Program-made: the position numbers and the translations under genes
In this document: piece by piece, positions 1 through 64,000 of the stretch
How the letters are laid out: each line of letters begins with the position of its first letter
Position numbering within the stretch: position 1 is the stretch's first letter
Notes under the pieces: model-generated
Database searches by the model: none
Seen by the model: the letters and a program-made list of their open reading frames with translations, nothing else
Told to the model about the DNA's origin: nothing
Origin: an uncultured Bacteroidota bacterium
GTDB taxonomy: Bacteria > Bacteroidota > Bacteroidia > Bacteroidales > B18-G4
NCBI GenBank assembly: GCA_963793485.1
Contig: CAWCAB010000001.1
Location: 270,534-334,533, forward strand
Length of the DNA: 64,000 nucleotides
Direction: 5' to 3'

Positions 1-311
1 CTCACCAGGTATATGGTCTTCGTTTCAGGATTGCACAATGGGAGGATATTTTTAGATAATTCATGGGTTTTGACCACGGGGAAGGAAAGTTGCTCATTCA
101 GTTTTTTCAATTTCCTTTCACCAGGGGATGTGATGGTACGGAATTTTTTTGCCCTGCTGAGTTTTTTGTGTTCCTGCAGGGCCTTATTATATACTACGAT
201 GTTGTTCCATGAATACATCCCGAATACATCCAGCAAAATATTTCTCAGAAAGGTATTACCCGACCTGGGAAAGGATGCCAGGACGACCCTTGGCTTTTCA
301 GTATTTGCCAT
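1..311 (-). CDS. sulfotransferase-family protein, N-terminal part (gene continues past the left edge)
   Basis: Open at the window edge, so absent from the ORF track. The reverse-strand ATG at 309-311 gives MANTEKPRVVLASFPRSGNTFLRNILLDVFG...FPVVKTHE. PRSGNTF resembles the PAPS 5'-phosphosulfate-binding loop of sulfotransferases. The + ORF 13-417 is antisense to it. Confidence 0.6.
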   Translation of the reverse strand, partial: MANTEKPRVVLASFPRSGNTFLRNILLDVFGMYSWNNIVVYNKALQEHKKLSRAKKFRTITSPGERKLKKLNEQLSFPVVKTHELSKNILPLCNPETKTIYLV

Positions 312-315
312 GACC

Positions 316-1083
316 TTAGTCGGTTTCCGTACTGAGCTTATCCACTTTGATTGTCCTTTTATAAAGATCAAAGATCTCATCCGGCGTCCCAATACCACGG
401 CACTCACCCTCATGTAATAAAATAACCCTGTTCGCATATTTTCTTATCGTACTCAAATTATGGCTGACATGTATGATTGTCCGCCCGCTAACAAATGCTT
501 TTTCGAAGATTTCCTCCGACCTCGACTTAAATCGCTCATCCCCAACACCACCAAAGAACTCATCCATCAGGATGATATCAGCTTCAGCATGAACAGCAAC
601 AGCAAAAGCAAGTCTTGCCCGCATGCCCCTTGAGAAATACTTTAGCTTGGTGTTGACAAACTTTTTCAGCTCAGCAAACTCTATGATCTTGTCGAAGTTC
701 TTTTTGAGTTCACTGATTTTGACTCCCATCACAGATCCATTCAAAAAAACGTTCTCCCTGGCGGTTAGCTGCCCGTTGAAACCAAGCCCAAGGCTCAGCC
801 GGATATAACTACCAATGATGCTCGTTTTTCCGCCACGGTCGGGTTTATAAGCCCCGGTCATAATATGGATCATCGTTGACTTGCCACTACCGTTGGCACC
901 CACAATTCCGATAAATTCCCCTTTTTTGATCTCCAGGTTGATGTCTTTTAAGGCATGGATCTTACGGATGTTAGATCCTGTGAAGAATGCCCAGGATTTC
1001 TGGATCATATTTCCACGAACCTTATCCCTGATCCTGAATGTCTTGCTTACGTTCTCAAGCTTTATGACTACTTCCTCGCTCAT
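316..1083 (-). CDS. ABC transporter ATP-binding protein, polysaccharide-exporter type (Wzt/TagH-like)
   Basis: 255 aa. Walker A GANGSGKST, signature-like YFSRGMRARL, Walker B DIILMDE. Lies immediately downstream of an ABC-2 permease. Confidence 0.9.
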   Translation of the reverse strand: MSEEVVIKLENVSKTFRIRDKVRGNMIQKSWAFFTGSNIRKIHALKDINLEIKKGEFIGIVGANGSGKSTMIHIMTGAYKPDRGGKTSIIGSYIRLSLGLGFNGQLTARENVFLNGSVMGVKISELKKNFDKIIEFAELKKFVNTKLKYFSRGMRARLAFAVAVHAEADIILMDEFFGGVGDERFKSRSEEIFEKAFVSGRTIIHVSHNLSTIRKYANRVILLHEGECRGIGTPDEIFDLYKRTIKVDKLSTETD

Positions 1084-1085
1084 GA

Positions 1086-1883
1086 TCAGACTTTTTCTAT
1101 TGCTTTATGATAAAACTTTTTGAACACCAGCAGGCCAATGCCCAGCAGAGCAAAGGCATACAGGAAATTATAACCCACAAGGAACCAGTCCGGTTCCTTA
1201 TTATACATCAATACATCGCGGGAGTTAATGATAATTCCTGCCAGGGGGTTGGCATAAAGCAGGGCCGGGAACATGTTGAATATTTTCTGCTTGGCAAAAA
1301 AGATAGGGTTGATCCAGAACATCAGCAGCAGAACCAGGTCCCAAAGTTGCGTAACATCTTTCAGGTAAACGTTTACTGTTGAAAGTATCAGGCTGATACC
1401 CAGTGATAAGATCATCAGGTTAATGATGAATATGGGGTAATAAATAATCCTCCAACCAGGCGTGATGCCGAAGATGATCAAGAGGCATATCAAAACAAAA
1501 AGGTTCACGATAAAGCCTATCAGGCTGGTGAGCATGGATGCATAGTAAACATCCAGTTTGTTGAACCTGATATTCTCAAGCAGATACCTTTTGGACCTGA
1601 TCACATTAAGCCCCTTTTTTGTGGCCTCCTGGAAATACATCCAGAGGATGATCCCTGAGAAAATATAGAATCCGTAATTGGGTATCTCTTTGGAAAAGAA
1701 AAAGGAAAAGACGACATAATAAATCAGTATCCTGACAAGGGGATACACAAAAGCCCATATCATCCCCAGGGAACTGTCAACATAGCGTACCTTGAAGTCA
1801 GTTTTGGCCAGCAACCATATCCTTTCAAGTCGGACGTTTTCGGGTAAAAATCTGTGTATCTGTGCTGCTAATCCCTGAGCCAT
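1086..1883 (-). CDS. ABC-2 type transporter permease (Wzm/TagG-like)
   Basis: 265 aa, multi-helix hydrophobic protein. Paired with the ATPase at 316-1083 across a 2-nt gap. Confidence 0.85.
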   Translation of the reverse strand: MAQGLAAQIHRFLPENVRLERIWLLAKTDFKVRYVDSSLGMIWAFVYPLVRILIYYVVFSFFFSKEIPNYGFYIFSGIILWMYFQEATKKGLNVIRSKRYLLENIRFNKLDVYYASMLTSLIGFIVNLFVLICLLIIFGITPGWRIIYYPIFIINLMILSLGISLILSTVNVYLKDVTQLWDLVLLLMFWINPIFFAKQKIFNMFPALLYANPLAGIIINSRDVLMYNKEPDWFLVGYNFLYAFALLGIGLLVFKKFYHKAIEKV

Positions 1884-1971
1884 CTGCTAGTATTATCGAG
1901 TAGGGCAAAGATAATTAAATTCCTTTCGTATCCTTGTTTTTTGATATATTTGGATTCTCATTGAGAACAAC

Positions 1972-3846
1972 GTGCGGAGCAGAAAATCTCAGATTTTAAA
2001 GAAGAACTTTCTGACAGCTGGCATAGTCCCTGTCATACTGATACTTACTGTAGCAGGAATTGCTGCCTATGCAAACTCCTTTGATGCTTCTTTTCATTGG
2101 GATGACCTGGAGCAGATCGTTGGTAACGATGAAATTCATGACCTATCCACGTTTTCTGAGCCTTCAGAATGGTTTGCTGTTAAGAAGCGCCCTGTATCAA
2201 GGTTCAGCCTGGCCCTGAACTGGAGCCTGGGCGGACAAAATGTGCTCGGTTACCATATTGTTAACCTCATCTTGCATATTCTTGCTTCGCTGATGGTTTT
2301 TCTGATCACAAGATATACCATATCTTCTTTGCCGGAGGATGAACCCTACGACCGAAGAATGTTATGGACGGTTTCTGTCTTTGTTGCTTTGCTCTTTCTG
2401 CTGCACCCTTTGCAAACAATGGCGGTGACCTATATTGTTCAACGAATGACCGTTCTGGCAGCTTTGTTTTATTTGCTTGCAGTTTATTTATACGCCAGGG
2501 GCAGGATGGCCTATCTCAAGGATGGAAAAACTTTGCGGTCAGCCATTTTGATCCTTCTGGCTGTGTTTTCAGGATTGCTGGCCTTGCTGTCGAAACAAAA
2601 TGCCGTGACTTTTCCGGCAGCATTCCTGCTCTATGAGTTGTTCTTCATCAGGAAAAGGGATGGAAAGCTTTGCAGAAAATATGCCGGCACTTATTTAGTC
2701 GTTCTCACAACAGGATTTCTTGCAGTTTTATTCTCCGGATTTCTCCCGGCCGAGACAGAAATGTATTCAAGGATTGAGTATTTCAGCGCCCAGCTTGGGG
2801 TGTTTCATAAATATCTGCTTTTAATACTCTTTCCCATCAGTCAGAATGCCGATTATTATATCAATCCCGGGCATCCGCTGATCGGGCTTTACCAAATTAT
2901 TGGTATTATGCTGGTATTGGCTCTGTTATTACTGGGAGTACTGCTCTATAAGAGAAACCGACTTGTATCATTCGGGATCTTCTGGTTCTTCATCAGCATG
3001 TCGATTGAATCAGGATTGATTCCTATAAAGGACATTATGATGGAGCATCGCATTTATCTCCCAATGTTCGGGGTATGTATGATCGTAGCAGGTATTGTCC
3101 TGCGTTATGTACCATATTCTAAGATCAAATACTTTTATGCGATAGGATCTGTTATTTTGATCCTTCTGGCCCTGGGCACCTATAACAGGAACAAGGTATG
3201 GGCGTCAGAGATCAGCCTCTGGGAAGATTGCCTTGAAAAGAATCCGCAGAGTGCCAGGGCGATGAACAACCTGGGCTATGCCATAAAAAGCAAAGCAATG
3301 CAAAATCCCTATCCTGATGTCAGGCGGCAGGAATTGATAAGGTCCATTGCATATTTTAGCAGGGCTACCGGTGGAGATACCATCTTCACAGATGCCTATC
3401 TCAACAGGGGTCTGGCATATATGGAACTTCAGGAGTATGATAAAGCACTGGCAGATATTAAGCTGGTTGAGAGCGATAAGCCCAGGAAACGTTTCCTGCG
3501 ATATTATCTGGAAGGGATCATCCATGCCCGAAAAGGAGATATTGGACATGCGCGGAATCTTTTTGACGATGCTATCAGCTTGAATTCTGATTTTGCTTTA
3601 CTTTATACCTGGAGAGGTCTCGTACTGACGGAACTTAAGGAAGATCAGGCTGCAATTGATGATTTTCAACGATCATTGGAGATTGATCCCACGCAAACCA
3701 TTTTGTATATTAATATTTCACAGTTGAATTACAATCTGAAGAACTATGCCCAGGCTCTATACTGGATCACGCAGGCAAAAGATGAAGGACATAGTGTAGA
3801 TCATGAATACATGGATGCCCTTGAGGAAGCATTTCAAGATAAATAA
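1972..3846 (+). CDS. GT-C-fold membrane glycosyltransferase with C-terminal TPR repeats (TMTC/DUF1736-like)
   Basis: 624 aa with a GTG start. Many N-terminal TM helices, with an acidic first-loop motif FHWDDLEQIVGND. The C-terminal ~200 aa consist of TPR-like repeats (AYLNRGLAYMELQEYDKALADI...). Confidence 0.6.
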   Translation: MRSRKSQILKKNFLTAGIVPVILILTVAGIAAYANSFDASFHWDDLEQIVGNDEIHDLSTFSEPSEWFAVKKRPVSRFSLALNWSLGGQNVLGYHIVNLILHILASLMVFLITRYTISSLPEDEPYDRRMLWTVSVFVALLFLLHPLQTMAVTYIVQRMTVLAALFYLLAVYLYARGRMAYLKDGKTLRSAILILLAVFSGLLALLSKQNAVTFPAAFLLYELFFIRKRDGKLCRKYAGTYLVVLTTGFLAVLFSGFLPAETEMYSRIEYFSAQLGVFHKYLLLILFPISQNADYYINPGHPLIGLYQIIGIMLVLALLLLGVLLYKRNRLVSFGIFWFFISMSIESGLIPIKDIMMEHRIYLPMFGVCMIVAGIVLRYVPYSKIKYFYAIGSVILILLALGTYNRNKVWASEISLWEDCLEKNPQSARAMNNLGYAIKSKAMQNPYPDVRRQELIRSIAYFSRATGGDTIFTDAYLNRGLAYMELQEYDKALADIKLVESDKPRKRFLRYYLEGIIHARKGDIGHARNLFDDAISLNSDFALLYTWRGLVLTELKEDQAAIDDFQRSLEIDPTQTILYINISQLNYNLKNYAQALYWITQAKDEGHSVDHEYMDALEEAFQDK

Positions 3847-3854
3847 GGAATATA

Positions 3855-4577
3855 TTGAAAACACTCATCATCATACCGGTATACAATGAATCAGCCAGCA
3901 TAGGAGGGATCCTGGATGAGATTGCCGAAACTTTCCCCCAATATGATATGCTGGTGGTGAATGATGCCAGTACCGACGAGAGCGGTCGAATAGCAGCAGC
4001 CAATGGCAATGCTGTAGTCGTGAACCTGCCATTCAACCTGGGAATAGGAGGGGCGGTCCAGACCGGCTTCAAGTATGCCAGGGAAAATGACTATGAAATT
4101 GCCCTTCAGTTCGATGGAGACGGGCAGCACCAGGTAACGGAGATTAGTAAACTAATTCCTGTGATCGAAGAAGGGAAGGCGGATGTTGTGATTGGTTCAC
4201 GTTTCAATAAGAAAACCGAAGGTTTTACGACCCATTCTTTGCGTCGTGTCGGCATATGGATCTTCCAGTGGTTTAGCTATCTGATGATCGGACAGAAGAT
4301 CACAGACCATACATCCGGATTCAGGGCTTATAACCGAAGATCGTTCTGCTTCCTGGCCAATCATTATCCTACTGATTATCCGGAGCCGGAAGTGGTTATA
4401 CTGCTGGGCCGAAACCATTTTGTGATTACAGAGGTCTTTACTCAGATGCTTCGCCGCCAGGGAGGTGTGTCTTCCATACCTGTTGCGAAAGGGCCTTACT
4501 ATATGGTTAAGGTCTTGCTCGCCATGTTCATGGCTTCTATCAGATCAAGGATCATCACGGATGATGAAAAACTATAA
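3855..4577 (+). CDS. family-2 glycosyltransferase, polyprenyl-phosphate sugar synthase type (GtrB/DPM1-like)
   Basis: TTG start. GT2 motifs IIIPVYNES, VVNDASTDES, QFDGDGQH and VVIGSRF. Confidence 0.85.
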   Translation: MKTLIIIPVYNESASIGGILDEIAETFPQYDMLVVNDASTDESGRIAAANGNAVVVNLPFNLGIGGAVQTGFKYARENDYEIALQFDGDGQHQVTEISKLIPVIEEGKADVVIGSRFNKKTEGFTTHSLRRVGIWIFQWFSYLMIGQKITDHTSGFRAYNRRSFCFLANHYPTDYPEPEVVILLGRNHFVITEVFTQMLRRQGGVSSIPVAKGPYYMVKVLLAMFMASIRSRIITDDEKL

Positions 4578-4579
4578 TT

Positions 4580-4951
4580 ATGGGAGAAATCAGCCAAATA
4601 CAGATCGTTGCCGTAATAGTGAGTATCTCACTGTTTCTTTTTATCATGTATCTGATAAGAAGCCAGCGGCTGAAGGAGGAGTATTCACTTTTGTGGATAT
4701 TCTTTAGCCTGGTATTTATAGTATTCGCCTTCTGGAGAAGTGGTCTCGATTACATTTCTGATTTTCTGGGCGTAGCCTATCCGCCGGCAGCCCTGTTTAT
4801 GATCCTCCTCATGGCTATCTTCTTGATCCTGATCGAGTTCTCAATGATCATTAGTAAGCTGTCAGATAAAAACAAGTCACTTGCACAGGAAATAGGATTG
4901 CTTAAGCAAAGACTTAGGAAGATCGAAGAACGAGGATCGAGTAACGAGTAA
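4580..4951 (+). CDS. small membrane protein, DUF2304-like
   Basis: 123 aa with about 3 TM helices plus a coiled C-terminal tail. Starts 2 nt after the GT2 stop. The last codons (EERGSSNE*) are encoded by the heptamer array. Confidence 0.6.
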   Translation: MGEISQIQIVAVIVSISLFLFIMYLIRSQRLKEEYSLLWIFFSLVFIVFAFWRSGLDYISDFLGVAYPPAALFMILLMAIFLILIEFSMIISKLSDKNKSLAQEIGLLKQRLRKIEERGSSNE

Positions 4952-5028
4952 CGAACACCAGTATCCATTATCTATTATCTAGGATCTAGGATCCAGTATC
5001 CAGTATCTAGGATCCAGTATCCAGGATC
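4924..5028. repeat. heptanucleotide tandem array, 15 in-phase units
   Basis: cgaagaa cgaggat cgagtaa cgagtaa cgaacac cagtatc cattatc tattatc taggatc taggatc cagtatc cagtatc taggatc cagtatc caggatc. Spans both convergent stop codons (4949-4951 and 5007-5009). Confidence 0.95.
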
Positions 5029-6104
5029 TCATCATACAACTCAACGTATTGCTTCACAGTATCCTCAAAGTGAAACTTCCTGATCGGACTGTTTTCCCAT
5101 TTACCAGCGTAAGCTATTTCGAGGGCATCTTTTAAGCCTTTTCCGTCCTGCGTTTTCATTATGATATATTGGCCCGAGACAACCTCTTTCAGGGCACCTC
5201 GGCCGGATGAGATAAGGGGTATGCCCATGGCAATAGATTCTGCGGCAGCAAAGCAGAAACCTTCACTGTATGATGGAATCATAACACAGGAGGATGAGAG
5301 CAAAGCTTGTTGAAGCTCATCGTAGCTCAGGTTATGGAGTAGCGTAAAGCGATCTTCCGGGATGCTTTGCAATTCCTTTTTGATTGTTCTCAAAAACCCT
5401 TTTGGGCGTGTGGGGATGATCATTTTTAAGTGGGCATCGGGATGCTGCTCAAGGAAAGCAGGTGCAGCTTCCAGGATGAGGTCTAGTCCTTTTGAAATGC
5501 CCAGGCGGCCGAAGTAGGTGAATGCGAACTTCGTGGGCGGTGAATATTGGATGGTCCGAAAGTCATTATAATTCAGTCCATTATATATCCTGGTGATCTT
5601 GTCTTTCTTTATGCCTGCCTGTCTGAGGCTTTCGGCTGTATAATCCGATACAGCGATGAATCGGTGAAAGCCCAGGCGTAGGATAAACCATTCGTAGGCG
5701 TAGTAAAGACGTTTACTGATGGTTCCGGCATATGGAAGCCTGAACCAGAGTTTGCCCCAGGCTTCATGGAAGGTGATCAGAACTTTTTTACCGTATATCC
5801 ATCCGGCAAGCCTGGCCGGAAATGCGGCATTGTAAGATGTTGTGTGAATGATGTCACAGTTTTTAGCTTCACGGAGCATGCCAAAGATCCCAAAGAAGGT
5901 AAAAACAAAACGGGAAGATACATTGAGACGTTTAACTTCAACGCCGTTGATGATCTCTTTTTTTGGCAGTTCTTTACTAAAACGTGTGGTGATCACTTTT
6001 ACCGAATGGCCTTCTTCGACAAGCTTTTCAGCAAGCGATTTGAACAGCTTCTCAATACCCCCTATGTTGGGGTAATACAGCTCGAGTATGAACAGTATTT
6101 TCAT
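5007..6104 (-). CDS. glycosyltransferase family 4 (group 1)
   Basis: 365 aa. GT4-type PSYSEGFCFAAAESIAMGIPLI motif. The start overlaps the upstream GT4 stop in an ATGA overlap at 6101-6104. Confidence 0.85.
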   Translation of the reverse strand: MKILFILELYYPNIGGIEKLFKSLAEKLVEEGHSVKVITTRFSKELPKKEIINGVEVKRLNVSSRFVFTFFGIFGMLREAKNCDIIHTTSYNAAFPARLAGWIYGKKVLITFHEAWGKLWFRLPYAGTISKRLYYAYEWFILRLGFHRFIAVSDYTAESLRQAGIKKDKITRIYNGLNYNDFRTIQYSPPTKFAFTYFGRLGISKGLDLILEAAPAFLEQHPDAHLKMIIPTRPKGFLRTIKKELQSIPEDRFTLLHNLSYDELQQALLSSSCVMIPSYSEGFCFAAAESIAMGIPLISSGRGALKEVVSGQYIIMKTQDGKGLKDALEIAYAGKWENSPIRKFHFEDTVKQYVELYDEILDTGS

Positions 6105-7207
6105 TCCTTCAGAAGCTTTTTAATTTCACGGTCGAATTCCCTGGCATAATTATCCCAGCTAAATTTTGCAGCCTGTATTCCTGCTTTGTCTGACAATTGC
6201 TTCCTCAGGCCTTCCTCATGCACTATTCTATACATGGCATCCGCCATTTCATTGGGATCAGCAGGATCAAAATATATGGCCCCTTCTCCGCCTACCTCAG
6301 GCAGGCTCGAAATATTGGACAGCAGACAGGGAGTGCCACAGCTCATAGCTTCCACTACCGGCAAGCCGAAACCTTCATACAGGGAAGGAAATACAAAGGC
6401 TTCGGCCTGGCTGTAGAGTGAGGCCAGTGTATCACGCTCAATATATCCGGTTAAGACGATGTCGGCCTTGAATGGGTGGCCGGAAAGTGCTTCATAGAAA
6501 GACTTGCTTTTCCATCCTTTTCCTCCGGCAATCACCAGCTTATGATCGGAGACTGAACGCTCCTTAAAAATTGTAAAAGCCTCCAGGAGCCTGTTCAGGT
6601 TTTTTCTGGGTTCTATTGTTCCTGCATAGAGAATATAGGGATTCCCTGAAGTGTATTTTCTTACAACAGATTTATTGGCGGAAAAGCCCATGCTTTCATC
6701 CCTTCCCAGGTAGATCTGGCTCGTCTTCTGCTTTGCTTCCGGCATGTATTGTGTAAGGTCCTGGCTTGTATTGGCTGAGTTGGTAATGATCAGAGATGCC
6801 CTTCTTATTATACCTTTCAGAAATACTTTTTGCAGGAACTGGGAGTGAAACCTGTGTAGCTTTGGGAACAGGATAGGGGTGAGGTCGTGAACCACTGTTA
6901 CACGCTTCATCTTCTTTGGAAGGTTAAAAGGTCCAAAGTGCGCCGGTTCCACCACAACATCGGCTTGTAGTTTTTTCAGCGTGCGAGGGATACCCACAAA
7001 CATGCGCCAGGCAGAATAACCGGGAAAGCTGTGATTCTTAACAACGATTTGCCTTTCAGATGGGAATAGATCATCCTTTTTTCTTCTCAATATGAAGTAT
7101 TCACCATGCTCATCTATCCCAGCCAGGTGCGTAACCAGGTTCCTGGTGTAGTAATGTATGCCCGCCTGTTGGTTGTCGAGGGGGTCAGCTAGGATAATGA
7201 TGCGCAT
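6101..7207 (-). CDS. glycosyltransferase family 4 (group 1)
   Basis: 368 aa with PSLYEGFGLPVVEAMSCGTPCL (E-x7-E region). Confidence 0.85.
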   Translation of the reverse strand: MRIIILADPLDNQQAGIHYYTRNLVTHLAGIDEHGEYFILRRKKDDLFPSERQIVVKNHSFPGYSAWRMFVGIPRTLKKLQADVVVEPAHFGPFNLPKKMKRVTVVHDLTPILFPKLHRFHSQFLQKVFLKGIIRRASLIITNSANTSQDLTQYMPEAKQKTSQIYLGRDESMGFSANKSVVRKYTSGNPYILYAGTIEPRKNLNRLLEAFTIFKERSVSDHKLVIAGGKGWKSKSFYEALSGHPFKADIVLTGYIERDTLASLYSQAEAFVFPSLYEGFGLPVVEAMSCGTPCLLSNISSLPEVGGEGAIYFDPADPNEMADAMYRIVHEEGLRKQLSDKAGIQAAKFSWDNYAREFDREIKKLLKE

Positions 7208-7260
7208 ATAAGTTCAGTACTTAATTGCGAAAATACTTAAAATTAGCTTCAATTGCATTT

Positions 7261-7393
7261 ATTAGGCCTTAGGCATTGGGCTGCGGTCAATAGGCGGTTG
7301 ACAGTTGACGGTAGACACTAGGCATATTAACCATTTATCCAGCATCCTGCAACCAGCATCTAGGATCTAGGATCCAGGATCCAGGATCCAGCA
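7261..7393. repeat. heptanucleotide tandem array, 19 in-phase units
   Basis: attaggc cttaggc attgggc tgcggtc aataggc ggttgac agttgac ggtagac actaggc ... tctagga tctagga tccagga tccagga tccagca. Lies in a divergent promoter region. Confidence 0.95.
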
Positions 7394-7512
7394 ACCCGTC
7401 CGGGTGTCAAAATTTTGAATTTGAAAAATAATTCCCTATCTTTCGGGCGAACAAAGGTTTTACATAGTAAAATATGTGAGATTTTTGTAAGGGATAACCT
7501 AAATCTTGAATT

Positions 7513-8061
7513 ATGACCATACGAACTTTACTTCCCGGAGTATTGCTATCTGTACTCTTGCTATTCCTTTTCTCTTGCCAAAAGGAGAACATACAGGAAA
7601 CAGCACCTGATCTTACGAATGTTAATTTAAAGGGTGGCGGCGGAACCTATAGGTTACTTACCTGTGCTGATGAGGATATCGGCACTGTGACTGTTACACA
7701 AAATTTTGGTGTAATCATGGTGAGGTACGAAACCACAGGTGATTTTAAGTTAACATCAACCAAAATACATGCAGAATATGATTGGCTTGATATTCCGCAA
7801 ACACCGGATGGATCACCGATCATTGAAGCATTTGATTATCAGTATAGTCATGCTGAAGGGGTACAGAATTTTACAATGATGCTGGATGAAGATTTTTACG
7901 GACAATTTTATATTGCCTGTTATGCTACCTACACCGAAAGTGCGGATTGTCCTACATTAGACGCCTGGGCAAAAGGATACCCATTTCCCGGTTCTGATTG
8001 TGCCATGTACAGGTATTTTTATCCGTACAATGGAAAAAATCCTCAACCAGGAGACCCTTAG
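7513..8061 (+). CDS. hypothetical lipoprotein
   Basis: 182 aa. Signal peptide ending in the lipobox LLFLFS-C followed by QKEN. No recognisable domain. Confidence 0.6.
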   Translation: MTIRTLLPGVLLSVLLLFLFSCQKENIQETAPDLTNVNLKGGGGTYRLLTCADEDIGTVTVTQNFGVIMVRYETTGDFKLTSTKIHAEYDWLDIPQTPDGSPIIEAFDYQYSHAEGVQNFTMMLDEDFYGQFYIACYATYTESADCPTLDAWAKGYPFPGSDCAMYRYFYPYNGKNPQPGDP

Positions 8062-8301
8062 GCCTTAATGCAATGGATGATGAAAATCTCATCCAAAGTA
8101 AATCATTCAAAGTGATCATCCCGCTCCGGAAATTAGTTCCTATTTCCTTAATTGGTTGATATATATCAACTTTTAAGAAAATTTAGAAAGTATATAGAGT
8201 GAAATCATATTCTCTTTTATATTTTCGTAAAAATATTTATGTAATCTAATACCGGAATTACTTCATATATTCTTTATCTAACAATATATATTCTTAAAAA
8301 A

Positions 8302-9549
8302 ATGAAAAAACTTCTAACTGCCTTATTTTTGATCAGTTCATTATTCATTTCTAATCCATCATTCTCACAGGTTTCTGTTACCATGGGGGCTGGTTATCAG
8401 TATGATGTGTATTATAGCCTTCAAAATGGCATTATCGACCTTGTTGATCGTGCTGATTGGGACCTTGGCTTTTGTACAGATGCATCGGGTGCATCTATTC
8501 TTATTAATGGAGATAAAGGCCTTGAATTATACACCTATCCGAAGGCAGATACAAGTGCATGGATGAACATCGATACAAATGGATTGGCCATGTGGCCTGT
8601 TATGTTTGATGGTGAAGACCACTGGATGAATGGTGCTTTTAATACAAACTCGCATGGTTTCCCGGATTATGGCTGGGGGATCAAGAATATCAGTACAAAT
8701 GAAATTATTGGAGATTCATTGTATGTTCTAAAGCTTGCTGATGGAACATTTAAGCAGGTATGGGTAGTTAAAAAGGACGTGGATGGGAACAGATTTGATA
8801 TTCGCTTTGCAGATATTGATAATACTTCTGAGTTAGAGGAAACACTTGAACTAGGCAGTTTCACGGATATGAATTTCGCCTACTATAATTTTGATGATGG
8901 GTTTTTGTTCGAAAGGGAGCCGGCTATAACTGAATGGGATCTGCTTTTTACCAGGTACCAGGCCTTCCAACCGCAAGGCGTATTTTTCCCGGTAACAGGT
9001 GTATATACGAACTTGAATAATCCGGGTAACCGTTTCCCATCGGTGGGACATGATTTCAATGATTGGTTTATGCAGTCTATTGATACGGTTAAGACTGTGA
9101 TAGGCTTTAACTGGAAATATTTTGATTTCAGTACTGGATGGGTACTGGATGATTCCCTGGTGTTTTTTATAAGTGACCAGGATGGGAATATTCACAAGAT
9201 ATACTTTACATACTTTGCCGGGACAACTTCAGGCGATATCGAGTTTGAACAGAATATGGTTTCTGTAGTAGGTGTCGAAGAAGCAGACGGCAGGGATGAG
9301 AGCATCAGTCTTTCACCTAATCCTGCGGAGAACCAGATAAGTGTAAGATGGACTCATGCCTTGGGTTCTGACGCTACAATTCATATTTTTAATGCAGCGG
9401 GCAAGGAAGTATTGAAAGAAAAACTGACAGCTGATTTTCTGGAAGGCGGAGAGGTGAGCCTTGATATCAGTTCACTACAAACAGGCATGTATATCGTAAG
9501 CCTGGTATCAGCTAATCGTGTTGTGAATGAGAAACTAATGGTGAGATAA
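8302..9549 (+). CDS. T9SS C-terminal-sorting-domain protein, N-terminal domain tentatively HmuY-like
   Basis: 415 aa with a signal peptide. WDLGF...INGDKG resembles HmuY-family motifs. The C-terminus LSPNPAENQISV...GMYIVSLVSANRVVNEKLMVR is a type-A T9SS CTD. Confidence 0.7.
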   Translation: MKKLLTALFLISSLFISNPSFSQVSVTMGAGYQYDVYYSLQNGIIDLVDRADWDLGFCTDASGASILINGDKGLELYTYPKADTSAWMNIDTNGLAMWPVMFDGEDHWMNGAFNTNSHGFPDYGWGIKNISTNEIIGDSLYVLKLADGTFKQVWVVKKDVDGNRFDIRFADIDNTSELEETLELGSFTDMNFAYYNFDDGFLFEREPAITEWDLLFTRYQAFQPQGVFFPVTGVYTNLNNPGNRFPSVGHDFNDWFMQSIDTVKTVIGFNWKYFDFSTGWVLDDSLVFFISDQDGNIHKIYFTYFAGTTSGDIEFEQNMVSVVGVEEADGRDESISLSPNPAENQISVRWTHALGSDATIHIFNAAGKEVLKEKLTADFLEGGEVSLDISSLQTGMYIVSLVSANRVVNEKLMVR

Positions 9550-9575
9550 GAGTTTCTTCAATAAGCCTAACAGGA

Positions 9576-9626
9576 CGAAAAACGATATAGTGTGCTGAAC
9601 ATTTAAGCACACTATATCGTTTTTTG
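9576..9626 (+). terminator. rho-independent terminator
   Basis: Perfect 16-bp stem, aacgatatagtgtgct (9581-9596) pairing with agcacactatatcgtt (9606-9621), followed by a T-run. It is preceded by an A-run, so it could work in both directions. Confidence 0.8.
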
Positions 9627-9658
9627 TATATTAGAGCTTAATTAACACTTATCTGATT

Positions 9659-10411
9659 ATGAAAAAAACAATCATTTTTATCGTTTTGATCCTGCTGCTT
9701 ATCGCAGCCTGTGCATATTATAATTGCATGCAAAAGGAGAAATTCGAAATGGAAAAGAAAGAGGCAGTAGCTGCAGCAGTCCAGCATACACTCGATTCTA
9801 TCAATCAACACAAGGCCCTGGAAGCACCAAAACAGGTAGTTCAGGCGCACAAGTCCGAACCACCACCACCTCCTCCTGCTAAAAAGAAGGAAGTTAAGAC
9901 AAAGCCTGAAGTTGAGCCTGACGTACTACTTGATAAACGTGACGGACAGGAATATACCATCTTTGAAGACGGAAATGAAAATTGGTGGATGGCGCAGAAC
10001 CTGAATTTTGCTACACCCGGATCCTGGTGCTATGACCTGGATGATGCCAAATGTGCCGAATGGGGAAGGCTGTATACCTGGGATGAAGCCATGATGGCCT
10101 GCCCGGAAGGATGGCATTTACCAAACGACCAGGAATGGTCAGCACTGATCAATTACTATGGCGGGATACACAATGCAGGTAAAAACCTGAAGCCCGGCGG
10201 CGCATCTGAATTCAATGCCCAGTATAGTGGTTATCGTGACAAAGATGGCTTTTTCGGTAAGATCAATGAAAGTGCCTATTACTGGTCTTCTACAGATCAA
10301 AATGCCGATTATGCAAGCTTTAAAGGCCTGTATCATACCGTCGATAATGTAGGAACCTATACTTACACTAAACCAGATGGTATGTCGGTGAGGTGTGTGA
10401 AAGATAAGTAG
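9659..10411 (+). CDS. FISUMP (Fibrobacter succinogenes major paralogous domain) protein with Pro/Lys-rich linker
   Basis: 250 aa. N-terminal anchor, a PPPPPPAKKKEVKTKPE linker, then WMAQNLNF...CPEGWHLPNDQEWSALI...YWSST...VRCVKD, typical of TIGR02145-type domains. Confidence 0.8.
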   Translation: MKKTIIFIVLILLLIAACAYYNCMQKEKFEMEKKEAVAAAVQHTLDSINQHKALEAPKQVVQAHKSEPPPPPPAKKKEVKTKPEVEPDVLLDKRDGQEYTIFEDGNENWWMAQNLNFATPGSWCYDLDDAKCAEWGRLYTWDEAMMACPEGWHLPNDQEWSALINYYGGIHNAGKNLKPGGASEFNAQYSGYRDKDGFFGKINESAYYWSSTDQNADYASFKGLYHTVDNVGTYTYTKPDGMSVRCVKDK

Positions 10412-10412
10412 C

Positions 10413-10489
10413 TAAGAGGAATGAAGACCGAGGAACGAAGACCGAGGAACGAGTAACGAATAACGAATAACGAGTAACGAGTAACGATT
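10413..10489. repeat. heptanucleotide tandem array, 11 units
   Basis: taagagg aatgaag accgagg aacgaag accgagg aacgagt aacgaat aacgaat aacgagt aacgagt aacgatt. Starts 2 nt after the stop at 10409-10411. Confidence 0.95.
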
Positions 10490-10501
10490 GTATCTTGTTA
10501 T

Positions 10502-10891
10502 CTACTGTTTATGCCCTTCGAAATCGCCGCTGGTATTATCCTCCAGTTCTTCCCAGCTTCCGGAAACTTCGTAATGACCGGTGATGAGCCCGGCCAGCAG
10601 TATTTCAGGTCCCGAAAAGGCGAAGATCCCTTGCTCGTTAAGGGTAACAATACGAGAATAGGTTGAGTTGTCAGAATCAGATGTAACAAACATCTCGAAC
10701 TGGAAACTGTTCACGATAGTGAAGGTCCATGTGCCTGTGTCGTCCCCGCTATATGTTCCGGCATATATTCCCTGGTAGGGCAGGAGCCAGGTTGGGGTTA
10801 CATTTGGATCAGGCTCTTCCTCTTTACATGCAATGGTGATCATGGCCAATATCATAAACATTGCCAGCATTCTAGTGATGATCTTTTTCAT
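10502..10891 (-). CDS. hypothetical lipoprotein
   Basis: The likely start is MKKIITRML (ATG at 10889-10891) rather than the ORF-track start at 10918. Lipobox ITIA-C followed by KEEEPD. Confidence 0.55.
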   Translation of the reverse strand: MKKIITRMLAMFMILAMITIACKEEEPDPNVTPTWLLPYQGIYAGTYSGDDTGTWTFTIVNSFQFEMFVTSDSDNSTYSRIVTLNEQGIFAFSGPEILLAGLITGHYEVSGSWEELEDNTSGDFEGHKQ

Positions 10892-11022
10892 AACAATTAG
10901 GTTATTTGGTTTCCCCAATACAGGAAATTAAGAAATTCTTAAATTTTTTGTTGACAGATCCCTAAAAACTTTTCGACAGCCACCAGCCACCAGCTCCCAG
11001 CAAACAGAATTCCCGAACTCTC

Positions 11023-11757
11023 TTATTTCTTTCCGGCAATAATATAATGCAGCCCGAACATAAAGGTCACGCCTGCATTATGCGATGCTTCGTAGTTTCC
11101 GTCAATATTATTTATCTGGTATGCTGTGGCGTTGATATCTGTCAGTCCGTAAAACATACGTGCACCAACGGACAGGTATAACATATTTTTAACCAAAAAG
11201 ATATCTGCACCCAGGTCGAGAACAAGAGAGATATCTGTATTGGTAAAGCGTTCTTTGATATCTGTGGCACCTACATCAAATGTATTTCCTTCTTTATCTG
11301 TGCGCTCTTCAGAATAGTCCTCGCCATTCATTGTGTATGTCTGTTCTGCACTCTGGAGGAAGCCAAACTGAGGGCCAAATAATAATCTGAAGCGTGCCCT
11401 GCTCTCACCATAAGAATATTTGAAAAATACAGGTACATTCATATATTTCAGGTCAACGGTACGTTTAATATCAGCATTCCCCCAGGTATCTTTGTAATTC
11501 TGGCCCTGGTTTAAAACCCCGATCTCAGTAAAAAGTCCGATGCTCTCTGTAAAATTGTAACCTGCCTGGAAATTAAAGCCACCGCCCCAGGTGTATTCAT
11601 AGTCCATTTCGGTTAATCCATAGTTGTTCTGGTTAATGATCCAGGTGCTTCCATATCCACCCTGTGCACCAATTTCAAAATGCTTGTCTTTTTGTGCAAA
11701 AACACTTGTGAACAATGTAAAAACAAGTAATAAAGTTGTAATCGTTTTGAGTTTCAT
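11023..11757 (-). CDS. outer-membrane beta-barrel protein (porin-family/OmpA-like barrel)
   Basis: 244 aa. Signal peptide, alternating amphipathic beta-strand pattern, aromatic C-terminal strand (FMFGLHYIIAGKK). Confidence 0.65.
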   Translation of the reverse strand: MKLKTITTLLLVFTLFTSVFAQKDKHFEIGAQGGYGSTWIINQNNYGLTEMDYEYTWGGGFNFQAGYNFTESIGLFTEIGVLNQGQNYKDTWGNADIKRTVDLKYMNVPVFFKYSYGESRARFRLLFGPQFGFLQSAEQTYTMNGEDYSEERTDKEGNTFDVGATDIKERFTNTDISLVLDLGADIFLVKNMLYLSVGARMFYGLTDINATAYQINNIDGNYEASHNAGVTFMFGLHYIIAGKK

Positions 11758-11992
11758 CTTGTTGCTATTTAATTAAACCTTTGATTTATATCTATTTATT
11801 AGAATTGATGTGATTATTCAAGTTTTTTAATCGTGCAAATATAAAATCATATTTTGAATTGATAACAAGGAATAAGGAATCCCGAAAAACCAGAATTCTT
11901 CGAATTCATAGTTTTTCGTGGATCCTCGATAAAAGAGCAAATCAAAGATTTGCATTTTATCGGGACAAGGAACAAGGTTAAATACTAGAAAT

Positions 11993-12017
11993 AAAAAAAG
12001 CCCGGGGATACCCGGGC
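11993..12017 (-). terminator. rho-independent terminator for the 12248-12676 gene
   Basis: gcccggg (12000-12006) pairs with cccgggc (12011-12017) around a gata loop. The + strand A-run at 11993-11999 is the T-run on the minus strand. Confidence 0.7.
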
Positions 12018-12247
12018 TAAGAAATATAGTTGTTTACAATTACTGATTTGTTTAAGTCTTGCTTAGCTATTGAATATAAAGAATGATAACATCAATAGAA
12101 TAAAACTTGGATAGAGAACCATCAGACTCCAGATATGAATGTTTTTCAGAACTGACTTTATTTGATGTATTTTTTTCATAACGCATGTTTTAAAATTATG
12201 ATCAGAGGCTTGAGTGTTTTTCATGCATTTTTAGCATTGAAAAACAT

Positions 12248-12676
12248 CTAGTGTATATATTCATGGACTGGAATCACAGTAGGATGCAGTGAGAAGCGAA
12301 ATGTTGAGTGCCTGGAGCTGCAATCTATGATGTCCGGATTGGTTTGTATCTGGTTAGAGCATGGGCCTAGAACAACCCACATCTCTTCCAAATTTGCGAT
12401 TCTTTTGCCGCTAATTGGTCCGATTTCATAAAAAACATAAGTGCTGGTTCCTTCAATATAGGGAAGAGGGCTTACAACAAGATTTCCATCTTCGTCGGAG
12501 ATTGTTACGTAGTATTCACTACAGAGGCCAACAACGGATATAAGATCAACGTCGACCACATACGTAATGAGTGGAGAATTGGTAGGGGGCTTTTCGTTAG
12601 TAGTTACAGAAGAAACAGTTGTGACAAAAATGAGAATCATTACCAGACTCATCATTGATAATTTGAACTTTTTCAT
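12248..12676 (-). CDS. hypothetical secreted protein
   Basis: 142 aa with an N-terminal signal peptide (MKKFKLSMMSLVMILIFVTTVSS). No recognisable domain. Confidence 0.5.
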   Translation of the reverse strand: MKKFKLSMMSLVMILIFVTTVSSVTTNEKPPTNSPLITYVVDVDLISVVGLCSEYYVTISDEDGNLVVSPLPYIEGTSTYVFYEIGPISGKRIANLEEMWVVLGPCSNQIQTNPDIIDCSSRHSTFRFSLHPTVIPVHEYIH

Positions 12677-12779
12677 AAGGCTGTTTTTTTAGTGTAAATT
12701 ACGATTACGAATTATTCAACTAAATTATACTCTCATATGATGGAAAGCATTATATAATTCGCTTAATGTTTTACATAAT

Positions 12780-13373
12780 TTACAGATTATCAGCCTTTTT
12801 TAACAAATTTTTGTGAAGTTTCCTGAAATAGGAGGGGGTCAATCCTGTTTCTTTTTTGAATTGACCTGAAAGATGTGCCACACTGCTATAGCGTAATTTG
12901 TAAGAAATTTCATTTAAAGTGTATTCACTATGAATCAGCATTTCTTTCACCCTATCGATCCTTTGTTTGATGAGCTGTTTTTCAATAGATATACCCTTTG
13001 CTGCAGAAAAAAGATTGCTGAGGTAGGTATAGTCGTATCCTAATTTCTTGCTGATATAATCCGAGAAATTACTTTTGGGTTCCTCCTCACAATGGTATAC
13101 TATTTCAGCGATGGTATTTTTGATTTTTTCGACAATGATGCTGTTTTTGTCATCGATCACTTCCAGACCAAGTTTCTCGATTGAGCCTTTGAAAACGTCT
13201 AATTGATCTTCCGAAATATTATCCCTTATCTCAGCTTCGCCTCCATGAATGGTGAAATCAACAAATCCAAGTTCTCTAAGTTCATACTCCACCACTTTTG
13301 TGCAGCGGATGCAAGCCATATTCTGGATGAATAGTTTCATGTCGAAATCATGATTTTCAATATTGTTGAACAT
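12780..13373 (-). CDS. AraC-family transcriptional regulator with N-terminal HMA-like domain
   Basis: The C-terminal AraC HTH is LNEISYKLRYSSVAHLSGQFKKETGLTPSYFRK. The N-terminal MKLFIQNMACIRC resembles a heavy-metal-associated fold. The true start may be the internal Met at 13340. Confidence 0.75.
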   Translation of the reverse strand: MFNNIENHDFDMKLFIQNMACIRCTKVVEYELRELGFVDFTIHGGEAEIRDNISEDQLDVFKGSIEKLGLEVIDDKNSIIVEKIKNTIAEIVYHCEEEPKSNFSDYISKKLGYDYTYLSNLFSAAKGISIEKQLIKQRIDRVKEMLIHSEYTLNEISYKLRYSSVAHLSGQFKKETGLTPSYFRKLHKNLLKKADNL

Positions 13374-13444
13374 TCAATTATTTACGACCTTAACTTTAAA
13401 CTAAACAATGTAGGAGGATTTAAGTTCAATTATGGATGATGGGC

Positions 13445-13598
13445 ATTAGGCATTGGGCGTTAGGCGTTAGGCGTTAGGCAGTAGGCAGTAGGCGGTATGC
13501 GGTATGCAGTAAGCAATAAGCAGTAGGCAGTATTAACCATGTAGCCATGTAGCCGCTTTCCCTCGCCCCCCGTCCCTCGTCCCCCGTCCCGCATCCAG
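13445..13598. repeat. heptanucleotide tandem array, 22 in-phase units
   Basis: attaggc attgggc gttaggc x3 agtaggc x2 ggtatgc x2 agtaagc aataagc agtaggc agtatta accatgt agccatg tagccgc tttccct cgccccc cgtccct cgtcccc cgtcccg catccag. Confidence 0.95.
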
Positions 13599-13751
13599 GA
13601 AACTATAATCCGTATTTATCGTATTTAAGAGACAGGGGGATTTGTTAATTACCCCGGATACATCTATGACTTAAAATGGGCAGGATATTTCATATCAGGC
13701 AACCATCAGCATGTGTATTGGCATTATTTATAATGTTCATGTTCACTGGCT

Positions 13752-14288
13752 ATGCTATTTATGCACAGGATGAAGAACCTTCAGAAATCCCAGGAGGAAG
13801 TTGATGAGGAAAAGCATAGAATTTATGAGATTGAACAGAAGTTAATAGACAATTCATACATCTTCTTTTGCGACAGGATTATCGACAGTGACTCAAACCT
13901 GAAAGAGGCTGCGATCATTTTCGATGGAAATACAGCAACTGCCTATAGCCGTGTTATACATGTAGCAAACTGTGCCGGGGATATAGACCTGATCCGGAAT
14001 GTAATTCCCAACAGGGAATACCTGGATCGATTGCAGGCTCATTATGATCATTTGCCTCCTGAATACCTCAAAGTTTCTGATATCAGCAAGCGAACCAGGA
14101 AATTCGTCCTGATGCCCCGGAAGCGGGTGATATGTGAGCTGTATATATTCAGACCCATTGAGTACAGAAACGTATATTATATCTTGTATTATGTGTTGTT
14201 CGAGAAAGAACTTAAAATTTTATATGGCATCAGCCTGGATGATGACTACCAGGTGATCGACTATTGTACCAAGATTTATAAGTTGTAG
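13752..14288 (+). CDS. hypothetical protein, possibly the frameshifted body of a secreted protein
   Basis: 178-aa ORF with no recognisable domain. A 42-codon ORF at 13676-13804 in another frame encodes a signal-peptide-like sequence (see findings). Confidence 0.45.
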   Translation: MLFMHRMKNLQKSQEEVDEEKHRIYEIEQKLIDNSYIFFCDRIIDSDSNLKEAAIIFDGNTATAYSRVIHVANCAGDIDLIRNVIPNREYLDRLQAHYDHLPPEYLKVSDISKRTRKFVLMPRKRVICELYIFRPIEYRNVYYILYYVLFEKELKILYGISLDDDYQVIDYCTKIYKL

Positions 14289-14339
14289 TGCATGCTGATC
14301 CCTTGGTGCTTGTTGGTATAGCTAAATGTCTTATAATGA

Positions 14340-15992
14340 TCATCTTGTCATCAATATCTTCTGTGCAATTTTCTGCTTTCCTGCCTGTATGATGACAAAA
14401 TAGATGCCATCGGGTAAGGAGCCTCTATGATATGCCAGATCGTATTCTCCCGCTGCCTGGATCCCAGCATACAACTTCGCTACAAGTTGTCCGGAAATAT
14501 TAATTACACCGACTGAGATTTGCTGTCTTAATTTGTTCTTGTATGTAACGTGGCAGTCTTCCCTGCAGGGATTGGGGAAGCACCGGAGTCTTTCAATGGT
14601 CTGATTGGCCATTTTCTCACCTGGTAGCTCATCAAGTGAGGTGGTAATATCATAGTACCATACATAGGGCCCACCCCAGGAACCCATATCATTTCTCAAA
14701 GTCCCTTTTGAAGGCCACAATGCCATTCCCGGTAATCCCGGATCTTCCAGATCGTTATAAACCGGGTCAGGATCGCCGGTATCAATACAGGGTGATCCAA
14801 TATTCAAGAGATATAAGTAGTTGCCAAGTGTGGTAAAATTAGGTTCCTGGTCAATATTATTCTCATAGATGCCTTCATAATTCAGGTAAATCGCACCACC
14901 ATACCAGGTGCCGATGGAATCAATCCCTCCTTCAAGATCACAATAGTAGAAATCAGGATCTGAATCTTCGGAAAACAGGTGGATTTGAGGCCCATCAACA
15001 AAGGCAGTATTTCCCCACAGGATACAATTACGGAATACGGGGCTGGAATTCACTTCTACATCAATGCCACCTCCAAAAAGAGCAAAATTCTCAACTATTG
15101 TGTTGTTAATGAAAGTTGCCTGGCAGTTGCCTTCAAGGTCGGCGCCACCGCCCTCTTCATAAGCGACATTCGAATATATCAGGTTGTTTCTGACAATTGG
15201 ATTGCAATTGGTTTCAAGCTGCATAGCCCCACCATAATCAGCAAAGTTGCCTGCAAAAAGATTGGCCGTGATTTCATCATTGCATCCTGAATACATACTA
15301 ATGCCACCACCTGAATTGAATGCATGATTGTCGACAAAGAAACTTTTTGCAATACGGGATGATGAGCTGAAAGCAGCTATGGCACCACCATTTACTGCTA
15401 TATTATGAAAATAATTATTTTCTTCCAGGATAATACTTGCTTCGGCAATGGCAACAGCGCCACCTCCACTAAGTGCAGCATTTTTGTAAAAGAATGAATT
15501 GGAAATCATGAGATTGTCATACTGATATACAGCTATTGCTCCTCCGGATTGATCGAGGGATTGTTGACCGGTGGCTTTGCCAAATGCAAACATGCAATAT
15601 CTGAGCCTGGAAGAATCGATGGATGGTCCACCATATCCAAAACGGATACCGTGCCAGCCACCGTCAGGGATATTAATGTCATGCCATCCCGTAGAATCGT
15701 TGATGGTGAAAAGGATCGAATCATTTAGTGCACCTTCGGCAATCAATGAACCCTGAACCAGAAACTTATAATGTCCCTGAAACTCAACGGTAACCCCTGG
15801 ATTGATAACAAGGGATTGACCTGTTGCAATAAATATTTCACCCTGGATATAATAGGGTGACCCGCCAGGGGACCATGTGCCGCTTACAGCTCCGGCCGGG
15901 ACCGGGGTTTGGGCAGTTGATGATGTTGGGAATGCAATGACAATGGCAGAGATCAGAATAGTGATCAGCAGGTATGTTCTCCTTGTTTTCAT
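14340..15992 (-). CDS. T9SS cargo: right-handed beta-helix protein with Pmp-type (FxxN...GGAI) repeats
   Basis: The likely start is MKTRRTYLL at 15992. Repeated FYKNAALSGGGAVAI, FHNIAVNGGAIAA, FVDNHAFNSGGGISM and FAGNFADYGGAMQL. The C-terminal CFPNPCRED...DGIYFVIIQAGKQKIAQKILMTR is a T9SS CTD. Confidence 0.75.
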   Translation of the reverse strand: MKTRRTYLLITILISAIVIAFPTSSTAQTPVPAGAVSGTWSPGGSPYYIQGEIFIATGQSLVINPGVTVEFQGHYKFLVQGSLIAEGALNDSILFTINDSTGWHDINIPDGGWHGIRFGYGGPSIDSSRLRYCMFAFGKATGQQSLDQSGGAIAVYQYDNLMISNSFFYKNAALSGGGAVAIAEASIILEENNYFHNIAVNGGAIAAFSSSSRIAKSFFVDNHAFNSGGGISMYSGCNDEITANLFAGNFADYGGAMQLETNCNPIVRNNLIYSNVAYEEGGGADLEGNCQATFINNTIVENFALFGGGIDVEVNSSPVFRNCILWGNTAFVDGPQIHLFSEDSDPDFYYCDLEGGIDSIGTWYGGAIYLNYEGIYENNIDQEPNFTTLGNYLYLLNIGSPCIDTGDPDPVYNDLEDPGLPGMALWPSKGTLRNDMGSWGGPYVWYYDITTSLDELPGEKMANQTIERLRCFPNPCREDCHVTYKNKLRQQISVGVINISGQLVAKLYAGIQAAGEYDLAYHRGSLPDGIYFVIIQAGKQKIAQKILMTR

Positions 15993-16202
15993 AAGGAAAT
16001 GAATTAAGTAAACAATATGCCTGCTTTTTGCCTGAAGATAGGTCAGGCCTTTTAGGTACATGCCGAAAAGATGATTATTCCTGCATGAATTTCATGGACG
16101 AATACAGTCTCTTTTGTTTATAAGATATGGGTAATGATTTACTCAAAGATAACATAAAGTAGAAATGATTGCAAGTATAAAAGGTATATGTCACGACCTG
16201 TA

Positions 16203-16282
16203 CTTGATTATCGCTCTGTGATTTAGTATATTTACAGTACCAACGGTGAACCTTCCTTATGTTTTGCTTAATCAATAGCTGA
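16203..16282 (+). promoter_or_regulatory. conserved promoter/5'-leader cassette, copy C1 (only + strand copy)
   Basis: cttgattatcgctctgtgatttagtatatttacagtaccaacggtgaaccttccttatgttttgcttaatcaatagct. Matches the five minus-strand copies. TTG, about 20 nt, then TATATTTA resembles the Bacteroidetes -33/-7 pattern. Confidence 0.5.
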
Positions 16283-16449
16283 TATGCTATCAGCAGTATC
16301 CGATTAACGAAAAATACTTGTTAAATTGATATATAGATTACCCGAACATGTTTTTGTCTGCCCTATATGGGTGCATAAAGCAACAATAGCTTACTATATT
16401 AACAATTGCCAATGATTAGATTGAAAACGGAAATTAAACAAAAAACAAA

Positions 16450-17817
16450 ATGAAAACAAAATTACTTCTGTTACTTACATTTATGATTTATGTAAACACC
16501 CATGCTCAATTCGGCCCACAACAAATTATAACAACAAATGCAGTTGGGGCAATATCAGTTTACGCCACAGATATCGACGGAGATGGCGATATGGATGTGC
16601 TTTCTGCTTCTCAAAATGATGATAAAATAGCCTGGTATGAAAATACCGATGGCCAAGGAAGTTTTGGCTCGCAACAGATTATAACAATAAACGCAGATAA
16701 AGCAATATCGGTTTACGCCACAGATATCGACGGAGATGGCGATGTGGATGTGCTTTCTGCTTCTCAAAATGATGATAAAATAGCCTGGTATGAAAATATC
16801 GACGGAGAAGGTAATTTTGGTTCACAACAAATCATTACAACAAATGCAGATTATGCAGGATCTGTATACGCCACCGACATAGACGGAGATAAGGATATGG
16901 ATGTTCTTTCTGCTTCTCTTAATGATTCTAAAATAGCCTGGTATGAAAATATCGACGGACAAGGTAATTTTGGTTCACAACAAATTATAACAACAATTGC
17001 AGATGGGGCATTTTCAGTCTACACTGCCCATATAGATGGAGATGGCGATATGGATGTGCTTTCTGCCTCTTTTAATGATGGTAAGATAGCCTGGTACGAA
17101 AATACTGACGGACAAGGTAATTTTGGTTCACAACAAATCATTGCAACAAATGTAGCGGGAGCAAGACCCGTTTACGCTATTGATATAGACGGAGATGGCG
17201 ATATGGATGTGCTTTCTGCTTCTTATTATAATGATGAAATAGCCTGGTATGAAAACATTGACGGACAAGGTAATTTTGATTCGCAACAAATCATTACAAC
17301 AAATACAGATGGGGCCTATTGGGTTCATGCAAGCGATATAGACGGAGATGGCGATATGGATGTGCTTTCTGCTTCTGTTAATGATGATAAAATAGCCTGG
17401 TACGAAAATACCGATGGACAAGGGAGTTTTGGTTCACAACAAATCATTACAACAAATGCAGCTGAGGCAATGTCAGTTTACGCCACTGATATAGACGGAG
17501 ATGTTGATATAGATGTGCTTTCTGCTTCTTTTGATGATGATAAAATAGCCTGGTATGAAAATTTAACAACTTTGGCTATAAATCAAAACACATTAATAAG
17601 TTTTTCAATTTATCCAATACCAACAACAGGTGCTTTAATTGTTAAATCAAAAGCAAGCATTGCTCAAATAGAAATTTATAACAAGTTTGGTCAATTAATG
17701 ATGTCAAAATCAAACGAAAATAAGATTGATATATCTACCTTAAGTCAGGGTTTGTATTTCTGTAAAGTTAAAGATGAAAACGGTGTTTCTGGAATAAAAA
17801 AAATAGTGAGGGAATAG
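16450..17817 (+). CDS. T9SS cargo: seven-blade FG-GAP/VCBS beta-propeller protein
   Basis: 455 aa. Seven 51-aa repeats of the form FGSQQIITTNADxAxSVYATDIDGDGDMDVLSASxNDDKIAWYENTDGQGN. C-terminal T9SS CTD (FSIYPIPTTGALIV...GLYFCKVKDENGVSGIKKIVRE). Confidence 0.85.
   Translation: MKTKLLLLLTFMIYVNTHAQFGPQQIITTNAVGAISVYATDIDGDGDMDVLSASQNDDKIAWYENTDGQGSFGSQQIITINADKAISVYATDIDGDGDVDVLSASQNDDKIAWYENIDGEGNFGSQQIITTNADYAGSVYATDIDGDKDMDVLSASLNDSKIAWYENIDGQGNFGSQQIITTIADGAFSVYTAHIDGDGDMDVLSASFNDGKIAWYENTDGQGNFGSQQIIATNVAGARPVYAIDIDGDGDMDVLSASYYNDEIAWYENIDGQGNFDSQQIITTNTDGAYWVHASDIDGDGDMDVLSASVNDDKIAWYENTDGQGSFGSQQIITTNAAEAMSVYATDIDGDVDIDVLSASFDDDKIAWYENLTTLAINQNTLISFSIYPIPTTGALIVKSKASIAQIEIYNKFGQLMMSKSNENKIDISTLSQGLYFCKVKDENGVSGIKKIVRE
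16510..17575 (+). repeat. seven tandem 153-bp intragenic repeats (propeller blades)
   Basis: Long near-identical DNA stretches recur every 153 bp, e.g. gatatcgacggagatggcgatatggatgtgctttctgcttct...aaaatagcctggtatgaaaat. Confidence 0.9.
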
Positions 17818-18057
17818 TTGCATACGTTAGAGTTTCGCACGAGTGGGCTTATAGTATTAATCATCATCCCAGGTATTCTCATACACATGGTTTGATCGAA
17901 GAAAAGAGGAAAGGGAGGATTTTGTTTCAAGAGGTCTTAATTCTCTTGAAATCCCCGCCAACAGGATGACAGTTTTTGCTAAATGGGTTTGCTGGCCAGT
18001 AAGAATAGCAGCCAGTTTGGCATTGATTAGCCTTAATTTTAATTTTTCTCAGTTTTA

Positions 18058-18089
18058 TTTGTCCATAATAAATTGTTTATGTACTTTTG
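18058..18089 (+). promoter_or_regulatory. candidate Bacteroidetes sigma-A promoter upstream of tRNA-Ser
   Basis: TTTG at 18058-18061, 20 nt of spacing, then TACTTTTG (TAnnTTTG) at 18082-18089. About 90 nt upstream of the tRNA. Confidence 0.4.
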
Positions 18090-18132
18090 CCCCTCGCAAA
18101 ATAGAGGTCCGGGGATGGGGAAAGAGGCGTGA

Positions 18133-18174
18133 GGATTTTTTGGATTTTGATTTTTGGATTTTGGATTTTCCAAG
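18133..18174. repeat. heptanucleotide array immediately 5' of tRNA-Ser
   Basis: ggatttt ttggatt ttgattt ttggatt ttggatt ttccaag. Confidence 0.85.
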
Positions 18175-18177
18175 TTT

Positions 18178-18267
<90 letters not shown>

Positions 18268-18273
18268 GTAAAA

Positions 18274-18301
18274 GTTTTGGGTGTTGAGTTTTGGGTTTTG
18301 A
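18274..18301. repeat. heptanucleotide array immediately 3' of tRNA-Ser
   Basis: gttttgg gtgttga gttttgg gttttga. Confidence 0.85.
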
Positions 18302-18472
18302 ATTATTATCAATTAACTTATACCTTAAACTCTAAGCCGATCGTTCTTTAACAGGTACATTTAAAATTGTACATACAGAATACAGAATTGTAAATTATTC
18401 GGGGTATAGCCCTTCGGCATGCTCAGGATAAACTCCGTCCGGTTAGCGGAGTAAAATAAATAACGAATAGTA

Positions 18473-18547
18473 CGGGGTATAGCGCAGTCCGGTTAGCGCA
18501 CCTGCTTTGGGAGCAGGGGGTCGTAGGTTCGAATCCTACTACCCCGA
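18473..18547 (+). tRNA. tRNA-Pro (anticodon UGG)
   Basis: Acceptor stem CGGGGTA/TACCCCG. D arm GCGC-AGTCCGGTTA-GCGC. Anticodon stem-loop CCTGC-TTTGGGA-GCAGG. T arm GTAGG-TTCGAAT-CCTAC. Discriminator A, with no encoded CCA. Confidence 0.95.
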
Positions 18548-18558
18548 CAACAAACAAA

Positions 18559-18589
18559 AGCCTCACACGATAGTGTGGGGCTTTTTTTA
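18559..18589 (+). terminator. rho-independent terminator after tRNA-Pro
   Basis: gcctcacac / gtgtggggc hairpin (one U-G pair) followed by ttttttt. Confidence 0.75.
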
Positions 18590-18658
18590 TGCCCGGAAAC
18601 TGCAAGCTTGCTTGTAAGTTTTTGGGCATGAAAAAAGACCATAAGGAGCGAAGCGAGT

Positions 18659-19172
18659 GGGCTTTTGTTTATTGTACCCCCCCCAAGGGATCAGCGAGCG
18701 AAGCGAAGCTAATCCTACCCGAGAAGTGCCTAAAGTATTGGAGTGCCTAGAGTGCCTAAAATGAAGGAGGGCCTTTTGTTGTTGTACCCCCCCCAAGGGA
18801 TCAGCGAGCGAAGCGAAGCTAATCCTACCGAGAAGTGCCTAAAGTATTGGAGTGCGCTAGAGTGCCTAAAGTTAAGCAGTGGGCTTTTGTTGTTGTACCA
18901 CCCCCCAAGGGATCAGCGAGCGAAGCGAAGCTAATCCTACCCGGGAAGTGCCTAAAGTTTGGAGTGCGCTAGAGTACTTAGAGTTTTGCGGGCTTTTGTT
19001 GTTGTACCACCCCCCAAACGGATCAGCGAGCGAAGCGAAGCTCATCCTACCGAGAAGTGCCTAAAGTACTTGGAGTGCCTAGAGTGCCTAAAATGAAGCG
19101 AGTGGGCTTTTGTTTATTGAGCCACTTCCCAAGGGATCAATTTCACGAAGTGGAGTTAATCCTACTACCCCA
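18659..19172 (+). repeat. tandem array of a ~110-nt unit (four full units of 110/112/109/114 nt plus a divergent partial fifth)
   Basis: Units start at 18659, 18769, 18881, 18990 and 19104. Consensus: gggcttttgttgttgtaccccccccaagggatcagcgagcgaagcgaagctaatcctacccgagaagtgcctaaagtattggagtgcctagagtgcctaaaatgaag. Unit lengths are not multiples of 3. Confidence 0.95.
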
Positions 19173-19184
19173 ACTTGAATATCA

Positions 19185-19216
19185 AGGACTTACGAGCAAT
19201 CGTGAGTCCTTTTTTA
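19185..19216 (+). terminator. rho-independent terminator distal to the repeat islet
   Basis: aggacttacg (19185-19194) pairs with cgtgagtcct (19201-19210), followed by a T-run. Confidence 0.7.
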
Positions 19217-19779
19217 TTTCCGGTGTCAACATGGTGTCAGCTACCTGACAGCAAACTTCCTGTTTCCGACCACTTTTCTTTCCGATAACAGTACTGCCGT
19301 ATAAATCCCATGGGGATAACCTATACGCTATTCCATATTAACAAATTCCCCTATAACAAAGTAATACACATATTTATTCCTCACAATATATAACGAATCT
19401 GAACCTCTGTTTTTATATACTGAATCATTAATTTGAAGAAAATTGTTAAGGGAGGTGCATATTCCTGTCAAACTGAGCAGGTCATTCCTGGCCAAATTGA
19501 GTAGTCTTTTTCAATTATAGCAGATTACAGATATTGACGATAACCAGCTAAATGTCAAATAAGAAATTGCTTCATCTAAACAGGAGTTACATGCTTTGCT
19601 AAAACAGGAATCAGCTGTTTTCCTTGATAGGATTTTCCAGACAGTAAACTTATTTGATTTTTAAACCAACTTTTTGGCGTCGATTGGAAAGATTGACTGC
19701 ACAATCTTGAAATTCGCTTTAAGATTTTGTACCTTGTCAGGTTAATGGAGAAGTCATGAGCCTTCAATAGACAGTACTT

Positions 19780-20583
19780 ATGTATACTAAAAAGCCATCG
19801 GATCAAGAACTTAGAAAGATTTCCCGGGAAGTCCGGGCTGAAATTATCAGGAGCCTTGCTGAAGCTGGCTCAGGGAACACCGGAGGCTCTCTTGAATTGG
19901 CCGATATTTTCACCTGCCTGTATTTTGGTGTTATGAAACACCATTGCCAGGATCCGGGTACTAAGGAACGTGATCGCCTGATCCTCTCCATTGAACATGT
20001 TTCTTCTGTACTGTACGCTGCCATGGCCATGGCAGGATGCTTCTCTCGGGAGGAATTAAATACCCTAAGGGAACTAGGATTACCTGGCAACAAGGACTCC
20101 TCAGTATCAGCAGGACAAGGCTTATCTTTAGCTATTCAATTGGCCATCAATGCCAGAAAGGAGAACAAAGATTACCATATCTACAGCATACTCAAAGATG
20201 GGGACCTGGATGAGCGCATCGTACGGAAAGCAGCCATGAAAGCCGCTCATAACAATCTCAGCAAGCTAACGATTCTCCTCAACAGGAATAGAGCACCAAA
20301 CGATGACAAGGCGGTAGGTGTAAAGAGCATTGAACTAACTACCGAAAAATGGAAATCTTTTGGCTGGCATGTGATCCATTGTGATGGCCATGTGCATGAA
20401 GAGGTGTTTTCTGCCTATGAAGAAGCCATAAATACCAATGAAAAACCGAGTGTGATCCTGGCAGATACAATCATGGGAAAAGGTGTTTCCAGTATAGAGG
20501 GAGACCAATACTGGCAAAGCAAGGCCCCTTCGAAAGCAGAAGCGGAGGATTTCCTCAAGGAAATAGAAAAGGGTATCTCATGA
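19780..20583 (+). CDS. transketolase N-terminal-subunit homolog, catalytically degenerate, with no partner C-terminal subunit
   Basis: 267 aa, colinear with split transketolase N-subunits. SGNTGGSL replaces SGHxGGSLS, LSIEHVSS replaces LSKGH, GNK replaces GHP, KDGDLDER replaces GDGExxEG. Confidence 0.6.
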   Translation: MYTKKPSDQELRKISREVRAEIIRSLAEAGSGNTGGSLELADIFTCLYFGVMKHHCQDPGTKERDRLILSIEHVSSVLYAAMAMAGCFSREELNTLRELGLPGNKDSSVSAGQGLSLAIQLAINARKENKDYHIYSILKDGDLDERIVRKAAMKAAHNNLSKLTILLNRNRAPNDDKAVGVKSIELTTEKWKSFGWHVIHCDGHVHEEVFSAYEEAINTNEKPSVILADTIMGKGVSSIEGDQYWQSKAPSKAEAEDFLKEIEKGIS

Positions 20584-20602
20584 TACTTCAATTAAAGTGA
20601 CA

Positions 20603-20675
20603 GGAAGCGAATCTAATCCTGGACAGAAGTGCCTAAAGTACTTGGAGTGCCTGGAATGACGCTTTTATTGTTGTT
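20603..20675 (+). repeat. dispersed partial copy of the 110-nt tRNA-Pro-islet unit
   Basis: ggaagcgaatctaatcctggacagaagtgcctaaagtacttggagtgcctggaatgacgcttttattgttgt aligns with the central and 3' part of the tandem unit. Confidence 0.8.
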
Positions 20676-20702
20676 CCTCCTCCCTTTCCTCATTTTATCG
20701 CC

Positions 20703-21320
20703 TTATTCTACAGAATACAGAACGCGTAAATAATCAATACCTACCTTTTGTTTTCCGTGAATTTTAAAACCAACCATATTACCAAAAAAGCTTTGAAAAG
20801 GATTTACTGCAATAAGAGAACCATTTGAATAAAATTTTAATTCGTCCCCTTCTTTTATTATCATCAGCCTATTTGTACTTCCTACTCCTATATTGATATA
20901 TTCACTTTCTGTCCAGGGTATAATTTCTGTTTCTTTGCCATTTCTTTTTTTAAAAAATTTGAATTCGCCTCTATGGTTTATTATGAAACAATAATAATTT
21001 TTCACATCTGAGAAGCCAAAACAGATTCCGTATCCGTTTGTTTTACTTGTACTTATTTTTGTTATTGATGTTTCTATCTCAAAATTTTTACTTTCATCTA
21101 TTTCCATCTTATACGTTACCTTCACAGCTCCCCTCTTCTTTAGGACTTCAATATAATAATAGCCATCTTCTATGCTGTATGATACTGACTTACCATCCTG
21201 CGAAAAAGGTCTATTGTAATTGAATTCATCGAAATATAGCATTCGACATTTGGACTGAGCCAGTGAAGATGAATTAATTAAAATGCAAAACAGAGTTATA
21301 ATAATTGGAATATTTCTCAT
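20703..21320 (-). CDS. hypothetical secreted protein
   Basis: 205 aa with a signal peptide (MRNIPIIITLFCILINSSSLAQ). Preceded by cassette copy C2. Confidence 0.55.
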   Translation of the reverse strand: MRNIPIIITLFCILINSSSLAQSKCRMLYFDEFNYNRPFSQDGKSVSYSIEDGYYYIEVLKKRGAVKVTYKMEIDESKNFEIETSITKISTSKTNGYGICFGFSDVKNYYCFIINHRGEFKFFKKRNGKETEIIPWTESEYINIGVGSTNRLMIIKEGDELKFYSNGSLIAVNPFQSFFGNMVGFKIHGKQKVGIDYLRVLYSVE

Positions 21321-21421
21321 AGCTCCACTATTTGAGGTTAATAGCCATTGATTAAGCAGAGCATTTGGAGGGTTCTCCTTTGGAGATGTAAATATACTAA
21401 ATCACAGAGGCTTAGTCAAGG
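21321..21421 (-). promoter_or_regulatory. conserved promoter/5'-leader cassette, copy C2
   Basis: Sense strand: ccttgactaagcctctgtgatttagtatatttacatctccaaaggagaaccctccaaatgctctgcttaatcaatggctattaacctcaaatagtggagct-ATG. Confidence 0.5.
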
Positions 21422-21504
21422 TTTTGAGTGTTGGGTGTTGGATGTTGAATTATTTTCGATTTTCGATCCTCGATTTTCGATCCTCCTTGTTCCTCTGTTC
21501 TCTA
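21421..21504. repeat. heptanucleotide tandem array, 12 units
   Basis: gttttga gtgttgg gtgttgg atgttga attattt tcgattt tcgatcc tcgattt tcgatcc tccttgt tcctctg ttctcta. Confidence 0.95.
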
Positions 21505-21585
21505 TTCTACCAGGAGCTTCTGCCTGATCTTCCTGCCCTCAACCGTCACCTCCACGATGTACATAGCGGAAAGTATAACATTAAT
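21502..21585 (-). pseudogene. 27-codon relic of a T9SS C-terminal sorting domain (3' gene fragment only)
   Basis: The reverse strand reads (stop)INVILSAMYIVEVTVEGRKIRQKLLVE*. There are 8 mismatches in 63 nt against the 3' end of the 28307-29857 gene (manual alignment). An in-frame stop lies immediately upstream. Confidence 0.8.
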
Positions 21586-21717
21586 CTAAGCTATATGATA
21601 AATAGTTGTGGGCCCACCAGGAGTTGAGCGATTATCTAATCTCTTGTAACACAATTAACTAAAAATCTACAAATTAAAAATGCGGGTGAAATGTATGACA
21701 CTCAAAATTGGCCAGGT

Positions 21718-22146
21718 CTACTTTCTAACCACCAGCAGATGCGCTTTATGACTTGCCCTTGTTTTTACACAACCTATGATCTGGCCGCTAATGGTTTCCT
21801 CTTCGTTTATTGTAGCAAATACCTTATGTATATTTTCTATTTGCTCTGAATCAGAACCTAAGGTAACATCAACACCATTTGCACGGTATGCTATCCATGA
21901 GCCACACTGCATACAATCATCAACTGTCAGCACTATGGCATACTTATATTTAGCGTCAATAGTCAGTGTGTCAGTGCTAATCTCGGTGAATACGCTGATA
22001 TCGAAGTAACCTTCTTCAACGATCTCCCACATATCATCTATGAGTTCATCTTTTGCAGCATTAACTACTGTTTTCATCTCTTCCGTCTGAGCGAATAATG
22101 TGCTAACACACATTGACATTAAAACAATAATCAATAGTTTTTTCAT
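21718..22146 (-). CDS. hypothetical secreted protein
   Basis: 142 aa with a signal peptide (MKKLLIIVLMSMCVSTLFAQ). Preceded by cassette copy C3. Confidence 0.55.
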   Translation of the reverse strand: MKKLLIIVLMSMCVSTLFAQTEEMKTVVNAAKDELIDDMWEIVEEGYFDISVFTEISTDTLTIDAKYKYAIVLTVDDCMQCGSWIAYRANGVDVTLGSDSEQIENIHKVFATINEEETISGQIIGCVKTRASHKAHLLVVRK

Positions 22147-22247
22147 AGCTCTACTATTTTAGGTTAATAGCTTATGATTAAGCAGAGTATAAGGAAGGTT
22201 CTCCTATGGTCCTGTAAAGATACTAAATCGCAGGGCCAGAATCAAGG
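22147..22247 (-). promoter_or_regulatory. conserved promoter/5'-leader cassette, copy C3
   Basis: Sense strand: ccttgattctggccctgcgatttagtatctttacaggaccataggagaaccttccttatactctgcttaatcataagctattaacctaaaatagtagagct-ATG. Confidence 0.5.
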
Positions 22248-22468
22248 TGTTGGGTGTCTGGTGCTGAGATCCACACCAGCAGATTTAAATCTATAATTAC
22301 ATCCTCTGCTTTCGTCTCTTCTTTACCGGGATAATATTATAGATTCTTATTTGGATGCTTTTTCTTAGGCCGATTAATTTCGAAATCCCAATTCTCCTTG
22401 GTGCCAGAAAATCCCAGATGGATATATTTACTTTTCCCTTGCTCTTTTGATTCAGTGTTTAGAATACA

Positions 22469-24334
22469 TTAATCCTTCACGCAGCGGCACCCGAAATAGG
22501 CGGCATCATTTATAGGACCAAGTATAGCACCTAAAGAGATTCCGTAGGATGAAAACCCAGCTTCTTCGAAGCTATTCAAGCCAAAGGTTAAAATTTGAGC
22601 AGGATCGTTATTAATGAATGACGATGTCCAAAAAGCAGCGCCATTACCTATCCCGCGATAGGTTCCAAGGGCAGTGTTGAAATACCCCTGTGCCAATCCA
22701 TTGAATTCACTGGAGTTGCGCAGCGGATCCGTAAGGCTTTGAGGGTCATCATTCCACGTTAGGGCCGACTTTAACTTAATACCCACTTTTTCTGATATGC
22801 CAAGAACGCCTGACGTATCTGTATTTATCTGACTGCCACCTATTTCGCTTATCATTTTGTTCAACTCCTCCCGGGTAGGAAGGTGCCAGCCTTCCGGGCA
22901 GATACCCTGAACAGCCTGCCCACCGGGAGGAACCGGGTCGTCACCGTTCAACATTTGCAAGGGCTGATACAAGCGTCCATAACTGCTGCAATTTCCCGGA
23001 CTATCATCATAACATTTACTGCCGGGCGCGTTATATCTCAAATTTTCAACCATCCATGTTTTACCGCCAATACACTCATATTTATAGGTCTCTCCATCTC
23101 TTGGATCTGTGAAAGTGCCCGCATCGTCACACCCGCCATAGCACCATGTTGGCGATTTGAAATGTTTGAAATATAATTTTTTTCCTTCTCTTGGTTTATA
23201 TAATCCAAATTCGGAACCATCGGACTGAAGATGTGCGATACCTGTGCTGTCTTTATCATTGATCAGCGAATTGATGAGAGAGTCTTCCATTTGTTTGCTA
23301 AAGAGGTTGTCTACAGTACTGGAGCGCAAATCATTGAAAGCATAAGCATAATAGCTAATTGGATTTTTATTAATAAACGCGATACCCATAACGAGTTTCG
23401 AATACCCTGTTTTTGTAATGCCACTGTAGCACATATTGGCAAAGACCACCGTATTGGGTAAATCAGGTGATGCTTTAATATATTCTGAGGTTATCCAAAG
23501 TTCATATTCCCGGTTTTCTATTGAATGAATTGGTGAATTATACCAGTCAATATTGGAGATAAAAAAGTCACACTTTGCCGTTACACCTAATTTACATTTC
23601 CCGGTCAGTAATTTGTCATAATTGGCACTTCCGATTTTCTGAATGATGTAGGCTTTGAATTGGCTGGAATCTGGCGGCGGTGTGGAAGTAACGGAAAATT
23701 TAGTTCCCGTCAGGAACGAAATACCCGCCCCATGCGTATCCATGATCACAAGGCCATAATCCTTAAATGTTTCGAACACTTCAGGGGTGCATTGTGCATC
23801 TTTCAACAGGGTAACCTCATACTCCTGGTCCGCATTGGCAAAGAGATCCAGTATTCTTTGCATTTCTGCTTGTTTATAAAACTCACTGTATGCGGCTGCA
23901 TAGATCAGGACTTTTTTGTTCTCAATGATGTTGGAGCAACCTTCTGATGACGACTGCAAATTGGTTAATCTGCCTCCGGAAGAACCGCCTCCGCGATAAA
24001 CACTGAATCCATCCTGGTCTATTTCGTTGAAGTGAAACATCGTTTGAAGGCCTGTGGTCATTTGTATATGGATGTAGATGCTATCAACCACTTCCGTGGT
24101 AGCAACCCCGGCTTGTGTTCTTATCCAATCATCGGTAAGCATAATGGCTTCACATGGATTGCCATTTGTGGTGGCTGCAAAATCAAGAAATTGATCGTAA
24201 GTTTTGTTTAAGAGCATATACACCTCAAACATAGCACGGTCCGTTTCTTCACTGTTTGTAATATCATCTTTCTTTTTACAGTTGAATAAGAGGAGGATTG
24301 CAAGTAGAAATGTTAATGATGTTTTCCAGTTCAT
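22469..24334 (-). CDS. large lipoprotein with C-terminal FISUMP domain
   Basis: 621 aa. Lipobox LLLFN-C followed by KKKDD. C-terminal ~200 aa: WMVENLRYNA...CPEGWHLPTREELNKMI...FWTSS...CRCVKD. Confidence 0.75.
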   Translation of the reverse strand: MNWKTSLTFLLAILLLFNCKKKDDITNSEETDRAMFEVYMLLNKTYDQFLDFAATTNGNPCEAIMLTDDWIRTQAGVATTEVVDSIYIHIQMTTGLQTMFHFNEIDQDGFSVYRGGGSSGGRLTNLQSSSEGCSNIIENKKVLIYAAAYSEFYKQAEMQRILDLFANADQEYEVTLLKDAQCTPEVFETFKDYGLVIMDTHGAGISFLTGTKFSVTSTPPPDSSQFKAYIIQKIGSANYDKLLTGKCKLGVTAKCDFFISNIDWYNSPIHSIENREYELWITSEYIKASPDLPNTVVFANMCYSGITKTGYSKLVMGIAFINKNPISYYAYAFNDLRSSTVDNLFSKQMEDSLINSLINDKDSTGIAHLQSDGSEFGLYKPREGKKLYFKHFKSPTWCYGGCDDAGTFTDPRDGETYKYECIGGKTWMVENLRYNAPGSKCYDDSPGNCSSYGRLYQPLQMLNGDDPVPPGGQAVQGICPEGWHLPTREELNKMISEIGGSQINTDTSGVLGISEKVGIKLKSALTWNDDPQSLTDPLRNSSEFNGLAQGYFNTALGTYRGIGNGAAFWTSSFINNDPAQILTFGLNSFEEAGFSSYGISLGAILGPINDAAYFGCRCVKD

Positions 24335-24494
24335 GGCGATTATTTTTTTTGCGACACTAATATTTATCTAAATTGCATATGATGTTGCTTAACTTGATCA
24401 TTTGGCAACCTTTTGTTTCTTTATACACCAATACAGGGTCGTAAGCAAGAGGACTGAGCGATGTAGACGATTGAGCGAGCTAAGGATTTCCAGC

Positions 24495-25841
24495 TTACTT
24501 CATCAATACCATCTTTCCACCACCAACCTTATCTCCAGCCTGAATCCAGAAGTAATACATTCCAATAGACAGTCCTTCAGCGTTCCATTGTACCTTCTGT
24601 TCGCCCTTAGTCTGTTCCTGAACGATCTTCTCGACGAGCTGACCTTGGGGGTTGAAGATGTTTATTGTAACGGTAGAAGGCTTCGAGAGGGTATAGGAGA
24701 GCGTTGTTGAGGTGGTGAAGGGATTGGGGTATTGATAAATTGTAATACTATTCGTATTTGACAATGACAACTCCTTTAAGCCCACCCCAGAATTGTTCGT
24801 ATGCAATATCGTACCACTATCGGCTGCAATCCATCCTTCTTCCTCATTGATAAAGCATACACTGTTTAACCTTTGTTTTGTTCCTGCATCTTGTTCTATC
24901 CAGCTATCTCCGCCGTCTTGTGTATGAAGTATAAGAGACCATTCATAAGATGTCGACCACATTCCTCCTACTGCCCATCCTGTGTTATTGTTGATAAAAC
25001 AGACACTTGTCAGTGCATAATCCAGGCTATTTGTCGTATTGTAGAATGTTGAATCCCATTGGATGCCTCCATTGTTCGTTCGAAGTATGCTTGGAATTGG
25101 TTCAAAACCCCATATTCGATTAATCCCCACAGCCCATCCATTTTCAGTGTCTGTGAAACATACACTATTTAATGGGGAATAAACACCTACGGAGTTGATT
25201 TGCTCTTCCCAGGTGATACCACCACTTGTCGTTTTAAGGATGGAACAATATGGTTGTCCGCTGCTGCCGGCGACAAAACCACCAACCACCCATCCGGTAT
25301 CAGGATCAGTAAAATGTATGCTTTTTAAAGGCATAAGGTAAAATGGTTCTTGCCTGTACCAGCTTATACCACCATCATCACTGTGAAGGATTGTACCACG
25401 TATCAGCCAACCAACGCTGTATGATCCCACTGCCCATCCATGAAGTGAATCGGTAAAGTAAATGTCAGTTAACCAACACAAAGAATCAACATACACCTCC
25501 TCCCAACTTAACCCTCCATTACAAGTTCGCAAAATAATCCCAAGTTCTGGATGCTTATACATCCCACCAGCAATCCAGCCATTGAGAGAATCTATAAATC
25601 TGACACTCCGTAAATAGTTGTCTGTCCCACTTAATTGTTGAAACCAATTATCTCCACCATCTGATGTATGCAGGATAATGCCCTCAGATCCAACTGCCCA
25701 ACCATTATCATTGTCAACAAAGAATATACTCGTTAAACTATTGTTTGTTCCGCTATTTTGAGGTAGCCATTGAGCAAATGCACCATCTATGGAGAATAGT
25801 GATAAGTGAACTGCAATTACAATTGTTGCAAATATTTTCAT
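24495..25841 (-). CDS. T9SS cargo: BNR/Asp-box beta-propeller protein (Ycf48/sortilin-like)
   Basis: 448 aa. Repeated Asp-boxes SDGGDNW, CNGGLSW, DDGGISW, TSGGITW, NNGGIQW and QDGGDSW. C-terminal CTD (YQYPNPFTTSTTLSY...GMYYFWIQAGDKVGGGKMVLMK). Confidence 0.8.
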   Translation of the reverse strand: MKIFATIVIAVHLSLFSIDGAFAQWLPQNSGTNNSLTSIFFVDNDNGWAVGSEGIILHTSDGGDNWFQQLSGTDNYLRSVRFIDSLNGWIAGGMYKHPELGIILRTCNGGLSWEEVYVDSLCWLTDIYFTDSLHGWAVGSYSVGWLIRGTILHSDDGGISWYRQEPFYLMPLKSIHFTDPDTGWVVGGFVAGSSGQPYCSILKTTSGGITWEEQINSVGVYSPLNSVCFTDTENGWAVGINRIWGFEPIPSILRTNNGGIQWDSTFYNTTNSLDYALTSVCFINNNTGWAVGGMWSTSYEWSLILHTQDGGDSWIEQDAGTKQRLNSVCFINEEEGWIAADSGTILHTNNSGVGLKELSLSNTNSITIYQYPNPFTTSTTLSYTLSKPSTVTINIFNPQGQLVEKIVQEQTKGEQKVQWNAEGLSIGMYYFWIQAGDKVGGGKMVLMK

Positions 25842-25941
25842 AGCTCTACTATTTTAGGTTAATCGCTTTTGATTAAGCAGAGCGTAAGGAGGATTCCCCT
25901 TGGTGGTGTAAATATACTAAATCACAGGGCGATAAGCAAGG
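25842..25941 (-). promoter_or_regulatory. conserved promoter/5'-leader cassette, copy C4
   Basis: Sense strand: ccttgcttatcgccctgtgatttagtatatttacaccaccaaggggaatcctccttacgctctgcttaatcaaaagcgattaacctaaaatagtagagct-ATG. Confidence 0.5.
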
Positions 25942-26071
25942 TGTTAGGTCTTGGGTGCTAGGTGTTAGGTGTTGGATGCTGGATGCTGGATGCTAGATGC
26001 TGGATGCTGGATACTGGATACTTGATATTCGATACTCGTTGCTCGATACTCGATATTCCATGTCCGTTATT
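25939..26071. repeat. heptanucleotide tandem array, 19 in-phase units
   Basis: aggtgtt aggtctt gggtgct aggtgtt aggtgtt ggatgct x3 agatgct ggatgct ggatact x2 tgatatt cgatact cgttgct cgatact cgatatt ccatgtc cgttatt. Confidence 0.95.
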
Positions 26072-26073
26072 TA

Positions 26074-28176
26074 TTATTCAACAATCAGTTTCCGTCTGAG
26101 CCTGGTATTCTCGATACTGACCTCCACGATGTACATGCCTGTTTTTAGGTGTGAAATATCAATGCTGCCATTTACAGGTCCTGCTTGTAATATTTTTTGT
26201 CCCGTAATGCTATAAATTGACACCTCGTTTATTGTGCTTCCTTTAGCTGAAATATTAAGTTCCTGGTGTGCTGGATTGGGATAAATCCTAAGATCATTCA
26301 TGATATTATTGGATGGTACTGAAGATTGCCCGATATATACAGTAAATGAATCCATTCGCTCGGTAAAACCTGCTGAAGCAATAATTTGAATTTTTGATGA
26401 GCCTGTATTGGCCAATGCTTCGAGCGTTAAAATACTTCCATCAAGTGTTGCCTGAACTGTATCGGAACTTCCGTTGTGGTAAATTGAAAACGTTAGCGTG
26501 TCACCGACTATGGCCGGGACAGTATCTCCTTTCATGAAATGATAGTGTTCCCTCAGATCAATATTTGTTGAGTGGCCTGTGCCTTCTAAATCCAGGTTAG
26601 CAATGCGTGGGCTGTACTGAATGTAATTTGTTGCGTTGAAATCGATCACAAGCGCACTATCCTCGATTGCCCTGAAGAACTGGTTCGAGTGTACATCGAT
26701 ATATTCATCGACATGTCCTGATGGCCAGCGGATGAGCAGGGTGTCGATTACATCGGCATCACCAAGGCCAAAATGAACCGGGGTGTAAGCAAAAGCAACG
26801 TTCCCATCAATGAGGGCGATTTCCCGGGTTTGACAAACATATTTACCATCAATCATGGTTTTGGCATAAATACGCGTTCCATAGGGTGTAGCACAATTAA
26901 ACTTATCAACACATGATATTGAAATGGAAGAATTGTCATTACCTTCGTTAATATACAAATGGTTATGACCTAATGCATCGTATGCATTTCCAATGGTTAA
27001 AACATCCAGGTCACCATCATTATCGTGGTCAAATACTTTTGCTGTATGTCCTTCACCAAGGCTTAAAGTATGATTGAGCAAATTTGTAAACTGTCCATTG
27101 CCATCATTCAGGCACAGAATATTATATAGGGTTGGGGAATATAGTCCTTCGTAGGGACCTGAAAAAGGATAAGGCCCATCTTCAAGTGTGATAAACAGGT
27201 CCTGATCGCCATCATTATCCAAATCACACCAATACGATGAGATTGTAAAAGAACCTTTGTATGATTCGTCAAGTAAAATATGTTTTTCAAATTCCAGGTT
27301 GCCCAGGTTTTCGTAAAGTGCCGGCAGCAGGCCATTTATCGTATCCGGATCTTCGTGAATGACGCAAAGATCCATATCCCCATCATTATCATAGTCGACC
27401 CAGTTTACACTGGGAGTCATGGAAGTATCACTTAATGTAATATGATTTTCGTCAACTTGTTCCAGGGAATCCCCCGTGTTTATGAAAAATGCATTTTTTG
27501 CTACCTTTGAAAATCCACAATACACATCCATATCCCCGTCATTATCAGCATCGCCCCAGGCCATTGAATGCAACCAATCACTTGTTGGTCTGTTGATATT
27601 GGTAATGGTCTCTCTGTCAGGAAATTTACCATTTCCATCATTGTAAAAAACTCTTACAGTTAAGGAAAAATATAATAAGTCTAGATGTCCATCCTTATTA
27701 TAGTCCAATAAAACAGGATAAGATGAATTAAAACTGTTCTGGACATTAATACTGGTGTCGGATAAGAAATTACCATAACCGTCATTAACAAAGACACCTA
27801 TTTTGTCAAAATTAGAATTTGCTATGACATCAATATCCCCATCATTGTCAATATCGCCCATTGGGCTGGGATGAAATACCTCAAAGGCATTACTATATTC
27901 TGGTAAGAATATTTTTTGTTGTATATAAATACCTGTTCGTTCATTCTTGTATAGTGTGAGAGGAGATGCAGTAATACCAATAGCATTTTTGTTGGAGATT
28001 ATAGGATCAAGATCTCCATCATTATCAATATCAAAAAGGATTCCAGAGAATCGTGCAAGGGTACCTTGTGACTCGTAAATACTGCCTGTATCAATCCGGG
28101 TAAATTCGGGAAACTGGGCATTTAAAACGAGGAGGAAAGCAAACAGAAATAAATTGGTGATGAATAACTTTTTCAT
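26074..28176 (-). CDS. T9SS cargo: FG-GAP/VCBS repeat protein with ASPIC/UnbV-like region (CRTAC1-like)
   Basis: 700 aa. Repeated DxDxDGDxD calcium-type motifs (DIDNDGDLD, DIDNDGDID, DADNDGDMD, DYDNDGDMD, DLDNDGDQD, DHDNDGDLD). LIRWPSG motif. CTD: IYPNPAHQELNI...GMYIVEVSIENTRLRRKLIVE. Confidence 0.85.
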   Translation of the reverse strand: MKKLFITNLFLFAFLLVLNAQFPEFTRIDTGSIYESQGTLARFSGILFDIDNDGDLDPIISNKNAIGITASPLTLYKNERTGIYIQQKIFLPEYSNAFEVFHPSPMGDIDNDGDIDVIANSNFDKIGVFVNDGYGNFLSDTSINVQNSFNSSYPVLLDYNKDGHLDLLYFSLTVRVFYNDGNGKFPDRETITNINRPTSDWLHSMAWGDADNDGDMDVYCGFSKVAKNAFFINTGDSLEQVDENHITLSDTSMTPSVNWVDYDNDGDMDLCVIHEDPDTINGLLPALYENLGNLEFEKHILLDESYKGSFTISSYWCDLDNDGDQDLFITLEDGPYPFSGPYEGLYSPTLYNILCLNDGNGQFTNLLNHTLSLGEGHTAKVFDHDNDGDLDVLTIGNAYDALGHNHLYINEGNDNSSISISCVDKFNCATPYGTRIYAKTMIDGKYVCQTREIALIDGNVAFAYTPVHFGLGDADVIDTLLIRWPSGHVDEYIDVHSNQFFRAIEDSALVIDFNATNYIQYSPRIANLDLEGTGHSTNIDLREHYHFMKGDTVPAIVGDTLTFSIYHNGSSDTVQATLDGSILTLEALANTGSSKIQIIASAGFTERMDSFTVYIGQSSVPSNNIMNDLRIYPNPAHQELNISAKGSTINEVSIYSITGQKILQAGPVNGSIDISHLKTGMYIVEVSIENTRLRRKLIVE

Positions 28177-28217
28177 AGCGCTACTATTTTAGGTGAGGCT
28201 TTTGATTAAGCAGAGCA
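28177..28217 (-). promoter_or_regulatory. conserved leader cassette, copy C5 (3' part only; promoter part replaced)
   Basis: Sense strand: ...ctgctctgcttaatcaaaagcctcacctaaaatagtagcgct-ATG. The gtgatttagtatatttaca block is absent. Confidence 0.4.
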
Positions 28218-28239
28218 GTGGGTTTCCCGGTCCCCTTCA

Positions 28240-28309
28240 TGATTTTGGAAGATGGATGTTGGATGATAGATTATTTCATCATTCCATGTTCCCTGTTCTT
28301 TATTCGTTA
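28240..28309. repeat. heptanucleotide tandem array, 10 units
   Basis: gattttg ggaagat ggatgtt ggatgat agattat ttcatca ttccatg ttccctg ttcttta ttcgtta. The last unit contains the stop codon at 28307-28309. Confidence 0.9.
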
Positions 28310-29857
28310 TTCAACCAGCAACTTCTGCCTCACCTTCCTTCCCTCAACCATCACCTCCACGATGTACATGCCTGCCTGAAAGTGTGAGATGTCTACAGTA
28401 CCATTCTCAGGAAGGGCTTTCATTACCTGCTGACCAGTGAGGGTGTATATAATTAACTCATCTACCTCTCTGCCTTCGTCAAGTGAAATATTTAGCTCCT
28501 TATAGGCAGGGTTGGGATATAACACTAGATTGTTCTTGAGATGAATACCATCGATTACTCCTGCATGAGCTAAACAAGAATCATACACTTCTTCCTGACT
28601 ACTGCAACCATCTGCGTTACCATGAAGATTAACTTCTCCACCAGCTGCAGCAAGATAATCACAAATACTCTTTACATCACAGGTAGATAAATTTTTGTTT
28701 GCCCAAACAGTTACATCTGTTATTGAAGCTGCAGAAATATTGTCTAATCCTTCTAATGATGCCAATGTATCGTTTAAAATAATGTGAAGACCACCAACCG
28801 AAGTCAGTCCCTCCAGTCCCGTCAGGCTGGTTAATAAAGGATTACATACATATGCCCATTCCCCGATATGAAGGCTCCCACTAATGGAAGTCAGTTCGCT
28901 TAAGCCTATGAGGTTAGTAATATCATTGTCGCCGGAAATGACGATATCACCTCCAATTTCAGTACAACCAGGGTAGTTGGATTGAAAATCATCAATGTCG
29001 CTTTGACTTAAGAAGTAATAATTCCCAAAAGGCAGACAGGGTAAAGAAATGCCACAAGCATTTGCTATTTCTTTAGGACTATTACACCCCAGCGCGTTAC
29101 TATGTATTTCAACCCTGCCTTTGGGATTTTCAAGGTAACTGCATATACTTTGTGATTCGCAATTAGACAAAGAATTATTGTATCTGATAATCATGTTTCC
29201 ATCAATCAACAATCCGCTGTTCAATCCTGTAAAACTTTCTAAGCTAATATTACCTTGAATACTAACCTTCCCCCCAATATAGGTAAGCCCTCCTAAGCCC
29301 GTTAAAGAAGTTAAAGACGAATTCCCAGCTGTTCCAAATACGAAGTCCTTATCAACAGCATAACCAATGTTGAGAGTTTCACCTATTGTAGATAAGTTAT
29401 CAAGGCCAGCTAGACTGGACAGGGAATCATTACAATATATAGATAGACTTCCTCCAATCGAAGTAAGATTGCTTAATGCAGATAAATCACTCAAGTTTGG
29501 ATTGCTTTGGCATTCTACCGGTTGAAATGGCATTGCATTCATACTCCACCCCCCAATATTTAAACTTCCTCCAATATTAGTCAGGCTTTCCAAGCCCCTG
29601 AGATTTGTCAGGGCAGTATAGCCGATGCGCAGGGTTCCTCCGATTGTTCTTAGAACACTTAATCCATTCAGATTGGCTATGTCATAACCCTCTATTTCGA
29701 CACCACCTTCAATCTCCGTACAATTTGGATAGTTGATTTGAAAGCTGTCAATCTGTGCCTGTGTTTCAAATCTGATACCCTCAGGCAAACAGGATTGGGA
29801 CGATACAGTTATCTGAAAGCATACCAGGACAAGGACGATAATAGATAATTTTCTCAT
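28307..29857 (-). CDS. T9SS cargo: leucine-rich-repeat (receptor L-domain-like) protein
   Basis: 516 aa. Two lobes of LxxLxxIGGxLxIxxNxxLxSLxGL repeats separated by Cys-rich modules. CTD: LYPNPAYKELNI...GMYIVEVMVEGRKVRQKLLVE. Confidence 0.8.
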   Translation of the reverse strand: MRKLSIIVLVLVCFQITVSSQSCLPEGIRFETQAQIDSFQINYPNCTEIEGGVEIEGYDIANLNGLSVLRTIGGTLRIGYTALTNLRGLESLTNIGGSLNIGGWSMNAMPFQPVECQSNPNLSDLSALSNLTSIGGSLSIYCNDSLSSLAGLDNLSTIGETLNIGYAVDKDFVFGTAGNSSLTSLTGLGGLTYIGGKVSIQGNISLESFTGLNSGLLIDGNMIIRYNNSLSNCESQSICSYLENPKGRVEIHSNALGCNSPKEIANACGISLPCLPFGNYYFLSQSDIDDFQSNYPGCTEIGGDIVISGDNDITNLIGLSELTSISGSLHIGEWAYVCNPLLTSLTGLEGLTSVGGLHIILNDTLASLEGLDNISAASITDVTVWANKNLSTCDVKSICDYLAAAGGEVNLHGNADGCSSQEEVYDSCLAHAGVIDGIHLKNNLVLYPNPAYKELNISLDEGREVDELIIYTLTGQQVMKALPENGTVDISHFQAGMYIVEVMVEGRKVRQKLLVE

Positions 29858-29947
29858 GGCTCCACTATTAAAAGTTAACAGCTATTGATTAAGCAGAGCA
29901 TAAGGAAGGTCCTGTAAAGATACTAATTTACAAGGCCATAATCAAGT
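29858..29947 (-). promoter_or_regulatory. conserved promoter/5'-leader cassette, copy C6
   Basis: Sense strand: acttgattatggccttgtaaattagtatctttacaggaccttccttatgctctgcttaatcaatagctgttaacttttaatagtggagcc-ATG. Confidence 0.5.
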
Positions 29948-30081
29948 TGGGTTGACAGCACACCATATTCTCCAGCTGGCGCTCGTCCGTGACGAGTGCC
30001 TTATGTGAGATCCTCGCCAGCGGGGCGAAGCGCTAATTACGATAGCGCCAATTACTGATTTACTTCCGAATTCTCCTTCCC

Positions 30082-31617
30082 CTATTCCCTGCCCGCCAGG
30101 CTCATTGCGCATTTAATCCCATCTGCAGCGCTGGAAACAATGCCTCCGGCCAAACCACTTCCTTCACCAATGCAATAAAGATTATCAAAGCCTGTGCATC
30201 TTCCGTTTTTTTCTCTGTCAACTTGCAAAGGAGAAGATGTCTTACTTTCCAGCCCCATCAGGATTCCCTGCTCGAAGCCTCTGAGTTTCCTGCTGAAATC
30301 TTTAAGTCCTTCTGCTATAGCCTGACTCACTATTTCCGGAATCATATCCGAGAGCTTAGCCGGTATCAGGCCACGCGAATAACTGCCTTTCATAGCTGTC
30401 GAAGTTGGTTTTTGTTTCAGATAATCAGAAACGCGTGTGGCAGGAACTGCCAGACTGTCGGAAAAAGCATAAAACTTCTCTTCCAGCGCATCCATCCAAT
30501 CCATGATCTCCAGAGCTGTGCAATTCCCTCCTGTAAGCATGTCAGGATTGACTCCGGCTACAATCCCTGAATTGGCATACGCGCCATCGCGGGCATAGTA
30601 ACTCATTCCATTTACAACACTTTTGCTGTTAAATGCAGCTGAGGGCACAACAAAACCACCCGGGCACATGCAAAAGGAATAAACTCCTGTTCCATTTGCA
30701 GTCTTTGTTGCCAAACGATATTCAGCGGCTTTTACACCTGGCAGTTGTGTCCTGCCCCATTGTGCCAGATTGATCAATTCCTGCTTATGTTCGATACGGT
30801 GCCCAATGGCAAAATTCTTTGTATTGAATTGTACTCCTTTTCCTATAAGCATCCGGTATGTATCGTAGGCCGAGTGACCTGTTGCGATCAATACATGATC
30901 AGCAGGGATCTCACCTGAACTGCAAATGACTGACTCTACCTTCTGTCCTTTAATGACAATATCCTGCAGTAATGTTTCGAAAAGGATTTGTCCTCCAATT
31001 GATGTGAACTTCTTTCGGAGGTTGGCTACAACTATTTTTAGTTTATCAGTCCCAACGTGTGGATGTGCCATATACAATATTTCTTCAGGTGCTCCTGCAT
31101 CAACATACTCAGAAAGGAAAAACTGCCTTTCCGCAGAAATATGCTTGGAACGTGAAGTAAGCTTGCCGTCTGAAAAGGTGCCGGCCCCGCCTTCTCCGAA
31201 AGCATAGTTGTTCGCAGATGAAAATTGTCCTGCTCCTTCGAGCATATCAATAGCCTTGCTGCGCCTGTCAACTTCCGAGCCTCGTTCAATAATTGTTACA
31301 TCAAACCCACTCAGCTGCAAAATATAAGCCGCAAAAAAGCCCGCAGGGCCACTGCCCGCTACCACAACCTTCTCTTTACGCTTCTTGTATGGAATTTCCA
31401 GCTCTTTGCTTCTGGTATGTTCCTCTCCCTTAAATAGGGGGGAGGTGACCACTATATTCAGCAACCAGTGAATATTATCTTTTTTTCGTGCATCCAGGCT
31501 TTTTCTTTCGGTCACAAAGGAAAAATCCTTCACCCCAAGTTTTTTGCGGATCGCACTTTTTATATCCTCCTTAGTATAGTCGCTCGGAAGTTTTAGCTGA
31601 ATGCTTCTGTATCCCAT
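30082..31617 (-). CDS. FAD-dependent oxidoreductase (COG2509-type NAD(FAD)-utilizing dehydrogenase)
   Basis: 511 aa. Dinucleotide-binding VVVAGSGPAGFFAA. Architecture colinear with the uncharacterised FAD-dependent dehydrogenase family. Confidence 0.75.
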   Translation of the reverse strand: MGYRSIQLKLPSDYTKEDIKSAIRKKLGVKDFSFVTERKSLDARKKDNIHWLLNIVVTSPLFKGEEHTRSKELEIPYKKRKEKVVVAGSGPAGFFAAYILQLSGFDVTIIERGSEVDRRSKAIDMLEGAGQFSSANNYAFGEGGAGTFSDGKLTSRSKHISAERQFFLSEYVDAGAPEEILYMAHPHVGTDKLKIVVANLRKKFTSIGGQILFETLLQDIVIKGQKVESVICSSGEIPADHVLIATGHSAYDTYRMLIGKGVQFNTKNFAIGHRIEHKQELINLAQWGRTQLPGVKAAEYRLATKTANGTGVYSFCMCPGGFVVPSAAFNSKSVVNGMSYYARDGAYANSGIVAGVNPDMLTGGNCTALEIMDWMDALEEKFYAFSDSLAVPATRVSDYLKQKPTSTAMKGSYSRGLIPAKLSDMIPEIVSQAIAEGLKDFSRKLRGFEQGILMGLESKTSSPLQVDREKNGRCTGFDNLYCIGEGSGLAGGIVSSAADGIKCAMSLAGRE

Positions 31618-31759
31618 AGTTTTCCAATCAAATAATTGAGTTTATCCTCGAATATAAAAATAACAATTTATTTAGAGAATTCGGGCAGAAGGGGATAGGG
31701 GAAACAGGGAATAAGAGTGCCTAGAATAGAGCTTTTGTGCTTGAGCCTTCCCTTACTGA

Positions 31760-31794
31760 TTTGCAAAGCTTTTTCTACATTATATATATCTTTG
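31760..31794 (+). promoter_or_regulatory. candidate promoter for the KAS III-like gene
   Basis: TTTG at 31760-31763 and TATCTTTG (TAnnTTTG) at 31787-31794. The 23-nt spacing is longer than the usual 19-21 nt. Confidence 0.3.
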
Positions 31795-31830
31795 CGTTAG
31801 ATAAGTCTTGATAAATTTAAAAAGATTTTA

Positions 31831-32915
31831 ATGTTTCAAAATATATTGATCACAGGAACAGGTAGTTATATACCAACAGAAGTAGTTACCAATAATGATT
31901 TTGCCAAAAATGACTTTTACGATGCAGGCGGGGTGGCTTTCGATATGGACCATGTGGAAATTGCTGAGAAATTCAAAGCAATTACAGGAATTGAGCAACG
32001 AAGATATGTATCCGATGATCTGTTAGCTTCTGATATTGGAGCTATTGTTGCAAAGATGGCTATCGAGGATGCCGGGATTGATAAGGAAGAGATCGATCAG
32101 CTTATTGTGGCACATAACTTCGGTGATATTCCAAAAGGCACCAATCAAACCGACATCGTTCCAAGCCTGGCAGCTAGGATCAAGCATTCGCTTGGGATCG
32201 TCAAGCCCGGATGTGTTGCCTATGATGTAGCCTTCGGTTGTCCCGGATGGATACAGGGAATCATCCAGGCAGAGGCGTTTATTCGTTCCGGGCAGGCAAA
32301 AAAATGCCTTGTCATAGCCACTGAAACCCTTTCGCGGGTGATTGATATTCACGACCGTGATTCCATGATCTATGCAGATGGTGCCGGGGCTGCTGTGATA
32401 GAAAGCAGGGAAGGAGAAAAAAAAGAAGGGATACTTGCATCGAGTATGGAATCGCACACCTTGGATGAAGCCTATTATTTATTCCTTGGGAAAAGCAATC
32501 TCGCCAGGGAATGACGATAAATGTCAGATACATAAAAATGCACGGACGGAAAATATATGAATTTGCACTGACCCATGTTCCACAAGCCATGAAAGCTGCA
32601 CTTGATAAAGCAGGTGAAGATATCCAGGACCTTAAAAAGATCTTTATCCACCAGGCAAATGAGAAAATGGACTTTGAAATAATCAAAAGATTCTATCGAC
32701 TATATAAGATAAGGGAGATTCCTGAGAATATTATGCCCATGAGTATCCATTTACTGGGAAATAGTTCTGTAGCAACCGTCCCCACATTATTTGACAGGAT
32801 CAGGAGAGGAATTTGCGAAGACCATCATGAATTGAATAAAGGAGATCTTATCCTGCTGGCTTCTGTAGGTGCAGGAATGAACATTAATAGTATCGCCTAC
32901 AAATTCAGGTCCTAG
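31831..32915 (+). pseudogene. 3-oxoacyl-ACP synthase III (KAS III/FabH-family) gene split by a frameshift near 32470-32510
   Basis: ORFs 31831-32514 and 32511-32915 lie in different frames but together are colinear with KAS III. Catalytic Cys in AFGCPGWIQG, His in IHQANEKM, Asn in LGNSSVATVP. Confidence 0.7.
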
Positions 32916-32943
32916 ATTTTAGTAGTATAAGGCCAACTTTAAA

Positions 32944-34273
32944 CTATTTCTTAGAAGGGACTTTTGCCAGACGAAGGATGGTAATTCCAATAAAAGCAGC
33001 GATCAATGAAGCTGCCAGGATACCTACTTTGGCAATCTCCTCATATTCGCGATTTTCAAACCCAAGATCCGCGATGAACATCGACATGGTGAAGCCAATT
33101 CCTGCCAGGAAAGCCATGCCATAGATATGCTGCCAGCCCACACCCTCAGGCAATCGGGCCAGTTTTAATTTAACGAAAATCCTGCTGAACAGACTGATCC
33201 CGATGAATTTGCCAAGTACCAATCCACCCATGATGCCCAATGAGATGGGATGGAAAAGCATATAGAAAAAATTGCCTTCGATATGAACTCCGGCATTGCT
33301 CAGGGCGAAAATAGGAAGTATAAAGTACGATAGATACCGGATGCAGGGAATGCTCAAGCCTTTGTAAAGGAGTATTTGCATCATCAACATGTTGCCCGAT
33401 CTGGCTGATCACCTTCGACTGAGCTTCTGTAAGCAGGGATTTACTGTTAGCAGCAGTTTTTTTGAAGGTGTCAAGGCAGGCATAGAGTCTTTGAATGAAT
33501 GTTTTTTCATCAATTCGTGGCCTGACAGGAATGGTAAATGCAATGAGTACCCCGGCTATTGTAGCATGTACCCCGGAAAAGAGGAATGAAGTCCAGACGC
33601 CCAGCCCCCCAACAATTGCATAAAATATGGCATTACGAACACCCAATCGATTTGCTGCGACTAAAACACCCAGGAAGAAGGCTGCATTAATCAGCTCAAG
33701 GAGATTGATGGATTCTGTATAAAAAATGGCAATAACCATTATGGCGCCTAGATCATCGGCAATGGCAAGTGCGGTGAGGAAGATCTTAAGGCTGACAGGC
33801 ACCCTTTTCCCTAACATGGCCATCAGCCCGAGGGCAAAGGCAATATCCGTTGCCATCGGGATCCCCCAGCCGTTTAGATACTGTGGTGTCTGGAATTCGA
33901 TAAGAACATATATGAGTGCAGGCACCACCATTCCACCAATAGCAGCCACGATTGGTAATCCTGCTTTTTTAAAGGTAGATAACTCGCCTGCAAGTACCTC
34001 TCTTTTGATTTCAAGACCGATGATAAAGAAAAACGTGGCCATCAAGCCATCATTGATCCAGTGATGTAAGGATGTGGTGATGTTGAAGTCGCCGAAGCTG
34101 AAGCCCATTTGCAGCTCATGCCACAGGTAATGATAAGACTCATGCCATCGTGAATTAGCCCAGATAAGGGCAATGACCGTGATCCCGATAAGAATATATC
34201 CCCCGATGCCTTCTTCCTTGATAAAAGAAAAAATGTTAAACCTTGATTCAGTCTTGAGACGCTCCTTTGCCAT
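32944..34273 (-). pseudogene. nhaA: Na+/H+ antiporter NhaA gene interrupted by a 4-bp tandem duplication
   Basis: ORFs 33170-34273 and 32944-33390 overlap in different frames. The NhaA-like sequence switches frame at LEHSLHPVS / YFILPIFALSNAGV. gatagata at 33329-33336 is a GATA duplication (TATC on the sense strand). Confidence 0.75.
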
Positions 34274-34398
34274 AAGCTAATATTGGTATAGCCAAAGTAA
34301 CAAAAATTGTAAAGTAAAGTTTATCGCAAATTCAAAAATTTAATATTAAGTATATTTCAATCAATCCTCAGCCCCCAGACCCCGGTGACCTCTTGAAG

Positions 34399-35818
34399 TT
34401 AAATACTGACTATCCCAGCAATGAGTACAAAGCTTCTCCTTTGGGTAAGCCCGATGGCTTCAACCAGGTCATCCAGTTCCTGGTATTGCAATGTGCTTAC
34501 GCCAATACGCTCCCTGATCTTTTCGATCATGGCATGATAGCGGTCTGTTCCTGGTGTAGCATATTCGTCAAGATGCTTATCATCAACGCCTTCCAGGTCT
34601 TGTATAGCTTTTCTTCCGGCCAGGTCGAGGGTGGAACGGGAACGTGAAAAATTCAGAAATTCGCATGGGAAATATGAGGGTAGGGCAGGCCGGCCTGACA
34701 TGGATCTCTTTTGCACCATATTTATACAAGTATCTTCAACATTGTCTTTAAACTGGGTCCCTCTCACAATAGAATCATCGCAAAAAACGATCTTATTCCC
34801 TTCAATAAGTGATCTTCACCGGAATCAGTTTCATCTTGGCAACCAGGTCGCGAACATTCCTGGTTCTGTGGCATGAAACTCCGGGGCCAGGTGGGTGTAT
34901 ACTTTACATAGGCCCTTTTATAGGGGATCTGCTTTCTCATTTGAATAGCCAACGGCATGGGCAATTCCTGAATCAGGAATACCAGAGACGAAATCGGCTT
35001 CTACCTTATCTTTCCGTGCCAGGGCTGCACCACAACGATACCTGCAGTCTTCTACATTAATATCTTCATAATCGATGAACTCGGATAACCATAATATACC
35101 CACAGGAACGAACAAACCTGCATTTTGTCGTAGGGCTTTTTTCGTTGCTCCCAGCCTTCAGCAGTGGCAAGAATGATCTCCCCGGGACCAAGATAGTGTT
35201 CATGTTTCATATCCAAGGTTGGTGAAAGAACTTGTTTCGGAGGCAAAAGCATATGCGTCCTCTTTAATGCCCAAGGCTAATAGTGGTCCGGCCCAGCTTG
35301 TCCCTGGCTGCATAAATTCCTTCATTGACAAAGGATCAGCAATGGAACAGGAGCCTTTCACTTTATCGTAAACATTATCAATTCCTTTTTCAATGCTTTC
35401 TTCTTCACAAATAAGCATGGCCACAAGCTCAGTTGCGTTCGTTCCATCCGGCACTGACCTCAGAAAAGGTGCGCTTTTTGTCGCTGAAGCGCCCTTTGCG
35501 TTAGCTCATCAATATTCATGATCTTACTAACGGTTACGATGGCAAATTCACCCAGGTGGGATTTGATGATGATGGGCTGTGCCTCAAAATCACTGATGAT
35601 CCCAATGCCACTCTTCCCGGAGAACTCTTTCAACTCTGATTCGAATTTAGTCCTGAAATATGAATTCTCAAGGTTGTGGATGCCCTCGCTTGATCCCGCA
35701 TGTCGTTGATCACAGCCATACCCCCCTTTTTCGTGCCCAGGTGTGAATGATAGTCGGTACCGTAATACAGGTCAGTAACACAGTCGCTTTTTAGAAATTG
35801 TGCCGAAAAATCCCCCCA
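34399..35818 (-). pseudogene. class-II glutamine amidotransferase / amidophosphoribosyltransferase (PurF-like, MGGFFG type) gene with multiple frameshifts
   Basis: At least six reverse-strand ORF fragments are colinear with PurF-like proteins: MGGFFGTISKK, DCVTDLYYGTDYHSHLGTKKGGMAV, GIHNLENSYFRTKFE...GIGIISD, NATELVAMLI, CSFLWVYYGYPSS, SGIPDSGIAHAVGYS, CDDSIVRGTQ. Confidence 0.75.
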
Positions 35819-36084
35819 TGATTTACTAAGTTTTGGTTCGTGTTAAATTTTAAAGAAAATAAAACTACATCTATTTTCAGGAGGCCATAGTGGCTAGTGT
35901 TGATAAAATGTTGAATAAAGTCGACATGAGCATTAGGCGTTGGGCATAATCAGTATCTTGCTACTATCTAAATGTACACCCAAATGTTCATTGTAGCCCC
36001 ATTATGCATAGTGGTGAATTTCAACTATGGAAGGGAGATTTACTGAAGTATTTTTAATCTGAATAATAATAAAACCGGTTAAAA

Positions 36085-38265
36085 ATGAAAACTATGAACA
36101 AATTATGTGTATTTCTATTTCTTTTCTTCCTGTGTATTGCATCAGTATCAGCCCAGGATATCTATGAAGCTGTGACCAATGGTGACCTCGTCATGGTCAA
36201 AGAGATCCTGGCAGAGAATTCTGATCTCCTCAATGAAAAGAATTCAAACGATCTGACTCCCCTCAACCTGGCGTGCGAACGCGGACAGGCAGGGATAGTA
36301 GACTTTTTACTCAATCAAGGTGCCGATCCTTACCTGGGAGACAGGGAAAACTCACAGCCTATACATCTGGCTGCGATCAGTGGAAGTATTGAGTGTATGG
36401 ATCTTCTGCTTGACAAGGGGGTGGATATCAATCTTCAGGATGATTTTGGGATGACGCCATTATTATTTGCCTTGAGCCGCCGGCAAGCAGATATGGCCGG
36501 GTATATCATTGAAAGGGGAGCTGATATCGATTTGCGTGCTAATGTAGGCTGGGCACCTATCCACCTGGCTATAGTGACCAGGAGCGATGCTGTTGTCAAA
36601 CAACTACTTGAACAGGGGGCAGAGGTGAATGTATCACTGGAAACAGGCATGACCCCACTGCACAGTGCGGTTTCCTACGGGAACACTGAAATAGCCAAAC
36701 TCCTCATACAACATGGTGCTGATATTAAAGCGGAAAACAATCATGGTGAACAGCCTGTAAACATGGCATTGAACCCTAACACTTATGATGCACTTGTATA
36801 TCTGGTGGAAAAAGGTGCCGATATTAACCACTGTAATGCCAGGGGCGCACACCTTCTGCATAATATTGCCGGCAGGGGCACCGCTATTGAGAATGCCACT
36901 TTCCTGCTTGATCACGGAGCGGATGTTAATGTTCAGGATGATTTTGGCCGGACACCATTGTTCTTTACTACCTGGTCGGAGAATCCTGATTTAATGAGTA
37001 AGTTTTTGATCCTTAATGGTGCCAATGTGAATCCGGTGAATTGCAAAGATGTTCGGACAGGTGTCTGTTTTACAGATTTCAGTACGCCTTTACATGGCGC
37101 TGTCAGGCATGGTCAGCTTGAACTTGCGAAAAATCTGGTCATGAATGGCGCAAGAGTGAATGTATATAATGATGAAGGCCTGACTCCACTGCATTATGCT
37201 GTGATGAGCGGGAATCCCGAGATCGTGCAATACCTGATCGATCATGGTGCTTTTCTGAATGTACCGGAAAAAGAACTGGGAAGCACAGAATTGCATCTCT
37301 CAGTAGCCATGGGATATACTGATATTACAGATATTCTCCTGGAGCATGGTGCGGCAATGGATGTGGCCGATTATAATGGTAAGACACCTTTTGATTATGC
37401 CATGTACTATAATCATAAGGGTCTTGGATACGACCTACTGGCCAATGGTGCCGATGATTCTAAACTGGGCGAATACCTGAGTAAGCCTGATGAAGTGGCT
37501 GCGGAAGTCGCTCCCGGTGAAGCCAGGGTATGGTTCCTGGGGCATAGCGGGTGGGCTGTTAAGACTCAGAACCACTTTCTGGTCTTCGATTATTTCTGTA
37601 ACACATGGGATAGGAAACCCGACGACTCCTGCCTGGCTTCCGGTTGCATCCTTCCCGAAGAGATCAAAGACATGAATGTAACGGTCTTCAGTACCCATAG
37701 TCATGGCGATCATTATGATGCCAGGATCTTTGACTGGAAAGAGACCATTCCCGACATCGAATATGTTCTTTGCTGGAATCAGCCTACCGATGGGCATGAG
37801 TATACACTAATCCCTGTGCATGAAGAAAAAATGATTGAGGACATGAATGTTTATGTCCATCATTCAACGGACCTTGGAGGAGGTTATCTCATAGAAGTGG
37901 ATGGCCTGACCATTTTACATATGGGTGACCATGCCAACGGAGAAGACGGACTGATGGCTGAGTTCACCGATGAGATTGACATAATAAAGGAAAAGGGATA
38001 CGATATCGACATCATGTTTGCCGGTATCCGTGGCTGTAGTCTGGGGGAACCCGAACAGGTGAAAAGAGGACTTTATTATACACTTGAGAACCTTCAGCCA
38101 GAACTCTTTGTGCCCATGCATAATGGCTCACATTCATTTCAATACAAAGCTTTTGTTGAAACAGCGAAGGAGGATGGCTTTGAGATGGATATGATCTATC
38201 CGGTACACAAGGGAGATAGATTTACCTATTCGAATACAGAGAAAGAACAGATTAGCAAGCTTTGA
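36085..38265 (+). CDS. secreted ankyrin-repeat protein fused to a C-terminal metallo-beta-lactamase-fold domain
   Basis: 726 aa with a signal peptide (MKTMNKLCVFLFLFFLCIASVSAQ). About a dozen ankyrin repeats (TPLNLACERGQAGIVDFLLNQGADP...). C-terminal MBL-like FLGHSGWAV...STHSHGDHYD...LHMGDHANG...PMHNG. Confidence 0.8.
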   Translation: MKTMNKLCVFLFLFFLCIASVSAQDIYEAVTNGDLVMVKEILAENSDLLNEKNSNDLTPLNLACERGQAGIVDFLLNQGADPYLGDRENSQPIHLAAISGSIECMDLLLDKGVDINLQDDFGMTPLLFALSRRQADMAGYIIERGADIDLRANVGWAPIHLAIVTRSDAVVKQLLEQGAEVNVSLETGMTPLHSAVSYGNTEIAKLLIQHGADIKAENNHGEQPVNMALNPNTYDALVYLVEKGADINHCNARGAHLLHNIAGRGTAIENATFLLDHGADVNVQDDFGRTPLFFTTWSENPDLMSKFLILNGANVNPVNCKDVRTGVCFTDFSTPLHGAVRHGQLELAKNLVMNGARVNVYNDEGLTPLHYAVMSGNPEIVQYLIDHGAFLNVPEKELGSTELHLSVAMGYTDITDILLEHGAAMDVADYNGKTPFDYAMYYNHKGLGYDLLANGADDSKLGEYLSKPDEVAAEVAPGEARVWFLGHSGWAVKTQNHFLVFDYFCNTWDRKPDDSCLASGCILPEEIKDMNVTVFSTHSHGDHYDARIFDWKETIPDIEYVLCWNQPTDGHEYTLIPVHEEKMIEDMNVYVHHSTDLGGGYLIEVDGLTILHMGDHANGEDGLMAEFTDEIDIIKEKGYDIDIMFAGIRGCSLGEPEQVKRGLYYTLENLQPELFVPMHNGSHSFQYKAFVETAKEDGFEMDMIYPVHKGDRFTYSNTEKEQISKL

Positions 38266-38341
38266 TATGAAATATGAAATCTGAATTCTGAAATCTGATA
38301 TACCTCAAACCTCAAATATCAAATATCAGATATCAGATTTC
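38265..38341. repeat. heptanucleotide tandem array, 11 units, filling the spacer exactly from stop to stop
   Basis: atatgaa atatgaa atctgaa ttctgaa atctgat atacctc aaacctc aaatatc aaatatc agatatc agatttc. The flanking stops are at 38263-38265 (+) and 38342-38344 (-). Confidence 0.95.
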
Positions 38342-39271
38342 CTAACGTCTGTAATTAATGATGTATGTATCCAGCTCTTCTATGCTTGATTCAAAATCAA
38401 AAGCATCGTTAACGCGGAAATAATTTCCAACATCCAGTGTGGAGCCATATGCGTATTTGGCGATCTCAAGCTTATCTTCCTCAAAATCGAACTGCTCCAT
38501 GATTTGCATGACCTGGGAGCTCAGCACGCAATTCTTATCCAGGACCTGTTTAGCAAGCAATAGCTTGCTGTCGGAGAAGTCCTTGCTGGCTATAGAATGC
38601 AGTGCCATTTGAAAATCGGCATCTTCCATAGGGTAGGGGCAGCCATAGTATCCATCATAGCCTGGCAGTACATACACTACTTCTGTTGTACCACCCACGA
38701 CTGCACCTGTACTGGTCGATGTAGTGGTTGTTGTTGTAGTGCTTGTGCTCGTTGTGCTGCTTTCATTAATATTCACGTTCATGCTTACTCCGCTCATATT
38801 GGTGTTCACATTCACGTTTGTTCCTGTTCCCGGCGCTGCTACCTGGGTTGTGGTGGTGGTTGAAGTAACGCTAACTGAAGCTGCCGGTGGAGTGGTCGAA
38901 TAAACATGCACTACCTGCGTAGTCGGTGGAGGTGGAGCCTGTGCAATTGGCACTGAGTTCTGAAAACGCAATACGTACTCTCCTTTTTTATTGGCTTTTA
39001 CCATGTAAGTGTCCTGTGAGCTTCCATTCTGGTAATATATGGTCTTGTCGAGATCGGGGATCTCTCCTTCAAAGATGATCTTAAGCTTATAGCTGGGCGC
39101 TATAAGGTCTGTGATCAGAACGTTGGTTTCAGGATCTGCATTTTGCAGTACCCCATTCAGAACCACCTGAAAACGTTCACCGTTCTCAGAGAAAACGATC
39201 AGGTTTGACTTTTGTGAAAAGGCAGGAAATAGCAGTCCTGCGAGGAGTAAACTCAGTAGTACTTTTTTCAT
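38342..39271 (-). CDS. secreted DUF4476-domain protein with Thr/Ser-rich linker
   Basis: 309 aa. Signal peptide, low-complexity TSTTTTTQ...TTTTTTTSTST linker, C-terminal DFSDSKLLLAKQVL...FDFEEDKLEIAKYAY typical of DUF4476. Confidence 0.65.
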   Translation of the reverse strand: MKKVLLSLLLAGLLFPAFSQKSNLIVFSENGERFQVVLNGVLQNADPETNVLITDLIAPSYKLKIIFEGEIPDLDKTIYYQNGSSQDTYMVKANKKGEYVLRFQNSVPIAQAPPPPTTQVVHVYSTTPPAASVSVTSTTTTTQVAAPGTGTNVNVNTNMSGVSMNVNINESSTTSTSTTTTTTTSTSTGAVVGGTTEVVYVLPGYDGYYGCPYPMEDADFQMALHSIASKDFSDSKLLLAKQVLDKNCVLSSQVMQIMEQFDFEEDKLEIAKYAYGSTLDVGNYFRVNDAFDFESSIEELDTYIINYRR

Positions 39272-39385
39272 AGTTATGGATTTGGCGTTGATTTAGCTTT
39301 ACTTAAAAAAGTGTGCCAAAAATCGGAAATTCCAACAAACTATTCCTACAATTGTTTAATATGGAAAGAGTTTAAATAGATTATA

Positions 39386-39434
39386 GGTGCTGGGTGCTGG
39401 GTGCTGGGTTCTGGGCACTAGCTGTTAGTAGCAG
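39386..39434. repeat. heptanucleotide tandem array, 7 units
   Basis: ggtgctg ggtgctg ggtgctg ggttctg ggcacta gctgtta gtagcag. Confidence 0.9.
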
Positions 39435-39472
39435 GGATTAGAATGAACAAGAAAATTAAATTGTCAGAAAAC

Positions 39473-40195
39473 TTAGTCCTTTATACAACGGACAGAAAAT
39501 CCAGGATGCTTTGCACCATCGTTGGTGTATAAATAGCTGTAATTATACATTATATTGCTTAGCCATGCATCTTCAGGAAAAGATTCAGACTCAGTTGCAC
39601 TCCACCACCAGGCACGGTAACCAACATCAAGAAAATCGGCAGTTTCTGCGGAAGAGTTACGATAGCCTGCCGGAAGTGCTGTAAAACCACTTGAGTTGCT
39701 TGCACCTGTATTTGGACTTTCCCAATGTGCAAAGCCTGCTTCTTTTAGTTTTCCTCCGGCTATACTATCTCCACCTAAATAGTTGGCTAGTTGTGTCCAA
39801 TCTTCAAGGGTAGGTACATGCCAACCAGTAGGAGCCAATTTCCCGGTATTTACAGCATACCAGTTGTATAATGCCCCATAGGTGTCTTTGTATGTTATAC
39901 TATTGTTGTACCAGCAATATCCAGGAGTGGTAGCCTCATACCACTGTACCCTGTCAATGATGTTAGGAATAGGAGTGCCATCCCTGTAGGTTGTCGTTTT
40001 TAGATTTTCAGTCATCCATGTTTGAGAGCCAATGATTACTGTATTGTAGGTGTTGCCATCAATGTCGGAGAGTATCCCTGGCTCTGGTCCTGTTTCTATT
40101 TCAGGTTCATCGTCTTCCGTACAAGCAGTTGACAGCGTTGTGATAAATACAATTAAAACTAATGGGTAAATCCAAAATATTTTATGCTTTTTCAT
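39473..40195 (-). CDS. FISUMP-domain lipoprotein
   Basis: 240 aa. Lipobox LSTA-C followed by TEDDEPE. WMTENLKTT...APTGWHVPTLEDWTQLANYLGG...WWWSAT...VRCIKD. Confidence 0.8.
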   Translation of the reverse strand: MKKHKIFWIYPLVLIVFITTLSTACTEDDEPEIETGPEPGILSDIDGNTYNTVIIGSQTWMTENLKTTTYRDGTPIPNIIDRVQWYEATTPGYCWYNNSITYKDTYGALYNWYAVNTGKLAPTGWHVPTLEDWTQLANYLGGDSIAGGKLKEAGFAHWESPNTGASNSSGFTALPAGYRNSSAETADFLDVGYRAWWWSATESESFPEDAWLSNIMYNYSYLYTNDGAKHPGFSVRCIKD

Positions 40196-40378
40196 ATTAA
40201 GTAATTTAAGAGTTGGTACTCATTTTACTAAGATTTCTGTTTTGTCTGAAGGTACACAAGGGCAATGATGAGATCCGTTGTGGCTTAATTCTCTGCCTAT
40301 AAAATTAGTTAAATCCCTGACTTATTCTTGATTTATTTTTATCAAATTTAAAAAATCATGTTGTCTGCCAGATAGAAA

Positions 40379-40434
40379 CAGCCCCCAGCCCCCAGCTATC
40401 AGCCTACTGTCAACTGTCAACCGCCAACTGTCAA
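40379..40434. repeat. heptanucleotide tandem array, 8 units
   Basis: cagcccc cagcccc cagctat cagccta ctgtcaa ctgtcaa ccgccaa ctgtcaa. Confidence 0.9.
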
Positions 40435-40455
40435 CTTCTTACTATATTTGTAATA

Positions 40456-41874
40456 ATGAACATCCACCAGCATATCTCAGGTACCGAGCTTTCATGGCTC
40501 GACCTCGGGCTACTCATCATCTATACCCTTGTATGCATAGGAATCGGACTCTGGAATTCTAGGAAACAGGCTGATGCCGATTTCCTGATCGCGGGCAGGT
40601 CGCTGAATCAATGGGGTTTCGTTACCTCAGTAGTGGCAAGTTATATCGGCGGTGCCGCCATTGTTGCTTATGCGGCATATGTATACAATTTTGGTATTTC
40701 AGCCATTGCCGTATTTGTTGGAACATCGCTGGGCTTCCTTTTCTTTATTCCCTATGCCAAAAAACTCCGAAAGACTGGGGCCGATGAACGTTTTTATACT
40801 CTGTCTGACTGGTTTTACCATAAATTCGGGAAAGGCCCCGGTGCATTGTCTTCGGCCATATTGCTCTTCGTTTATTTTGGCATGCTTCTGAACCAGTTTA
40901 TTGCAGGCAGCAGCATCCTGGCAAATATCAGTGGGCTATCATATGAGCTGTCTTTATTGATCTCCAGCGGTATCATTACCATCTACCTTGTTGCAGGAGG
41001 ATTTAACAGTGTGATCAAGACCGACATCTTTCAATATATCGTTCTGTTTGTCCTCTTTATTCTCCTGGCGGTGATGGTGACAAGCCAGCAGCATGAACTG
41101 GTTTTTGATATGGTCGACCTTTCCAGCATGAATATCAGTATGACCATAGCTTTCGTAGCTTTTGGAATCTTCATAATCTTCCAGTCGGCCGAATACTGGC
41201 AAAGAGTGTATGCTGCCAAATCAGATAAGGTGGTTTCAAATGGCTTGAAAACGGCCGCATTGCTTACCCTCGTCACGGGCTTTGCCATTACCCTGATCGG
41301 CCTTTCGGCACACCATAACTCACCGGGCATTGAGGCCAGGGATGCCTTTGCTGAAGGCCTCTCACATATGATCTCAGGCAAATACCTGGGAGCAGCACTG
41401 GTACTTATGTTTGCAGCGATCATGAGCTCTGCCGATACGCAGATCTTTGTGTTGGCCTCCAGTGTGAGCGTTGACTGGATGCAGAGGTTTTCACCGAATA
41501 AACAATCGGAGGGAAAACTAAAGAGACAAACAAGGCTGAGCATTATTTTCTTTTCAATGTTGGGACTCTTATGCGCTTGGTTCATGCGCGATTTGGTAAC
41601 TGTAATCGTGTTTATTACCGGTGTTGGCTTTACCATCATCCCGGCAGCTATAGCCTCCTTCCATTTTAAATTATTTCCACGAGCTGTACTGGCAAGCTTC
41701 ATCAGCGGTGTTCTATGGGTGATTGGCCTTGCCATCTTTGCATCTCTGCAGGAACAACCCTTTGACTATTTTAAAGATAATGCCGACCTGGCGATCTTAT
41801 CCATTGCTGTGTCTTTGATCACCCTCATCATCATGCAATTAATTTTAAAAGCTGGGAAGGATGAAAAAGCTTAA
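40456..41874 (+). CDS. sodium:solute symporter (SSS) family transporter
   Basis: 472 aa with 12-13 TM helices. N-terminal FLIAGRSLNQWGF motif typical of SSS permeases. Confidence 0.8.
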   Translation: MNIHQHISGTELSWLDLGLLIIYTLVCIGIGLWNSRKQADADFLIAGRSLNQWGFVTSVVASYIGGAAIVAYAAYVYNFGISAIAVFVGTSLGFLFFIPYAKKLRKTGADERFYTLSDWFYHKFGKGPGALSSAILLFVYFGMLLNQFIAGSSILANISGLSYELSLLISSGIITIYLVAGGFNSVIKTDIFQYIVLFVLFILLAVMVTSQQHELVFDMVDLSSMNISMTIAFVAFGIFIIFQSAEYWQRVYAAKSDKVVSNGLKTAALLTLVTGFAITLIGLSAHHNSPGIEARDAFAEGLSHMISGKYLGAALVLMFAAIMSSADTQIFVLASSVSVDWMQRFSPNKQSEGKLKRQTRLSIIFFSMLGLLCAWFMRDLVTVIVFITGVGFTIIPAAIASFHFKLFPRAVLASFISGVLWVIGLAIFASLQEQPFDYFKDNADLAILSIAVSLITLIIMQLILKAGKDEKA

Positions 41875-43207
41875 ACATTGCATGTATCCTGTTCTGGCTA
41901 TCCTATTTATAGGGATGGGGATGGTGTCATATGCACAGGATACTACTGCCGTGAAGAAAGGCTGGTCTATTGTGCCTTTTCCTGTGCTGGGCTATGATGC
42001 CGACATGGGATTCCAGTTTGGAGCCCTGGGCAGTGCCTTCTACTATGGTGATGGCTCCACTTATCCAGAATACCTGCATTCCATTTATGCGGAGGCCTCC
42101 TGGTTCACGAAGGGGAGTGCAGTGTATCAACTGTTTTACGATTCCAAGCATTTGCTTCCATGGAACATCAGGATCACCGCCGACTTTGCTTACCTGACTG
42201 AAAAGGCGCTGGATTTTTATGGTTTTAACGGCTACCAGTCAGCTTACCATCCTGAACTGGAGGATGATGGATCCGATGACTATATTTCAAGGGTCTATTA
42301 CCGCCAGGAGAGGAAGCTTTTTCGTACCGTCATCGATCTGCAGGGGAATCTTGCCGGTCCAAAAATCAGGTGGATAGCAGGTTTCAGCCTCTTCGATATC
42401 CGGACAGCAACAGTGGATGTAGAGAATATCAACAAAGGCAAGAAAGAGAGTAAGATGCTGCCCGATACGACTTTATTGTATGATTATTATGTAGATTGGG
42501 GACTGATTGAGGAGGACGAGAAGAATGGGGGGAGCACCAAGATGATCAAAGTTGGACTGGTCTTCGATTCGCGCGACAATGAACCTGCACCAAACCGGGG
42601 CGTATGGTCGGAAGTATTATTCCTGACGGCGCCCGGCTTCATGGGCAACAAACCATATGCTTTCAATAAGCTGGCAATTACGCATCGTCAATACATCAGT
42701 ATTGTTAAAAACAAATTGGTTTTTGCCTATCGCCTCAGCATGCAAACTACCATTGGTAAGCAGGCTCCTTATTATATCCTTCCATATCAGTTCAGTTCTT
42801 TTACCAAAACCACTAAGCCTGATGGCCTTGGCGGTTCCAACACCATTCGTGGAGTACTGCGTGACCGTATTGTTGGAGATGGTACTGCATACGGCAATCT
42901 TGAAATCCGTTGGAAGTTCCTGAAAACCATACTGTTTAATCAGAATCTCTACCTGGCAGTATATGCTTTTTATGATGCCGGACAGGTGATCCGCGAAAGA
43001 GATTTGGACATGAGTATGGTGCCTCCTGAAGATATGACATCAGGCAACTATTTCGACCAAAAGAATGATGGCCTGCACCAGGGCCTCGGACTGGGCTTAC
43101 GCGTTGGGCTGAATGAAAACTTCGTACTGGTGGTCGATTATGGCCGCGCCCTGGATAGGAGGGATGGGGTTTCGGGGCTGTATATTGGCGTAGGAAACAT
43201 TTTTTAG
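41861..43207 (+). CDS. outer-membrane beta-barrel protein, Omp85/surface-antigen-like barrel without obvious POTRA domains
   Basis: 448 aa. Signal peptide, alternating beta-strand pattern, terminal aromatic (GLYIGVGNIF). Overlaps the symporter gene by 14 nt. Confidence 0.5.
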   Translation: MKKLKHCMYPVLAILFIGMGMVSYAQDTTAVKKGWSIVPFPVLGYDADMGFQFGALGSAFYYGDGSTYPEYLHSIYAEASWFTKGSAVYQLFYDSKHLLPWNIRITADFAYLTEKALDFYGFNGYQSAYHPELEDDGSDDYISRVYYRQERKLFRTVIDLQGNLAGPKIRWIAGFSLFDIRTATVDVENINKGKKESKMLPDTTLLYDYYVDWGLIEEDEKNGGSTKMIKVGLVFDSRDNEPAPNRGVWSEVLFLTAPGFMGNKPYAFNKLAITHRQYISIVKNKLVFAYRLSMQTTIGKQAPYYILPYQFSSFTKTTKPDGLGGSNTIRGVLRDRIVGDGTAYGNLEIRWKFLKTILFNQNLYLAVYAFYDAGQVIRERDLDMSMVPPEDMTSGNYFDQKNDGLHQGLGLGLRVGLNENFVLVVDYGRALDRRDGVSGLYIGVGNIF

Positions 43208-43208
43208 T

Positions 43209-43250
43209 CATATATCATATAGCATTGAGCATTGAACATGTAGCATTTAG
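43209..43250. repeat. heptanucleotide array (left arm flanking the four-helix-bundle gene)
   Basis: catatat catatag cattgag cattgaa catgtag catttag. Confidence 0.9.
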
Positions 43251-43630
43251 TGTTTTTTATTTTGCTCTTTTCTCCCTATCATGTTTTTACGTGTTGATTC
43301 TATTGTCCTGTACATAATGGCAATAAGCTGATCACATTCGATATAGCATAAATTATATGCTTCTTCCTTTGACTCTGGGACTACATTTGTCATTAACTTC
43401 AAACACACTTTGGTTTCTCGGAGTTCTTTTAAGACCAACGTCGTTTTATGAATGAAATCCCTTTTTGATTCTGCTGATTGAGCTTCCGCATAGTTCAAGG
43501 CAGCACTGGTTGAGGATCTCATGATCTGAGAGATCAAATGCTTTGATAAACAATTTTTAACAAGCAAATTACAAAGCGTATCAATCGATAGTGCAAGCTG
43601 GATTAATCGGGATTCTATCTCTTTTTTCAT
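43247..43630 (-). CDS. four-helix-bundle protein (23S rRNA intervening-sequence protein / Avd-like family)
   Basis: Start at the internal Met (ATG at 43628-43630): MKKEIESRLIQLALSI...MRSSTSAALNYAEAQSAESKRDFIHKTTLVLKELRETKVCLKL... This is the characteristic TIGR02436-type pattern. The 5' extension in the ORF track (to 43837) runs through a heptamer array. Confidence 0.8.
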   Translation of the reverse strand: MKKEIESRLIQLALSIDTLCNLLVKNCLSKHLISQIMRSSTSAALNYAEAQSAESKRDFIHKTTLVLKELRETKVCLKLMTNVVPESKEEAYNLCYIECDQLIAIMYRTIESTRKNMIGRKEQNKKH

Positions 43631-43713
43631 ACTAGCAGTATTGTCTACTATATTAATACCCAAAACTGCAAAATGTCCACACTCAAACAAACATAAATTG
43701 TACAAAAAGTACC

Positions 43714-43769
43714 ATATGCTAAATGATAAATGTTCAATGCTAAATGCTATATGAATAATGCTTATTTTA
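43714..43769. repeat. heptanucleotide array (right arm, inverted relative to the left arm)
   Basis: atatgct aaatgat aaatgtt caatgct aaatgct atatgaa taatgct tatttta. The reverse complement (agcattt, agcattg...) is a cyclic permutation of the left-arm units (catttag, cattgag). Confidence 0.9.
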
Positions 43770-43790
43770 GCCGCATAAAACTTATTATTT

Positions 43791-44522
43791 ATGAAACATT
43801 TCAAATACCTCTTGCTACTTCTGGCAATATCATTCATTGCCGGAGCATGTCATAAGGATCCGCCAAAGACCTATGACGATACAGACATGACCATAACTTA
43901 TTTCAACCCTGAATTTGATTATAATACATACACTACTTTCATAATGCCGGATTCAGCAGTGCTGAAAACAAATTACCTGACTGAAAGTGAGGTGGATAAT
44001 TTCTATAAGAATGATGGAACTTCAGAGAAGGTACTTGAATTGTTAAAGAATAGCTTCTTATCAATGGGATACACTGAAGTGGATACCATTACGGAAGCAG
44101 ATTTTATTGCCTTACCTACGATACTTATGACGGAATCTGATGATATCGTTTATTACGGTACTGGCTGGTGGTGGGGATATCCTGGCTATGGCTGGGGCTA
44201 TGGCTGGTATAAAAAAAGCACTAATTACTATTATGGATGGTATCCGTATTACCCCTGGTATCCAACTGCCATTCCTGTAAGCATTTCTACATATGTTGGG
44301 ACTGTTGTTTATGAAATGCTTGATGCAGCATCCTACCTGGAAGTGGTAGAATGGAATGAGAATAATCCAGACCCGGGCCCTGATGACGTCTCTCCTCAAC
44401 TGAAGATCAACTGGCAGGCTCAGATCGAAGGTTATTCTACCGATGACGGATCCTATAATCAGGAAAGAGCACAGAGAGGAACGGATGAGGCCTTGGCTCA
44501 ATCACCTTATCTTTATAAGTAA
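43791..44522 (+). CDS. lipoprotein, DUF4136-like, with aromatic/Gly-rich insert
   Basis: 243 aa. Lipobox IAGA-C followed by HKD. Unusual GTGWWWGYPGYGWGYGWYKKSTNYYYGWYPYYPWYP segment. Confidence 0.5.
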   Translation: MKHFKYLLLLLAISFIAGACHKDPPKTYDDTDMTITYFNPEFDYNTYTTFIMPDSAVLKTNYLTESEVDNFYKNDGTSEKVLELLKNSFLSMGYTEVDTITEADFIALPTILMTESDDIVYYGTGWWWGYPGYGWGYGWYKKSTNYYYGWYPYYPWYPTAIPVSISTYVGTVVYEMLDAASYLEVVEWNENNPDPGPDDVSPQLKINWQAQIEGYSTDDGSYNQERAQRGTDEALAQSPYLYK

Positions 44523-44543
44523 CAACAGTAAAAGATAATATCG

Positions 44544-45167
44544 ATGAAAAGAATAATAATACTATCACTGATCATATTAGCCACTGCCGGAACTGCTTCT
44601 TCGCAGTCAATCTTTAGTTTAGCCTATGAGCCATCTACTCCGCTGGGTGATATGAAAAACTTTATCAGCCCGACCAGCCTTCGCGGATTAAGTGCCTCTG
44701 CCGACTGGTATCTGAATAAGAGGCTTACTGTAGGAGGTACTCTGCAATGGACCGGATTCTACGAAAAAGATGAAAGGTACACCTGGATATTCGATGATGG
44801 GGCTGTTACTGCCACTGCATGGAAGGAGTTTTATCTGATTTCTATCCTGGCAAATGTCAAATACTATTTTAATGATGACGATGGGAGCTTATTTGCTCCT
44901 TATGTAGGCCTTGGAGTAGGGACAATGTATGTCGATCAAAATGCCCAGGTGGGTACTTATGAATTTGATGATAAGTCATGGAAATTTGCCATTGCACCTG
45001 AAGTCGGGACACGCCTGCCTCTGGGACTTGAAAAAACCTGGGGACTTAACTTCAAGATCAGATACCAGATGGCATTTTATGACAAAAATGATATCAACCT
45101 CCTGAACTTCCTCAACTATAGTGTAGGAGTTTACTGGAAACTATATAAGCGAGGGGAAAGATATTAG
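44544..45167 (+). CDS. outer-membrane beta-barrel protein
   Basis: 207 aa. Signal peptide and alternating hydrophobic beta-strand pattern. Confidence 0.5.
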   Translation: MKRIIILSLIILATAGTASSQSIFSLAYEPSTPLGDMKNFISPTSLRGLSASADWYLNKRLTVGGTLQWTGFYEKDERYTWIFDDGAVTATAWKEFYLISILANVKYYFNDDDGSLFAPYVGLGVGTMYVDQNAQVGTYEFDDKSWKFAIAPEVGTRLPLGLEKTWGLNFKIRYQMAFYDKNDINLLNFLNYSVGVYWKLYKRGERY

Positions 45168-45267
45168 ATTAGTGAATAGTGACTAGTACCTAGTTCCTAG
45201 TACCTAGTTCCTAGTACCTAGTTCCTAATTACTAATTACTAATTACTAATGACTAATGACTAATGCC
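45163..45267. repeat. heptanucleotide tandem array, 15 in-phase units
   Basis: attagat tagtgaa tagtgac tagtacc tagttcc tagtacc tagttcc tagtacc tagttcc taattac x3 taatgac x2 taatgcc. Contains the + stop (45165-45167) and the hydF stop plus its last codons (45253-45267). Confidence 0.95.
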
Positions 45268-46464
45268 TAAAAACGGCTCCATCGCTCTTTCATAAATACC
45301 ATTTGTATAAGCAATGGTCATACCATAATTGCTAACAGGCACACCGGCATTGATAACATCTGCCAGACGGTTGCTCAGTTGCTTTCGGGTGATCATGCAG
45401 CCTCCGCATTGTATCGCTAATGAATAGTCTTTGACAGGCCTGGGAAATTCGTCCAGTCCGGCAACAATGTCAAAATGTATGTCCTTCCCGCTAAATTCTT
45501 TCAGCCATGCCGGGATCTTATGCCTTCCGATATCATCACAGTTTACCTGGTGCGTGCATGATTCCAATATGAGTACCCTGTCACCATCGTTGAGTTTTCC
45601 CAGGGCAGGAGTACCTTCCATATAAGCATTGAAATCACCTTTTCTGCTCGCCAGAAGGATGCTGAATCCCGTCAGGGGAATATCCCTGGGAACGATCTTA
45701 TCCATCTTATGGAACATCTGGCTGTCGGTGATAGCCAGACGTGGTTTGATTCCTGTATTTTTAAGGAATTCTTCCACCTCTGTTTCCTTCAAAACAATAT
45801 TTATACAATCATTGTCGAGTACATCTCTGATGGCCTGAACCTGAGGCAGGATCATCCTTCCTTCAGGAGCTTCAAGGTCAATAGGGGTGATCAGCATAAC
45901 TATGTCGCCGGGATTAAGGATATTACCAAGCAGGGAAGTGCTGGTATATGCTGATTTGGGCATCAAGCCGGTAATTGTTTCAATCAACTTCTCATAACCC
46001 ATTTCATTAAAACAACTGAATTCAATAATTTCAGTGCTATATTCTCCTTTGATATAGTTTTTAAGAGTATAGTTCAGCGGATTTTTATCCGACTTGTTGT
46101 GTACAAATAGGAAAGGGATGTTGTAATGATTGAACTGATTTGCCAGTTCTTTCTCATATTTCCCGGTCTTATTATCCGTGATCACAATAATGGCCATGTC
46201 GATGGCTTTGATCACCTGCAAACTCTTCTTAACCCTGAGTTTGCCCAGGTCACCATGATCATCTATCCCAGCAGTGTCGATGAGGATGGCAGGCCCTATG
46301 CCGAAGATCTCCACCGATTTCTTAACAGGATCAGTTGTGGTCCCCGCCTGTTCTGAGACGATGGCAGTATCCTGTCCTGCAATAGCATTGATCAAAGAGC
46401 TTTTTCCATTGTTCCTTCTCCCAAAGATCCCAATGTGCGGCTTATTTTCCCTTCCTTTTTTCAT
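45253..46464 (-). CDS. hydF: [FeFe]-hydrogenase H-cluster maturation GTPase HydF
   Basis: 403 aa. G1 GRRNNGKSS, G3 DTAG, NKSD. C-terminal Cys cluster (CTHQVNCDDIGR...QCGGC). Confidence 0.9.
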   Translation of the reverse strand: MKKGRENKPHIGIFGRRNNGKSSLINAIAGQDTAIVSEQAGTTTDPVKKSVEIFGIGPAILIDTAGIDDHGDLGKLRVKKSLQVIKAIDMAIIVITDNKTGKYEKELANQFNHYNIPFLFVHNKSDKNPLNYTLKNYIKGEYSTEIIEFSCFNEMGYEKLIETITGLMPKSAYTSTSLLGNILNPGDIVMLITPIDLEAPEGRMILPQVQAIRDVLDNDCINIVLKETEVEEFLKNTGIKPRLAITDSQMFHKMDKIVPRDIPLTGFSILLASRKGDFNAYMEGTPALGKLNDGDRVLILESCTHQVNCDDIGRHKIPAWLKEFSGKDIHFDIVAGLDEFPRPVKDYSLAIQCGGCMITRKQLSNRLADVINAGVPVSNYGMTIAYTNGIYERAMEPFLGISH

Positions 46465-46475
46465 GGATAGTTGTT

Positions 46476-47567
46476 TTAGTTGTTGGCAATGCGTTTTTTA
46501 AAGTGCTTAGAGTCACCCCACTCATTATAGTTGATGGTAAAGCCGAACTCATCAATATTTTCTTCAAAATCTATCAGGGCATTCTCGGCCATATCTGAAT
46601 AAACAGGTTTACCTGAATATATCCTGTAATTGCAGGCTTGTTTTGCCGGTGTAAGGTTTGGCATGAACACGTTTGCACCGGAGGCGATGGCTTTTAGTCT
46701 GCCTTGCTTGTCGAGCGTTTGCAAGGCCGTAGATGCAGCTATGTTGATATCTCCCATCATGAGGCGCAAGAGCGCGATCATCTTCAGGCTGAGGTCCAGG
46801 CGCGTGGCTTCATCCTGGATCTCATCTCTATAGCGGTACATGGGTGTGTCGGGGTGAGGGATATAGGGCCCCATGCCCACCATGTCAATCCCAAATTCCT
46901 TCATAAATAACAGGTCATCAGCCAGGTGCTCGATTGTTTGATGAGGCAAGCCGATCATCACCCCGGTGCCTGTCTGATATCCTAGGCTTTGCAGGGTCTG
47001 AAGTGCTTTCATCCGTCGACCAAAGTCGTGGTCACGGTCTTTTGGATGTATTTTATAATACAGCTTTTCAGAACTGCTCTCTATGCGCAGCAGATAGCGG
47101 TGTGCACCGGCATCCTGCCATTTCCTGTAGGTATCTTCAGTCTGTTCTCCACAGCTAAGGGTAATGCCTAGTTCATTCTTGCTCAATTTCTTGATCTGCC
47201 TGACAATGTCGCTAATATGATTGGTAAAAGCCTTATCCTGACGCTCACCACTCTGGATCACAATGGATCCAAAACCTTTTCTCCAGGCGTATTCAGCTGC
47301 TTCGAGGACTGGAGTGCCGCCCAGAAAATATCTTTCCACATGCTGATTCTCTGCCCGGATTCCACAATAGAGGCAGTTTTTCTTGCACTGATTGCTGATT
47401 TCGATGATCCCCCTCAGGCTGACCTTATTTCCACAATGAATGATGGTAGCCATCCTGGCCTGGGAAAACAATCTTTGTCTCTCGGTTTCATCCCTGCTCA
47501 AAAGCAGATAGATGAGATCTTCCCTGCTGAGTTCCTGCTTCATCAATATGTTTTCTGCAATAGTCAT
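46476..47567 (-). CDS. hydE: [FeFe]-hydrogenase maturase HydE (radical SAM)
   Basis: The start is taken at MTIAENILMK (ATG at 47565-47567), because the ORF-track extension overlaps hydG. Radical-SAM motif CKKNCLYCGIR. Confidence 0.9.
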   Translation of the reverse strand: MTIAENILMKQELSREDLIYLLLSRDETERQRLFSQARMATIIHCGNKVSLRGIIEISNQCKKNCLYCGIRAENQHVERYFLGGTPVLEAAEYAWRKGFGSIVIQSGERQDKAFTNHISDIVRQIKKLSKNELGITLSCGEQTEDTYRKWQDAGAHRYLLRIESSSEKLYYKIHPKDRDHDFGRRMKALQTLQSLGYQTGTGVMIGLPHQTIEHLADDLLFMKEFGIDMVGMGPYIPHPDTPMYRYRDEIQDEATRLDLSLKMIALLRLMMGDINIAASTALQTLDKQGRLKAIASGANVFMPNLTPAKQACNYRIYSGKPVYSDMAENALIDFEENIDEFGFTINYNEWGDSKHFKKRIANN

Positions 47568-47577
47568 ATCTGCTTCT

Positions 47578-49005
47578 TTAAAAGTACAGGTCTCTTTCTC
47601 CTTGTTTAACTCTGTCCAGACGCTTGACCAATTCAGCTTTGATGCGCTCATCAATGCCATTATTTAGGTTCTTTTGTATCAGTTTCCAGCCTTTCTCTGA
47701 GCGATCATCATTTCCATAGTCTTCCAGGTATTCTGCCAGAGTGAGCATAGCATTCGGGGTGCAGAATTTTTTAATGAATCCGGGAACCGAGAATTCCATA
47801 AAGTGTTGCCCGGTTCTGCCTTTGCGGTAGCAGGCTGTACAGAAGGAGGGGAGATATTCATTCTCAAGTAGTTCGTCGATCACCTGTCCGAGGCTGCGTG
47901 TGTCATGAATCAGAAACTGTTCTTTGTCAAGGTTCTGAACCTCTTTGCTATCTTCTGCATATGCACCGATTTCCAGTTTAGTACCTGCATCAACCTGTGA
48001 GCAACCAAATTGCAGTACCTCTTTCCTGATATATTCGGGTTCCCTGGCAGTAAGTATCATTCCTGTATAAGGTACGGCCAGCCTGAGGATGGCTACCAGC
48101 TTGACAAAATCATCATCGCTCACCCCGTATTTTGTGTCAATGTCATATTCCGATGCATCCTGCAGCCTTGGAAAAGATATGGTGTGCGGCCCGACATTGT
48201 AGCAAGCCTCCATGTGGTTGGTATGGCGTACCAATCCCATAACCTCAAATTTCCAGTCGTACAATCCGAAAAGCGCGCCTATCCCAACATCATCCAGGCC
48301 TGCTTCCTGAGCCCTGTCGAGTGAAGTGAGACGAAAATTATAATTCTTTTTCATGCCGCCCTTGTGATACCAGCTATAAGCTTCGGGATGATAGGTTTCC
48401 TGGAACACCTGATATGTGCCTATGCCTGCCTCTTTTACAGTTTTGAACCCATCAATGTCAAGGGGTGCCGCATTGATGTTCACCCGGCGGATCTCTCCAT
48501 TGTCCTTTTTAACACCATATACCGTTTTCACTGAATCAGCAATGAATTCAGGTGAGTATTTAGGATGTTCACCGTAAACCAGTATCAACCTCTTCTGGCC
48601 TTCCATCTCCAGGGCTTCCACATTCCTGATCAGTTCTGCCCTGCCAAGTGTTCTTCGCTCTGCCTTCTTGTTCGATGCCTTGAAACCGCAATATTTACAG
48701 TTGTTTATGCAGTAATTACCCACATACAGAGGAGCAAAAAGTACGATCCGCTCTCCATAAACATTCTTTTTCAGCTGACGTGCACCATCTTTGATCTCTT
48801 GCAGAAGCTCAGGGTCTTCAGTGTTCAGCAGCACCGCTACCTCCTGCATGCTGAGCCTTTGCTTGGAAAGAGACCTGGCAATGATCTTTCTTACCTCAGT
48901 TGCTTCTGGAACAGCATTACTGAGCATATTATCGATCTCGGCAGGGTCGATGAAAGGCTTCATCGGCTCGTCTTTGATTGCGTATGTTTCCGGAGTGAAT
49001 TTCAT
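47578..49005 (-). CDS. hydG: [FeFe]-hydrogenase maturase HydG (radical SAM tyrosine lyase)
   Basis: 475 aa. CINNCKYCGF radical-SAM motif. C-terminal auxiliary-cluster cysteines PSFCTACYRKGRTGQHFME...KFCTPNA. Confidence 0.9.
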   Translation of the reverse strand: MKFTPETYAIKDEPMKPFIDPAEIDNMLSNAVPEATEVRKIIARSLSKQRLSMQEVAVLLNTEDPELLQEIKDGARQLKKNVYGERIVLFAPLYVGNYCINNCKYCGFKASNKKAERRTLGRAELIRNVEALEMEGQKRLILVYGEHPKYSPEFIADSVKTVYGVKKDNGEIRRVNINAAPLDIDGFKTVKEAGIGTYQVFQETYHPEAYSWYHKGGMKKNYNFRLTSLDRAQEAGLDDVGIGALFGLYDWKFEVMGLVRHTNHMEACYNVGPHTISFPRLQDASEYDIDTKYGVSDDDFVKLVAILRLAVPYTGMILTAREPEYIRKEVLQFGCSQVDAGTKLEIGAYAEDSKEVQNLDKEQFLIHDTRSLGQVIDELLENEYLPSFCTACYRKGRTGQHFMEFSVPGFIKKFCTPNAMLTLAEYLEDYGNDDRSEKGWKLIQKNLNNGIDERIKAELVKRLDRVKQGERDLYF

Positions 49006-49019
49006 CTTTTTAGTTTTTA

Positions 49020-50159
49020 TCAGTTCATCTTCTGGCTTGTTGATTGAAGTTTTACCGTGAATGTGCTGCCCTTGTCAGCTTCACTGCTTGCGGTGATCTG
49101 CCCATTGTAGGTGTTCTCAACGAGTTTCTTTACGATGGATAAACCCAGCCCGCTGCCGGTAATGTTCCTGGTCTTGTCATTTTTGATCCTGACAAATTCC
49201 TGGAACAGCCTGGAAAGCTCTTCTGTGCTCATCCCAATACCGCTATCTTCCACCCTGATCTCAATCCCTTCTTTGTCCTTGCTTATCTTTATACTTACTT
49301 CACCACCTTCTCTGTTGTATTTTACTGCATTGGATATCAGGTTATTGAATATTATTTCAAGTTCATCTGCATCAGCTTTGAACAATAGGCTTTCCGGGGC
49401 ATCCAGATAAACTTTTACATTGCGCTGAATGGCCATGGGCTCAATGGTATCCATAGCCAGGCGCGCTACATCTATTAAATCAATATCTTTCACTTCCCTG
49501 TTCTTCTTCCCCGATTCAAGCTTTGTCAGGTCGAGCAGGTCCATGATCAGGTTTCGCATCCCCTTGATCCTCTCAATTGATCTGTCTATCATGATGCTAT
49601 AATCAGCAATGTCATCTCCAACCTGTTTGTCTTTCATGATGTTGAGGTAACCTTCAACTGCATTGATCGGCGATTTAAGCTCATGGGATAGTACCGAAAG
49701 GAATTGGAACCTGACCTGCTTTCCGGCCTGGTCCATTTGCCTGGTCATCCTTTTCAGGAAAAGATGCTTGGTAATGCTTTCCATGGCTGTTCTCAGCTCA
49801 TCAGGCGTAAATGGCTTGGGAACGAAGTTGTAAGCACCGTTATTCGTGGCTTTCACAGCAAGGTCGAGCGATGCATAGGATGTGATCATCATGACTGTAA
49901 CATCGATCTGGTTTTTGTTGATGTACTCAAGAACTTCGATGCCATCCATCCCGGGCAGTTTGTTGTCGAGCAGAATGATATCTACCTTCTTTTCCTTGAG
50001 AATATCCAGGGCTTTCTCACCTGTGTCAGCCTCACTGAGCTCGAAGCTGAAATCTTCATCCATAAAGGGGTAACCAAAGGTGTAGTTCCGCAATATGCGG
50101 TTTATGCCCGATCTGATCCCGGGCTCATCATCAACAACCAGTACTTTCAAACTTACCAT
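49020..50159 (-). CDS. hybrid receiver-histidine kinase (REC-HisKA-HATPase), no sensor or output domain
   Basis: 379 aa. REC: VLVVDDEPG...DIILLDNKLPGMDG...PKPF. H-box SHELKSPINAV. HATPase: GSGLGLSIVKKLV. Confidence 0.85.
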   Translation of the reverse strand: MVSLKVLVVDDEPGIRSGINRILRNYTFGYPFMDEDFSFELSEADTGEKALDILKEKKVDIILLDNKLPGMDGIEVLEYINKNQIDVTVMMITSYASLDLAVKATNNGAYNFVPKPFTPDELRTAMESITKHLFLKRMTRQMDQAGKQVRFQFLSVLSHELKSPINAVEGYLNIMKDKQVGDDIADYSIMIDRSIERIKGMRNLIMDLLDLTKLESGKKNREVKDIDLIDVARLAMDTIEPMAIQRNVKVYLDAPESLLFKADADELEIIFNNLISNAVKYNREGGEVSIKISKDKEGIEIRVEDSGIGMSTEELSRLFQEFVRIKNDKTRNITGSGLGLSIVKKLVENTYNGQITASSEADKGSTFTVKLQSTSQKMN

Positions 50160-50170
50160 GACTAAGAGTT

Positions 50171-50566
50171 TTAGATCTTTAATAACTTATTGATCTCACG
50201 CTCGAGCTGATCCTTTCGGATTCCTTTTTCGATGAACTTATCGGCGTGAATCCATTTTTTGTCCTCTTCTGTATCCAGGCTGAAATTCAAGCCTGTTTCC
50301 GAGGTCACTGCCGAAGCAATGATGATGGGTAAAACAGGGTACTTTTTCTTCATCTTGTAACTGAGAATAAATCCACTGTCTTTGTTTTCCATCATCAGGT
50401 CGATGATCGCCAGATCGGGTTCCCCTTCTTCCAGCATGCTTTCAGCTTCTTTTTCGCTGTTGGCCATCTGGACTTCATAGCCTAAACTGTTGAGCTGTAT
50501 TTCAAGTTGGTTCAGATAATCAATGTCGTCGTCAACAATGAGGATGTTTTTCTTCTCGGTATTCAT
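50171..50566 (-). CDS. stand-alone receiver-domain response regulator
   Basis: 131 aa. ILIVDDDID...DLAIIDLMMENKDSG...; atypical tail SAVTSETGLNFSLDTEEDKKWIHADKFIEKG. Confidence 0.8.
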   Translation of the reverse strand: MNTEKKNILIVDDDIDYLNQLEIQLNSLGYEVQMANSEKEAESMLEEGEPDLAIIDLMMENKDSGFILSYKMKKKYPVLPIIIASAVTSETGLNFSLDTEEDKKWIHADKFIEKGIRKDQLEREINKLLKI

Positions 50567-50584
50567 TGCTTATTCTCCTATCTT

Positions 50585-52576
50585 TTAATTGCCTCGTGGC
50601 AAAGTGATTTTAAATGTGGTTCCTAGTGGGCCGCTGGTCGGATCGGCATTCGACTCTACTTTGATCTGGCCTTTGTGCATCTTCACAATGCCATATACCA
50701 GTGGAAGACCAAGGCCTGTGCCTTTCCCTACCTCCTTGGTGGTAAAGAAAGGGGTGAAGAGCTTGTCCATATTTTCTGTTGGGATCCCGACCCCGTTATC
50801 GCTGATTCGGACTTCGATCCCTGAATCTGTATTATTTAATTCAATTTTAAGCACACCGCCCTCAGGCATAGATTCTACTGCATTTTTTTCAAGGTTGGTG
50901 ATCACCTGCATCATCTGGTCCCTGTCAATGCTGGCCATTACATGCTCAGTATTGCATTCAAACTTAATGTCGATATTTCCATTGTGAAGGATACTGCCAA
51001 TACTTTCTTCGAGGAATTTTTTCATATCGGTTTCTTCCAGCTTCACCTGGTTCTTTCTTGCAAAATTGAGCAGTCCACCAACGATCTTCTTGCAACGTTC
51101 AGTTTGCTCTACTATAAGTTCAAGGTCTTGATAAACAGGGTTTTCTTTGCTGGTTTCATCCTTCAAAATATTACTGTACATTGTGATTACTCCGAGGGGG
51201 TTGTTCAGTTCGTGAGCAATCCCGGCTGACAGTTGCCCCATATGGGCCAGCTTTTCTGAATGCCTCAGTGCCTGCTGTGTGTTGGCCAGTTCCTCGTTGC
51301 TGGAGTTGAGTTCTTTCACTGAATTATGCAACTTCTCGATAGTATATGGCAGGCACATCTCGTCCTCTGCCAGGCCTTCTACGATGGCCCATGCATGTTC
51401 CCGGCAGGTTTCATATCCGCAAGCACCGCAGTTCAGGTGGTCTTTTTCAGATCGCTTGCCCATGGAAAGGAGGATCTCATTGATCTTTTCTTCAGATGGT
51501 TTTGAAACCCTTCTGTCAGAAGCTTCAAACTCCCTGGAAAGATCCAGATCTGAAAACCTTTCGATATCTTTTTCCCATTGACCTACATCCAGTTTTTGAA
51601 GCTTTTCACTGGCATAATTGCTGACTCTCAGCGTACGTTCAAATTTCTTTCCTTCACAGCTGATCCCTGGTCCCATAATACAGCCATCGCAGCATAGGAG
51701 CTCCAGGTGTTGGTTCTTGATCAATCCATTTTCAAATTCCTTGATCGCATCCTTGAAGTTTTCTTTCCCTTCTGCAACAAGCACATTCCCATCACAAATA
51801 TCATCATTGTGGTTTGTAGTTTGAAGAAGTCCGCGGCTGATGGGAAAAATGGCCCCTTTTCCTGAAGCCGGCTTATCGAAACCTGACTTATCTGCATTGA
51901 TTTCTGATATGTTTGCTTCTTCAAACATGCTCCTCAACTCTTTGAAGGTGAGAGCTTCATCGATCTCATTACTTTCAGCCTTCTTTGCTATGCATGGGCC
52001 AATGAATACAACTTTTACTTCATCGCCATGCATTTCACGGATCATCCGTGCCGTAGCCACCATGGGTGATACAATCGGTGCTAAAGATTCAACGAGTTCA
52101 GGGTGATAGAACTCAATGTACCGCACGATGGCCGGGCAATCGGATGATATGTAGTTTTTAATATTCTGACCATTCAGTAACTGACTGTATTCTTTTGCCA
52201 CCAGGTCGGCACCGAAGGATACTTCTATAACCTGCTCAAAGCCAAGGGCCCTGATCATACCGGCGATATCCTGGGGTTCAGTCAGTTCTTTAAATTCGGC
52301 AGGGAAACTGGGAGCCAGGATGGCAAGCACCCTTTTACTGTTATTCAACAATTCATTAACCACATTACTTGTTTCCATAAACATTTTGGCTCCCTGCTTG
52401 CATACCTTTACGCAATTCCCACAACCGATACAACGATCGCCAACTACCTCGGCCTGACCGTTGATGATCTTAATAGCTTTTGCAGGGCATTCACGAACAC
52501 ATGTAAAGCACATCCTGCACCTGTCCTTAACGGTGTAAACCAACTGCCGATGTCTGATGTCTTCTTTCATGTTCAT
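50585..52576 (-). CDS. [FeFe]-hydrogenase-like sensor fused to a histidine kinase (2x[4Fe-4S] ferredoxin - HydA-like domain - putative Fe-S (PF04060-like) motif - HisKA - HATPase)
   Basis: Ferredoxin CRMCFTCVRECP / CIGCGNCVKVC. H-domain-like motifs SSDCPAIV, IGPCIAKKAE and LELLCCDGCIMGPG. LNCGACGYETCREHAWAI. H-box AHELNNPLG. GTGLGLPLVYGIV. The start is ambiguous (52597, 52576 or 52570) because the 5' end runs into a heptamer array. Confidence 0.8.
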   Translation of the reverse strand: MNMKEDIRHRQLVYTVKDRCRMCFTCVRECPAKAIKIINGQAEVVGDRCIGCGNCVKVCKQGAKMFMETSNVVNELLNNSKRVLAILAPSFPAEFKELTEPQDIAGMIRALGFEQVIEVSFGADLVAKEYSQLLNGQNIKNYISSDCPAIVRYIEFYHPELVESLAPIVSPMVATARMIREMHGDEVKVVFIGPCIAKKAESNEIDEALTFKELRSMFEEANISEINADKSGFDKPASGKGAIFPISRGLLQTTNHNDDICDGNVLVAEGKENFKDAIKEFENGLIKNQHLELLCCDGCIMGPGISCEGKKFERTLRVSNYASEKLQKLDVGQWEKDIERFSDLDLSREFEASDRRVSKPSEEKINEILLSMGKRSEKDHLNCGACGYETCREHAWAIVEGLAEDEMCLPYTIEKLHNSVKELNSSNEELANTQQALRHSEKLAHMGQLSAGIAHELNNPLGVITMYSNILKDETSKENPVYQDLELIVEQTERCKKIVGGLLNFARKNQVKLEETDMKKFLEESIGSILHNGNIDIKFECNTEHVMASIDRDQMMQVITNLEKNAVESMPEGGVLKIELNNTDSGIEVRISDNGVGIPTENMDKLFTPFFTTKEVGKGTGLGLPLVYGIVKMHKGQIKVESNADPTSGPLGTTFKITLPRGN

Positions 52577-52628
52577 TATTCCCTGTTCGTTATTCATATT
52601 CTTGTTCCTTGTTCCTTGTTCTTGATTC
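52573..52628. repeat. heptanucleotide array inside the hydrogenase operon (between the hydA stop and the sensor-kinase start)
   Basis: tcattat tccctgt tcgttat tcatatt cttgttc cttgttc cttgttc ttgattc. Confidence 0.9.
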
Positions 52629-54352
52629 TATTTAAGCACTTCTCTCTCTTCATAAGACGTATGCAACAACTCATGGCTCTTATGCCCACAAGGGGAGCCC
52701 AGGTATCTGTCATAGATCTCAATGACATCCGGGTTCTTATGCGATACTTTGATGCTTTCATTTTCATCGATGGTGTAGAGGCTTTTCATCCTGGCGATGA
52801 TGGCTTCCTTTTCAGCACCTATCCTCTGTCCGCCTCCTGCGATACATCCGCCCGGACAAGCCATCACTTCGATAAAGTGGATGTCGTTCCTGCCATTCCT
52901 GATCTCATCAAGGAGGATCCTGGCATTTTCCAATCCACTGACTACAGCTACACCAATGTCAAGGTCGCCGATCTGCAATCTGGCTTCTTTTCTTCCCTTC
53001 AGTCCCCTGATCTCAGGTACCTGGAAGTTCACCAGCTCTTTGCCTGTGATCTTGTAGTATGCGGTACGAATAGCAGCTTCCATAACACCTCCGGATGCTC
53101 CAAACAGCTTTCCTGCTGTACTCCTGAAGCCCATTGGAGAATCAGCCATCTCCGGCTCAAGCTTATGAATATCCACCCCATGCATTTTAATGAAGTCGGC
53201 TAGCTCACGGGTGGTGAGGACAGCATCCACATCTGTGATGCCGTGCCTGGTCATCTCATTGCGCTGTGCCTCAAATTTCTTTGCGGTACAGGGCATGATG
53301 GAAACAGAATATATATCTTCAGGCTTGATTCCTTCGCTCTCTGCCCAGTAGCTTTTGATTACTGCACCCATCATTTGCTGAGGTGATTTACAGCTAGAGA
53401 GATTAGGAATAAAATCAGGAGCAAACTCTTCCGCATATTTGATCCACGCAGGGCAGCAGCTTGTGATCATCGGCATGGTGCCACCATCCTGTATTCTCTG
53501 TATAAGTTCCGCTGACTCTTCCATGATAGTGAGGTCGGCAGAGAAAGTAGTGTCGAAGACGGTCTTGAAACCGATCTTCCTCAGTGCTGCATTCAGAATC
53601 CCGTTGATATCTTTTCCCGGCTCCATACCAAAGGCTTCGGCCAGCGAGACAGAGATAGCAGGAGCATACTGTACGACCAGTGTTTTAGATGTATCGCTCA
53701 GGGCTTCGGTGATCTCTGCAAAGTGATTCTTCTCCGTCAGGGCACCGGTAGGGCACACCATGATGCACTGTCCGCAATTTACACAGCTTGAGGTATTCAG
53801 TCCCCCATTGAAGGCCGTACCGATCACGGTTTTGCTCCCACGGTTGATAAAATCAATGGCTGAAACGCCCATCACTTCTTCACATACCCTGATGCACCTT
53901 CCACAGAGGATGCATTTGTCAGGATCGCGAACGATGCTCGGACTCGACTGGTCGAGGCTGAAGTTGTTCTTTATACCATGAATCCTGCGTTCAGTCACAT
54001 TCAATTGTTTAGACAGGCCCTGGAGTTCACAATTCCCATTGCGCACGCAATAGAGGCAGTCATCGGGATGATTCGAAAGCAGTAACTCTACGATGGTCTT
54101 CCTCGATTCGATTACCTTATTGGAGTGTGTTTGCACTTTCATACCTTCTGAAACAGGGAAAGAGCAGGAAGATACCAGCTTCCCACTATCTTCCATTTCT
54201 ACAACACACATACGGCATGATCCGCTCGGGAACATGTCCTTCATATGGCAGAGCGTAGGAACATGGATGCCATTCCTGCTCAGGACATCAAGGATGGTCT
54301 CACCATTTTCAGCACTTACTTTCTTATTATTTATTTCGATGTCAAAACTCAT
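52628..54352 (-). CDS. hydA: [FeFe]-hydrogenase catalytic subunit (M3-type, HndD/HydA-like)
   Basis: The start is taken at MSFDIEINNKKV (ATG at 54350-54352). N-terminal 2Fe-2S and 4Fe-4S domains. H-cluster motifs TSCCPAW, MPCTAKKFE and EVMACPGGCIAGGGQ. Confidence 0.95.
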   Translation of the reverse strand: MSFDIEINNKKVSAENGETILDVLSRNGIHVPTLCHMKDMFPSGSCRMCVVEMEDSGKLVSSCSFPVSEGMKVQTHSNKVIESRKTIVELLLSNHPDDCLYCVRNGNCELQGLSKQLNVTERRIHGIKNNFSLDQSSPSIVRDPDKCILCGRCIRVCEEVMGVSAIDFINRGSKTVIGTAFNGGLNTSSCVNCGQCIMVCPTGALTEKNHFAEITEALSDTSKTLVVQYAPAISVSLAEAFGMEPGKDINGILNAALRKIGFKTVFDTTFSADLTIMEESAELIQRIQDGGTMPMITSCCPAWIKYAEEFAPDFIPNLSSCKSPQQMMGAVIKSYWAESEGIKPEDIYSVSIMPCTAKKFEAQRNEMTRHGITDVDAVLTTRELADFIKMHGVDIHKLEPEMADSPMGFRSTAGKLFGASGGVMEAAIRTAYYKITGKELVNFQVPEIRGLKGRKEARLQIGDLDIGVAVVSGLENARILLDEIRNGRNDIHFIEVMACPGGCIAGGGQRIGAEKEAIIARMKSLYTIDENESIKVSHKNPDVIEIYDRYLGSPCGHKSHELLHTSYEEREVLK

Positions 54353-54374
54353 TTCTCTATTCTTTAAGCGGTTC

Positions 54375-56324
54375 TTAATTGATCGACACTGCATTAAATT
54401 TGCATACTTCATCACATGTGCCGCAACCAATACATTTGCTATCGACGATGAAGTGAGGGGCTTTCTTTGATCCAATGATAGCCCCGGTAGGGCATTTTCT
54501 TGCACAAAGGGTGCAGCCGGTGCATTTATCAACATCAATGGAGAAGGTCCTCAACTCGGTGCAGACCCCGGCAGGGCATTTTCTTTCGAAAATATGTTCT
54601 TCATATTCATTTCTGAACCAGCGTAGGGTGCTGAGTACAGGGTTGGGAGCAGTCTGGCCCAGGCCACACAAAGAGGTCTCTTTGATCACTTTACCCAGCT
54701 TTTCCAGTTGCATGACCCCTTTGAAGCGCTCTAATGCATCTGTGTTTCCACCATTGGGCTTGTGGGTGATGTTTTCGAGTATTTCCAGCATGCGTTTGGT
54801 ACCTTCCCGGCAGGGGATACATTTACCACAGCTCTCACGCTGGATAAAATCCATAAAAAACTTGGCTACATCTACCATGCAGGTGTCTTCATCCATAACA
54901 ACCAGTCCGCCGCTGCCCATCATGGCTCCGGCACTGAGCAGGGATTCATAGTCGATCTGTATGTCGAGGTTCTCTTCGGTGATACATCCACCAGATGGGC
55001 CTCCGATCTGCACAGATTTGAATTTTTTCTCGTTGAGGATGCCGCCGGCAATATCGAAAATGATCTCACGTACCGTCGTACCCATGGGGATCTCGATAAG
55101 ACCTGTTAGGGCTACCTTGCCGGATAGAGCAAATACTTTAGTTCCTTTACTGGTTTCGGTTCCAATGGAAGCGAAGTGCTCAGCACCCATTTCTATGATC
55201 GATGGTATATTCGACAGTGTTTCTACATTATTAATGATCGTAGGTTTCCCGAAGAGACCTTTTACGGCAGGGAAGGGTGGACGGGGGCGTGGCATACCAC
55301 GTTTTCCTTCAATGCTATGGATGAGGGCTGTTTCTTCACCACAAACAAAGGCTCCGGCGCCCATCTTGATCACAAATTCCAGATCAAAACCACTTTCATT
55401 AATGTTTTTGCCCAGCAATCCCAGTTCATTAGCTTGCTTAAGGGCTTCCTTCAGCCTGGCAATGGCCAGTGGGTATTCAGCTCTGATATAAACATATGCT
55501 TTTGAAGCTCCGATAGCATAAGCTGCTGTGGCCATACCTTCGATCAGCCTGTGTGGGTCGCCTTCAATCACAGCACGGTCCATAAAAGCACCTGGGTCAC
55601 CCTCATCGGCATTGCAGATCAGGTATTTTTGGTCGGCTTCCTGACGGAAAGCGAAGCCCCATTTAGTACCCGTTGGGAATCCCCCGCCACCTCGGCCGCG
55701 TAATCCACTTTTCGCAATCATTTCGCATACTTCCAGGGGGCTCTTCTCTGTAATGAGTTTCAGAAAGTTTCTGTAACCATCATGGGCAATGTATTCTTCA
55801 ATTGAAGCGGGGTTGATGATTCCGCAGCTCTTCAGCACCATCCTGGTTTGAGGGGCAAAGAATGGGTGTTCATCCATAAATGGAATGCCGGAATAGCTTT
55901 CCAGACTTTCCTGCCTGAACTGCCCTATGGCCAGGTCTGTATCAGGTGTACCTTTAAAAACCTGCTCAAGCAGATCTTCAGCCTTGTCCCCGGTAATATT
56001 CTGAAAGGATATCCTCGTTTTTCCTGGCAATTGGATGTCAACGATGGGTTCAGCTGCGCAAAGTCCGATACAACCAACCTGGATAACAGAGGCTTCAATA
56101 TTTTCTTTCGCTATCCAATTGTTAATGGCTGTCATGGTCTTGTCTGCACCGGCTCCCAACCCACAGGTACCTGCACCAATATAAATGATGGGGTGCCTGG
56201 TGTCCTCATGCCTCAGCATTTTAAGTTGTTGAACTTCGGTTTCTGAGAAGCTTTCCAGTGCCCTCGGGTGCTTAAGATATTGTCTGAGTACTTCCATGTG
56301 TTGATATTTGTGCGTGTTTATCAT
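54375..56324 (-). CDS. hydB: NuoF-like flavoprotein subunit of trimeric [FeFe]-hydrogenase (HydB/HndC)
   Basis: 649 aa. N-terminal thioredoxin-like 2Fe-2S region. FMN/NADH site GRGGGGFPTGTKW, CGKCIPCREG. C-terminal 2x[4Fe-4S] CTGCTLCARKCP / CIGCGTCDEVC. ATGA overlap with hydC. Confidence 0.9.
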   Translation of the reverse strand: MINTHKYQHMEVLRQYLKHPRALESFSETEVQQLKMLRHEDTRHPIIYIGAGTCGLGAGADKTMTAINNWIAKENIEASVIQVGCIGLCAAEPIVDIQLPGKTRISFQNITGDKAEDLLEQVFKGTPDTDLAIGQFRQESLESYSGIPFMDEHPFFAPQTRMVLKSCGIINPASIEEYIAHDGYRNFLKLITEKSPLEVCEMIAKSGLRGRGGGGFPTGTKWGFAFRQEADQKYLICNADEGDPGAFMDRAVIEGDPHRLIEGMATAAYAIGASKAYVYIRAEYPLAIARLKEALKQANELGLLGKNINESGFDLEFVIKMGAGAFVCGEETALIHSIEGKRGMPRPRPPFPAVKGLFGKPTIINNVETLSNIPSIIEMGAEHFASIGTETSKGTKVFALSGKVALTGLIEIPMGTTVREIIFDIAGGILNEKKFKSVQIGGPSGGCITEENLDIQIDYESLLSAGAMMGSGGLVVMDEDTCMVDVAKFFMDFIQRESCGKCIPCREGTKRMLEILENITHKPNGGNTDALERFKGVMQLEKLGKVIKETSLCGLGQTAPNPVLSTLRWFRNEYEEHIFERKCPAGVCTELRTFSIDVDKCTGCTLCARKCPTGAIIGSKKAPHFIVDSKCIGCGTCDEVCKFNAVSIN

Positions 56325-56791
56325 GATTGGGCTTCCGATTTTCTGCAGTTTGCTATGATCTCTTCAATGCTGTTTTCATTCACTTTGGCGTGAAATTCGC
56401 CATTGATGCAAATAACGGGTGCCAGGCCACATGCACCAATACAGGCGACAACCTCGAGGCTGAACAAACCATCACGGGAAGTTTGTCCGGGTTTTATCTT
56501 CAGCAAATCCTGCATCTTTTCCAGTACTGTGGCTGATCCCAGCACGTGGCATGCCGTTCCGCGGCATACCTGGATATGATATTCTCCCTGGGGTTCGAAG
56601 CGGAATTGGTTATAGAATGTAGCTACTCCAAAAATTTTGCTGGCAGGCATATGGAGATGCCTGCCAACTTTCACCACAGAATCTTCTGACAGGTAGCCCG
56701 CCTTTTCCTGTATCGCCTGCAGGATGGGGATCAGCTGATCCTGGCCTGCTCCGGCTTTTGCTTCTAAGATGTTATCTACTACGTCATTCAT
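56321..56791 (-). CDS. hydC: NuoE-like [2Fe-2S] subunit of trimeric [FeFe]-hydrogenase (HydC/HndA)
   Basis: 156 aa. CRGTACHV...CIGACGLAP cysteine pattern of the NuoE/HndA family. Confidence 0.9.
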   Translation of the reverse strand: MNDVVDNILEAKAGAGQDQLIPILQAIQEKAGYLSEDSVVKVGRHLHMPASKIFGVATFYNQFRFEPQGEYHIQVCRGTACHVLGSATVLEKMQDLLKIKPGQTSRDGLFSLEVVACIGACGLAPVICINGEFHAKVNENSIEEIIANCRKSEAQS

Positions 56792-56827
56792 TGTTGTAGG
56801 AATTAGGGGGTTACTTGTGCGTGTTTA

Positions 56828-57346
56828 TTATGCTGATACCTTCTCTGCTTTCTTTTCGAAAAGGCCTTTTACCTCTGCTATCAGTTTGTCAGCTTCGATA
56901 GGTTTTCTGAGGAAACCGTCAACATTGAGCCAGATCGACGGGCCTTCTTCACTCCTGTAATCGATACCGGCATTGCCTGTGATCACATCTTTAATAAGCA
57001 GTACATCCAGTTCGCGGTAGCTCGGGTCATTCCTGAATTCCCTGGCCATTTCCTGCACACTGGCCTTGGTGGTGGTCAGGATGTCAATAGAAGATTGCAT
57101 CAAAACAGGCATGTTTTTGAATTCCGGATTTTCACTCAATTCCTTGGCCATCTCAAAGCCTTCAAAATGTGTGGTCATCATCACATCGAGGATAGCCAGA
57201 TCGGGTTGTTCAGCCCAGGCTTTCTTAATGCCTTCGATCTTATCGTTGGCAGAAATTACTTCATACCCTTCTTTGCTAAGGATAGCAGCAACTACGGTGA
57301 TCACATCGATGTCGTCATCTACGATCAAAATCTTTTTTGTTTCCAT
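56828..57346 (-). CDS. receiver-domain protein with a ~50-aa insertion (first gene of the hydrogenase block)
   Basis: 172 aa. ILIVDDDID...DLAILDVMM...PVLMQSS, then the insert DILTTTKASVQEMAREFRNDPSYRELDVLLIKDVITGNAGIDYRSEEGPSIWLNV before DGFLRKP. Confidence 0.75.
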   Translation of the reverse strand: METKKILIVDDDIDVITVVAAILSKEGYEVISANDKIEGIKKAWAEQPDLAILDVMMTTHFEGFEMAKELSENPEFKNMPVLMQSSIDILTTTKASVQEMAREFRNDPSYRELDVLLIKDVITGNAGIDYRSEEGPSIWLNVDGFLRKPIEADKLIAEVKGLFEKKAEKVSA

Positions 57347-57516
57347 GGTGATTTGTTTTAATAGTTTATGAAAAATTTATGATGCTAAATTAGTCCGGGA
57401 TAGGGGTATGGCACAAGGTGGGAAAGTACCGTTTTTGGGGTGTAAAGAAGTATGACAATAAACGGTAAAAACAGGAAGGGATGAAAGTGAAAACCAGTAA
57501 AAAACTGCAAATTTAA

Positions 57517-57544
57517 GGTGTTGGGTGTTGGGTGTTGGGTGCTA
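57517..57544. repeat. heptanucleotide array, 4 units
   Basis: ggtgttg ggtgttg ggtgttg ggtgcta. Confidence 0.85.
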
Positions 57545-57597
57545 GATTGGCATGTAAGGTGTAGATTTACAGTCTTATGCGTTAATACGCGCACGTA

Positions 57598-57665
57598 CTT
57601 TACCCCCTGGTCCCTTCTCCTTGAGGAGAGGGGGCAAAGGGGGACAGGGGGTTAAGGGGGTGAGG
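57598..57665 (+). other. C-rich/G-rich palindromic element with a four-run G5 tract (G-quadruplex motif at 57630-57660)
   Basis: tttaccccctggtcccttctccttgaggagaGGGGGcaaaGGGGGacaGGGGGttaaGGGGGtgaggtg. cccttctcc and ggagaggg can pair. Confidence 0.6.
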
Positions 57666-57667
57666 TG

Positions 57668-58324
57668 CTAAATTGTCACCAATTTGTTCTTTATCGCAAA
57701 AGAAAGCAGGCTAATTGTGCTTTTGCAATTAGTCTTTGAAAGAAGGTTGGATTTGTGACCTATTACAGTTCGCTCACTGATAAATAATTCTTCTGAAATC
57801 TCACGATTGCTGAGCCCGTCGCAGATCAGCTGGAGGATCTCTTTTTCTCTCCTGGTGAAATGAAGTTCTGTTTTATCATCCTTTTTCTGCTCAGCGAATT
57901 TCTTTCCGAAATATGACCATAATTCAGGTGAATAATAGGTGTTGCCGGAGGCGATGGATTGTAATGCCTGGTCGAGGAGCTCCTTGGTAATGTTCTTGAG
58001 TAGAAAGCCATGCACCCCAATATCCATCATCTTGTCGATGTATTCCTCATCATCAAACATGGTGAGGATCACGATTTTCAGATTTGGAAATTTCTTGATC
58101 GCGATCTCGCTGGCCTCTATTCCGTCCATAATTGGCATCTGAAGATCCAGCAGAACCAGGTCAGCTTGCTTTTCGTCTTGCAACTCGAGAAATTCCTTCC
58201 CGTTGGAAGCTTCCCCAAGCACACTTGCATATTTCAACCTGTTAACCACCATTTTCAACCCATTCCTGAAGAACTCGTGGTCGTCAACAATTAGGATCTT
58301 AAGATTCTTGTCTGATTGCTCCAT
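57668..58324 (-). CDS. LuxR/NarL-family DNA-binding response regulator
   Basis: 218 aa. REC: ILIVDDHEF...DLVLLDLQMPIMDG. C-terminal LuxR HTH: TRREKEILQLICDGLSNREISEELFISERTVIGHKSNLLSK. Confidence 0.9.
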   Translation of the reverse strand: MEQSDKNLKILIVDDHEFFRNGLKMVVNRLKYASVLGEASNGKEFLELQDEKQADLVLLDLQMPIMDGIEASEIAIKKFPNLKIVILTMFDDEEYIDKMMDIGVHGFLLKNITKELLDQALQSIASGNTYYSPELWSYFGKKFAEQKKDDKTELHFTRREKEILQLICDGLSNREISEELFISERTVIGHKSNLLSKTNCKSTISLLSFAIKNKLVTI

Positions 58325-58342
58325 TGTCTTGCAAATGTAATA

Positions 58343-59680
58343 CTATTTAAACGAATCGGAAGGAAGCTTTACCTCTACAATTACCAGTGTTCCGGCTTCT
58401 TTTTTAGAGTGTATCCTGTAGGTTCCATTGATGGAACGCAATCGGCTGATAATGTTCTTCAGTCCCATGCCACTCCCTTCCTGCTTAAGCACTTTGTCGA
58501 GATCAAATCCGATGCCGTCATCCATATAAGTGAGCTGCAAAATATTATCGAATTTCTCCAGATGTACTTCTATTTTAGATGCGGATGCATGTTTGATGCT
58601 GTTGTTAAGAAGTTCAGTAATCACCCTGTAGAGGACCAGCTCAATGGTTTGATCAAAACGGTCCGTGATGGAGGCTTCATAAACAATGTTGACTTTCTGA
58701 CTGAGATTTAATTTTTTGCAAAACGATTCTACCGCCTTGATCAGGCCAAAATTGATGATTACCCTGGGGGTCAGGTTGTTGGCGATTGTCCTTGTGGAAG
58801 AAATGGCTTCGTCGAGAATTTCCGTGGCTTTTAGCAGGAATTCGCTTCGCTCAGCTTTATCAAGATCTTCTGATTCCAGTTCATTTACATAAAGCTTAAT
58901 GGCCGACATCAAAGGCCCAAGATCATCGTGGATCTCGCTTGCTATTCTCTCACGCTCGCGCTCTTCTGCATCAATGACAGCCCTCAGAATTTTCCTTTCA
59001 AGGTGCTTACGCTCTGTAATATCCCTGGCAATAGAAAGGATGGCTTTGCTGCCCTGGTAATTGATTAGACGGCTCTTCATCTCCAGCGATAATATCTGGC
59101 CCTGCTTGCTCAGGTGCTCCGATTCATATGTATGTTTTCCCCTCGCCAGGATCAATTGTATGTTTTCTTTAACCTTGTCAACGTACTTTGGCGTTTTAAT
59201 ATCTGCAAAATTCATTTGTTTGATTTCTGCCTGATTGTATCCAAGGGAATCGCAGGCCACCTGGTTCACCTCCAGGAAATTTCCATTTATGTCGGCAAGG
59301 AAAATTTCATCACTGCTATTATGAAAAAGGGTGCTAAAACGTTTTTCTGATTCTTCCCTGGACTCTTCAGCCTTATTGGCTGAATATAGTATCCTGGCAA
59401 TACCTATCACTGAAAATGCCAGGATCACAGATACAAGGATACCAAGCCATTGATCTACCAGGGTATAGTCATGTACCTCCTTGATTCCCTGCAATGTAAG
59501 CAGGTCAAAGATTCTTCTTATAGCCATGAATATCAGCGCGATAGCAATGAGTATCCAGGCTATTCTGTTCTTTGCATATTTGATCAGCCAGATGGCGCTG
59601 ATAAATGCTACAAACTGCAATACAACAGATAATATTAACGCAATAAAAGTGAACATACTCTTAAGCTCTTGATCCTGCAA
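58343..59680 (-). CDS. membrane sensor histidine kinase (TM-PAS-HisKA_3-HATPase), partner of the LuxR regulator
   Basis: 445 aa. Three N-terminal TM helices, a PAS region, H-box EIHDDLGPLMSAIK, HATPase GSGMGLKNIISR. Confidence 0.85.
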   Translation of the reverse strand: MQDQELKSMFTFIALILSVVLQFVAFISAIWLIKYAKNRIAWILIAIALIFMAIRRIFDLLTLQGIKEVHDYTLVDQWLGILVSVILAFSVIGIARILYSANKAEESREESEKRFSTLFHNSSDEIFLADINGNFLEVNQVACDSLGYNQAEIKQMNFADIKTPKYVDKVKENIQLILARGKHTYESEHLSKQGQILSLEMKSRLINYQGSKAILSIARDITERKHLERKILRAVIDAEERERERIASEIHDDLGPLMSAIKLYVNELESEDLDKAERSEFLLKATEILDEAISSTRTIANNLTPRVIINFGLIKAVESFCKKLNLSQKVNIVYEASITDRFDQTIELVLYRVITELLNNSIKHASASKIEVHLEKFDNILQLTYMDDGIGFDLDKVLKQEGSGMGLKNIISRLRSINGTYRIHSKKEAGTLVIVEVKLPSDSFK

Positions 59681-60033
59681 AGGTATTGTATTGCAGGAAA
59701 ATACTTACATGTTGAATGTCATTTATAGGTATTTAATAGGAAACTATACCTGAAAATCCTTGTTTTTCAAAACATGATGTTATATATTTGCACACAGTTG
59801 GCAAAATACCACCTAGGCAAATAAACAACCAGAGCATCTTTCTAAGGTCTTTTATACCTCAAAATTAATTATTTATGAGGTCAGGAAATTGTGTTTTTTA
59901 TCTAGAGTTTTTAATTGAAAAGCCTGGAGAACAAATACACAGCTAATTTGTTAAAGAGTTTGAAAAAAATAAGCTGCCGACCATGCAGCTAGAAACCCAA
60001 TAACCCAAAAGACAAAATTTAATACAGTAAATT

Positions 60034-60822
60034 ATGAAACGTACAGTACTTCTGGTAGTACCTCTATTCCTTTTTCTGGGAATGGGGATGCAAGCCCAGG
60101 TAGCCATTAATACCGATGGCTCAGCTCCCAACGATGCGGCAATTCTGGATATTAATGCTGCTGACAAAGGCTTACTCATTCCCAGGATGGTGATCACCGA
60201 CCTTGACTCTGATCAAACTCCGGTGGAAAATCCGGTTGAAGGTTTGCTGATATTTAATACAGGAGATACCGATCTGATCCCCACGGGATTTTATTACTGG
60301 GCAGGAGGTAAGTGGCAGATGGTTCAATCCGGAAATTCTTCCTTTACCATTAACCAGCAGATGCAGATGTACGAGGCTGCAGAACTATTTGAGGATAATT
60401 CCTCTCCATACAACAATTTCTTACCTACTAGTTCAGATTATTATGGATGGAAAAGTGCAACTGAAGGCGAAACATTTGGTAATACCAGTACTGATACTGA
60501 GGACCTGACTGCTGATAAAATTATTATCGGCGAAGATGGCCTTTATAAAGTGGAAGTATGTCTCTCATTTTCAGGATCTAATAATTTCCAGGTAGAGGGT
60601 GTGATATTTCATTATTCAGTCGAGACTTTCACTTCAAGCAAAACAAAGATTCGGTTCCTCAGAAAACTTGCTGCACTTGATATTGGCTCAGCTTCTACGC
60701 ACGGTTTGTTACGTCTGCAGGAAGGGGATAAGATCGACTTAAGGTTTAAGTCCAACTCCTGGGGTGAGACTCTGTTTATTCACAATATTAACCTGATTGT
60801 GAATAAAGTAGGGGAACTCTAG
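60034..60822 (+). CDS. secreted protein with C-terminal C1q/TNF-like jelly-roll-like domain (tentative)
   Basis: 262 aa with a signal peptide. N-terminal QVAINTDGSAPNDAAILDI...KGLLIPRM...GLLIFNT...GFYYWAGGKWQ module. C-terminal GEDGLYKVEVCLSF...SASTHGLLRLQEGDKIDLRF resembles C1q-domain hallmarks. Confidence 0.5.
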   Translation: MKRTVLLVVPLFLFLGMGMQAQVAINTDGSAPNDAAILDINAADKGLLIPRMVITDLDSDQTPVENPVEGLLIFNTGDTDLIPTGFYYWAGGKWQMVQSGNSSFTINQQMQMYEAAELFEDNSSPYNNFLPTSSDYYGWKSATEGETFGNTSTDTEDLTADKIIIGEDGLYKVEVCLSFSGSNNFQVEGVIFHYSVETFTSSKTKIRFLRKLAALDIGSASTHGLLRLQEGDKIDLRFKSNSWGETLFIHNINLIVNKVGEL

Positions 60823-60912
60823 GTGAGTAAGGAGTAAACCGAATACCGAAGAACGAAGAACGAACACCGAAGATTAACTTCAGATTTCAGATATCAGGTA
60901 TCAGATATCAAA
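60822..60912. repeat. heptanucleotide tandem array, 13 units, filling the convergent spacer
   Basis: ggtgagt aaggagt aaaccga ataccga agaacga agaacga acaccga agattaa cttcaga tttcaga tatcagg tatcaga tatcaaa. Confidence 0.95.
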
Positions 60913-60916
60913 GTTC

Positions 60917-61534
60917 CTACAGGCCTTTCTTAATAATATACTGAGCCAACTCTCTGCCGGCATTGCCATAGGCCTCACCAATACGTGACGCTGTATTGTA
61001 ATCATTGCCAAACAATCCACTTCCAGGTACTTTTGTCATGGAGATAAGGGTGATCACATTGCCCGGGTCTTCAGTCTTAACGAGCAGGAATTCTAAATTG
61101 ATAGAAGCTCTTTTGCTGGATATTCCTACATTATATCCTGGTTCCAGGAAGGTAGTTTTTACGATAAGGGTGTACTCAGAGTCAGGAGAAGGTCCAACTC
61201 TCATCCCGGTTTCTGCACTCAACATGACCAGGTTAAACATCTGCTCAAACTGGACCTGATAAGTATTTTCTTTATCAGCATGCCATTCGCTTTCCCATTT
61301 ATCGCCTTTTCCGGGCTCATCATCATTATAGTCATTCTTCTTCTTTTCAATATAGGCAGCCTCCGTTTTAAATTTACCTACACCCATTTCTGAGTAGTCA
61401 TATTCAATGTTTAGCTCCGTAATGCCGATAAAACTGCTCATTTCGCCTTTTTCTACCTTAATTTTCTGTGCATTGGCTCCATTTATAAAAAGGCCAAACA
61501 GCAACAGGCTGATGATGATCTTCAGATTTTTCAT
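60917..61534 (-). CDS. hypothetical secreted protein
   Basis: 205 aa with a signal peptide (MKNLKIIISLLLFGLFINGANAQ). No recognisable domain. Confidence 0.5.
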   Translation of the reverse strand: MKNLKIIISLLLFGLFINGANAQKIKVEKGEMSSFIGITELNIEYDYSEMGVGKFKTEAAYIEKKKNDYNDDEPGKGDKWESEWHADKENTYQVQFEQMFNLVMLSAETGMRVGPSPDSEYTLIVKTTFLEPGYNVGISSKRASINLEFLLVKTEDPGNVITLISMTKVPGSGLFGNDYNTASRIGEAYGNAGRELAQYIIKKGL

Positions 61535-61736
61535 GTTTCTTAATCGTTTTGGTTATTATTTATGTAAAGTCCGTGAATTTTGTCATTGGACAATGCTGCT
61601 AAGTTATTAAATATTTAGCTTAAGATTCAATGATAACCCGGTAATTTATACTTATTCCACGGAATCACTTAGACCTATTTTTATACCTTTACTCTTCATT
61701 CAAAGATACCTGGAAAGGCCGCCGGCAAAGTAAAAT

Positions 61737-63020
61737 ATGAAGCAAAAGATCTCCTTCTGGCATAGTGTGGTTTTGATGGTTCATCCTGAAAAAGTCAGGC
61801 TTTCATCATTGGCTTTTAAGAGGACCTTTGGTCTGGGCGGGATGGCAATGCTTTTGTTTACCTTACAGGCCATCACAGGGATTTTGTTGAGGTTTGTTTA
61901 TGAGCCCACGCCCGCCGGAGCCTACGACTCCATACTATTTATCAAATCGGAAGTTGTCTTTGGTAATTTTGTCAGGAATATACACCACTTCAGTGGGATG
62001 CTGATCGTGGTGATCGTGTTTCTTCACCTATTACGGGTATTTTACACTCAGGCCTATTACCCTCCGCGCCGTTTTAATTGGATCATCGGCATATTTCTCC
62101 TGGCCCTCACCATATTATTAAACTTTACAGGCTATTTGCTGCCGTGGGACCAGCTATCATACTGGGCCGTTACGGTAAGTACAAATATGCTTGAGTATGT
62201 CCCCTTGGCCGGAGAGTGGCTTAAGGATGCTGTCAGGGGCGGTGAACAGGTGGGTGGGCCTACATTGTTGATATTCTATAACCTTCATACAGGAGTACTG
62301 CCACTAACCTTATTGGCATTGCTGGTATTCCATTTCTGGAAGATCAGGAAAGCGGGAGGGGTGATCGTTCCACAGGATAAAAATGACAATCAGAATAAGA
62401 TGGTGCCCAGTATTCCCAATCTGCTCGAGCGTGAGGTGGCCATAGGATTGGCTCTGCTGGCCTTTATCCTTTTATTGAGTGTATTTGTTCATGCCCCATT
62501 GCTGGAAAGGGCCGATCCTTCTTTCAGCCCAAACCCGGTAAAGGCGCCATGGTATTTTTCCGGTGTACAGGAACTCCTCTTGCATTTTCATCCCACGGTG
62601 GCCGTCTTTGTCATTCCCATGTTAGCCGTGATATGGTTGCTTAGTTTCCCCTATATGAAACCTGATAAACGCAGTCCGGGAACCTGGTTCTATACTCCAA
62701 AAGGTTTGAAGGTCGTGTACCTGGCGGCAGCTACATCGTTTATCCTGACCATTGCGGGGATCCTTGTGGGAGAATATCTTATCGATTTCCGTACGTGGCT
62801 ACCCAAATGGCCTGAACTGATCTCCAACGGGCTCATTCCACTGCTGATATGGGCAATGTTTTTAATGGGACTGGGCTATTTTGTAAAAAAAGGCTTTAAA
62901 GCCGGCAGAACAGAAATGCAACTCTGGATATTCACATACCTGGTAGTAGCTTACCTGGTGCTTATGTTTACGGGAATATTTTTCAGAGGTGCGGCCATGT
63001 CGCTGACCTGGGCGTTTTAA
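61737..63020 (+). CDS. cytochrome b (fused b6 + subunit-IV-like, extended C-terminus)
   Basis: 427 aa. Haem ligand pairs H-x13-H (IHHFSGMLIVVIVFLH) and H-x14-H (HTGVLPLTLLALLVFH). PWDQLSYWA. Qo-site region reads KAPWYFSG instead of PEWY. Confidence 0.85.
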   Translation: MKQKISFWHSVVLMVHPEKVRLSSLAFKRTFGLGGMAMLLFTLQAITGILLRFVYEPTPAGAYDSILFIKSEVVFGNFVRNIHHFSGMLIVVIVFLHLLRVFYTQAYYPPRRFNWIIGIFLLALTILLNFTGYLLPWDQLSYWAVTVSTNMLEYVPLAGEWLKDAVRGGEQVGGPTLLIFYNLHTGVLPLTLLALLVFHFWKIRKAGGVIVPQDKNDNQNKMVPSIPNLLEREVAIGLALLAFILLLSVFVHAPLLERADPSFSPNPVKAPWYFSGVQELLLHFHPTVAVFVIPMLAVIWLLSFPYMKPDKRSPGTWFYTPKGLKVVYLAAATSFILTIAGILVGEYLIDFRTWLPKWPELISNGLIPLLIWAMFLMGLGYFVKKGFKAGRTEMQLWIFTYLVVAYLVLMFTGIFFRGAAMSLTWAF

Positions 63021-63029
63021 AATATACGG

Positions 63030-63545
63030 ATGGAAGAGAGGCAGAATATAAATAAGGGCGAAAGCAATAAAGTTTCCAGAAGAAGCTTTATCAAGGCCTT
63101 ATGGATAGCCTTGATATCCATATCAATGCTCGAAATTGCAGGTGCAACCATAGCTTTCCTGACCTCCGGGGGGAGAAAAGCATCGACCTATAAAAAACAA
63201 GATCTTAAAGTATTAGGGAAGCTTGAAGATATACAAAATGGATCCGTTACCGCTTTCAGGAGCGACAAGCTTTACCTTGTCAGGATGAATGATGGCGGAT
63301 TGCTGGCCCTTTCTCTGCAATGTACACACCTTGGCTGTGCAATCACATGGAACAAAGACAGTGGCCTGTTTGATTGTCCATGCCATGCATCCTCTTTCAA
63401 CAGGGGAGGAGATGTGGTTAGCCCGCCGGCACCCAGGGCTCTGGATATTTATTCATTGAGCATAGAAGGAGGACAGATCAAAGCTGACCTGAGTAAAACC
63501 ATCAAAAGGAATTCATACAGTAAGTCGCAATTGACATACGCATGA
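63030..63545 (+). CDS. Rieske [2Fe-2S] protein with Tat signal
   Basis: 171 aa. Twin-arginine SRRSFIK. Cluster boxes CTHLGC and CPCHAS. Confidence 0.9.
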   Translation: MEERQNINKGESNKVSRRSFIKALWIALISISMLEIAGATIAFLTSGGRKASTYKKQDLKVLGKLEDIQNGSVTAFRSDKLYLVRMNDGGLLALSLQCTHLGCAITWNKDSGLFDCPCHASSFNRGGDVVSPPAPRALDIYSLSIEGGQIKADLSKTIKRNSYSKSQLTYA

Positions 63546-64000
63546 CAGACAGATCAAATACAGATATGAGTAATGGCTGGAACAAGCTGGCACTGGCATC
63601 AGCGGTGCTGATCGTATTTGCTTTTCCACTCTATCTGTTGATGTACCACCTTCCGTCTATGCAGGAACCGGATAACATGTATGGGCAACCTACCTTCACC
63701 GGCGGTGAATCATGCATTGAATGTCACCAGAAAGAATTCGACCTGTGGAAAGGCTCCGACCATGATCTGGCCATGGCTCATGCTACGGATGAGAATGTGC
63801 TGGGTGATTTCAACAACTCCACCTTTGAATTTGATGGTGAAACACATCGTTTCTATAAAAAAGATGAACGATTTTTTGTGTGGACCTCGGGACCGGATGG
63901 AGAAATGGGTGAGTTTGAGATCGCATACACCTTTGGATACCGCCCCTTGCAACAATATCTGGTCCCTTTTGAAGGAGGCCGATTGCAATGCCTTCCCATC
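63542..64000 (+). CDS. c-type (multihaem, cytochrome c554-family-like) cytochrome, N-terminal part; runs off the right edge
   Basis: Not in the ORF track (open-ended). The ATG at 63542 overlaps the Rieske stop (ATGA). MTDRSNTDMSNGWNKLALASAVLIVFAF...GGESCIECHQKEFDLWKGSDHDLAM... contains a TM anchor and a CxxCH haem motif. Confidence 0.75.
   Translation, partial: MTDRSNTDMSNGWNKLALASAVLIVFAFPLYLLMYHLPSMQEPDNMYGQPTFTGGESCIECHQKEFDLWKGSDHDLAMAHATDENVLGDFNNSTFEFDGETHRFYKKDERFFVWTSGPDGEMGEFEIAYTFGYRPLQQYLVPFEGGRLQCLPI

Follow-up and report, generated by a model that had tools for sequence, protein, structure and literature searches.

The extragenic palindromes of enterobacteria, REP and BIME, consist of palindromic units of about 35 nt and lie behind stop codons and between convergent genes. 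STRR sequences, whose consensus units are CCCCAGT, TTGGTCA and CAACAGT, are found in filamentous heterocystous cyanobacteria. Such a cyanobacterial repeat has been cited for Calothrix PCC 7601 (PMC4692102). The heptanucleotide repeats of Xanthomonas (GGGAATC) and Nostoc (GGGGAYT) tend to lie within 50 bp of stop codons or to overlap them, and are found as inverted pairs (Rehm et al. 2015, PMC4692102). Another family, the TAACTGA direct repeats, is known from the Beggiatoaceae, Cyanobacteria and five Bacteroidetes (MacGregor 2015, PMC4679880). In the forward direction this unit carries stops in all three frames, so that its overlap with genes is limited to their last codons, and in reverse it is translated as a seven-residue repeat at protein termini (PMC4679880). 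Mixed assemblages of heptamers in some Bacteroidetes, and contigs that break in the repeats, are noted there too (PMC4679880). According to the account given there of a wider survey, long prokaryotic SSRs with units of 5-11 nt are longer than expected on statistical grounds, heptamers are the most abundant of them, and polymerase slippage is the proposed mechanism (Mrazek et al. 2007 via PMC4679880).

The arrays described here come from a Bacteroidales lineage and were studied in a stretch of 64,000 nt, referred to as the window. Like the repeats of Xanthomonas and Nostoc, they are 7 nt long, dispersed, intergenic and stop-proximal or stop-overlapping, and the array at 38263-38344 resembles the inverted pairs of those genomes. 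The hosts differ, however, and whereas the Xanthomonas and Nostoc repeats follow a single G-rich, G-quadruplex-capable consensus and usually comprise about four units, the window holds many drifting families that are mostly not G-rich, with units such as CGAGTAA, CCAGTAT and TAGTACC that lack the G3-4 tract of G-quadruplex-forming repeats. The TAACTGA family has one unit in 2-6 copies, mostly just upstream of start codons, in contrast to the window arrays, which lie mainly behind stops at a median of about 108 nt from 5′ ends; TAACTGA dimers are absent from both strands of the window, and membership of that family is rejected. STRR and window arrays are both tandem heptanucleotides with many dispersed copies in non-coding DNA, but the phylum differs, the closest loci being uncultured Bacteroidales metagenome assemblies and not filamentous heterocystous cyanobacteria, and STRR membership is likewise rejected, with no dimer of the three STRR consensus units in the window. 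REP and BIME occupy the same genomic niche but are palindromic, unlike the array site at 4924-5028, which is made of tandem heptamers without dyad symmetry. What the window arrays do share is the character of the general heptameric or long-SSR class: their units fall within 5-11 nt, stand head to tail beyond chance expectation, are dispersed, mostly non-coding and stop-proximal, and change in copy number between relatives. As presented in that account, the long SSRs of Mrazek et al. are a statistical class and not a family, and the lineage of the window lies outside their survey. The repeat class is thus already known, and this is not a new kind of system; the features that set this case apart are units that are heterogeneous and drift gradually, convergent spacers that are almost completely occupied, and a clear orthologous series of genes that stop in different units.

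Period 7 alone is enriched in the window. One run detector found 22 runs of this period (1034 nt) in the 64 kb, against none at periods 4-6 and 8-12, and a laxer setting returned 25 against 0-2 at other periods. TRF recovers the same arrays with 0% indels; the 19 heptamer arrays make up 1.8% of the window. Neighbouring units mismatch at 1.48 of seven positions on average, a value that rises steadily with distance to about 3.6 at separations of at least 10, TRF often reports higher-order periods of 14 and 21 nt, and the unit sequences of different arrays are heterogeneous, with no common motif. It is extremely improbable that the arrays or their unit counts are artefacts of assembly or sequencing. 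All of the short-read (Logan) contigs L001-L004, L090 and L091, which come from close relatives, do end inside arrays, within 1-20 nt of entering one, and since contigs break there, copy numbers in short-read contigs are uncertain; yet the same arrays are present in independent NCBI, ENA, JGI and Logan assemblies, their period is exact in the indel-free TRF calls, and identical DUF2304 (P0121) and HydF (P0243) products are on record on a 1.42-Mb contig.

The locus at the centre of this study, 4924-5028, comprises 105 nt that can be read directly as in-phase heptamers across the ends of two convergent genes (Table 1). Units 1-8 are cgaagaa cgaggat cgagtaa cgagtaa cgaacac cagtatc cattatc tattatc, and units 9-15 are taggatc taggatc cagtatc cagtatc taggatc cagtatc caggatc. 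The original prediction, made from the sequence alone, counted them as one 15-unit array; the count of fifteen in-phase heptamers stands, but they belong to two abutting arrays, one of CGARNAA and one of CYAGKAT type, which are separate TRF entries and meet at about 4955-4958, units 5 and 6 being mismatched at five of seven positions. The 55-nt spacer from the DUF2304 stop to the GT4 stop is 100% array. That one array is anchored to the 3′ end of each of the two genes is part of the explanation that we favour below, and carries the same probability of about 0.78. Pfam confirms the DUF2304, GT4, HydF and OMP_b-brl assignments in the window. As a separate observation, the site is rich in GATC/GGATC (five GATC in 105 nt), as is the array at 7337-7399 (four in 63 nt), compared with a window average of 6 per kb; GATC enrichment as a general feature of the arrays was rejected, most of the others having zero GATC.

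Table 1. Positions of heptamer arrays and of the genes beside them, numbered from the first letter of the window.
Feature	Position	Strand	Description
Array A	4924..4955	+	4.5 heptamers of CGARNAA type: cgaagaa cgaggat cgagtaa cgagtaa cgaa
Array B	4956..5028	-	about 10 heptamers; CYAGKAT on the + strand, TGGATAC/TAGATCC on the GT4 sense strand
DUF2304 gene	4580..4951	+	123 aa; Pfam domain at residues 7-110
GT4 glycosyltransferase gene	5007..6104	-	365 aa; conserved core to ELY (Y357)
GAAGACC/GAGTAAC-family array	10416..10491		convergent spacer; 4 nt past the stop of 9659-10411, 10 nt before the stop of 10502-10918
Stop-to-stop spacer-filling array	38263..38344		between 36085-38265(+) and 38342-39271(-); two inverted arms
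Short array	43207..43239		convergent spacer; behind the Omp85-family gene 41861-43207
Outer-membrane beta-barrel gene	44544..45167	+	ends in ERY; stop adjoins the array, out of phase
Second array, 15 heptamers	45168..45274		takes up the whole 85-nt spacer that separates the outer-membrane protein gene from hydF, extends 22 nt into hydF
hydF	45253..46464	-	403 aa; HydF_tetramer domain (Pfam) to P397
hydE	46476-47660 / 46476-47567		from the rebuilt gene list
Spacer-filling array	60834..60912		ACCGAAG type, then TCAGATA type; between 60034-60822(+) and 60917-61534(-)

Array A codes for the final eight codons and the TAA stop of the DUF2304 gene. The reading frame closes with atc gaa gaa cga gga tcg agt aac gag taa, giving a protein that ends in KIEERGSSNE and is repeat-encoded from about residue 116. 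Across DUF2304 proteins that are 75-100% identical, the sequence is near-invariant up to RLKNIE, and past this point the orthologues differ in sequence and in length (118-171 aa). Many of their tails are translated heptamers with a seven-residue period: EQGTRNK(E) corresponds to (GAACAAG)3, other relatives carry EDRRPKT/EERRPNN/ENRRPSN or three copies of PPTTNHQ, and loci from JGI metagenomes add further variants. The unit family of array A is present at the same site in L009, L014 and L094-L098.

The effect of a change in unit number can be followed in L090, a short-read contig that ends at an array and is 91% identical to the window at the nucleotide level. Its DUF2304 is the same as that of the window through residue 115. 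Where the window reads aagatc gaagaa cgaggat followed by two cgagtaa units, L090 reads aagatc gaggat cgaagag cgaagaa cgaggat followed by four, with two extra units (14 nt) inside the ORF. The shifted frame runs on to a stop in a later cgagTAA unit, so that the tail ERGSSNE gives way to DRRAKNEDRVTSNE (also written KIEDRRAKNEDRVTSNE) in a protein of 130 aa, 7 aa longer. A different outcome is seen in L009, whose GT4 is 71% identical: at 4040-4230 of that locus, a 21-nt repeat of three heptamers is present four times and codes for four copies of KIEERKE, the frame is kept by this higher-order repeat, and the ORF, of 171 aa, stays open into the convergent GT4 gene, with an overlap of 44 nt. Repeats of other kinds are also seen at this DUF2304 3′ site, namely GAACAAG heptamers passing into in-frame hexamers (AATAAG/AATGAG)n that code for NKNKNE tails in L094 and L096, a (GA)n run in L092 and a 14-nt (ACTCAGA ACTTTGA)n array in L100.

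On the opposite strand, the GT4 frame closes with gag atc ctg gat act gga tcc tag, to which array B contributes (IL)DTGS and the TAG stop; the protein ends in YDEILDTGS. In the GT4 alignment, conservation ends at LY, beyond which array-free orthologues have a variable tail of 1-15 residues, often of the form LY-x-E-[ILM]-[LT]. Because array-free orthologues carry this motif, the DEIL of the window is probably ancestral, and only DTGS (the last four codons) and the stop would be repeat-made. Arrays of TGGATAC type lie directly past the conserved LY in L001, L005, L007 and L009 as well, with the stops in different units: L001 (92% nucleotide identity) ends in DEILGAGY, L005 in LYQGYWILDT, followed by (ACTGGAT)n and a stop in the variant unit acttgat, L007 in MYAGY and L009 in LYKSLDT.

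A second site had been read as repeating this pattern at 45163-45267, between an outer-membrane protein gene and hydF, and does so on one side. The units, at 45168-45274, drift from TAGTGAA through TAGTACC/TAGTTCC and TAATTAC to TAATGAC. HydF ends in EPFLGISH, with the codons for GISH and the stop in units taatgac/taatgcc, whereas the TAG of the outer-membrane protein (45165-45167), which had also been assigned to the array, merely adjoins it out of phase, 'attagat' matching the next unit at two of seven positions. The HydF core ends at EPF, and FLG is found in array-free orthologues too; to judge from this comparison, FLG is ancestral, and ISH and the TAG stop are the repeat-made part. In L088 (HydF 86% identical at the protein level) the outer-membrane protein likewise ends in ERY, and the orthologous array has the same edge units, a different interior and 12 units against 15, hydF ending in FLGVGH. 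L091, the only other contig for a comparison of unit numbers between independent assemblies of the same genome, ends 1 nt past the hydF stop. In the same region, a three-gene block at 39473-43207, which includes the Omp85-family gene, is present in the window and absent from L088 (6092-6436); arrays bound the block on both sides (39376-39421 and 43207-43239), and L088 has one array-rich spacer there.

These comparisons bear on whether the gene ends might simply be ancestral, resembling the heptamers and sharing their phase by chance, with arrays that are purely intergenic. Part of what had been predicted does yield to this reading. The outermost units counted at each gene encode residues of array-free orthologues (EIL of GT4, within LY-x-E-[ILM]-[LT], and FLG of HydF, within EPFLG) and are not repeat-made, and the stop of the outer-membrane protein is out of phase. 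For the rest it is very improbable, as RGSSNE, DTGS and ISH did not turn up in array-free orthologues, the ORF of L090 includes additional units, and many relatives have tails with a seven-residue period; an ancestral or coincidental origin of the terminal 3-8 codons is refuted by the orthologue tails and L090. The original prediction that the arrays are not confined to non-coding DNA but supply last codons and stops is upheld for DUF2304, GT4 and hydF, the three genes of the window with repeat-made terminal codons. Alignment of orthologues also bears out the lineage-specific nature of these residues, conservation stopping at the array start in all three proteins, and orthologues end in different repeat units, as had been anticipated (L090 for DUF2304; L001, L005, L007 and L009 for GT4). 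The repeat-made part amounts to only about 3-6 codons and the stop. Of the two routes that had been proposed, growth of arrays into genes and capture of repeats by extension of an ORF, both seem to occur, and in general they are indistinguishable.

The arrays of the window are concentrated at gene ends. The gene list used for the spacer statistics was rebuilt; it includes hydE and the gene at 52628-54394, and treats 52550-53203 as a mis-call. Arrays are present in six of the nine convergent spacers and occupy 403 of the 439 nt of these six; they account for 47% of the bases in convergent spacers as a whole, against 6-7% in tandem and divergent ones. The median gap from an array is about 4 nt to 3′ gene ends and about 108 nt to 5′ ends (Mann-Whitney p = 2e-4). 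The unit family of the convergent-spacer array at 10416-10491 (GAAGACC/GAGTAAC) is shared with the array at 4924-5028.

The best explanation, to which we assign a probability of roughly 0.78, is that heptanucleotide arrays driven by slippage are tolerated behind stop codons and supply variable C-terminal tails. The pattern suggests that slipped-strand mispairing or unequal exchange lengthens, shortens and diversifies the arrays by 7, 14 or 21 nt at a time; together with later point mutation, this would account both for mismatches that increase with distance and for the higher-order periods of 14 and 21 nt. The arrays would accumulate where they are least harmful, directly behind stop codons, which is mainly where they are found. 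As 7 is not divisible by 3, successive units are read in each of the three phases by any frame that runs into an array, and for the same reason a stop-containing unit ends any incoming frame within three units (seven codons); in the window, a stop is reached within at most 19 codons of array entry in any frame and on either strand. Gain or loss of a unit would shift the frame and move the stop to another unit, while stopless units, as seen in the window and in relatives, would be translated as seven-residue-periodic tails that end at a variant unit with a stop. The outcome visible in the genomes is a set of short, rapidly changing, repeat-encoded predicted tails beyond the conserved domains. 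No Pfam domain includes the repeat-made residues, and such tails are probably neutral or nearly so. Since the array gives a stop in every frame, a 14-nt gain between sister genomes can swap the tail without harm to the protein. Encroachment is seen only in genes in which a variable tail is tolerated, namely DUF2304, GT4 and hydF, and not at constrained C-termini: a terminal aromatic residue closes the beta-barrel protein, the Omp85-family protein stops at the final position of its Pfam profile, and at both genes the arrays begin exactly at or after the stop.

The genes at the locus, GT2, DUF2304 and GT4, raise the thought of a programmed contingency locus, in which selection favours gain and loss of units as a source of C-terminal variation in envelope-glycan genes. 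Glycosyltransferases are classic targets of repeat-mediated variation, and unit number differs between sister genomes, but this is highly unlikely, given that hydF shows the same behaviour, that arrays flank a tRNA and many unrelated genes, that the changes are confined to residues past the Pfam domain, and that stops in every frame and a position at the extreme 3′ end leave no ON/OFF switch.

An alternative of more weight, albeit unlikely, is that the arrays are selected 3′-end elements, i.e. terminators, insulators of convergent transcripts, protectors of mRNA 3′ ends or platforms for a repeat-binding protein, the overlap with last codons being a tolerated by-product; it is compatible with the explanation by slippage and tolerance. 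The strong stop-proximal bias is equally expected of a functional 3′ element, arrays occupy nearly all of the six array-bearing convergent spacers of the nine, the array site is kept in relatives, and the Xanthomonas heptamer repeats share both the stop-proximal bias and the inverted pairs (PMC4692102). Among the convergent arrays, long dyads are found only at 38258-38350 (z = -4.8, -3.0) and 45160-45280 (z = -3.8, -3.6), but 4920-5035 folds no better than its shuffles (z = +0.2, -0.4), and the arrays at 10410 and 25935 are also without excess structure. The units are heterogeneous and share no motif, arrays also occur in divergent spacers, beside a start codon and to either side of a tRNA, canonical terminator-like sites with a hairpin and a T-run are found elsewhere in the window, and three relatives (L016, L017 and L019) have no array in the GT4-DUF2304 spacer. 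A hairpin terminator role was rejected for 4924-5028, where z is about 0 on both strands and a scan found no terminator-like site in the spacer. A strand rule of purine-rich or C-rich (Rho-utilisation-like) type was also discarded, orientation proving inconsistent on inspection of the units: TGGATAC reads along the sense strand behind GT4 but along the antisense strand behind 26074-28176. The array at 38263-38344 has inverted arms, ATCTGAA-type and then TCAGATA-type, and forms a long hairpin on both strands; on the folding predictions, bidirectional termination is possible at this site and at 45160-45280, in contrast to the array at 4924-5028.

A stronger version of the same idea, on which we are if anything a little more doubtful, holds that the arrays are a lineage-specific 3′-end element whose turnover systematically makes new C-termini, frame-independent stops and gene overlaps. 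If true, the arrays would be a genome-wide engine of gene-end evolution in this uncultured Bacteroidales clade, and the 171-aa DUF2304 of L009, with its 44-nt overlap with GT4, would be an example of an array-made gene overlap.

The distribution of the arrays among relatives is restricted. The nearest loci come from uncultured Bacteroidales metagenome assemblies, and among GTDB species representatives GT4 is at most 72% identical. Loci with a GT4 of 55-72% identity have 11.7 nt of array per kb, at period 7 only, whereas those at 47-53% (Saprospiraceae, Chitinophagales and others) have 0.59 nt per kb, without excess over period 8; the period-7 enrichment is clade-specific. Arrays are missing from the GT4-DUF2304 spacer in some relatives, including the three named above, and this spacer measures 10, 43 and -25 nt in array-free outgroups, from which it follows that the arrays expanded a spacer that was originally short. 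The presence of units of the same family at the same site in relatives with 70-90% protein identity could reflect selection instead of inheritance and turnover.

The locus adds an uncultured Bacteroidales clade, with unusually heterogeneous units that drift along each array, to the lineages known to carry dense heptameric repeats, and offers a clean, well-controlled case of non-triplet tandem repeats reshaping gene ends. It also matters for annotation, as in such lineages the C-terminal residues, the places of stops and seeming overlaps of genes derive from repeats and are unstable, and heptamer arrays interrupt short-read assemblies.

Elsewhere in the window, the array at 52599-52630 is the only one that abuts a start codon. 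Here (CTTGTTC)x4 occupies the entire 30-nt spacer that separates the hydrogenase-like gene 52628-54394(-) from the start of 50585-52597(-) (window positions 52562-52632), and the N-terminus of the latter, MNNEQGIMNMKED, resembles degenerate NNNNGAA heptamers; start-proximal codons may thus also be array-supplied. Arrays adjoin RNA genes too, since tRNA-Ser(GCT) at 18178-18267 has a heptamer array 5 nt away on each side, (TTTTGGA)n upstream (18138-18172) and (GTTTTGG)n downstream (18273-18301); an ORF called across this tRNA (17966-18271) is spurious. In an Rfam scan, only two tRNAs scored above threshold and no array was matched. Downstream of tRNA-Pro (18473-18548), a tandem repeat with a period of 110/222 nt (18650-19139, 4.4 copies, 86% identity) contains the 9-mers AGTGCCTAG/AGTGCCTAA and has no Rfam match. 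A 153-nt (51-aa) tandem repeat of 6.8 copies at 16517-17562, inside the ORF 16450-17817, keeps the reading frame as a protein repeat and has no relation to the heptamers.

Follow-up and report, generated by a model that had tools for sequence, protein, structure and literature searches.

A unit of about 105 bases, comprising a promoter and a 5′ leader, recurs with hardly any change ahead of many unrelated genes for secreted and surface proteins in a group of uncultured Bacteroidales. The unit is built of three parts, a promoter, a linker and a core, which are separate from one another in some copies. Because the same promoter-leader unit is reused before them, the genes are probably under one expression control. 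The best reading, in which we have slightly better than even confidence, is that the unit is a reused housekeeping-type promoter joined to a 5′ UTR and translation-initiation module that has spread by recombination within tandem arrays of surface genes.

Six copies of the unit in the window

A profile HMM, and a covariance model with filters off, were run over the 64 kb stretch of DNA analysed here (the window). Both identified exactly six copies (E <= 3e-8; next match E = 0.46), with the covariance model (R1) giving values from 3e-19 to 3e-8. These are the six copies that a first-pass annotation of the window had described, proposing a covariance model as a check, and each is found at the position it had been assigned. 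The core GCTCTGCTTAATCAANAGC has 6 true matches in the window at up to two mismatches, compared with 0.05 expected by chance, and the promoter block CTGTGATTTAGTATATTTACA has 4 compared with 0.00. Separate core and promoter profiles (nhmmer, 64 kb) gave five full cores, one half core and five promoters, with no further match to either profile anywhere in the 64 kb. Four of the six copies (c2, c3, c4 and c6) are complete. The copies and two neighbouring features are as follows (TSS, transcription start site).

16203..16285, + strand: c1, promoter, linker and half core, followed by an insertion of 26 nt and a degraded 3′ end; TTG 16204-16206, −7 box TATATTTA 16227-16234, 5′ core block 16261-16279, predicted TSS ~16239
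21318..21424, − strand: c2, complete; TTG 21417-21419, −7 box 21389-21396, 5′ core block 21344-21362, ATG 21318-21320, predicted TSS ~21384; next gene 20703-21320 (−), a 205-aa secreted protein
21493..21564, − strand: relic 3′ end of a T9SS C-terminal domain (MYIVEVTVEGRKIRQKLLVE*), gene-less, just upstream of c2
22144..22250, − strand: c3, complete; TTG 22243-22245, −7 box 22215-22222 (TATCTTTA), 5′ core block 22170-22188, ATG 22144-22146, predicted TSS 22210; next gene 21718-22146 (−), a 142-aa secreted protein
25839..25944, − strand: c4, complete; TTG 25937-25939, −7 box 25909-25916, 5′ core block 25865-25883, ATG 25839-25841, predicted TSS 25904; next gene 24495-25841 (−), a BNR/Ycf48-like T9SS cargo protein
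25939..26055, − strand: period-7 tandem repeats, between the stop codon of gene 26074-28176 and the −33 element of c4
28174..28218, − strand: c5, leader core only; 5′ block 28198-28216, ATG 28174-28176; next gene 26074-28176 (−), FG-GAP/T9SS
29855..29950, − strand: c6, complete, linker 11 nt shorter; TTG 29943-29945, −7 box 29915-29922 (TATCTTTA), 5′ core block 29881-29899, ATG 29855-29857, predicted TSS 29910; next gene 28307-29857 (−), a Receptor-L/LRR T9SS cargo protein

The description of c1 as an ordinary copy holds for its promoter and 5′ block but not for its 3′ end. Beyond AATCAATAGCTGATA come 26 inserted nucleotides and a degraded 3′ block, at 16286-16345, with the ATG changed to ATA, and the start of the FG-GAP/T9SS gene 16450-17817 is not adjacent but lies ~165 nt beyond the copy, at 16450. 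Judged from its sequence, c1 appears to drive this gene from the predicted TSS through a long leader. The sixth copy stands where it had been reported, though its linker lacks 11 nt. The fifth copy is without a promoter module, and the stop codon of gene 28307-29857, on the same strand, lies 83 nt upstream of it. The relic of the T9SS C-terminal domain at 21493..21564 is what recombination or deletion within the array has left behind.

Repeat tracts similar to the period-7 repeats next to c4 are also seen upstream of c2 (21426-21485) and c5 (28239-28272). They form part of the 3′ side of the upstream gene and are frequent in intergenic regions of this genome.

The unit is conserved among relatives and precedes genes for exported proteins

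About 75 further copies were found in six Bacteroidales MAGs and ~30 metagenome contigs, giving ~80 overall with at least 18 in one MAG. Across 51 copies from 29 sources, identity between pairs of copies averages 0.93 in the −7 box, 0.90 in the 5′ block, 0.85 in the 3′ block and 0.77 in the promoter spacer, as against 0.40 in the coding sequence from +10 to +33 and 0.34 in the upstream flank. It is therefore the regulatory module, rather than the genes, that is conserved, as had been proposed.

These further copies almost always end at the ATG of a gene for a signal-peptide protein. Signal-peptide-like N-termini are present in 52 of 56 downstream proteins, consistent with the earlier suggestion that the genes encode secreted products. 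The narrower label of T9SS cargo fits only 25 of 51 downstream proteins, those with a T9SS C-terminal domain (Por_Secre_tail); among the 51, Receptor-L domains are found in 22, Fib_succ_major in 8 and FG-GAP in 5. The genes outside T9SS include those for Fib_succ_major lipoproteins and small secreted proteins, and two of the six genes for proteins with a T9SS C-terminal domain in the window have no cassette. By blastp and blastn the six window genes share only 28% similarity in FG-GAP repeats and the C-terminal T9SS domain, in keeping with the first description of them as unrelated, while Receptor-L paralogs account for the 22 proteins in the wider set. A segmental duplication that included the genes, named in the first-pass annotation as the finding that would speak against a regulatory module, is ruled out because these coding sequences are unrelated.

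The linker, the leader core and a candidate helix

The linker varies from 15 to 40 nt, its length altered by insertions and deletions, and is usually predicted to fold into a small purine/pyrimidine hairpin close to the mRNA 5′ end. The core (39-43 nt) is made up of GCTCTGCTTAATCAAnnGC (GCUCUGCUUAAUCAAnnGC in the RNA), 6-10 variable nucleotides and then AAATAGTrGAGCT directly before the ATG. The conserved leader does, as first noted, extend to the AUG, with a core-to-ATG distance of 39-43 nt (sd 1.1) compared with a promoter-to-core distance of 15-40 nt (sd 4.9), although part of this fixed distance could simply stem from common descent. In every core-only copy (c5, L007, L025_2954, L021_169 and L002) an ORF on the same strand lies 83-180 nt upstream, and the core is thus kept even where there is no promoter module. 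The AAA at −11 to −13 agrees with the pattern of Bacteroidetes initiation regions.

The pairing originally proposed between GCTCT and RGAGC can be extended from 5 to 8 bp, as a helix between GCUCUGCU and AGURGAGC. The geometry of this helix is sound, with 96% of cells paired, a figure that drops to 22-51% if the partner strand is slid along, and it is found in the minimum-energy fold of five of seven leaders. The long helix is not predicted by RNAalifold, however, and covariation of both helices is not in excess of that in column-shuffled controls: two pairs show double changes, which is equalled in 30 of 500 and 111 of 500 shuffles, the columns varying too little to separate the two cases. 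Several copies also break the pairing: the closing pair is A-C in 5-7 of them, and c5 contains a U-C. Furthermore, the 5′ block occurs alone in c1, L010_7247 and L029_1028 and the 3′ block alone in L025_1404, so that the helix is not indispensable. The loop UUAAUCAA is conserved beyond the needs of the helix, which points to sequence-specific recognition. Comparison with Rfam, also suggested at first pass, gave no family in Rfam 15 for the cassettes, either at the gathering score or at E <= 10. The cassette resembles the cis-regulatory leaders of Bacteroidetes in Rfam in being a lineage-restricted, conserved 5′ UTR element before a coherent set of genes, but differs from them in matching no Rfam entry and in showing no significant covariation, and for the latter reason is currently unfit as a structured RNA family.

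In the favoured reading the core would act in the mRNA, where the two conserved blocks (GCUCUGCUUAAUCAAnnGC / AAAUAGURGAGCU) can form the 8 bp. The predicted helix would cover positions −2 to −9 before the AUG and leave an A/U-rich loop exposed. To our knowledge Shine-Dalgarno sequences are absent in Bacteroidetes, and initiation in these bacteria is tuned by structure around the start codon. Given this mode of initiation, either the helix or a factor on the invariant UGCUUAAUCAA would set or regulate initiation. Through the module, the genes of the tandem arrays, whose products are T9SS cargo, Fib_succ_major lipoproteins and other exported proteins, would share one setting for transcription and, most likely, for translation.

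It is possible, though we propose it only tentatively, that the core represents a novel, Bacteroidetes-specific cis-regulatory element in mRNA, with UGCUUAAUCAA beside an 8-bp helix masking −2 to −9 serving as the docking site of a small RNA or an RNA-binding protein dedicated to it. This would couple translation of T9SS cargo and surface lipoproteins to secretion capacity or to an environmental signal and, if true, would define a post-transcriptional secretome regulon of dozens of mRNAs.

The core might instead be a DNA operator, with a transcription factor on GCTCTGCTTAATCAAnnGC past the start site acting as a roadblock, repressor or activator to co-regulate transcription of the secretome. 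Such an operator would explain why the primary sequence of the 5′ block is kept (0.90) well past what the helix requires and why the copies cut after this block (c1, L010_7247 and L029_1028) retain promoter, linker and 5′ block; there is also a weak dyad, GCTT-N6-AAGC, within the block and a gene for an AraC-family regulator (12780-13373) 3 kb away. It nevertheless seems unlikely, as the distance from promoter to block ranges from 15 to 40 nt without helical phasing, the block is also kept in copies with no promoter module, the dyad is not only weak but gone in the AATGGC variants, and the conserved 3′ block reaches the ATG, which would be needless for a DNA site.

The core blocks are under purifying selection

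The blocks are under purifying selection and are not merely recent copies. The 6-10 nt between them are free to vary in both sequence and length (51 copies, 29 sources), and in L002 the core is ~90% identical although nucleotide identity with the window is only 70-76% in the flanking protein-coding genes. It is therefore improbable that the promoter alone is functional and that the remainder is alike through youth or gene conversion. Rearrangement in the arrays is indeed rampant, copies within one genome tend to have common linker variants, and near-identical cassettes are found before unrelated neighbouring genes, with L012_884 and L012_2679 differing at 1 position in 120 nt. Against this, the inter-block nucleotides and the linker are much substituted and changed in length, while the blocks remain 85-93% identical across 29 sources, and core-only copies persist.

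A probable promoter of the Bacteroidetes housekeeping type

The promoter part of the unit is TTG-N20-TAnnTTTA(C). Of 55 distinct copies (29 sources), 54 have exactly 20 nt between TTG and TAnnTTTA and the other has 21 nt, and both elements are kept in copies where the spacer is wholly different, which bears out their original assignment as a Bacteroidetes −33/−7 promoter. The −33 element, (C)TTG, is 20 nt upstream of the −7 box, within the published range of about 19-21 nt. The −7 box, TA(T/C)(A/C)TTTA in all 55 distinct copies, matches the sigma-A consensus at seven of eight positions, the exception being an A in place of G at −5 in every copy. The published consensus is TTTG / TAnnTTTG, the latter at −12 to −5 (PMC6847099, PMC7366714), and canonical TAnnTTTG promoters precede other genes within the same window. 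The cassette is thus like the sigma-ABfr promoter in its −33 TTG and −7 TAnnTTT at the published spacing, and in never having G at −10 or −9 (TAHHTTT), but unlike it in having A at −5, CTTG instead of TTTG at −33 and a spacer far more conserved than those of ordinary promoters. On these elements the promoter, with its −33 TTG, 20-nt spacer and −7 box TA(t/c)(a/c)TTTA, would be classed as housekeeping, and transcription is predicted to start ~5 nt past the −7 box, at the positions listed above.

The initial proposal of a dedicated promoter under sigma/anti-sigma control does not fit this architecture, which is that of the housekeeping sigma factor and not of an ECF factor, the invariant A at −5 being the sole oddity. 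An alternative sigma factor could account for this A (TTTAC or TTTAT), found in every copy where the housekeeping consensus has a near-invariant G, and for the unusual conservation (0.77) of the spacer CTGTGATTTAG. We consider the chances of this to be low, since the positions of the elements, their 20-nt spacing and most of the −7 box are those of the sigma-A consensus. A GGAAC-like −35 with a CGT-like −10 at fixed spacing, as for ECF factors, is not present in the cassettes; the GGAACC of the linker moves by as much as 25 nt with respect to any element downstream of it, and ~10 of 46 linker variants lack it. None of the scanned ORFs of the window proved to be a sigma or anti-sigma gene.

Spread of the unit, remaining alternatives and related systems

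Comparison with the relative locus L003 shows c3 to be present in the window and no copy at the orthologous gene, with the break in homology exactly at the ATG. The FG-GAP gene is found in three different junction states, and segment 16283-21320 lies in the opposite orientation in L003, with both ends within cassettes. On our favoured reading, the module would have been copied and homogenised by recombination or gene conversion, and only fusions in which it is joined at the gene's own ATG would persist.

A programmed system, in which the cassettes are sites of DNA rearrangement that move a promoter among silent surface genes as in Mycoplasma vpma/vsp/vsa, is suggested by this inversion, by the orientation of c1 relative to the other five copies and by the absence of a promoter from c5. 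In the vpma loci the conserved leader from −1 to −72 is the recombination site (PMC2268961). As in vpma/vsp, a surface multigene family has a near-identical leader up to the start codon, mosaic coding regions and, in the window, one inversion between leader copies. However, in the Mycoplasma loci there is only one promoter, the genes lie in both orientations and a tyrosine recombinase is encoded next to them (PMC2268961), whereas the cassettes have their own promoter in five of the six window copies and in most elsewhere, and five of the six are on the same strand; as the arrays run in one direction, inversion cannot swap the genes. No recombinase or integrase domain was found in 40 ORFs scanned across the window, all but a few short or housekeeping-looking ones, and no inverted repeats of at least 12 nt, such as would flank a Bacteroides-type invertible promoter, bracket any of the cassettes within 500 nt. 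Since ordinary homologous recombination between the ~80-nt inverted repeats would account for the single inversion, programmed rearrangement is very unlikely.

It is barely credible that the leader is a regulatory upstream ORF (AUG CUC UGC UUA AUC AAx ...; MLCLI...) or an N-terminal coding extension, for although an ATG directly precedes CTCTGC in at most 40 of 59 copies (68%), giving an ORF of 8-9 codons that ends in the variable region, about one copy in three has ATA, ACG, CAG, AAG or CTG in place of the ATG, all codon positions are equally invariant including synonymous ones, the length changes are not multiples of three, and 38 of the 59 copies have an in-frame stop at most 10 codons upstream of the main ATG.

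The putative mobile promoters of Matus-Garcia, Nijveen and van Passel (2012) are similar upstream sequences, about 80% or more identical over at least 50 nt, before non-paralogous genes (PMC3575422). Similarity on this scale is seen in the arms shared by c1 and c4/c2 (84% over 51 nt and 81% over 78 nt) and among c2, c3, c4 and c6 (78-81% over 79 nt), and the six window genes are non-paralogous. Like those promoters, the cassette is shared between related genomes, is not associated with any known mobile element and may function as a promoter, post-transcriptionally or both (PMC3575422). It differs in spanning the whole 5′ UTR to the ATG, in serving one functional class, exported proteins, and in occurring in tandem arrays, in the copy numbers given above; the 2012 survey examined only −150 to −50 and found mostly pairs (PMC3575422).

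Tandem, co-regulated LRR T9SS genes, 17 of them induced by fish plasma, are reported in Flavobacterium psychrophilum (PMC9723704), which resembles the present case in having LRR-type T9SS cargo genes in tandem in a Bacteroidetes genome. The paper, as read for this comparison, describes no shared promoter/leader cassette, and the present cassette also stands before non-LRR and non-T9SS genes.

Six copies of a promoter-leader cassette

By reading and alignment, the same ~100-nt sequence is seen at each of the six sites reported in the first-pass annotation, and all six copies (c1 to c6) were recovered by alignment, by nhmmer and by R1, a covariance model. The core GCTCTGCTTAATCAANAGC has six genuine matches in the window versus 0.05 expected by chance and the promoter block four matches at up to 3 mismatches versus 0.00. 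With separate core and promoter profiles, nhmmer identified five full cores, one half core and five promoters, and no further match anywhere in the 64 kb. R1, run with filters off, returned exactly six copies with E values of 3e-19 to 3e-8, the next match having E = 0.46. A seventh core-like match at 58849-58867, with 3 mismatches, lies within a histidine-kinase gene and was taken as chance.

Cassette copies in the window
c1, 16203-16285, + strand: promoter, linker and 5' core block
c2, 21318-21424, - strand: complete
c3, 22144-22250, - strand: complete
c4, 25839-25944, - strand: complete
c5, 28174-28218, - strand: core alone
c6, 29855-29950, - strand: complete, linker 11 nt shorter

In c1 a 26-nt insertion comes after the 5' core block, the 3' block beyond it is decayed, the ATG is changed to ATA and the gene behind it begins at 16450. 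Leader-pattern scans of GTDB species genomes and metagenome contigs, followed by a profile search of the fetched loci, gave ~75 further copies from six Bacteroidales/Bacteroidetes MAGs and ~30 metagenome contigs, with at least 18 copies over seven loci in the MAG MFD03804.bin.2.200. None of these relatives is identical to the window; L003, a locus of that MAG, is 84-88% identical to it across shared genes.

Promoter and linker

Comparison of 55 distinct copies divides the cassette into three parts, promoter, linker and leader core, which are separable in some copies. The promoter reads (c)TTG, 20 nt, TA(t/c)(a/c)TTTA(C), and the 20-nt spacing between TTG and the box is kept in 54 of the 55. 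The earlier reading as a -33/-7 promoter plus leader is largely right. In four copies from relatives (L011_2912, L009_3485, L011_4411 and L011_6748) the spacer is unrelated, yet TTG and TAnnTTTAC stay in register. The arrangement fits the consensus published for Bacteroidetes housekeeping promoters (TTTG / TAnnTTTG, -7 box at -12 to -5; PMC6847099, PMC7366714) except at -5, where A is invariant. Other genes in the window have canonical TAnnTTTG promoters upstream, one of them at 16174 (minus strand). Given this housekeeping-type match, and with no sigma or anti-sigma gene among 40 scanned window ORFs, the suggestion of a dedicated sigma/anti-sigma promoter is not supported. An ECF-type promoter within the leader (GGAACC ... 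TCAA) was rejected because its spacing floats.

The linker is 15-40 nt long with many length changes, and usually carries a run of purines and, complementary to it, a run of pyrimidines (GGGGAACCUUCC) that fold into a hairpin of -1.4 to -6.8 kcal/mol (mean z -1.36). As this hairpin is weak and is missing in ~10 of 46 variants, an essential 5' hairpin was rejected.

The leader core

The core consists of GCTCTGCTTAATCAAnnGC, 6-10 variable nucleotides and AAATAGTrGAGCT-ATG, 39-43 nt in total.

Mean pairwise identity across the cassette
-7 box: 0.93
5' block: 0.90
3' block: 0.85
Promoter spacer: 0.77
Coding positions +10 to +33: 0.40
Upstream flank: 0.34

Within the same copies variable stretches are interleaved with invariant ones, and the core is ~90% identical in MAGs (L002) whose flanking protein-coding genes have only 70-76% nucleotide identity to the window. 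Both observations show that purifying selection acts on the conserved blocks, whose similarity is more than a matter of recent origin.

Bacteroidetes translate without Shine-Dalgarno pairing. The distance from the core to the ATG is fixed (sd 1.1 nt), whereas that from the promoter to the core floats (sd 4.9 nt). Cores are found without the promoter module in c5 and in relatives at L007, L025_2954, L021_169 and L002, all 83-180 nt downstream of a same-strand ORF, and promoters with a different leader occur at L011_1419, L031_3027, L047_1647 and L020_2060. The AAA of the core, at -11 to -13, agrees with the A-rich initiation region of Bacteroidetes, where initiation is promoted by adenines at -3, -6, -12 and -13 and by low structure. 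Taken together, these features favour, but do not prove, a role of the core in the mRNA, at translation initiation. An upstream ORF or N-terminal extension encoded by the leader was tried and rejected. No antisense partner of the core was found on either strand of the window at up to 3 mismatches; GCUCUGCUUAAUCAA is the stretch against which complementary intergenic transcripts would be looked for.

Many copies, such as L012_884, L005_4506 and L025_6827 in the relatives, have a start codon followed by 6-9 A (ATGAAAAAAAAA); these runs could slip in replication, switching single genes off by frameshift. Very short ORFs follow a few cassettes (L005_5592, 12 aa; L008_722, 27 aa; L024_3807, 29 aa).

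Possible pairing within the core

The leader blocks had been proposed to pair, and GCUCUGCU is able to form 8 bp with AGURGAGC, spanning -2 to -9. Of seven leaders tested, five have this helix in their minimum-energy fold (z -0.4 to -3.5); c5 has lost it through a U-C mismatch. Across 59 cores 96.4% of the helix cells are paired, versus 22-51% with the 3' strand slid, but column shuffles pair equally well (96.1%) since the helix columns barely vary. Two helix pairs have double changes (G-C to A-U and C-G to U-A), a level reached in 30 of 500 shuffles. Covariation above shuffles was not found in either alignment (59 cores or 46 full leaders), a result unchanged when the linker hairpin was added, and RNAalifold predicted just a 3-bp GCU/AGC hairpin. 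The 8-bp helix is thus compatible with the alignments but unproven. The conservation of the loop UUAAUCAA exceeds the needs of a helix and points to recognition of its sequence by a putative partner. Comparison with Rfam 15, as the first-pass annotation had advised, gave just two tRNAs and noise, both for the whole window at gathering score and for 15.5-31 kb at E <= 10, and no family at the cassettes.

The downstream genes

Genes downstream of the cassettes (CTD, T9SS C-terminal domain, Por_Secre_tail)
16450-17817: 455 aa, FG-GAP and CTD
20703-21320: 205 aa, no domains found
21718-22146: 142 aa, no domains found
24495-25841: 448 aa, BNR/Ycf48-like and CTD
26074-28176: 700 aa, FG-GAP and CTD
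28307-29857: 516 aa, Receptor-L/LRR and CTD

The sole similarities among these six proteins are a 28% FG-GAP repeat similarity and the CTD, so the repeat is not part of a gene-containing duplication, and a segmental duplication including the coding sequence, the alternative named at the outset, is ruled out. Two CTD genes of the window (8302-9549 and 14340-16061) and a Fib_succ_major gene within the array (22469-24334) are without a cassette. Signal-peptide-like N-termini are present in 52 of the 56 proteins of at least 30 aa encoded downstream of cassette copies. The domains among the 51 of at least 100 aa are Por_Secre_tail (25), Recep_L_domain (22), Fib_succ_major (8) and FG-GAP (5), the CTD count being a minimum since about a dozen of the 51 are truncated by contig ends. 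The cassette is associated with genes for exported and surface proteins, arranged in tandem on one strand, and not strictly with T9SS cargo, a description that holds for those 25 and is better widened to exported proteins. An exact-protein look-up of the 205-aa protein, seeking alternative arrangements, gave no record.

Spread and rearrangement

Near-identical cassettes precede different genes: 1 of 120 nt differs between L012_884 and L012_2679, but a Receptor-L gene follows the first and a Fib_succ_major gene the second. The 142-aa gene has c3 upstream in the window and an unrelated upstream region in L003, the homology stopping exactly at the ATG. The FG-GAP gene is fused directly to the cassette ATG in L019 and L050; in L003 and L051 the junction lies ~100 nt further upstream and the cassette ATG is in frame; in the window the junction is decayed. 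In L003 (6471-7976) and L051 (around 2464) the in-frame fusion is predicted to extend the N terminus by 50 residues, under which the signal peptide would be buried, and the true start is probably an internal TTG.

In L003 the order is 142-aa gene, relic CTD, cassette, FG-GAP gene; in the window the 142-aa gene and relic CTD are followed by c2 and the 205-aa gene, and the FG-GAP gene stands on the opposite strand, behind c1. The two orders would follow if 16283-21320 had been inverted between c1 and c2, and the segment appears inverted relative to L003 5623-7976 with both breakpoints within cassettes. It holds the FG-GAP gene, two tRNAs, a 110-nt repeat array, a transketolase N-terminal-only ORF (19780-20583) and the 205-aa gene; no C-terminal partner adjoins the transketolase ORF. 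The relic, an orphan CTD 3' end at 21493-21564 (- strand), encodes MYIVEVTVEGRKIRQKLLVE and then a stop, with no ORF attached; at the DNA level it matches the end of gene 28307-29857 with 85% identity. L003 carries this relic as well, at 6240-6300, upstream of the cassette. Together with CTDs swapped between orthologs, the relic shows that recombination also affects the conserved 3' ends.

A MITE or other mobile element was rejected on inspection of the copies, which lack terminal repeats and, in almost every case, face a start codon. No inverted repeats of at least 12 nt were found flanking the cassettes within 500 nt, and an inverton was rejected; there is no recombinase gene among the 40 scanned window ORFs. 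Ordinary homologous recombination or gene conversion, with selection for ATG fusions, is enough to explain these events; complete cores end at ATG, and fusions at a gene's own ATG would be kept by selection.

Relation to known systems

Little is known of translation control in Bacteroidetes, or of what coordinates the expression of T9SS cargo proteins, in contrast to that of the secretion machinery. The module is a natural experiment: in an uncultured sediment lineage, a single promoter and leader precede dozens of exported proteins that are unrelated to one another, and natural variants are without promoter, 5' block or 3' block. The closest described concept is that of 'putative mobile promoters', or promoter reuse (PMC3575422), whose defining features the cassette has, and it is a new family within this already known kind of phenomenon, promoter/leader reuse. 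Mycoplasma vpma/vsp (PMC2268961) is alike in having a conserved leader of a surface-protein multigene family, but its hallmarks, a single promoter, bidirectional genes and an adjacent recombinase, are all absent here. Flavobacterium psychrophilum has tandem, co-induced LRR T9SS genes for which the paper, as read here, describes no cassette in common (PMC9723704). The SigP motif, put forward for T9SS machinery genes in Porphyromonas, is unrelated. Should the core turn out to control translation, it would mark out a secretome regulon and serve as a portable expression part in Bacteroidetes; otherwise this is a clear, well-documented case of promoter/leader reuse and recombination-driven mosaicism in surface-protein gene arrays.

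Other features of the window

Period-7 tandem repeats (also as 14 or 21) occur at 15 or more intergenic sites, with a different unit at each (CCAGTAT, TGGATGC, CGAGTAA, GGCAGTA, CTAGTAC and others).

Period-7 repeats in the window
4958-5029, 7337-7391, 10416-10487, 13442-13590, 18133-18169, 18273-18301
21452-21485, 25939-26055, 38265-38335, 39386-39415, 40406-40436
43716-43762, 45177-45270, 52562-52632, 57517-57541, 60838-60910

Most lie directly after stop codons or between convergent genes, several adjoin the cassette -33 element, and they are also found in relatives (CATAATC, CAACATC). They resemble the cyanobacterial STRR heptamer repeats and might act as spacers, or as terminator or Rho-loading regions. 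The 110-nt unit is present at 18650-19139 in 4.4 tandem copies (86% matches), adjoining, downstream, two tRNA genes (18178-18264 and 18473-18547), with an isolated partial copy 1.5 kb away at 20604-20658; it has no matching Rfam family. A [FeFe]-hydrogenase maturation cluster at 45253-56791 (HydF, radical-SAM HydE/G-like), which also includes a histidine kinase with a hydrogenase domain, subunits resembling NuoF/NuoE and several response regulators, indicates that the source organism is anaerobic.

Follow-up and report, generated by a model that had tools for sequence, protein, structure and literature searches.

A tandem array behind a Bacteroidota tRNA-Pro gene as a candidate series of RtT-like tRNA-trailer modules

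tRNA-linked repeats and the tRNA-Pro locus

The rtT repeats of the Escherichia coli tyrT locus were sequenced around 1980. To our knowledge they still have no accepted function and have not been described as an integrative element. These repeats (tyrT/tyrV; RttR sRNA; Rfam RF00391, RtT) and the Bacteroidota locus described here both sit just behind a tRNA gene, on its 3' side and on its strand; both are tandem (178 bp × 3.1 in E. coli, period 110 × 4.4 here) and both are structured, non-coding and variable in copy number. In both, units end in ...GAGTAATCC followed by the T-stem 3' strand and the acceptor 3' strand of the cognate tRNA, the internal copies at our locus being degenerate. A second parallel is offered by the E. 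coli genes rrA, rrB and rrF, in which we know of no copy of the upstream RNA 3' end and of no palindrome. As described in PMC8144298, these rrn dual-terminator sRNA genes likewise form a short non-coding interval between two intrinsic terminators that ends a stable-RNA operon, but they are single-copy, not tandem. Elements integrated at, or mobilized in cis from, tRNA genes (Islander, PMC4383910; IME and CIME reviews, PMC5704250 and PMC7563491) share with our locus a tRNA 3'-end direct repeat that bounds an interval precisely deletable without harm to the tRNA; unlike them, the interval has no integrase, cargo or viral counterpart within the searches given below, and its architecture is conserved across tRNAs.

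The window, meaning the whole 64-kb stretch of DNA analysed, contains a tRNA-Ser (18178-18267) and a tRNA-Pro(TGG) without encoded CCA (18473-18548, + strand; 71.3 bits), both called by ARAGORN and Rfam. Upstream of tRNA-Pro lies a 5' pseudo-tRNA-Pro fragment (18400..18452, +; repeats D9 and D12) composed of the acceptor 5' strand CGGGGTATAGC, a 26-nt insert and a D-arm-like hairpin, CTCCG-TCCGGTTAG-CGGAG. Homologues of this fragment stand upstream of tRNA-Pro in related loci L064 (two copies) and L048, where the copy extends to the T-loop. Downstream, the original prediction described a 14-bp direct repeat of the tRNA end, and AATCCTACTACCCC is indeed exact at 18532-18545 and 19158-19171, with no further + strand copy in 64 kb; three matches at ≤2 mismatches were found in 0 of 100 shuffles. 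The true repeat is 17 nt long with one mismatch (repeat D8), and joins the last 17 nt of tRNA-Pro, from T-loop AATCC to the discriminator plus 1 (18532-18548, +), to an intact tRNA-end copy, AATCCTACTACCCCAAC (19158-19174, +). Weaker similarity said to extend about 10 nt further upstream is not above chance (3/26 ungapped matches), and that stretch is the 3' strand of a conserved hairpin.

Both terminators that had been proposed are present. T1 (stem 18560-18568/18573-18581, T7 at 18582-18588, +) lies inside the interval and is visible in the sequence and in folds, a simple scan giving no + strand entry for it. T2, a 12-bp stem plus T-run following the repeat (19184..19217, +), was called by the terminator scan (stem 19184-19211), is kept in the orthologous locus L054 and closes a T1...T2 dual-terminator interval. 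Between them runs the tandem array, beginning 100 nt past tRNA-Pro on the + strand. Its predicted units of about 110 nt were recovered by TRF as 4.4 copies with period 110 and 86% matches (18650..19139; repeats D1-D3, alignment A3), individual units measuring 109-114 nt at spacings of 110, 112, 109-110 and 114-115. The right junction also appears in L001, an independent short-read contig; copy number comes from the window assembly alone because L001 breaks inside the array.

Each unit carries a degenerate tRNA end, as had been noted: five sites match the 20-mer CGAAGCGAAGCTAATCCTAC with ≤3 mismatches, all of them in the array, where 0 are expected. Other properties ascribed to the units held in part. 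Self-complementarity is indeed low (z = −0.4 to +0.4 against shuffles), one conserved hairpin excepted, and the purine excess of the strand exists but is mild, at 54%. Unit lengths are not multiples of three and open reading frames are not kept in register, so we rejected a coding reading. We also rejected descent from a decayed whole tRNA or tRNA 3' half, since local alignment to the tRNA gives only AATCCTAC and a terminator-like GGGCTTTT. No known family was assigned to the units when the window region and ten related loci were scanned with Rfam.

Module architecture and predicted fold

The islet consists of one full module followed by four truncated units. A full module runs in the order tRNA end, palindrome of about 125 nt including T1, linker (often C-rich), GGATCA...TAATCC hairpin, copy of the last ~17 nt of the tRNA and next terminator. 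In the window, the module core is an imperfect palindrome predicted to fold as a four-way junction (18549..18675, +; inverted repeat I1 and MFE folds), and it is followed on the same strand by a C-rich linker (18676-18687), hairpin P5, GGATCA...GCGAAGC...TAATCC (18688-18715), and the first, degenerate tRNA-end copy, AATCCTACCCGAG (18711-18723). Within the core, helix P1 is predicted to pair the trailer (18549-18562) with an anti-trailer (18660-18675), enclosing the T1 hairpin (18560-18581, U-tract to 18588), a long hairpin, HP (18589-18629), with a G-CUUG-C tip and predicted lengthening by U-tract/A-run pairing, and a weak predicted hairpin, H2, at ~18637-18660.

Truncated units keep an H2 remnant and anti-trailer (GGGCTTTTGTTGTTG), the C-rich linker, P5 and a degenerate tRNA end. 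They lack T1 and HP, and a cluster of three AGTGCCTAA nine-mers takes the place of the palindrome. Our module model R1 scores 140 bits over 18532-18724, a sequence that was in its training set, and gives only partial matches to truncated units, at model positions 118-174. The terminal partial unit (19095..19174, +) comprises anti-trailer, linker, a long perfect P5 variant with a GAA loop (19134-19162, +) and the intact tRNA-end copy; units u1 and u5 have a 5' block in common (alignment A3). The terminal unit is orthologous to the right end of L054, with 88% identity over 19156-19240, and this terminal part of the locus is ancestral.

We read the module as corresponding in structure and position to the E. 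coli tyrT rtT repeats, and we judge with moderate confidence that the islet is a locally amplified, partly decayed series of RtT-like tRNA-trailer modules and not an inserted element. The array would have grown by unequal recombination or slippage between repeated blocks, for which the likely substrates are the tRNA-end copies and the GAAGCGAGTGGGCTTTTGTTTATTG block that the terminal unit has in common with unit 1. Among the options listed in the original prediction, a tRNA-end-derived satellite comes closest to this evidence. A 67-nt truncated unit was amplified independently in L058, behind tRNA-Val.

Several results indicate that module architecture is conserved among Bacteroidota. The same MFE architecture was obtained for 12 of 16 Bacteroidota modules. 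Because P1, H2 and the base of HP were out of register in the MAFFT alignment, pair counts cover T1, the HP tip and P5 only; for these, standard pairs fill 91% of cells, and both partners changed in 48 cells, where shuffles give 13.8 and 0 of 500 shuffles came up to 48. P1 was assessed instead by duplex energies, with cognate trailer/anti-trailer pairs averaging −21.1 kcal/mol and non-cognate pairs −11.8 kcal/mol. Hairpin P5 is likewise conserved, with covariation between loci at its inner pair. In 11 of 14 modules one core arm is an inverted copy of the other (z = 7-16); in the window, one arm of the palindrome matches the reverse complement of its partner at 46 of 60 positions (z = 11.6).

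An unlikely alternative is a neutral satellite, in which replication errors at the tRNA terminator would have left both palindrome and array as by-products, with template switching making or 'correcting' quasi-palindromes, slippage occurring between tRNA-end copies, and no function as RNA or DNA. The palindrome itself lends this some weight: its arms are locus-specific, and intramolecular template switching could keep their complementarity without selection. Second modules and short units decay, and copy number varies freely among relatives. Uncompensated changes among close relatives (L050 versus L053; P1 gone from L054 module 2) fit weak constraint or DNA-level palindrome upkeep rather than selected RNA. 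Against neutrality, two elements are preserved between divergent loci and behind different tRNAs: the HP apex AAGCTTGCTT with its G-CUUG-C tetraloop, and the GGATCA/TAATCC hairpin, whose loop is GNA or GNRA. The C-rich linker is conserved among tRNA-Pro loci. By sequence inspection, L048 retains the H2 hairpin despite changes on both sides relative to T1. Folds of the tRNA-sense strand are also more stable than those of the antisense strand, by 5.1 kcal/mol (11 of 14, p = 0.017). The G-U versus A-C asymmetry does not tell the strands apart: it is 30:4 in sense and also 19:4 in antisense, an effect of algorithm bias.

Recurrence behind other tRNA genes

Metagenome loci were scanned with the pattern T-arm...TAATCCTAC, which required a second tRNA-end copy, so that tRNA loci without a module are invisible to it. 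The scan returned 34 loci, against about 3-4 expected by our own rough estimate, and in 26 of them at least 7 of the next 8 nt, which the pattern did not demand, match the acceptor strand of the locus's own tRNA. The recurring geometry is a tRNA, an interval of ~160-190 nt and then the 3' end of the same tRNA once more, from T-loop AATCC onward. It occurs behind at least four Bacteroidota tRNAs (Pro, Val, Met and Ser, read from anticodon loops), where one internal architecture, absent from Rfam, is conserved, and it occurs in other phyla behind other tRNAs, with some loci matching Rfam RtT. Within 249 kb, all R1 matches at E < 1e-5 were tRNA-linked. We rejected a MITE-like palindromic element, as the copies matched in these 249 kb are tRNA-linked rather than dispersed and the palindrome arms are locus-specific, not family-wide. 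An 18-mer scan of species-representative genomes gave mostly chance matches, L003 being the sole true relative.

Module number, which the proposed comparison of related loci was to examine, differs between loci: L064 has three, the orthologous L054 has two full modules between the same flanks, and L003, L040 and L048 have one. The empty sites also to be looked for were not seen among relatives, but the search pattern required a module.

The direct repeat does have the arrangement of attachment sites that was originally described. The T-loop is a classical crossover sublocation, and the repeat starts there, as would befit the remnant of a site-specific integration, either an integrase-less cis-mobilizable element or stacked scars, with 18532-18548 as attL and 19158-19174 as attR. 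tRNA-Pro is moreover a live target in the relative L003, in which a tyrosine integrase with an arm-binding domain lies beside a 3' half of tRNA-Pro; downstream synteny is unstable among close relatives (homology to L070, which has 94.7% identity, does not continue left of ~19484, and past ~19240 the L054 flank is divergent); and the upstream pseudo-tRNA copy of L048 ends in the T-loop. We nevertheless consider an integrative origin quite unlikely, and interpretation of the repeats as attL/attR or as serial scars found no support. One internal architecture stands behind four different tRNAs, each with its cognate end copy. In L003 the module lies on the chromosomal side of the displaced tRNA half, outside the element, and the identity block of that element begins in the anticodon stem, not in the T-loop. 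Searches of 2.9 million viral contigs for P5 plus the tRNA-Pro end and for the whole geometry gave 0 matches and 1 doubtful one, and tblastn with a single query, the L003 integrase, gave 0 matches in 64 kb, in keeping with the earlier remark that the interval holds no integrase. The units are highly similar and regular in period, which is more in line with tandem duplication than with a series of separate integrations. Island ends are marked by displaced tRNA fragments (PMC4383910); for island-finding methods, the present loci are a warning that such a 3' fragment can be something other than an att site.

Relation to RtT and to transcription

RtT-type elements with cognate end copies also stand behind other tRNAs, at L067 (64.2 bits), L035 (50.2 bits) and L061. 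With a gathering score of 45 bits for the RtT covariance model, the non-Bacteroidota loci L067 and L035 served as positive controls; the model found no match in window positions 17500-20000 (E ≤ 10) or in ten Bacteroidota loci (E ≤ 5). The likeness of the module to RtT would thus be one of structure and position. A long outer helix of RtT takes in the whole end copy and its complement further upstream (GGGGAAGGAU : AUCCUUCCCC), giving an acceptor/T minihelix mimic, whereas the window lacks this outer helix: in predicted folds of tRNA-Pro modules only GGAT:ATCC pairs (4-5 bp) and the acceptor copy is single-stranded, with partial extension of the helix around the tRNA-end copy at the tRNA-Val loci L044 and L058. 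The Bacteroidota module has a terminator-bearing palindrome that RtT lacks, and the window further differs in having no encoded CCA and internal units that are truncated and carry a nine-mer cluster. Literature searches on rtT and tRNA-linked repeats gave little of use.

The layout of tRNA, structured trailer, cognate 3'-end copy and tandem repeats thus stands behind many tRNAs in several phyla, in a Bacteroidota version unrecognised by current RNA family libraries. It turns an E. coli curiosity into a comparative problem: are cognate tRNA-end copies kept by processing, by a decoy function, by recombination or by replication error at terminators?

If the islet is a series of RtT-like trailer modules, RNA polymerase that passes T1 would transcribe the interval to T2, and tRNA-processing nucleases could then free trailer RNAs, as described for rtT. 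Any function would be expected to sit in the full module, with the short units as by-products. T1 is seemingly an efficient terminator, and transcription of the array may be slight. No match to the Bacteroidetes promoter expression (TTTG...TAnnTTTG) occurs on either strand of 18280-19320, on which grounds we rejected an antisense sRNA and a role of the nine-mers as host promoters; a sigma-54 reading of the nine-mer has the wrong spacing by inspection.

A more far-reaching proposal, which we regard as distinctly doubtful, is that the Bacteroidota module represents an undescribed class of tRNA-linked structured RNA, analogous and not homologous to RtT, in which the single-stranded tRNA 3'-end copy is functional. 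The 5' pseudo-half and the 3' pseudo-end flank tRNA-Pro, and after excision of the tRNA the leader and trailer might base-pair to form a split tRNA-like molecule, which could serve as a decoy or sensor of enzymes that bind tRNA, while the AGTGCCTAA clusters might titrate a phage regulator.

Nine-mer clusters of the truncated units

The cluster of unit 1 (AGTGCCTAA, 8 nt, AGTGCCTAG, AGTGCCTAA) lies at 18725..18759, and equivalent clusters of the other units lie at 18834-18869, 18947-18975 and 19056-19091, all on the + strand. The clusters are missing from the terminal unit and from all related loci and are therefore a lineage-specific addition, later amplified. It is very improbable, in our view, that these 4 × (1+2) AGTGCCTAA sites form a binding array for a DNA-binding regulator, possibly phage-related, and serve as decoy or titration site, or are what is left of a phage regulatory region that became joined to the tRNA module. 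What speaks for such an array is their density, nine exact or one-mismatch nine-mers in 370 bp with one other exact copy in 64 kb, and their occurrence in phages. The phage contigs L012 and L025 carry an almost unchanged version of the 40-nt arrangement AAGTGCCTAAAGT(N)TTGGAGTGCCTARAGTGCCTAAAGTT, and the nine-mer occurs 14 times in L016 in intergenic positions, upstream of portal, head-tail adaptor and other genes (the last without family match) and also between terminase and adaptor genes. Yet the search that yielded these viral matches was made with the motif itself, no candidate for a protein that binds it was found, and two of the four clusters, in units 2 and 3, are already degenerate. 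At least one of the phages has a strong AGGAGG ribosome-binding site, a feature not typical of Bacteroidota hosts. Descent from a phage attP was rejected, as the viral loci with nine-mer clusters all lack a tRNA-Pro-like core and the P5/tRNA-Pro-end and geometry patterns are absent from the viral contigs. Site orientation relative to genes differs among phages, and so does the internal order of the clusters, which is site-7/8 nt-site-site in L012 and L025 and reversed, as site-site-7 nt-site, in L016.

The tRNA-Pro locus

The islet behind tRNA-Pro holds a tRNA trailer module with a defined anatomy, a family of relatives, covarying helices and variable copy number. It begins in the 3' end of tRNA-Pro(TGG) (18473-18548), downstream of tRNA-Ser(GCT) (18178-18267), both called by ARAGORN and Rfam. 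The 14-mer AATCCTACTACCCC is present in exact copies at 18532-18545 and 19158-19171, and the true extent of the tRNA-end repeat is 17 nt with one mismatch; the weaker similarity claimed further upstream was no better than chance. At up to two mismatches, AATCCTACTACCCC has only one further match in the 64 kb, on the minus strand. Both expected terminators were recovered, the first (T1, 18560-18581 plus T7) being evident in the sequence and every fold and the second (T2, 19184-19211 plus a T-run) being called by a terminator scan. Tandem Repeats Finder placed 4.4 copies of a 110-nt unit at 18650-19139 (86% matches), and a 20-mer around the degenerate tRNA ends occurs five times, in the array only, versus zero expected, in agreement with the tandem units originally described. 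The purine excess reported for one strand exists but is slight (54%), and the low self-complementarity of the units holds overall (folding z about 0), yet one conserved hairpin is present.

The locus contains a single full module (18532-18723; 140 bits with R1, a model built from Bacteroidota modules whose training set includes this sequence), followed by four truncated units. These retain only the end of hairpin H2, the anti-trailer, the linker, hairpin P5 and a degenerate tRNA end, and R1 covers them over model positions 118-174 only. In place of trailer, T1 and hairpin HP (~100 nt) they have three AGTGCCTAA sites clustered within ~40 nt (18725-18759, 18834-18869, 18947-18975 and 19056-19091). 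In the terminal part-unit P5 takes the form of a long, perfect variant and the tRNA-end copy is intact; T2 comes next. A Logan short-read contig (L001, run ERR11523668) reproduces the right-hand junction (L001 1-100, window ~19085-19185), with one SNP relative to the window further downstream; the contig breaks inside the array, as would be expected of a short-read contig at a repeat.

Neighbouring genes code for T9SS-sorted proteins, which places the organism in Bacteroidota. One, an FG-GAP-repeat protein with a T9SS sorting domain (16450-17817), holds a coding 153-nt tandem repeat (17030-17562; 3.5 copies, 83% matches). T/G-rich heptamer repeats (TTTTGGA, GTTTTGG) lie on both sides of tRNA-Ser (18133-18169 and 18273-18301), and G/T-rich repeats also follow tRNA-Ser in a related locus, L064.

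Cognate tRNA-end copies and the Bacteroidota module

An 18-mer scan of species-representative genomes returned one true relative, a Cyclobacteriaceae MAG (L003), in which T1 comes after a tRNA-Pro 3' half, and beyond it lie a hairpin, a single unit-like stretch that ends GGATCAGCGAAGCTAATCCTACCACGCCGAC and a second terminator. The metagenome collection was scanned with GTTCGAATCCTAC, 145-175 nt, TAATCCTAC, a pattern that joins one fixed T-arm sequence to an obligatory second end copy and sees only loci with an end copy. This yielded 34 loci, against roughly 3-4 by our own estimate of chance. In 26 of the 34, the eight bases that follow the second CCTAC match the locus's own tRNA acceptor 3' strand at seven positions or more, and obvious chance matches lack this agreement. 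Since acceptor-strand agreement was no part of the pattern, we conclude that a copy of the cognate tRNA 3' end ~170 nt behind the tRNA gene is recurrent in bacterial genomes.

One subset of these loci is RtT (Rfam RF00391), the rtT trailer repeats of E. coli tyrT/tyrV, here behind tRNAs other than E. coli tRNA-Tyr. Three non-Bacteroidota loci scored 64.2 (L067, 876-1003), 50.2 (L035, 2974-3109) and 37.3 bits (L061, 3321-3452), where the family's gathering score is 45. A cognate end copy is present in all three, with the trailer duplicated in L067. Two of the three contigs are G+C-rich (match G+C 0.65 in L067 and 0.66 over the whole L061 match), and the tRNA of L067 and L061 appears to be Gln(TTG) from its anticodon loop. 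Downstream of E. coli tyrV, a 178-bp unit occurs in 3.1 copies, each ending GAGTAATCCTTCCCCCACCACCA, the tRNA-Tyr 3' end, in a region annotated as the small RNA RttR. The RtT consensus pairs the end copy with an upstream complement, mimicking an acceptor/T-stem minihelix, whereas the end copy of the Bacteroidota module is unpaired.

In the Bacteroidota subset the module is a different one. Its architecture, as in the window, is common to 12 loci (L040/L062, L044, L048, L050, L053, L051, L054, L058, L059, L064, L065) behind tRNA-Pro, -Val, -Met and -Ser genes, whose identities we read from anticodon loops; it has no Rfam match, and every strong R1 match is tRNA-linked. Independent minimum-free-energy (MFE) folds, in agreement for 12 of 16 modules, pair the tRNA trailer with the anti-trailer (helix P1), closing a four-way junction with three arms: the T1 hairpin, the long hairpin HP and the third hairpin H2. 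HP has a tip that is usually G-CUUG-C and a base in which the T1 U-tract pairs with an A-run. A linker, C-rich in tRNA-Pro loci, leads from the junction to P5 (GGATCA...TAATCC, with a GNA or GNRA loop) and lastly to the unpaired tRNA-end copy.

P1 covaries among loci. Cognate duplexes average -21.1 kcal/mol versus -11.8 (s.d. 4.1) for non-cognate ones, and in 13 of 14 modules the cognate partner ranks first or is outdone only by that of a close relative. Pairing across T1, the HP tip and P5 reaches 91% in a MAFFT alignment, with 48 double-sided changes versus 13.8 in shuffles (0 of 500 as high), and the signal collapses on sliding partners by one to three columns.

Variation among relatives

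As predicted for a real repeat, copy number varies. The orthologous locus L054 is 83% identical to the window over the tRNA and T1 and 88% over the right flank (end copy, T2 and the sequence after it), diverging after ~19240; it holds two full modules in 337 nt, versus 626 nt in the window. L064 has three modules, and in L058 truncated 67-nt units made up of linker, P5 and tRNA-end copy stand in tandem behind tRNA-Val (~2693-2830, oriented), an independent short-unit amplification like that of the window. Relatives thus differ both in copy number and in the form of the unit. Right after its last module, L064 has another array (~1530-1800, oriented), of ~88-nt units (TTTCGCCTCCAGCC.CTGGCAGTGG.CGCAAGCGAAAACAATAAACCACTATATGCCAGGATGTTAGGCA) containing a GC-rich hairpin.

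Partial 5' copies of tRNA-Pro, kept in three lineages, lie in the window (18400-18452, just upstream of the real gene), twice in L064 (~1139-1062 and ~1015-963, minus strand) and in L048 (~104 nt upstream of tRNA-Pro). They comprise CGGGGTATAGC, then an inserted hairpin that ends ATAAACTCC, then a D-arm-like hairpin. The L048 copy runs on through an anticodon-arm-like hairpin to GTAAGTTCGAACC, ending in the T-loop at the point where downstream end copies start. Pseudo-tRNA pieces therefore stand on both sides of the genuine gene, a 5' pseudo-half before it and a 3' pseudo-end after it.

Origin of the module and its array

Read-through of T1 up to T2 would express the interval, a layout for which dual-terminator small RNAs of E. 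coli rrn operons offer a precedent (PMC8144298). tRNA-processing enzymes may release the trailer RNA. Unequal recombination or slippage could have amplified the array; the block GAAGCGAGTGGGCTTTTGTTTATTG, common to unit 1 and the terminal unit, is a likely substrate of unequal exchange in its expansion, and the short window units are probably by-products.

The module core is an imperfect palindrome, each arm ~75-85% identical to the other's reverse complement over 55-60 nt (z = 7-16 in 11 of 14 modules). The sense strand folds better than the antisense by 5.1 kcal/mol (11 of 14, p = 0.017), and a strand count of G-U versus A-C was not decisive. A serious rival, to which we give a small but real chance, is a purely DNA-level origin in which template switching made the terminator palindromes and kept them complementary, with no function; uncompensated decay in close relatives and second modules argues for it.

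The attL/attR reading of the islet as integration remnants at tRNA-Pro, which we hold improbable, is not the best one, its predictions having failed. The repeat boundary in the T-loop and the L048 pseudo-tRNA ending there favour it, as does unstable synteny: L070 matches the window at 94.7% identity across the transketolase gene and the 300 nt upstream of it, but all homology ends left of window ~19484 (L070 position 1170), where L070 has a different gene and no tRNAs; this synteny breakpoint falls ~270 nt downstream of T2. Against it, L003 has a genuine tyrosine integrase (SAM-like and Arm-DNA-bind_5 arm-binding domains; 4586-5851, plus strand) adjoining the tRNA-Pro 3' half, and its element's identity block starts in the anticodon stem, with the module outside it, on the chromosome's side of the displaced 3' half (4440-4500); this assigns the module to the tRNA locus rather than to the element. 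Module patterns were absent from 2.9 million viral contigs apart from one doubtful hit, tblastn found no L003-type integrase in the 64-kb window, and no coding capacity was found in the window interval. Paired direct repeats in L003, ATTAGTAAACA twice near int and TGGTTTACCATT twice after the second terminator, look like candidate arm-type sites.

Within the window the AGTGCCTAA clusters are confined to the array, and related modules have none. A search of viral contigs that took the tandem 9-mer itself as its seed found intergenic clusters beside structural or late genes in several phage contigs, among them IMG/VR phages L012 (3578-3611), L025 (1882-1915) and L016 (2970-3003, 3211-3244, 6988-7005 and 8572-8589). 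A common, putative DNA-binding protein could account for the likeness, as could chance helped by the search design. L012 and L025, phages related to each other (they share a 230-aa protein at 90% identity), have a nearly identical 40-nt site-7/8 nt-site-site arrangement beside structural genes, and L016/L023 has four dispersed clusters, upstream of portal, head-tail adaptor and other genes and also between terminase and adaptor genes. At least one of these phages has a strong Shine-Dalgarno site, which is unlike Bacteroidota.

Follow-up and report, generated by a model that had tools for sequence, protein, structure and literature searches.

Gene content and features of the locus

The window, by which we mean the whole 64,000-nt stretch of DNA that was analysed, contains a run of seven minus strand genes between 20.7 and 31.6 kb. 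The genes are listed together with the other features of the locus in Table 1. Por_Secre_tail (PF18962) is matched in Pfam by the products of genes 24495, 26074 and 28307, and by that of gene 16450, which lies outside the run. A homologue of the 205-aa gene that closes the run, also preceded by a leader, is found in contig L030. The metagenome scan gave no relatives of the 142-aa protein, which is known only from the window genome and one MAG.

Table 1. Positions of the genes, leaders, CTD tails and repeat arrays in the window.
Feature	Position	Strand	Remarks
FG-GAP/CTD gene outside the run	16450-17817		
Truncated leader, about 165 nt upstream of FG-GAP/CTD gene 16450-17817	16199-16283	+	Inverted relative to the run; found with nhmmer
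205-aa signal-peptide protein	20703-21320	-	No Pfam domain
Leader of gene 20703-21320	21321-21440	-	Core pattern and profile search
Period-7 arrays after the relic	21441-21501	-	TRF/lag-7 analysis
Relic: orphan type-A T9SS CTD tail, 27 codons and stop	21502-21585	-	Sequence homology
Spacer between the 142-aa gene and the relic	21586-21717	-	132 nt
142-aa signal-peptide protein, ORFan	21718-22146	-	
Leader of the 142-aa gene	22147-22266	-	Absent from the MAG copy of the gene
621-aa probable lipoprotein with Fib_succ_major domain	22469-24334	-	Lipoprotein by its N-terminus
BNR/YCF48 protein with CTD	24495-25841	-	
Leader of BNR/YCF48-CTD gene 24495-25841	25842-25961	-	
Long drifting period-7 array	25962-26073	-	TATCGAG to TATCCAG to CATCCAG to CACCTAA
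FG-GAP/ASPIC cargo protein with type-A CTD	26074-28176	-	
CTD tail of the FG-GAP/ASPIC cargo gene	26074-26139	-	
Partial leader of gene 26074-28176	28174-28228	-	3' half without the promoter part
Recep_L/LRR cargo protein with type-A CTD	28307-29857	-	
CTD tail of the Recep_L/LRR cargo gene	28307-28372	-	
Leader of gene 28307-29857	29858-29950	-	
FAD-dependent oxidoreductase, cytoplasmic	30082-31617	-	

The initial annotation of this DNA described successive genes of the run as joined by one and the same three-part junction, made up of the 3' end of a T9SS CTD, a heptamer array and the promoter/leader of the next gene. We found this junction at 25842-26140, at 21321-21585 and, with the 3' half of the leader only, at 28177-28370. 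It does not extend to the remaining genes: the leaders at 22147-22266 and 29858-29950 have no CTD tail or array upstream, and no leader is present upstream of gene 22469-24334. The junction module is a composite of three parts with separate origins and not one entity. The CTD tail in a junction is the 3' end of whatever cargo gene precedes it, and the three parts recur together because genes with a leader or a CTD lie head to tail in islands. No intrinsic terminators were found in the junctions. A GC-rich hairpin at 29972-30024, in the spacer downstream of the FAD gene, was considered as a REP-like repeat and rejected, as it is single-copy across the sequences compared.

The array that follows the stop of the relic begins with AGAACAG/AGGAACA and continues with two copies of GGATCGAAAATCGA; units of the CCAACAC type on the promoter side extend to about 21420, within the leader. 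Lag-7 periodicity covers 716 nt of the window, 633 nt of which are intergenic, and lags 5, 6 and 8-11 gave 0 nt. The heptamer arrays are a window-wide intergenic feature that occupies many intergenic regions beyond these junctions.

The orphan CTD tail

The codons of the relic, 21585-21505, read INVILSAMYIVEVTVEGRKIRQKLLVE and end in a stop at 21504-21502. An in-frame TAG (21588-21586) lies directly 5' of them, with unrelated sequence before that. Our reading of 21502-21588 confirms the earlier description of 27 codons preceded by an in-frame stop and unrelated sequence. DNA homology with intact CTD tails spans 21493 to about 21567. Over the 72 nt of 21493-21564, the relic is 85% identical to 28298-28369 and 65% identical to 26065-26136, and the CTD tail of gene 28307 is the closest relative of the relic tail. 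The count of 8 mismatches in 63 nt against the 3' end of this gene holds when taken from ATG to stop; in a 63-nt span shifted by 3 nt, 54 of 63 positions match. Comparison of the relic with 15 other CTD tails gave 41-54 matches of 63 nt. A degenerate GMYIVEV pattern has 4 sites, where 0.42 are expected by chance, and three of them are CTD tails with 0-1 mismatch. Since the homology continues past the stop codon (AGAACAGRGGAAC), it points to common descent of the DNA, beyond constraint on the protein.

A complete type-A CTD is a C-terminal PF18962 domain of about 70-80 residues on a signal-peptide protein. The relic retains the last 21 homologous residues only and has no signal peptide, and is predicted to be a non-functional fragment of a CTD. 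A related MAG, described below, has this relic with an identical 5' boundary at about 10600-10690 in contig L014. The initial annotation suggested a search for further relics, and two additional orphan CTD tails were indeed found in relatives. One is a type-A tail of about 50 codons that immediately follows the FG-GAP orthologue of the related MAG, and the other is in contig L013. The 5' boundaries of the orphan tails range from 21 to about 50 codons before the stop. An apparent orphan tail at about 4700 in contig L004 was discarded, as it is the end of an LRR gene with multiple frameshifts.

The leader family

The leader core, CTCTGCTTAATCA, occurs exactly 5 times in the window, always on the minus strand and just before the genes starting at 21320, 22146, 25841, 28176 and 29857. 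The chance expectation for the core is 2.5 copies when 2 mismatches are allowed, and these 5 copies are exact. With one more copy from the nhmmer profile, the window holds 6 leader copies. The leader consists of TTG, a 20-nt spacer, TATATTTA or TATCTTTA and then a UTR of 65-75 nt, the 3' 45 nt of which are nearly invariant across the copies. In the leader of gene 20703, TTG is at 21419-21417 and is followed, after the 20-nt spacer, by TATATTTA at 21396-21389. The UTR of this copy is about 65-70 nt long with the core at 21361-21349, and its 3' end, ...AATAGTGGAGCT, abuts the ATG at 21320.

The housekeeping promoter consensus of Bacteroidetes is TTTG at -33 and TAnnTTTG at -7. The arrangement TTG-N20-TATATTTA/TATCTTTA presumably corresponds to it, and we take it to be a putative promoter. 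A promoter-like site of the form TTG-N20-TAnnTTTA precedes 4 of the 5 leader-led genes of the run. We infer both the promoter activity and a regulatory role of the leader.

The initial annotation also suggested a search for further copies of the junction. For the leader, exact-pattern scans found it at least 11 times in the related MAG (uncultured Bacteroidales MFD03804.bin.2.200), and also in two other Bacteroidales MAGs and 18 metagenome contigs; profile searches raised the family to about 50 distinct copies in these same sources. Every ORF downstream of a leader begins with a signal peptide. Among the 42 leader-led ORFs of at least 100 aa, Por_Secre_tail was found in 20, Recep_L in 20, Fib_succ_major in 8 and FG-GAP in 4. 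With signal peptides on all leader-led ORFs and Por_Secre_tail on 20 of 42, the leader marks secreted and surface proteins generally and not T9SS cargo alone. Within the run, the bodies of the leader-led genes have different Pfam folds.

Rfam gave no match to the leader at the gathering threshold, and the hits with E up to 10 are chance snoRNA/CRISPR noise. An 8-bp helix of GCUCUGCU with AGURGAGC ends 3 nt before the AUG and is 96.7% paired over 49 distinct copies. In these 49 copies the helix has no double changes, and its covariation score is no better than that of column shuffles. Single-sequence folding of the leader gave modest z-scores of -0.9 to -3.0. A structural role for the helix is possible but unproven.

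Putative mobile promoters (PMPs) have been defined by a minimum of 80% identity across 50 nt or more in the -150 to -50 region upstream of non-paralogous genes (Nijveen, Matus-Garcia and van Passel 2012, PMC3575422). One gene pair, 21718 and 24495, reaches these values, with 80.6% over 67 nt. Two other pairs are 77% identical over 70 nt in the same interval, and the rest match over shorter stretches; when the interval is extended to -150 to -1, the three best pairs are 79-84% identical over about 120 nt. The leaders make up a putative promoter/5'UTR family, not catalogued before, that is a hallmark of the secreted-protein genes in an uncultured Bacteroidales lineage.

Mosaic identity between the window and the related MAG

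Three orthologous genes of the window and the related MAG are 72-81% identical at the nucleotide level, and the FAD proteins are 79% identical at the amino acid level. The 142-aa gene, the 132-nt spacer behind it and the relic, with its 5' boundary unchanged, are nevertheless all present in the MAG. Identity is 98.4% in the 142-aa CDS, 94.7% in the spacer and 84% in the 5' part of the relic. It drops to 69% for the relic tail and to 38% for the heptamers, where the MAG has an unrelated array, and is 78% for the leader. No relationship is seen between the two sequences in front of the ATG of the 142-aa gene. A maximum chi-square scan placed the breakpoint at 21548, inside the relic and right after ...ATGTACATCGTGGAGG; 579/598 positions match to one side of it and 140/210 to the other, and none of 1000 permutations reached this value.

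The relic tail of the window matches the tail of gene 28307 at 54/63 positions and the MAG relic at only 46/63. Likewise, the MAG relic tail matches other MAG tails at 54/63, and each relic tail is closer to CTD tails of its own genome than to the other relic. The post-stop sequence, heptamers and promoter of the MAG relic are nearly identical to those of a junction on another contig, and divergence begins at the UTR. In MAG contig L009, a module of about 480 nt from CTD to leader is duplicated at 98-100% identity beside different genes. The FG-GAP orthologues of the window and the MAG are 84% identical, yet they have different CTDs.

Gene content and breakpoints in other relatives

The run that follows the FAD gene is absent or replaced in all five relatives compared (L011, L012, L013, L015 and L035). 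Their FAD genes are 73-89% identical to that of the window at the nucleotide level. All are different species, and general loss of synteny therefore contributes to these differences. A further contig, L017, with LRR and transketolase genes, was tried as a synteny comparator and set aside because its synteny is too weak.

L013, which has the FAD gene with 89% identity, carries a PemK/RHH toxin-antitoxin pair in place of window positions 30094-26161. Homology of about 91% resumes at gene 26074 and takes in its CTD tail, the sequence after the stop and the array (window 26160-26033). The left end of the replacement is at the stop of the FAD gene, outside the module. The relic of L013 is a mosaic, with a 5' half from a different paralogue and a stop inside. 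In L015, the 8.1-kb cargo run is missing, and a GG microhomology links the spacer downstream of the FAD gene (100% over 110 nt) to what is left of the 142-aa gene, its last 107 nt (96%). The BNR orthologue of L035 is 90% identical to that of the window from 22 nt before the ATG and has a different repeated promoter/leader family upstream. In L011 and L012, gene content downstream of the FAD gene differs too. Gene content at this locus is thus not fixed across relatives. The expectation that the breakpoints would fall in the junction modules agrees with those in the CTD tail and the leader; the join of L015 and the left end of the L013 replacement lie elsewhere.

Proposed turnover of the secreted-protein island

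From what was observed, namely the anatomy of the locus, the copy numbers of its parts, the mosaic profiles of identity and the variation in gene content, we suggest that the locus probably, though by no means certainly, reflects homology-driven modular turnover of a secreted-protein island, by way of shared leader and CTD-tail arms and with occasional illegitimate joins. The dispersed repeats, with lengths of 60-480 nt and identities that reach 98-100% in the relative, would serve as homology arms. Homologous recombination or gene conversion between these arms could replace, delete or laterally import gene bodies and leave mosaic junctions. Illegitimate joins would occasionally add to this, and one of them may have made the relic, which would be the leftover of a CTD cargo gene after the 142-aa ORFan gene had taken the place of its body. 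The join that created the relic, 21 codons from the stop, is common to the window and the MAG, which suggests a single event. The 142-aa gene and the relic would then have been exchanged as a unit between lineages, with one crossover in the GMYIVEV-coding stretch and the other homology boundary at the start codon. We infer a RecA-type recombination pathway, perhaps acting after DNA uptake.

The initial annotation had proposed a recombination-driven cassette array. Exchange at conserved leader and CTD-tail boundaries with turnover of cargo is the part of this proposal that our results favour, through the breakpoint at 21548, the swapped leaders, the near-identical modules, the relic tails that are closest to tails of their own genomes, the varying gene content and the two additional orphan tails. 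The cargo island would turn over rapidly. Homology breakpoints fall time and again in leader and CTD-tail sequences, and so do the apparent homogenisation within genomes and the apparent lateral import of a short cassette.

Several alternatives were weighed against this. Ordinary paralogy and selection would make the leader a regulatory element, the CTD a secretion signal and the relic a one-off scar, with no special role for the modules. In its favour, function constrains both the CTD tails and the leader core, which is (nearly) invariant in 49 copies, and the identical relic boundary in two genomes counts as one event; the L015 deletion, moreover, used GG microhomology outside the modules, and synteny is generally poor at such distances. 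We nevertheless regard this account as unlikely. It does not explain why non-coding post-stop sequences, heptamers and promoters are near-identical across loci when the orthologous array of the window is unrelated, nor the sharp step from 97% to 67% inside the relic, the resemblance of the relic tails to their own genomes and the swap of leader families between orthologues that are 90% identical. It is very unlikely that the leader, with or without the array and a CTD fragment, is a small mobile element, mobile promoter or MITE-like, that inserts upstream of genes with flanks. Neither terminal inverted repeats nor target-site duplications nor fixed ends were found at the leaders and junctions, the 5' edge of the leader grades into variable heptamers, and the relics begin at different distances from the stop (21 to about 50 codons). 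The 49 scanned ORFs of the window include no transposase, and the only candidate is a Y1_Tnp gene elsewhere in the MAG. Such an element would nonetheless account for a leader of about 120 nt before unrelated genes, including the one pair within the PMP definition (PMC3575422), for the second repeated leader family in L035 and for the varying joins of the leader, which is mostly at the ATG, stands about 165 nt upstream of the FG-GAP gene and joins that gene differently in the window and the MAG. The family shares with PMPs the highly similar regions before non-paralogous genes, sometimes across taxa, without an Rfam match; it differs in being large (dozens of copies), in reaching the ATG and the signal-peptide codons, in being tied to secreted proteins and in its coupling to CTD tails and heptamer arrays (PMC3575422).

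A dedicated site-specific cassette system, integron- or shufflon-like and with its recombinase encoded elsewhere in the genome, appears highly improbable. As in integron arrays, unrelated genes stand in a row with conserved boundaries and a recurring sequence at the junctions between them. However, recombinase and transposase domains were found in none of the 49 scanned ORFs of the window, in agreement with the initial annotation, and this includes intI and Rci- or Hin-type recombinases. Where attC sites are imperfect palindromes of 57-141 nt, four junctions show only short, weak inverted repeats, and a conserved short crossover core is absent from the junctions. The breakpoints are not site-specific and scatter over CTD tail, UTR and ATG, and instead of a common Pc the genes have promoter-like sites of their own, as seen for 4 of the 5 leader-led genes of the run. 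The earlier suggestion of integron- or shufflon-like turnover is not upheld by these results. Inverted leader copies do exist at 16.2 kb (+) and 21.4 kb (-), and they flank a segment oriented otherwise than in the arrangement of the MAG; the alternative orientation of an invertible system was not observed. The FG-GAP orthologue of the MAG comes straight after the relic junction, an order that a hypothetical inversion between the two leaders would fit. This inversion agrees with the data in topology only: the tRNA and transketolase segment in between is missing from the MAG, and the leader at 16.2 kb is a truncated copy. Mosaics and relics could also be created by chimeric contigs assembled or binned across repeats: split genes of the kind common in error-prone long-read assemblies occur in both MAGs, and L035 and the related MAG come from the same ENA assembly. 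This is hardly credible for the locus as a whole, with the relic and its boundary present in two independent megabase contigs, the end of the 142-aa gene in a third assembly (JGI) and mosaic blocks presumably much smaller than the long reads from which megabase contigs would be built. The frameshifted genes of the MAGs do mean that some apparent pseudogenes may be assembly errors.

We also considered a bolder form of the homology-driven turnover, which we hold to be unlikely: CTD tail and leader together would form a gene-capture slot that works without a recombinase, and the leader would be a new cis-regulatory RNA that co-regulates an accessory secretome. A fragment bounded by the leader or signal-peptide start and by the type-A CTD tail would enter by homologous recombination, and the site would supply promoter, 5'UTR, export signal and T9SS sorting signal. 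If true, the slot would be a functional analogue of the integron for the secretome, traded among co-occurring Bacteroidales.

Relation to known systems

T9SS cargo repertoires vary greatly between Bacteroidota, and to our knowledge few studies deal with their diversification in organisms other than Porphyromonas gingivalis. The nearest described counterpart is in that species, where T9SS surface proteins undergo domain rearrangement and allelic exchange; one low-frequency cargo gene, at a syntenic site, shows 99.5% identity across species (Dashper et al. 2017, PMC5266723). Both systems combine a conserved CTD with variable bodies, and both involve homologous recombination or gene conversion and lateral exchange of alleles, although for the present locus this is our proposal. 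In P. gingivalis, the exchange concerns alleles and the shuffling of adhesin domains within a cultured, naturally competent species (PMC5266723). At the present locus, known from sequence alone, unrelated whole gene bodies differ between junctions, the shared promoter/leader would provide a second homology arm and orphan CTD tails remain.

What is new is the combination of a large secretome-specific leader family, its physical coupling to CTD tails, recurrent orphan tails and a short cassette that is 95-98% identical between genomes that otherwise show 72-81% identity. The locus offers a testable picture in which the shared ends of cargo genes, the leader and the sequence coding for the sorting signal, double as homology arms for swap and import. 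With the leader family, metagenomes can also be searched for secreted-protein genes and the regulator of these genes. Should exchange be no more than occasional, the locus would simply be a variable surface-protein island, and the interest of the finding would be local.

The orphan modules of Rhs/CdiA polymorphic toxins and silent pilS cassettes are fragments that can recombine with expressed genes via a short conserved segment. Such orphans carry a variable part and a conserved arm, whereas the relic is a conserved arm only. As it has no variable payload, the relic would be a scar or an anchor and not a stored allele.

Heptanucleotide long simple repeats have been described from bacterial intergenic regions, among them TAACTGA repeats in Beggiatoaceae, Cyanobacteria and some Bacteroidetes (Mrazek et al. 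2007, as summarised in PMC4679880). The arrays of the window show the same tandem period of 7 and the same intergenic enrichment; like the repeats covered by that summary, they are almost wholly intergenic and adjoin gene starts and stops. Unlike the repeats as summarised there, the unit in the window is not fixed and drifts along each array (PMC4679880). Units also differ with position, with GAACAGR and GATCGAA after stop codons and CCAACAC and CCATAAT close to promoters.

A probable recent gene exchange and a conserved spacer

The 142-aa gene, a minus strand ORFan with a signal peptide, together with the spacer at its 3' side shows 95-98% identity between genomes that elsewhere are 72-84% identical. 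The protein is known only from the window genome and one MAG. It looks as if a fragment of approximately 600 nt had recently been exchanged laterally. The 110 nt spacer 3' of the gene encoding an FAD-dependent oxidoreductase is 100% identical between the window and the relative L015, whereas the neighbouring gene is 84% identical. This spacer, which contains GC-rich hairpins (GGCACTCGTC-ACG-GACGAGCGCC), was found as one copy only among all sequence examined.

Coordinates of the features in the window and in related loci (L014, locus in the uncultured Bacteroidales MAG MFD03804.bin.2.200; L015 and L035, other relatives)
Feature	Window	Relatives
142-aa ORFan gene	21718-22146	L014 10040-10600 (with spacer); L015 8562-8668 (last 107 nt of the gene)
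3' spacer of 142-aa gene	21586-21717	
3' spacer of FAD gene, 110 nt	29972-30081	L015 8453-8562
FG-GAP orthologues and orphan tail	16450-17817	L014 10849-12354 and 12383-12499
Leader copy 5' of FG-GAP gene	16199-16449	
Second promoter/leader family		L035 about 4870-5063 and about 6560-6760
Period-7 arrays	4918-5028, 7346-7399, 10433-10492, 13439-13532, 25952-26038, 38263-38342, 39375-39422, 45167-45274, 60836-60913	
110-bp tandem repeat	18650-19139 and 20604-20658	L015 14243-14976
Split FabH and NhaA antiporter ORFs	31831-32915 and 32944-34273	L014 15338-16361 and 16616-17581 (similar splits)
Ankyrin/metallo-beta-lactamase-fold protein, 726 aa	36085-38265	

The FG-GAP gene

At 84% nucleotide identity, the FG-GAP orthologues of the window and the MAG carry different types of T9SS C-terminal domain (CTD). 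The MAG copy has a type B-like tail and, directly 3' of it, an orphan type A (Por_Secre_tail) tail of approximately 50 codons. At the 5' end, the copy of the window leader, a multi-copy promoter/5'UTR unit, is truncated after GCTTAATCAATAGCTGA and is followed by approximately 60 nt of unrelated sequence. Relative to the MAG, the window gene gained its own ATG via a 24-nt insertion; in the MAG, the leader ATG is joined in frame approximately 33 codons 5' of the signal peptide.

Leaders and period-7 arrays

L035 has a second, repeated promoter/leader family, which is unrelated to the window leader except for the final approximately 22 nt before the ATG. It precedes the orthologue of the window BNR/YCF48-CTD gene and the next gene, and is a putative promoter for both; here too, heptamer arrays lie upstream. 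Many intergenic regions in the window are filled by such arrays, and among window tandem arrays with periods of 5-11 only period 7 was found. Arrays directly following a stop codon tend to be of the GAACAGR, GAACGAG or GATCGAA types, and those immediately upstream of a promoter are of the CCAACAC or CCATAAT types. Within a single array the unit drifts gradually.

Other features

A 110-bp tandem repeat of 4.4 copies, also found in L015, adjoins two tRNA genes in the window. A partial copy of the repeat lies 3' of the transketolase-N gene, which is thus bracketed by the repeats. Two overlapping ORFs make up the FabH gene of the window, and the same holds for its NhaA antiporter gene. Frameshifts underlie these splits and represent long-read assembly errors or else pseudogenes; the MAG has similar splits. 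In the 726-aa protein, a metallo-beta-lactamase-fold domain (Lactamase_B_3) occurs together with many ankyrin repeats.
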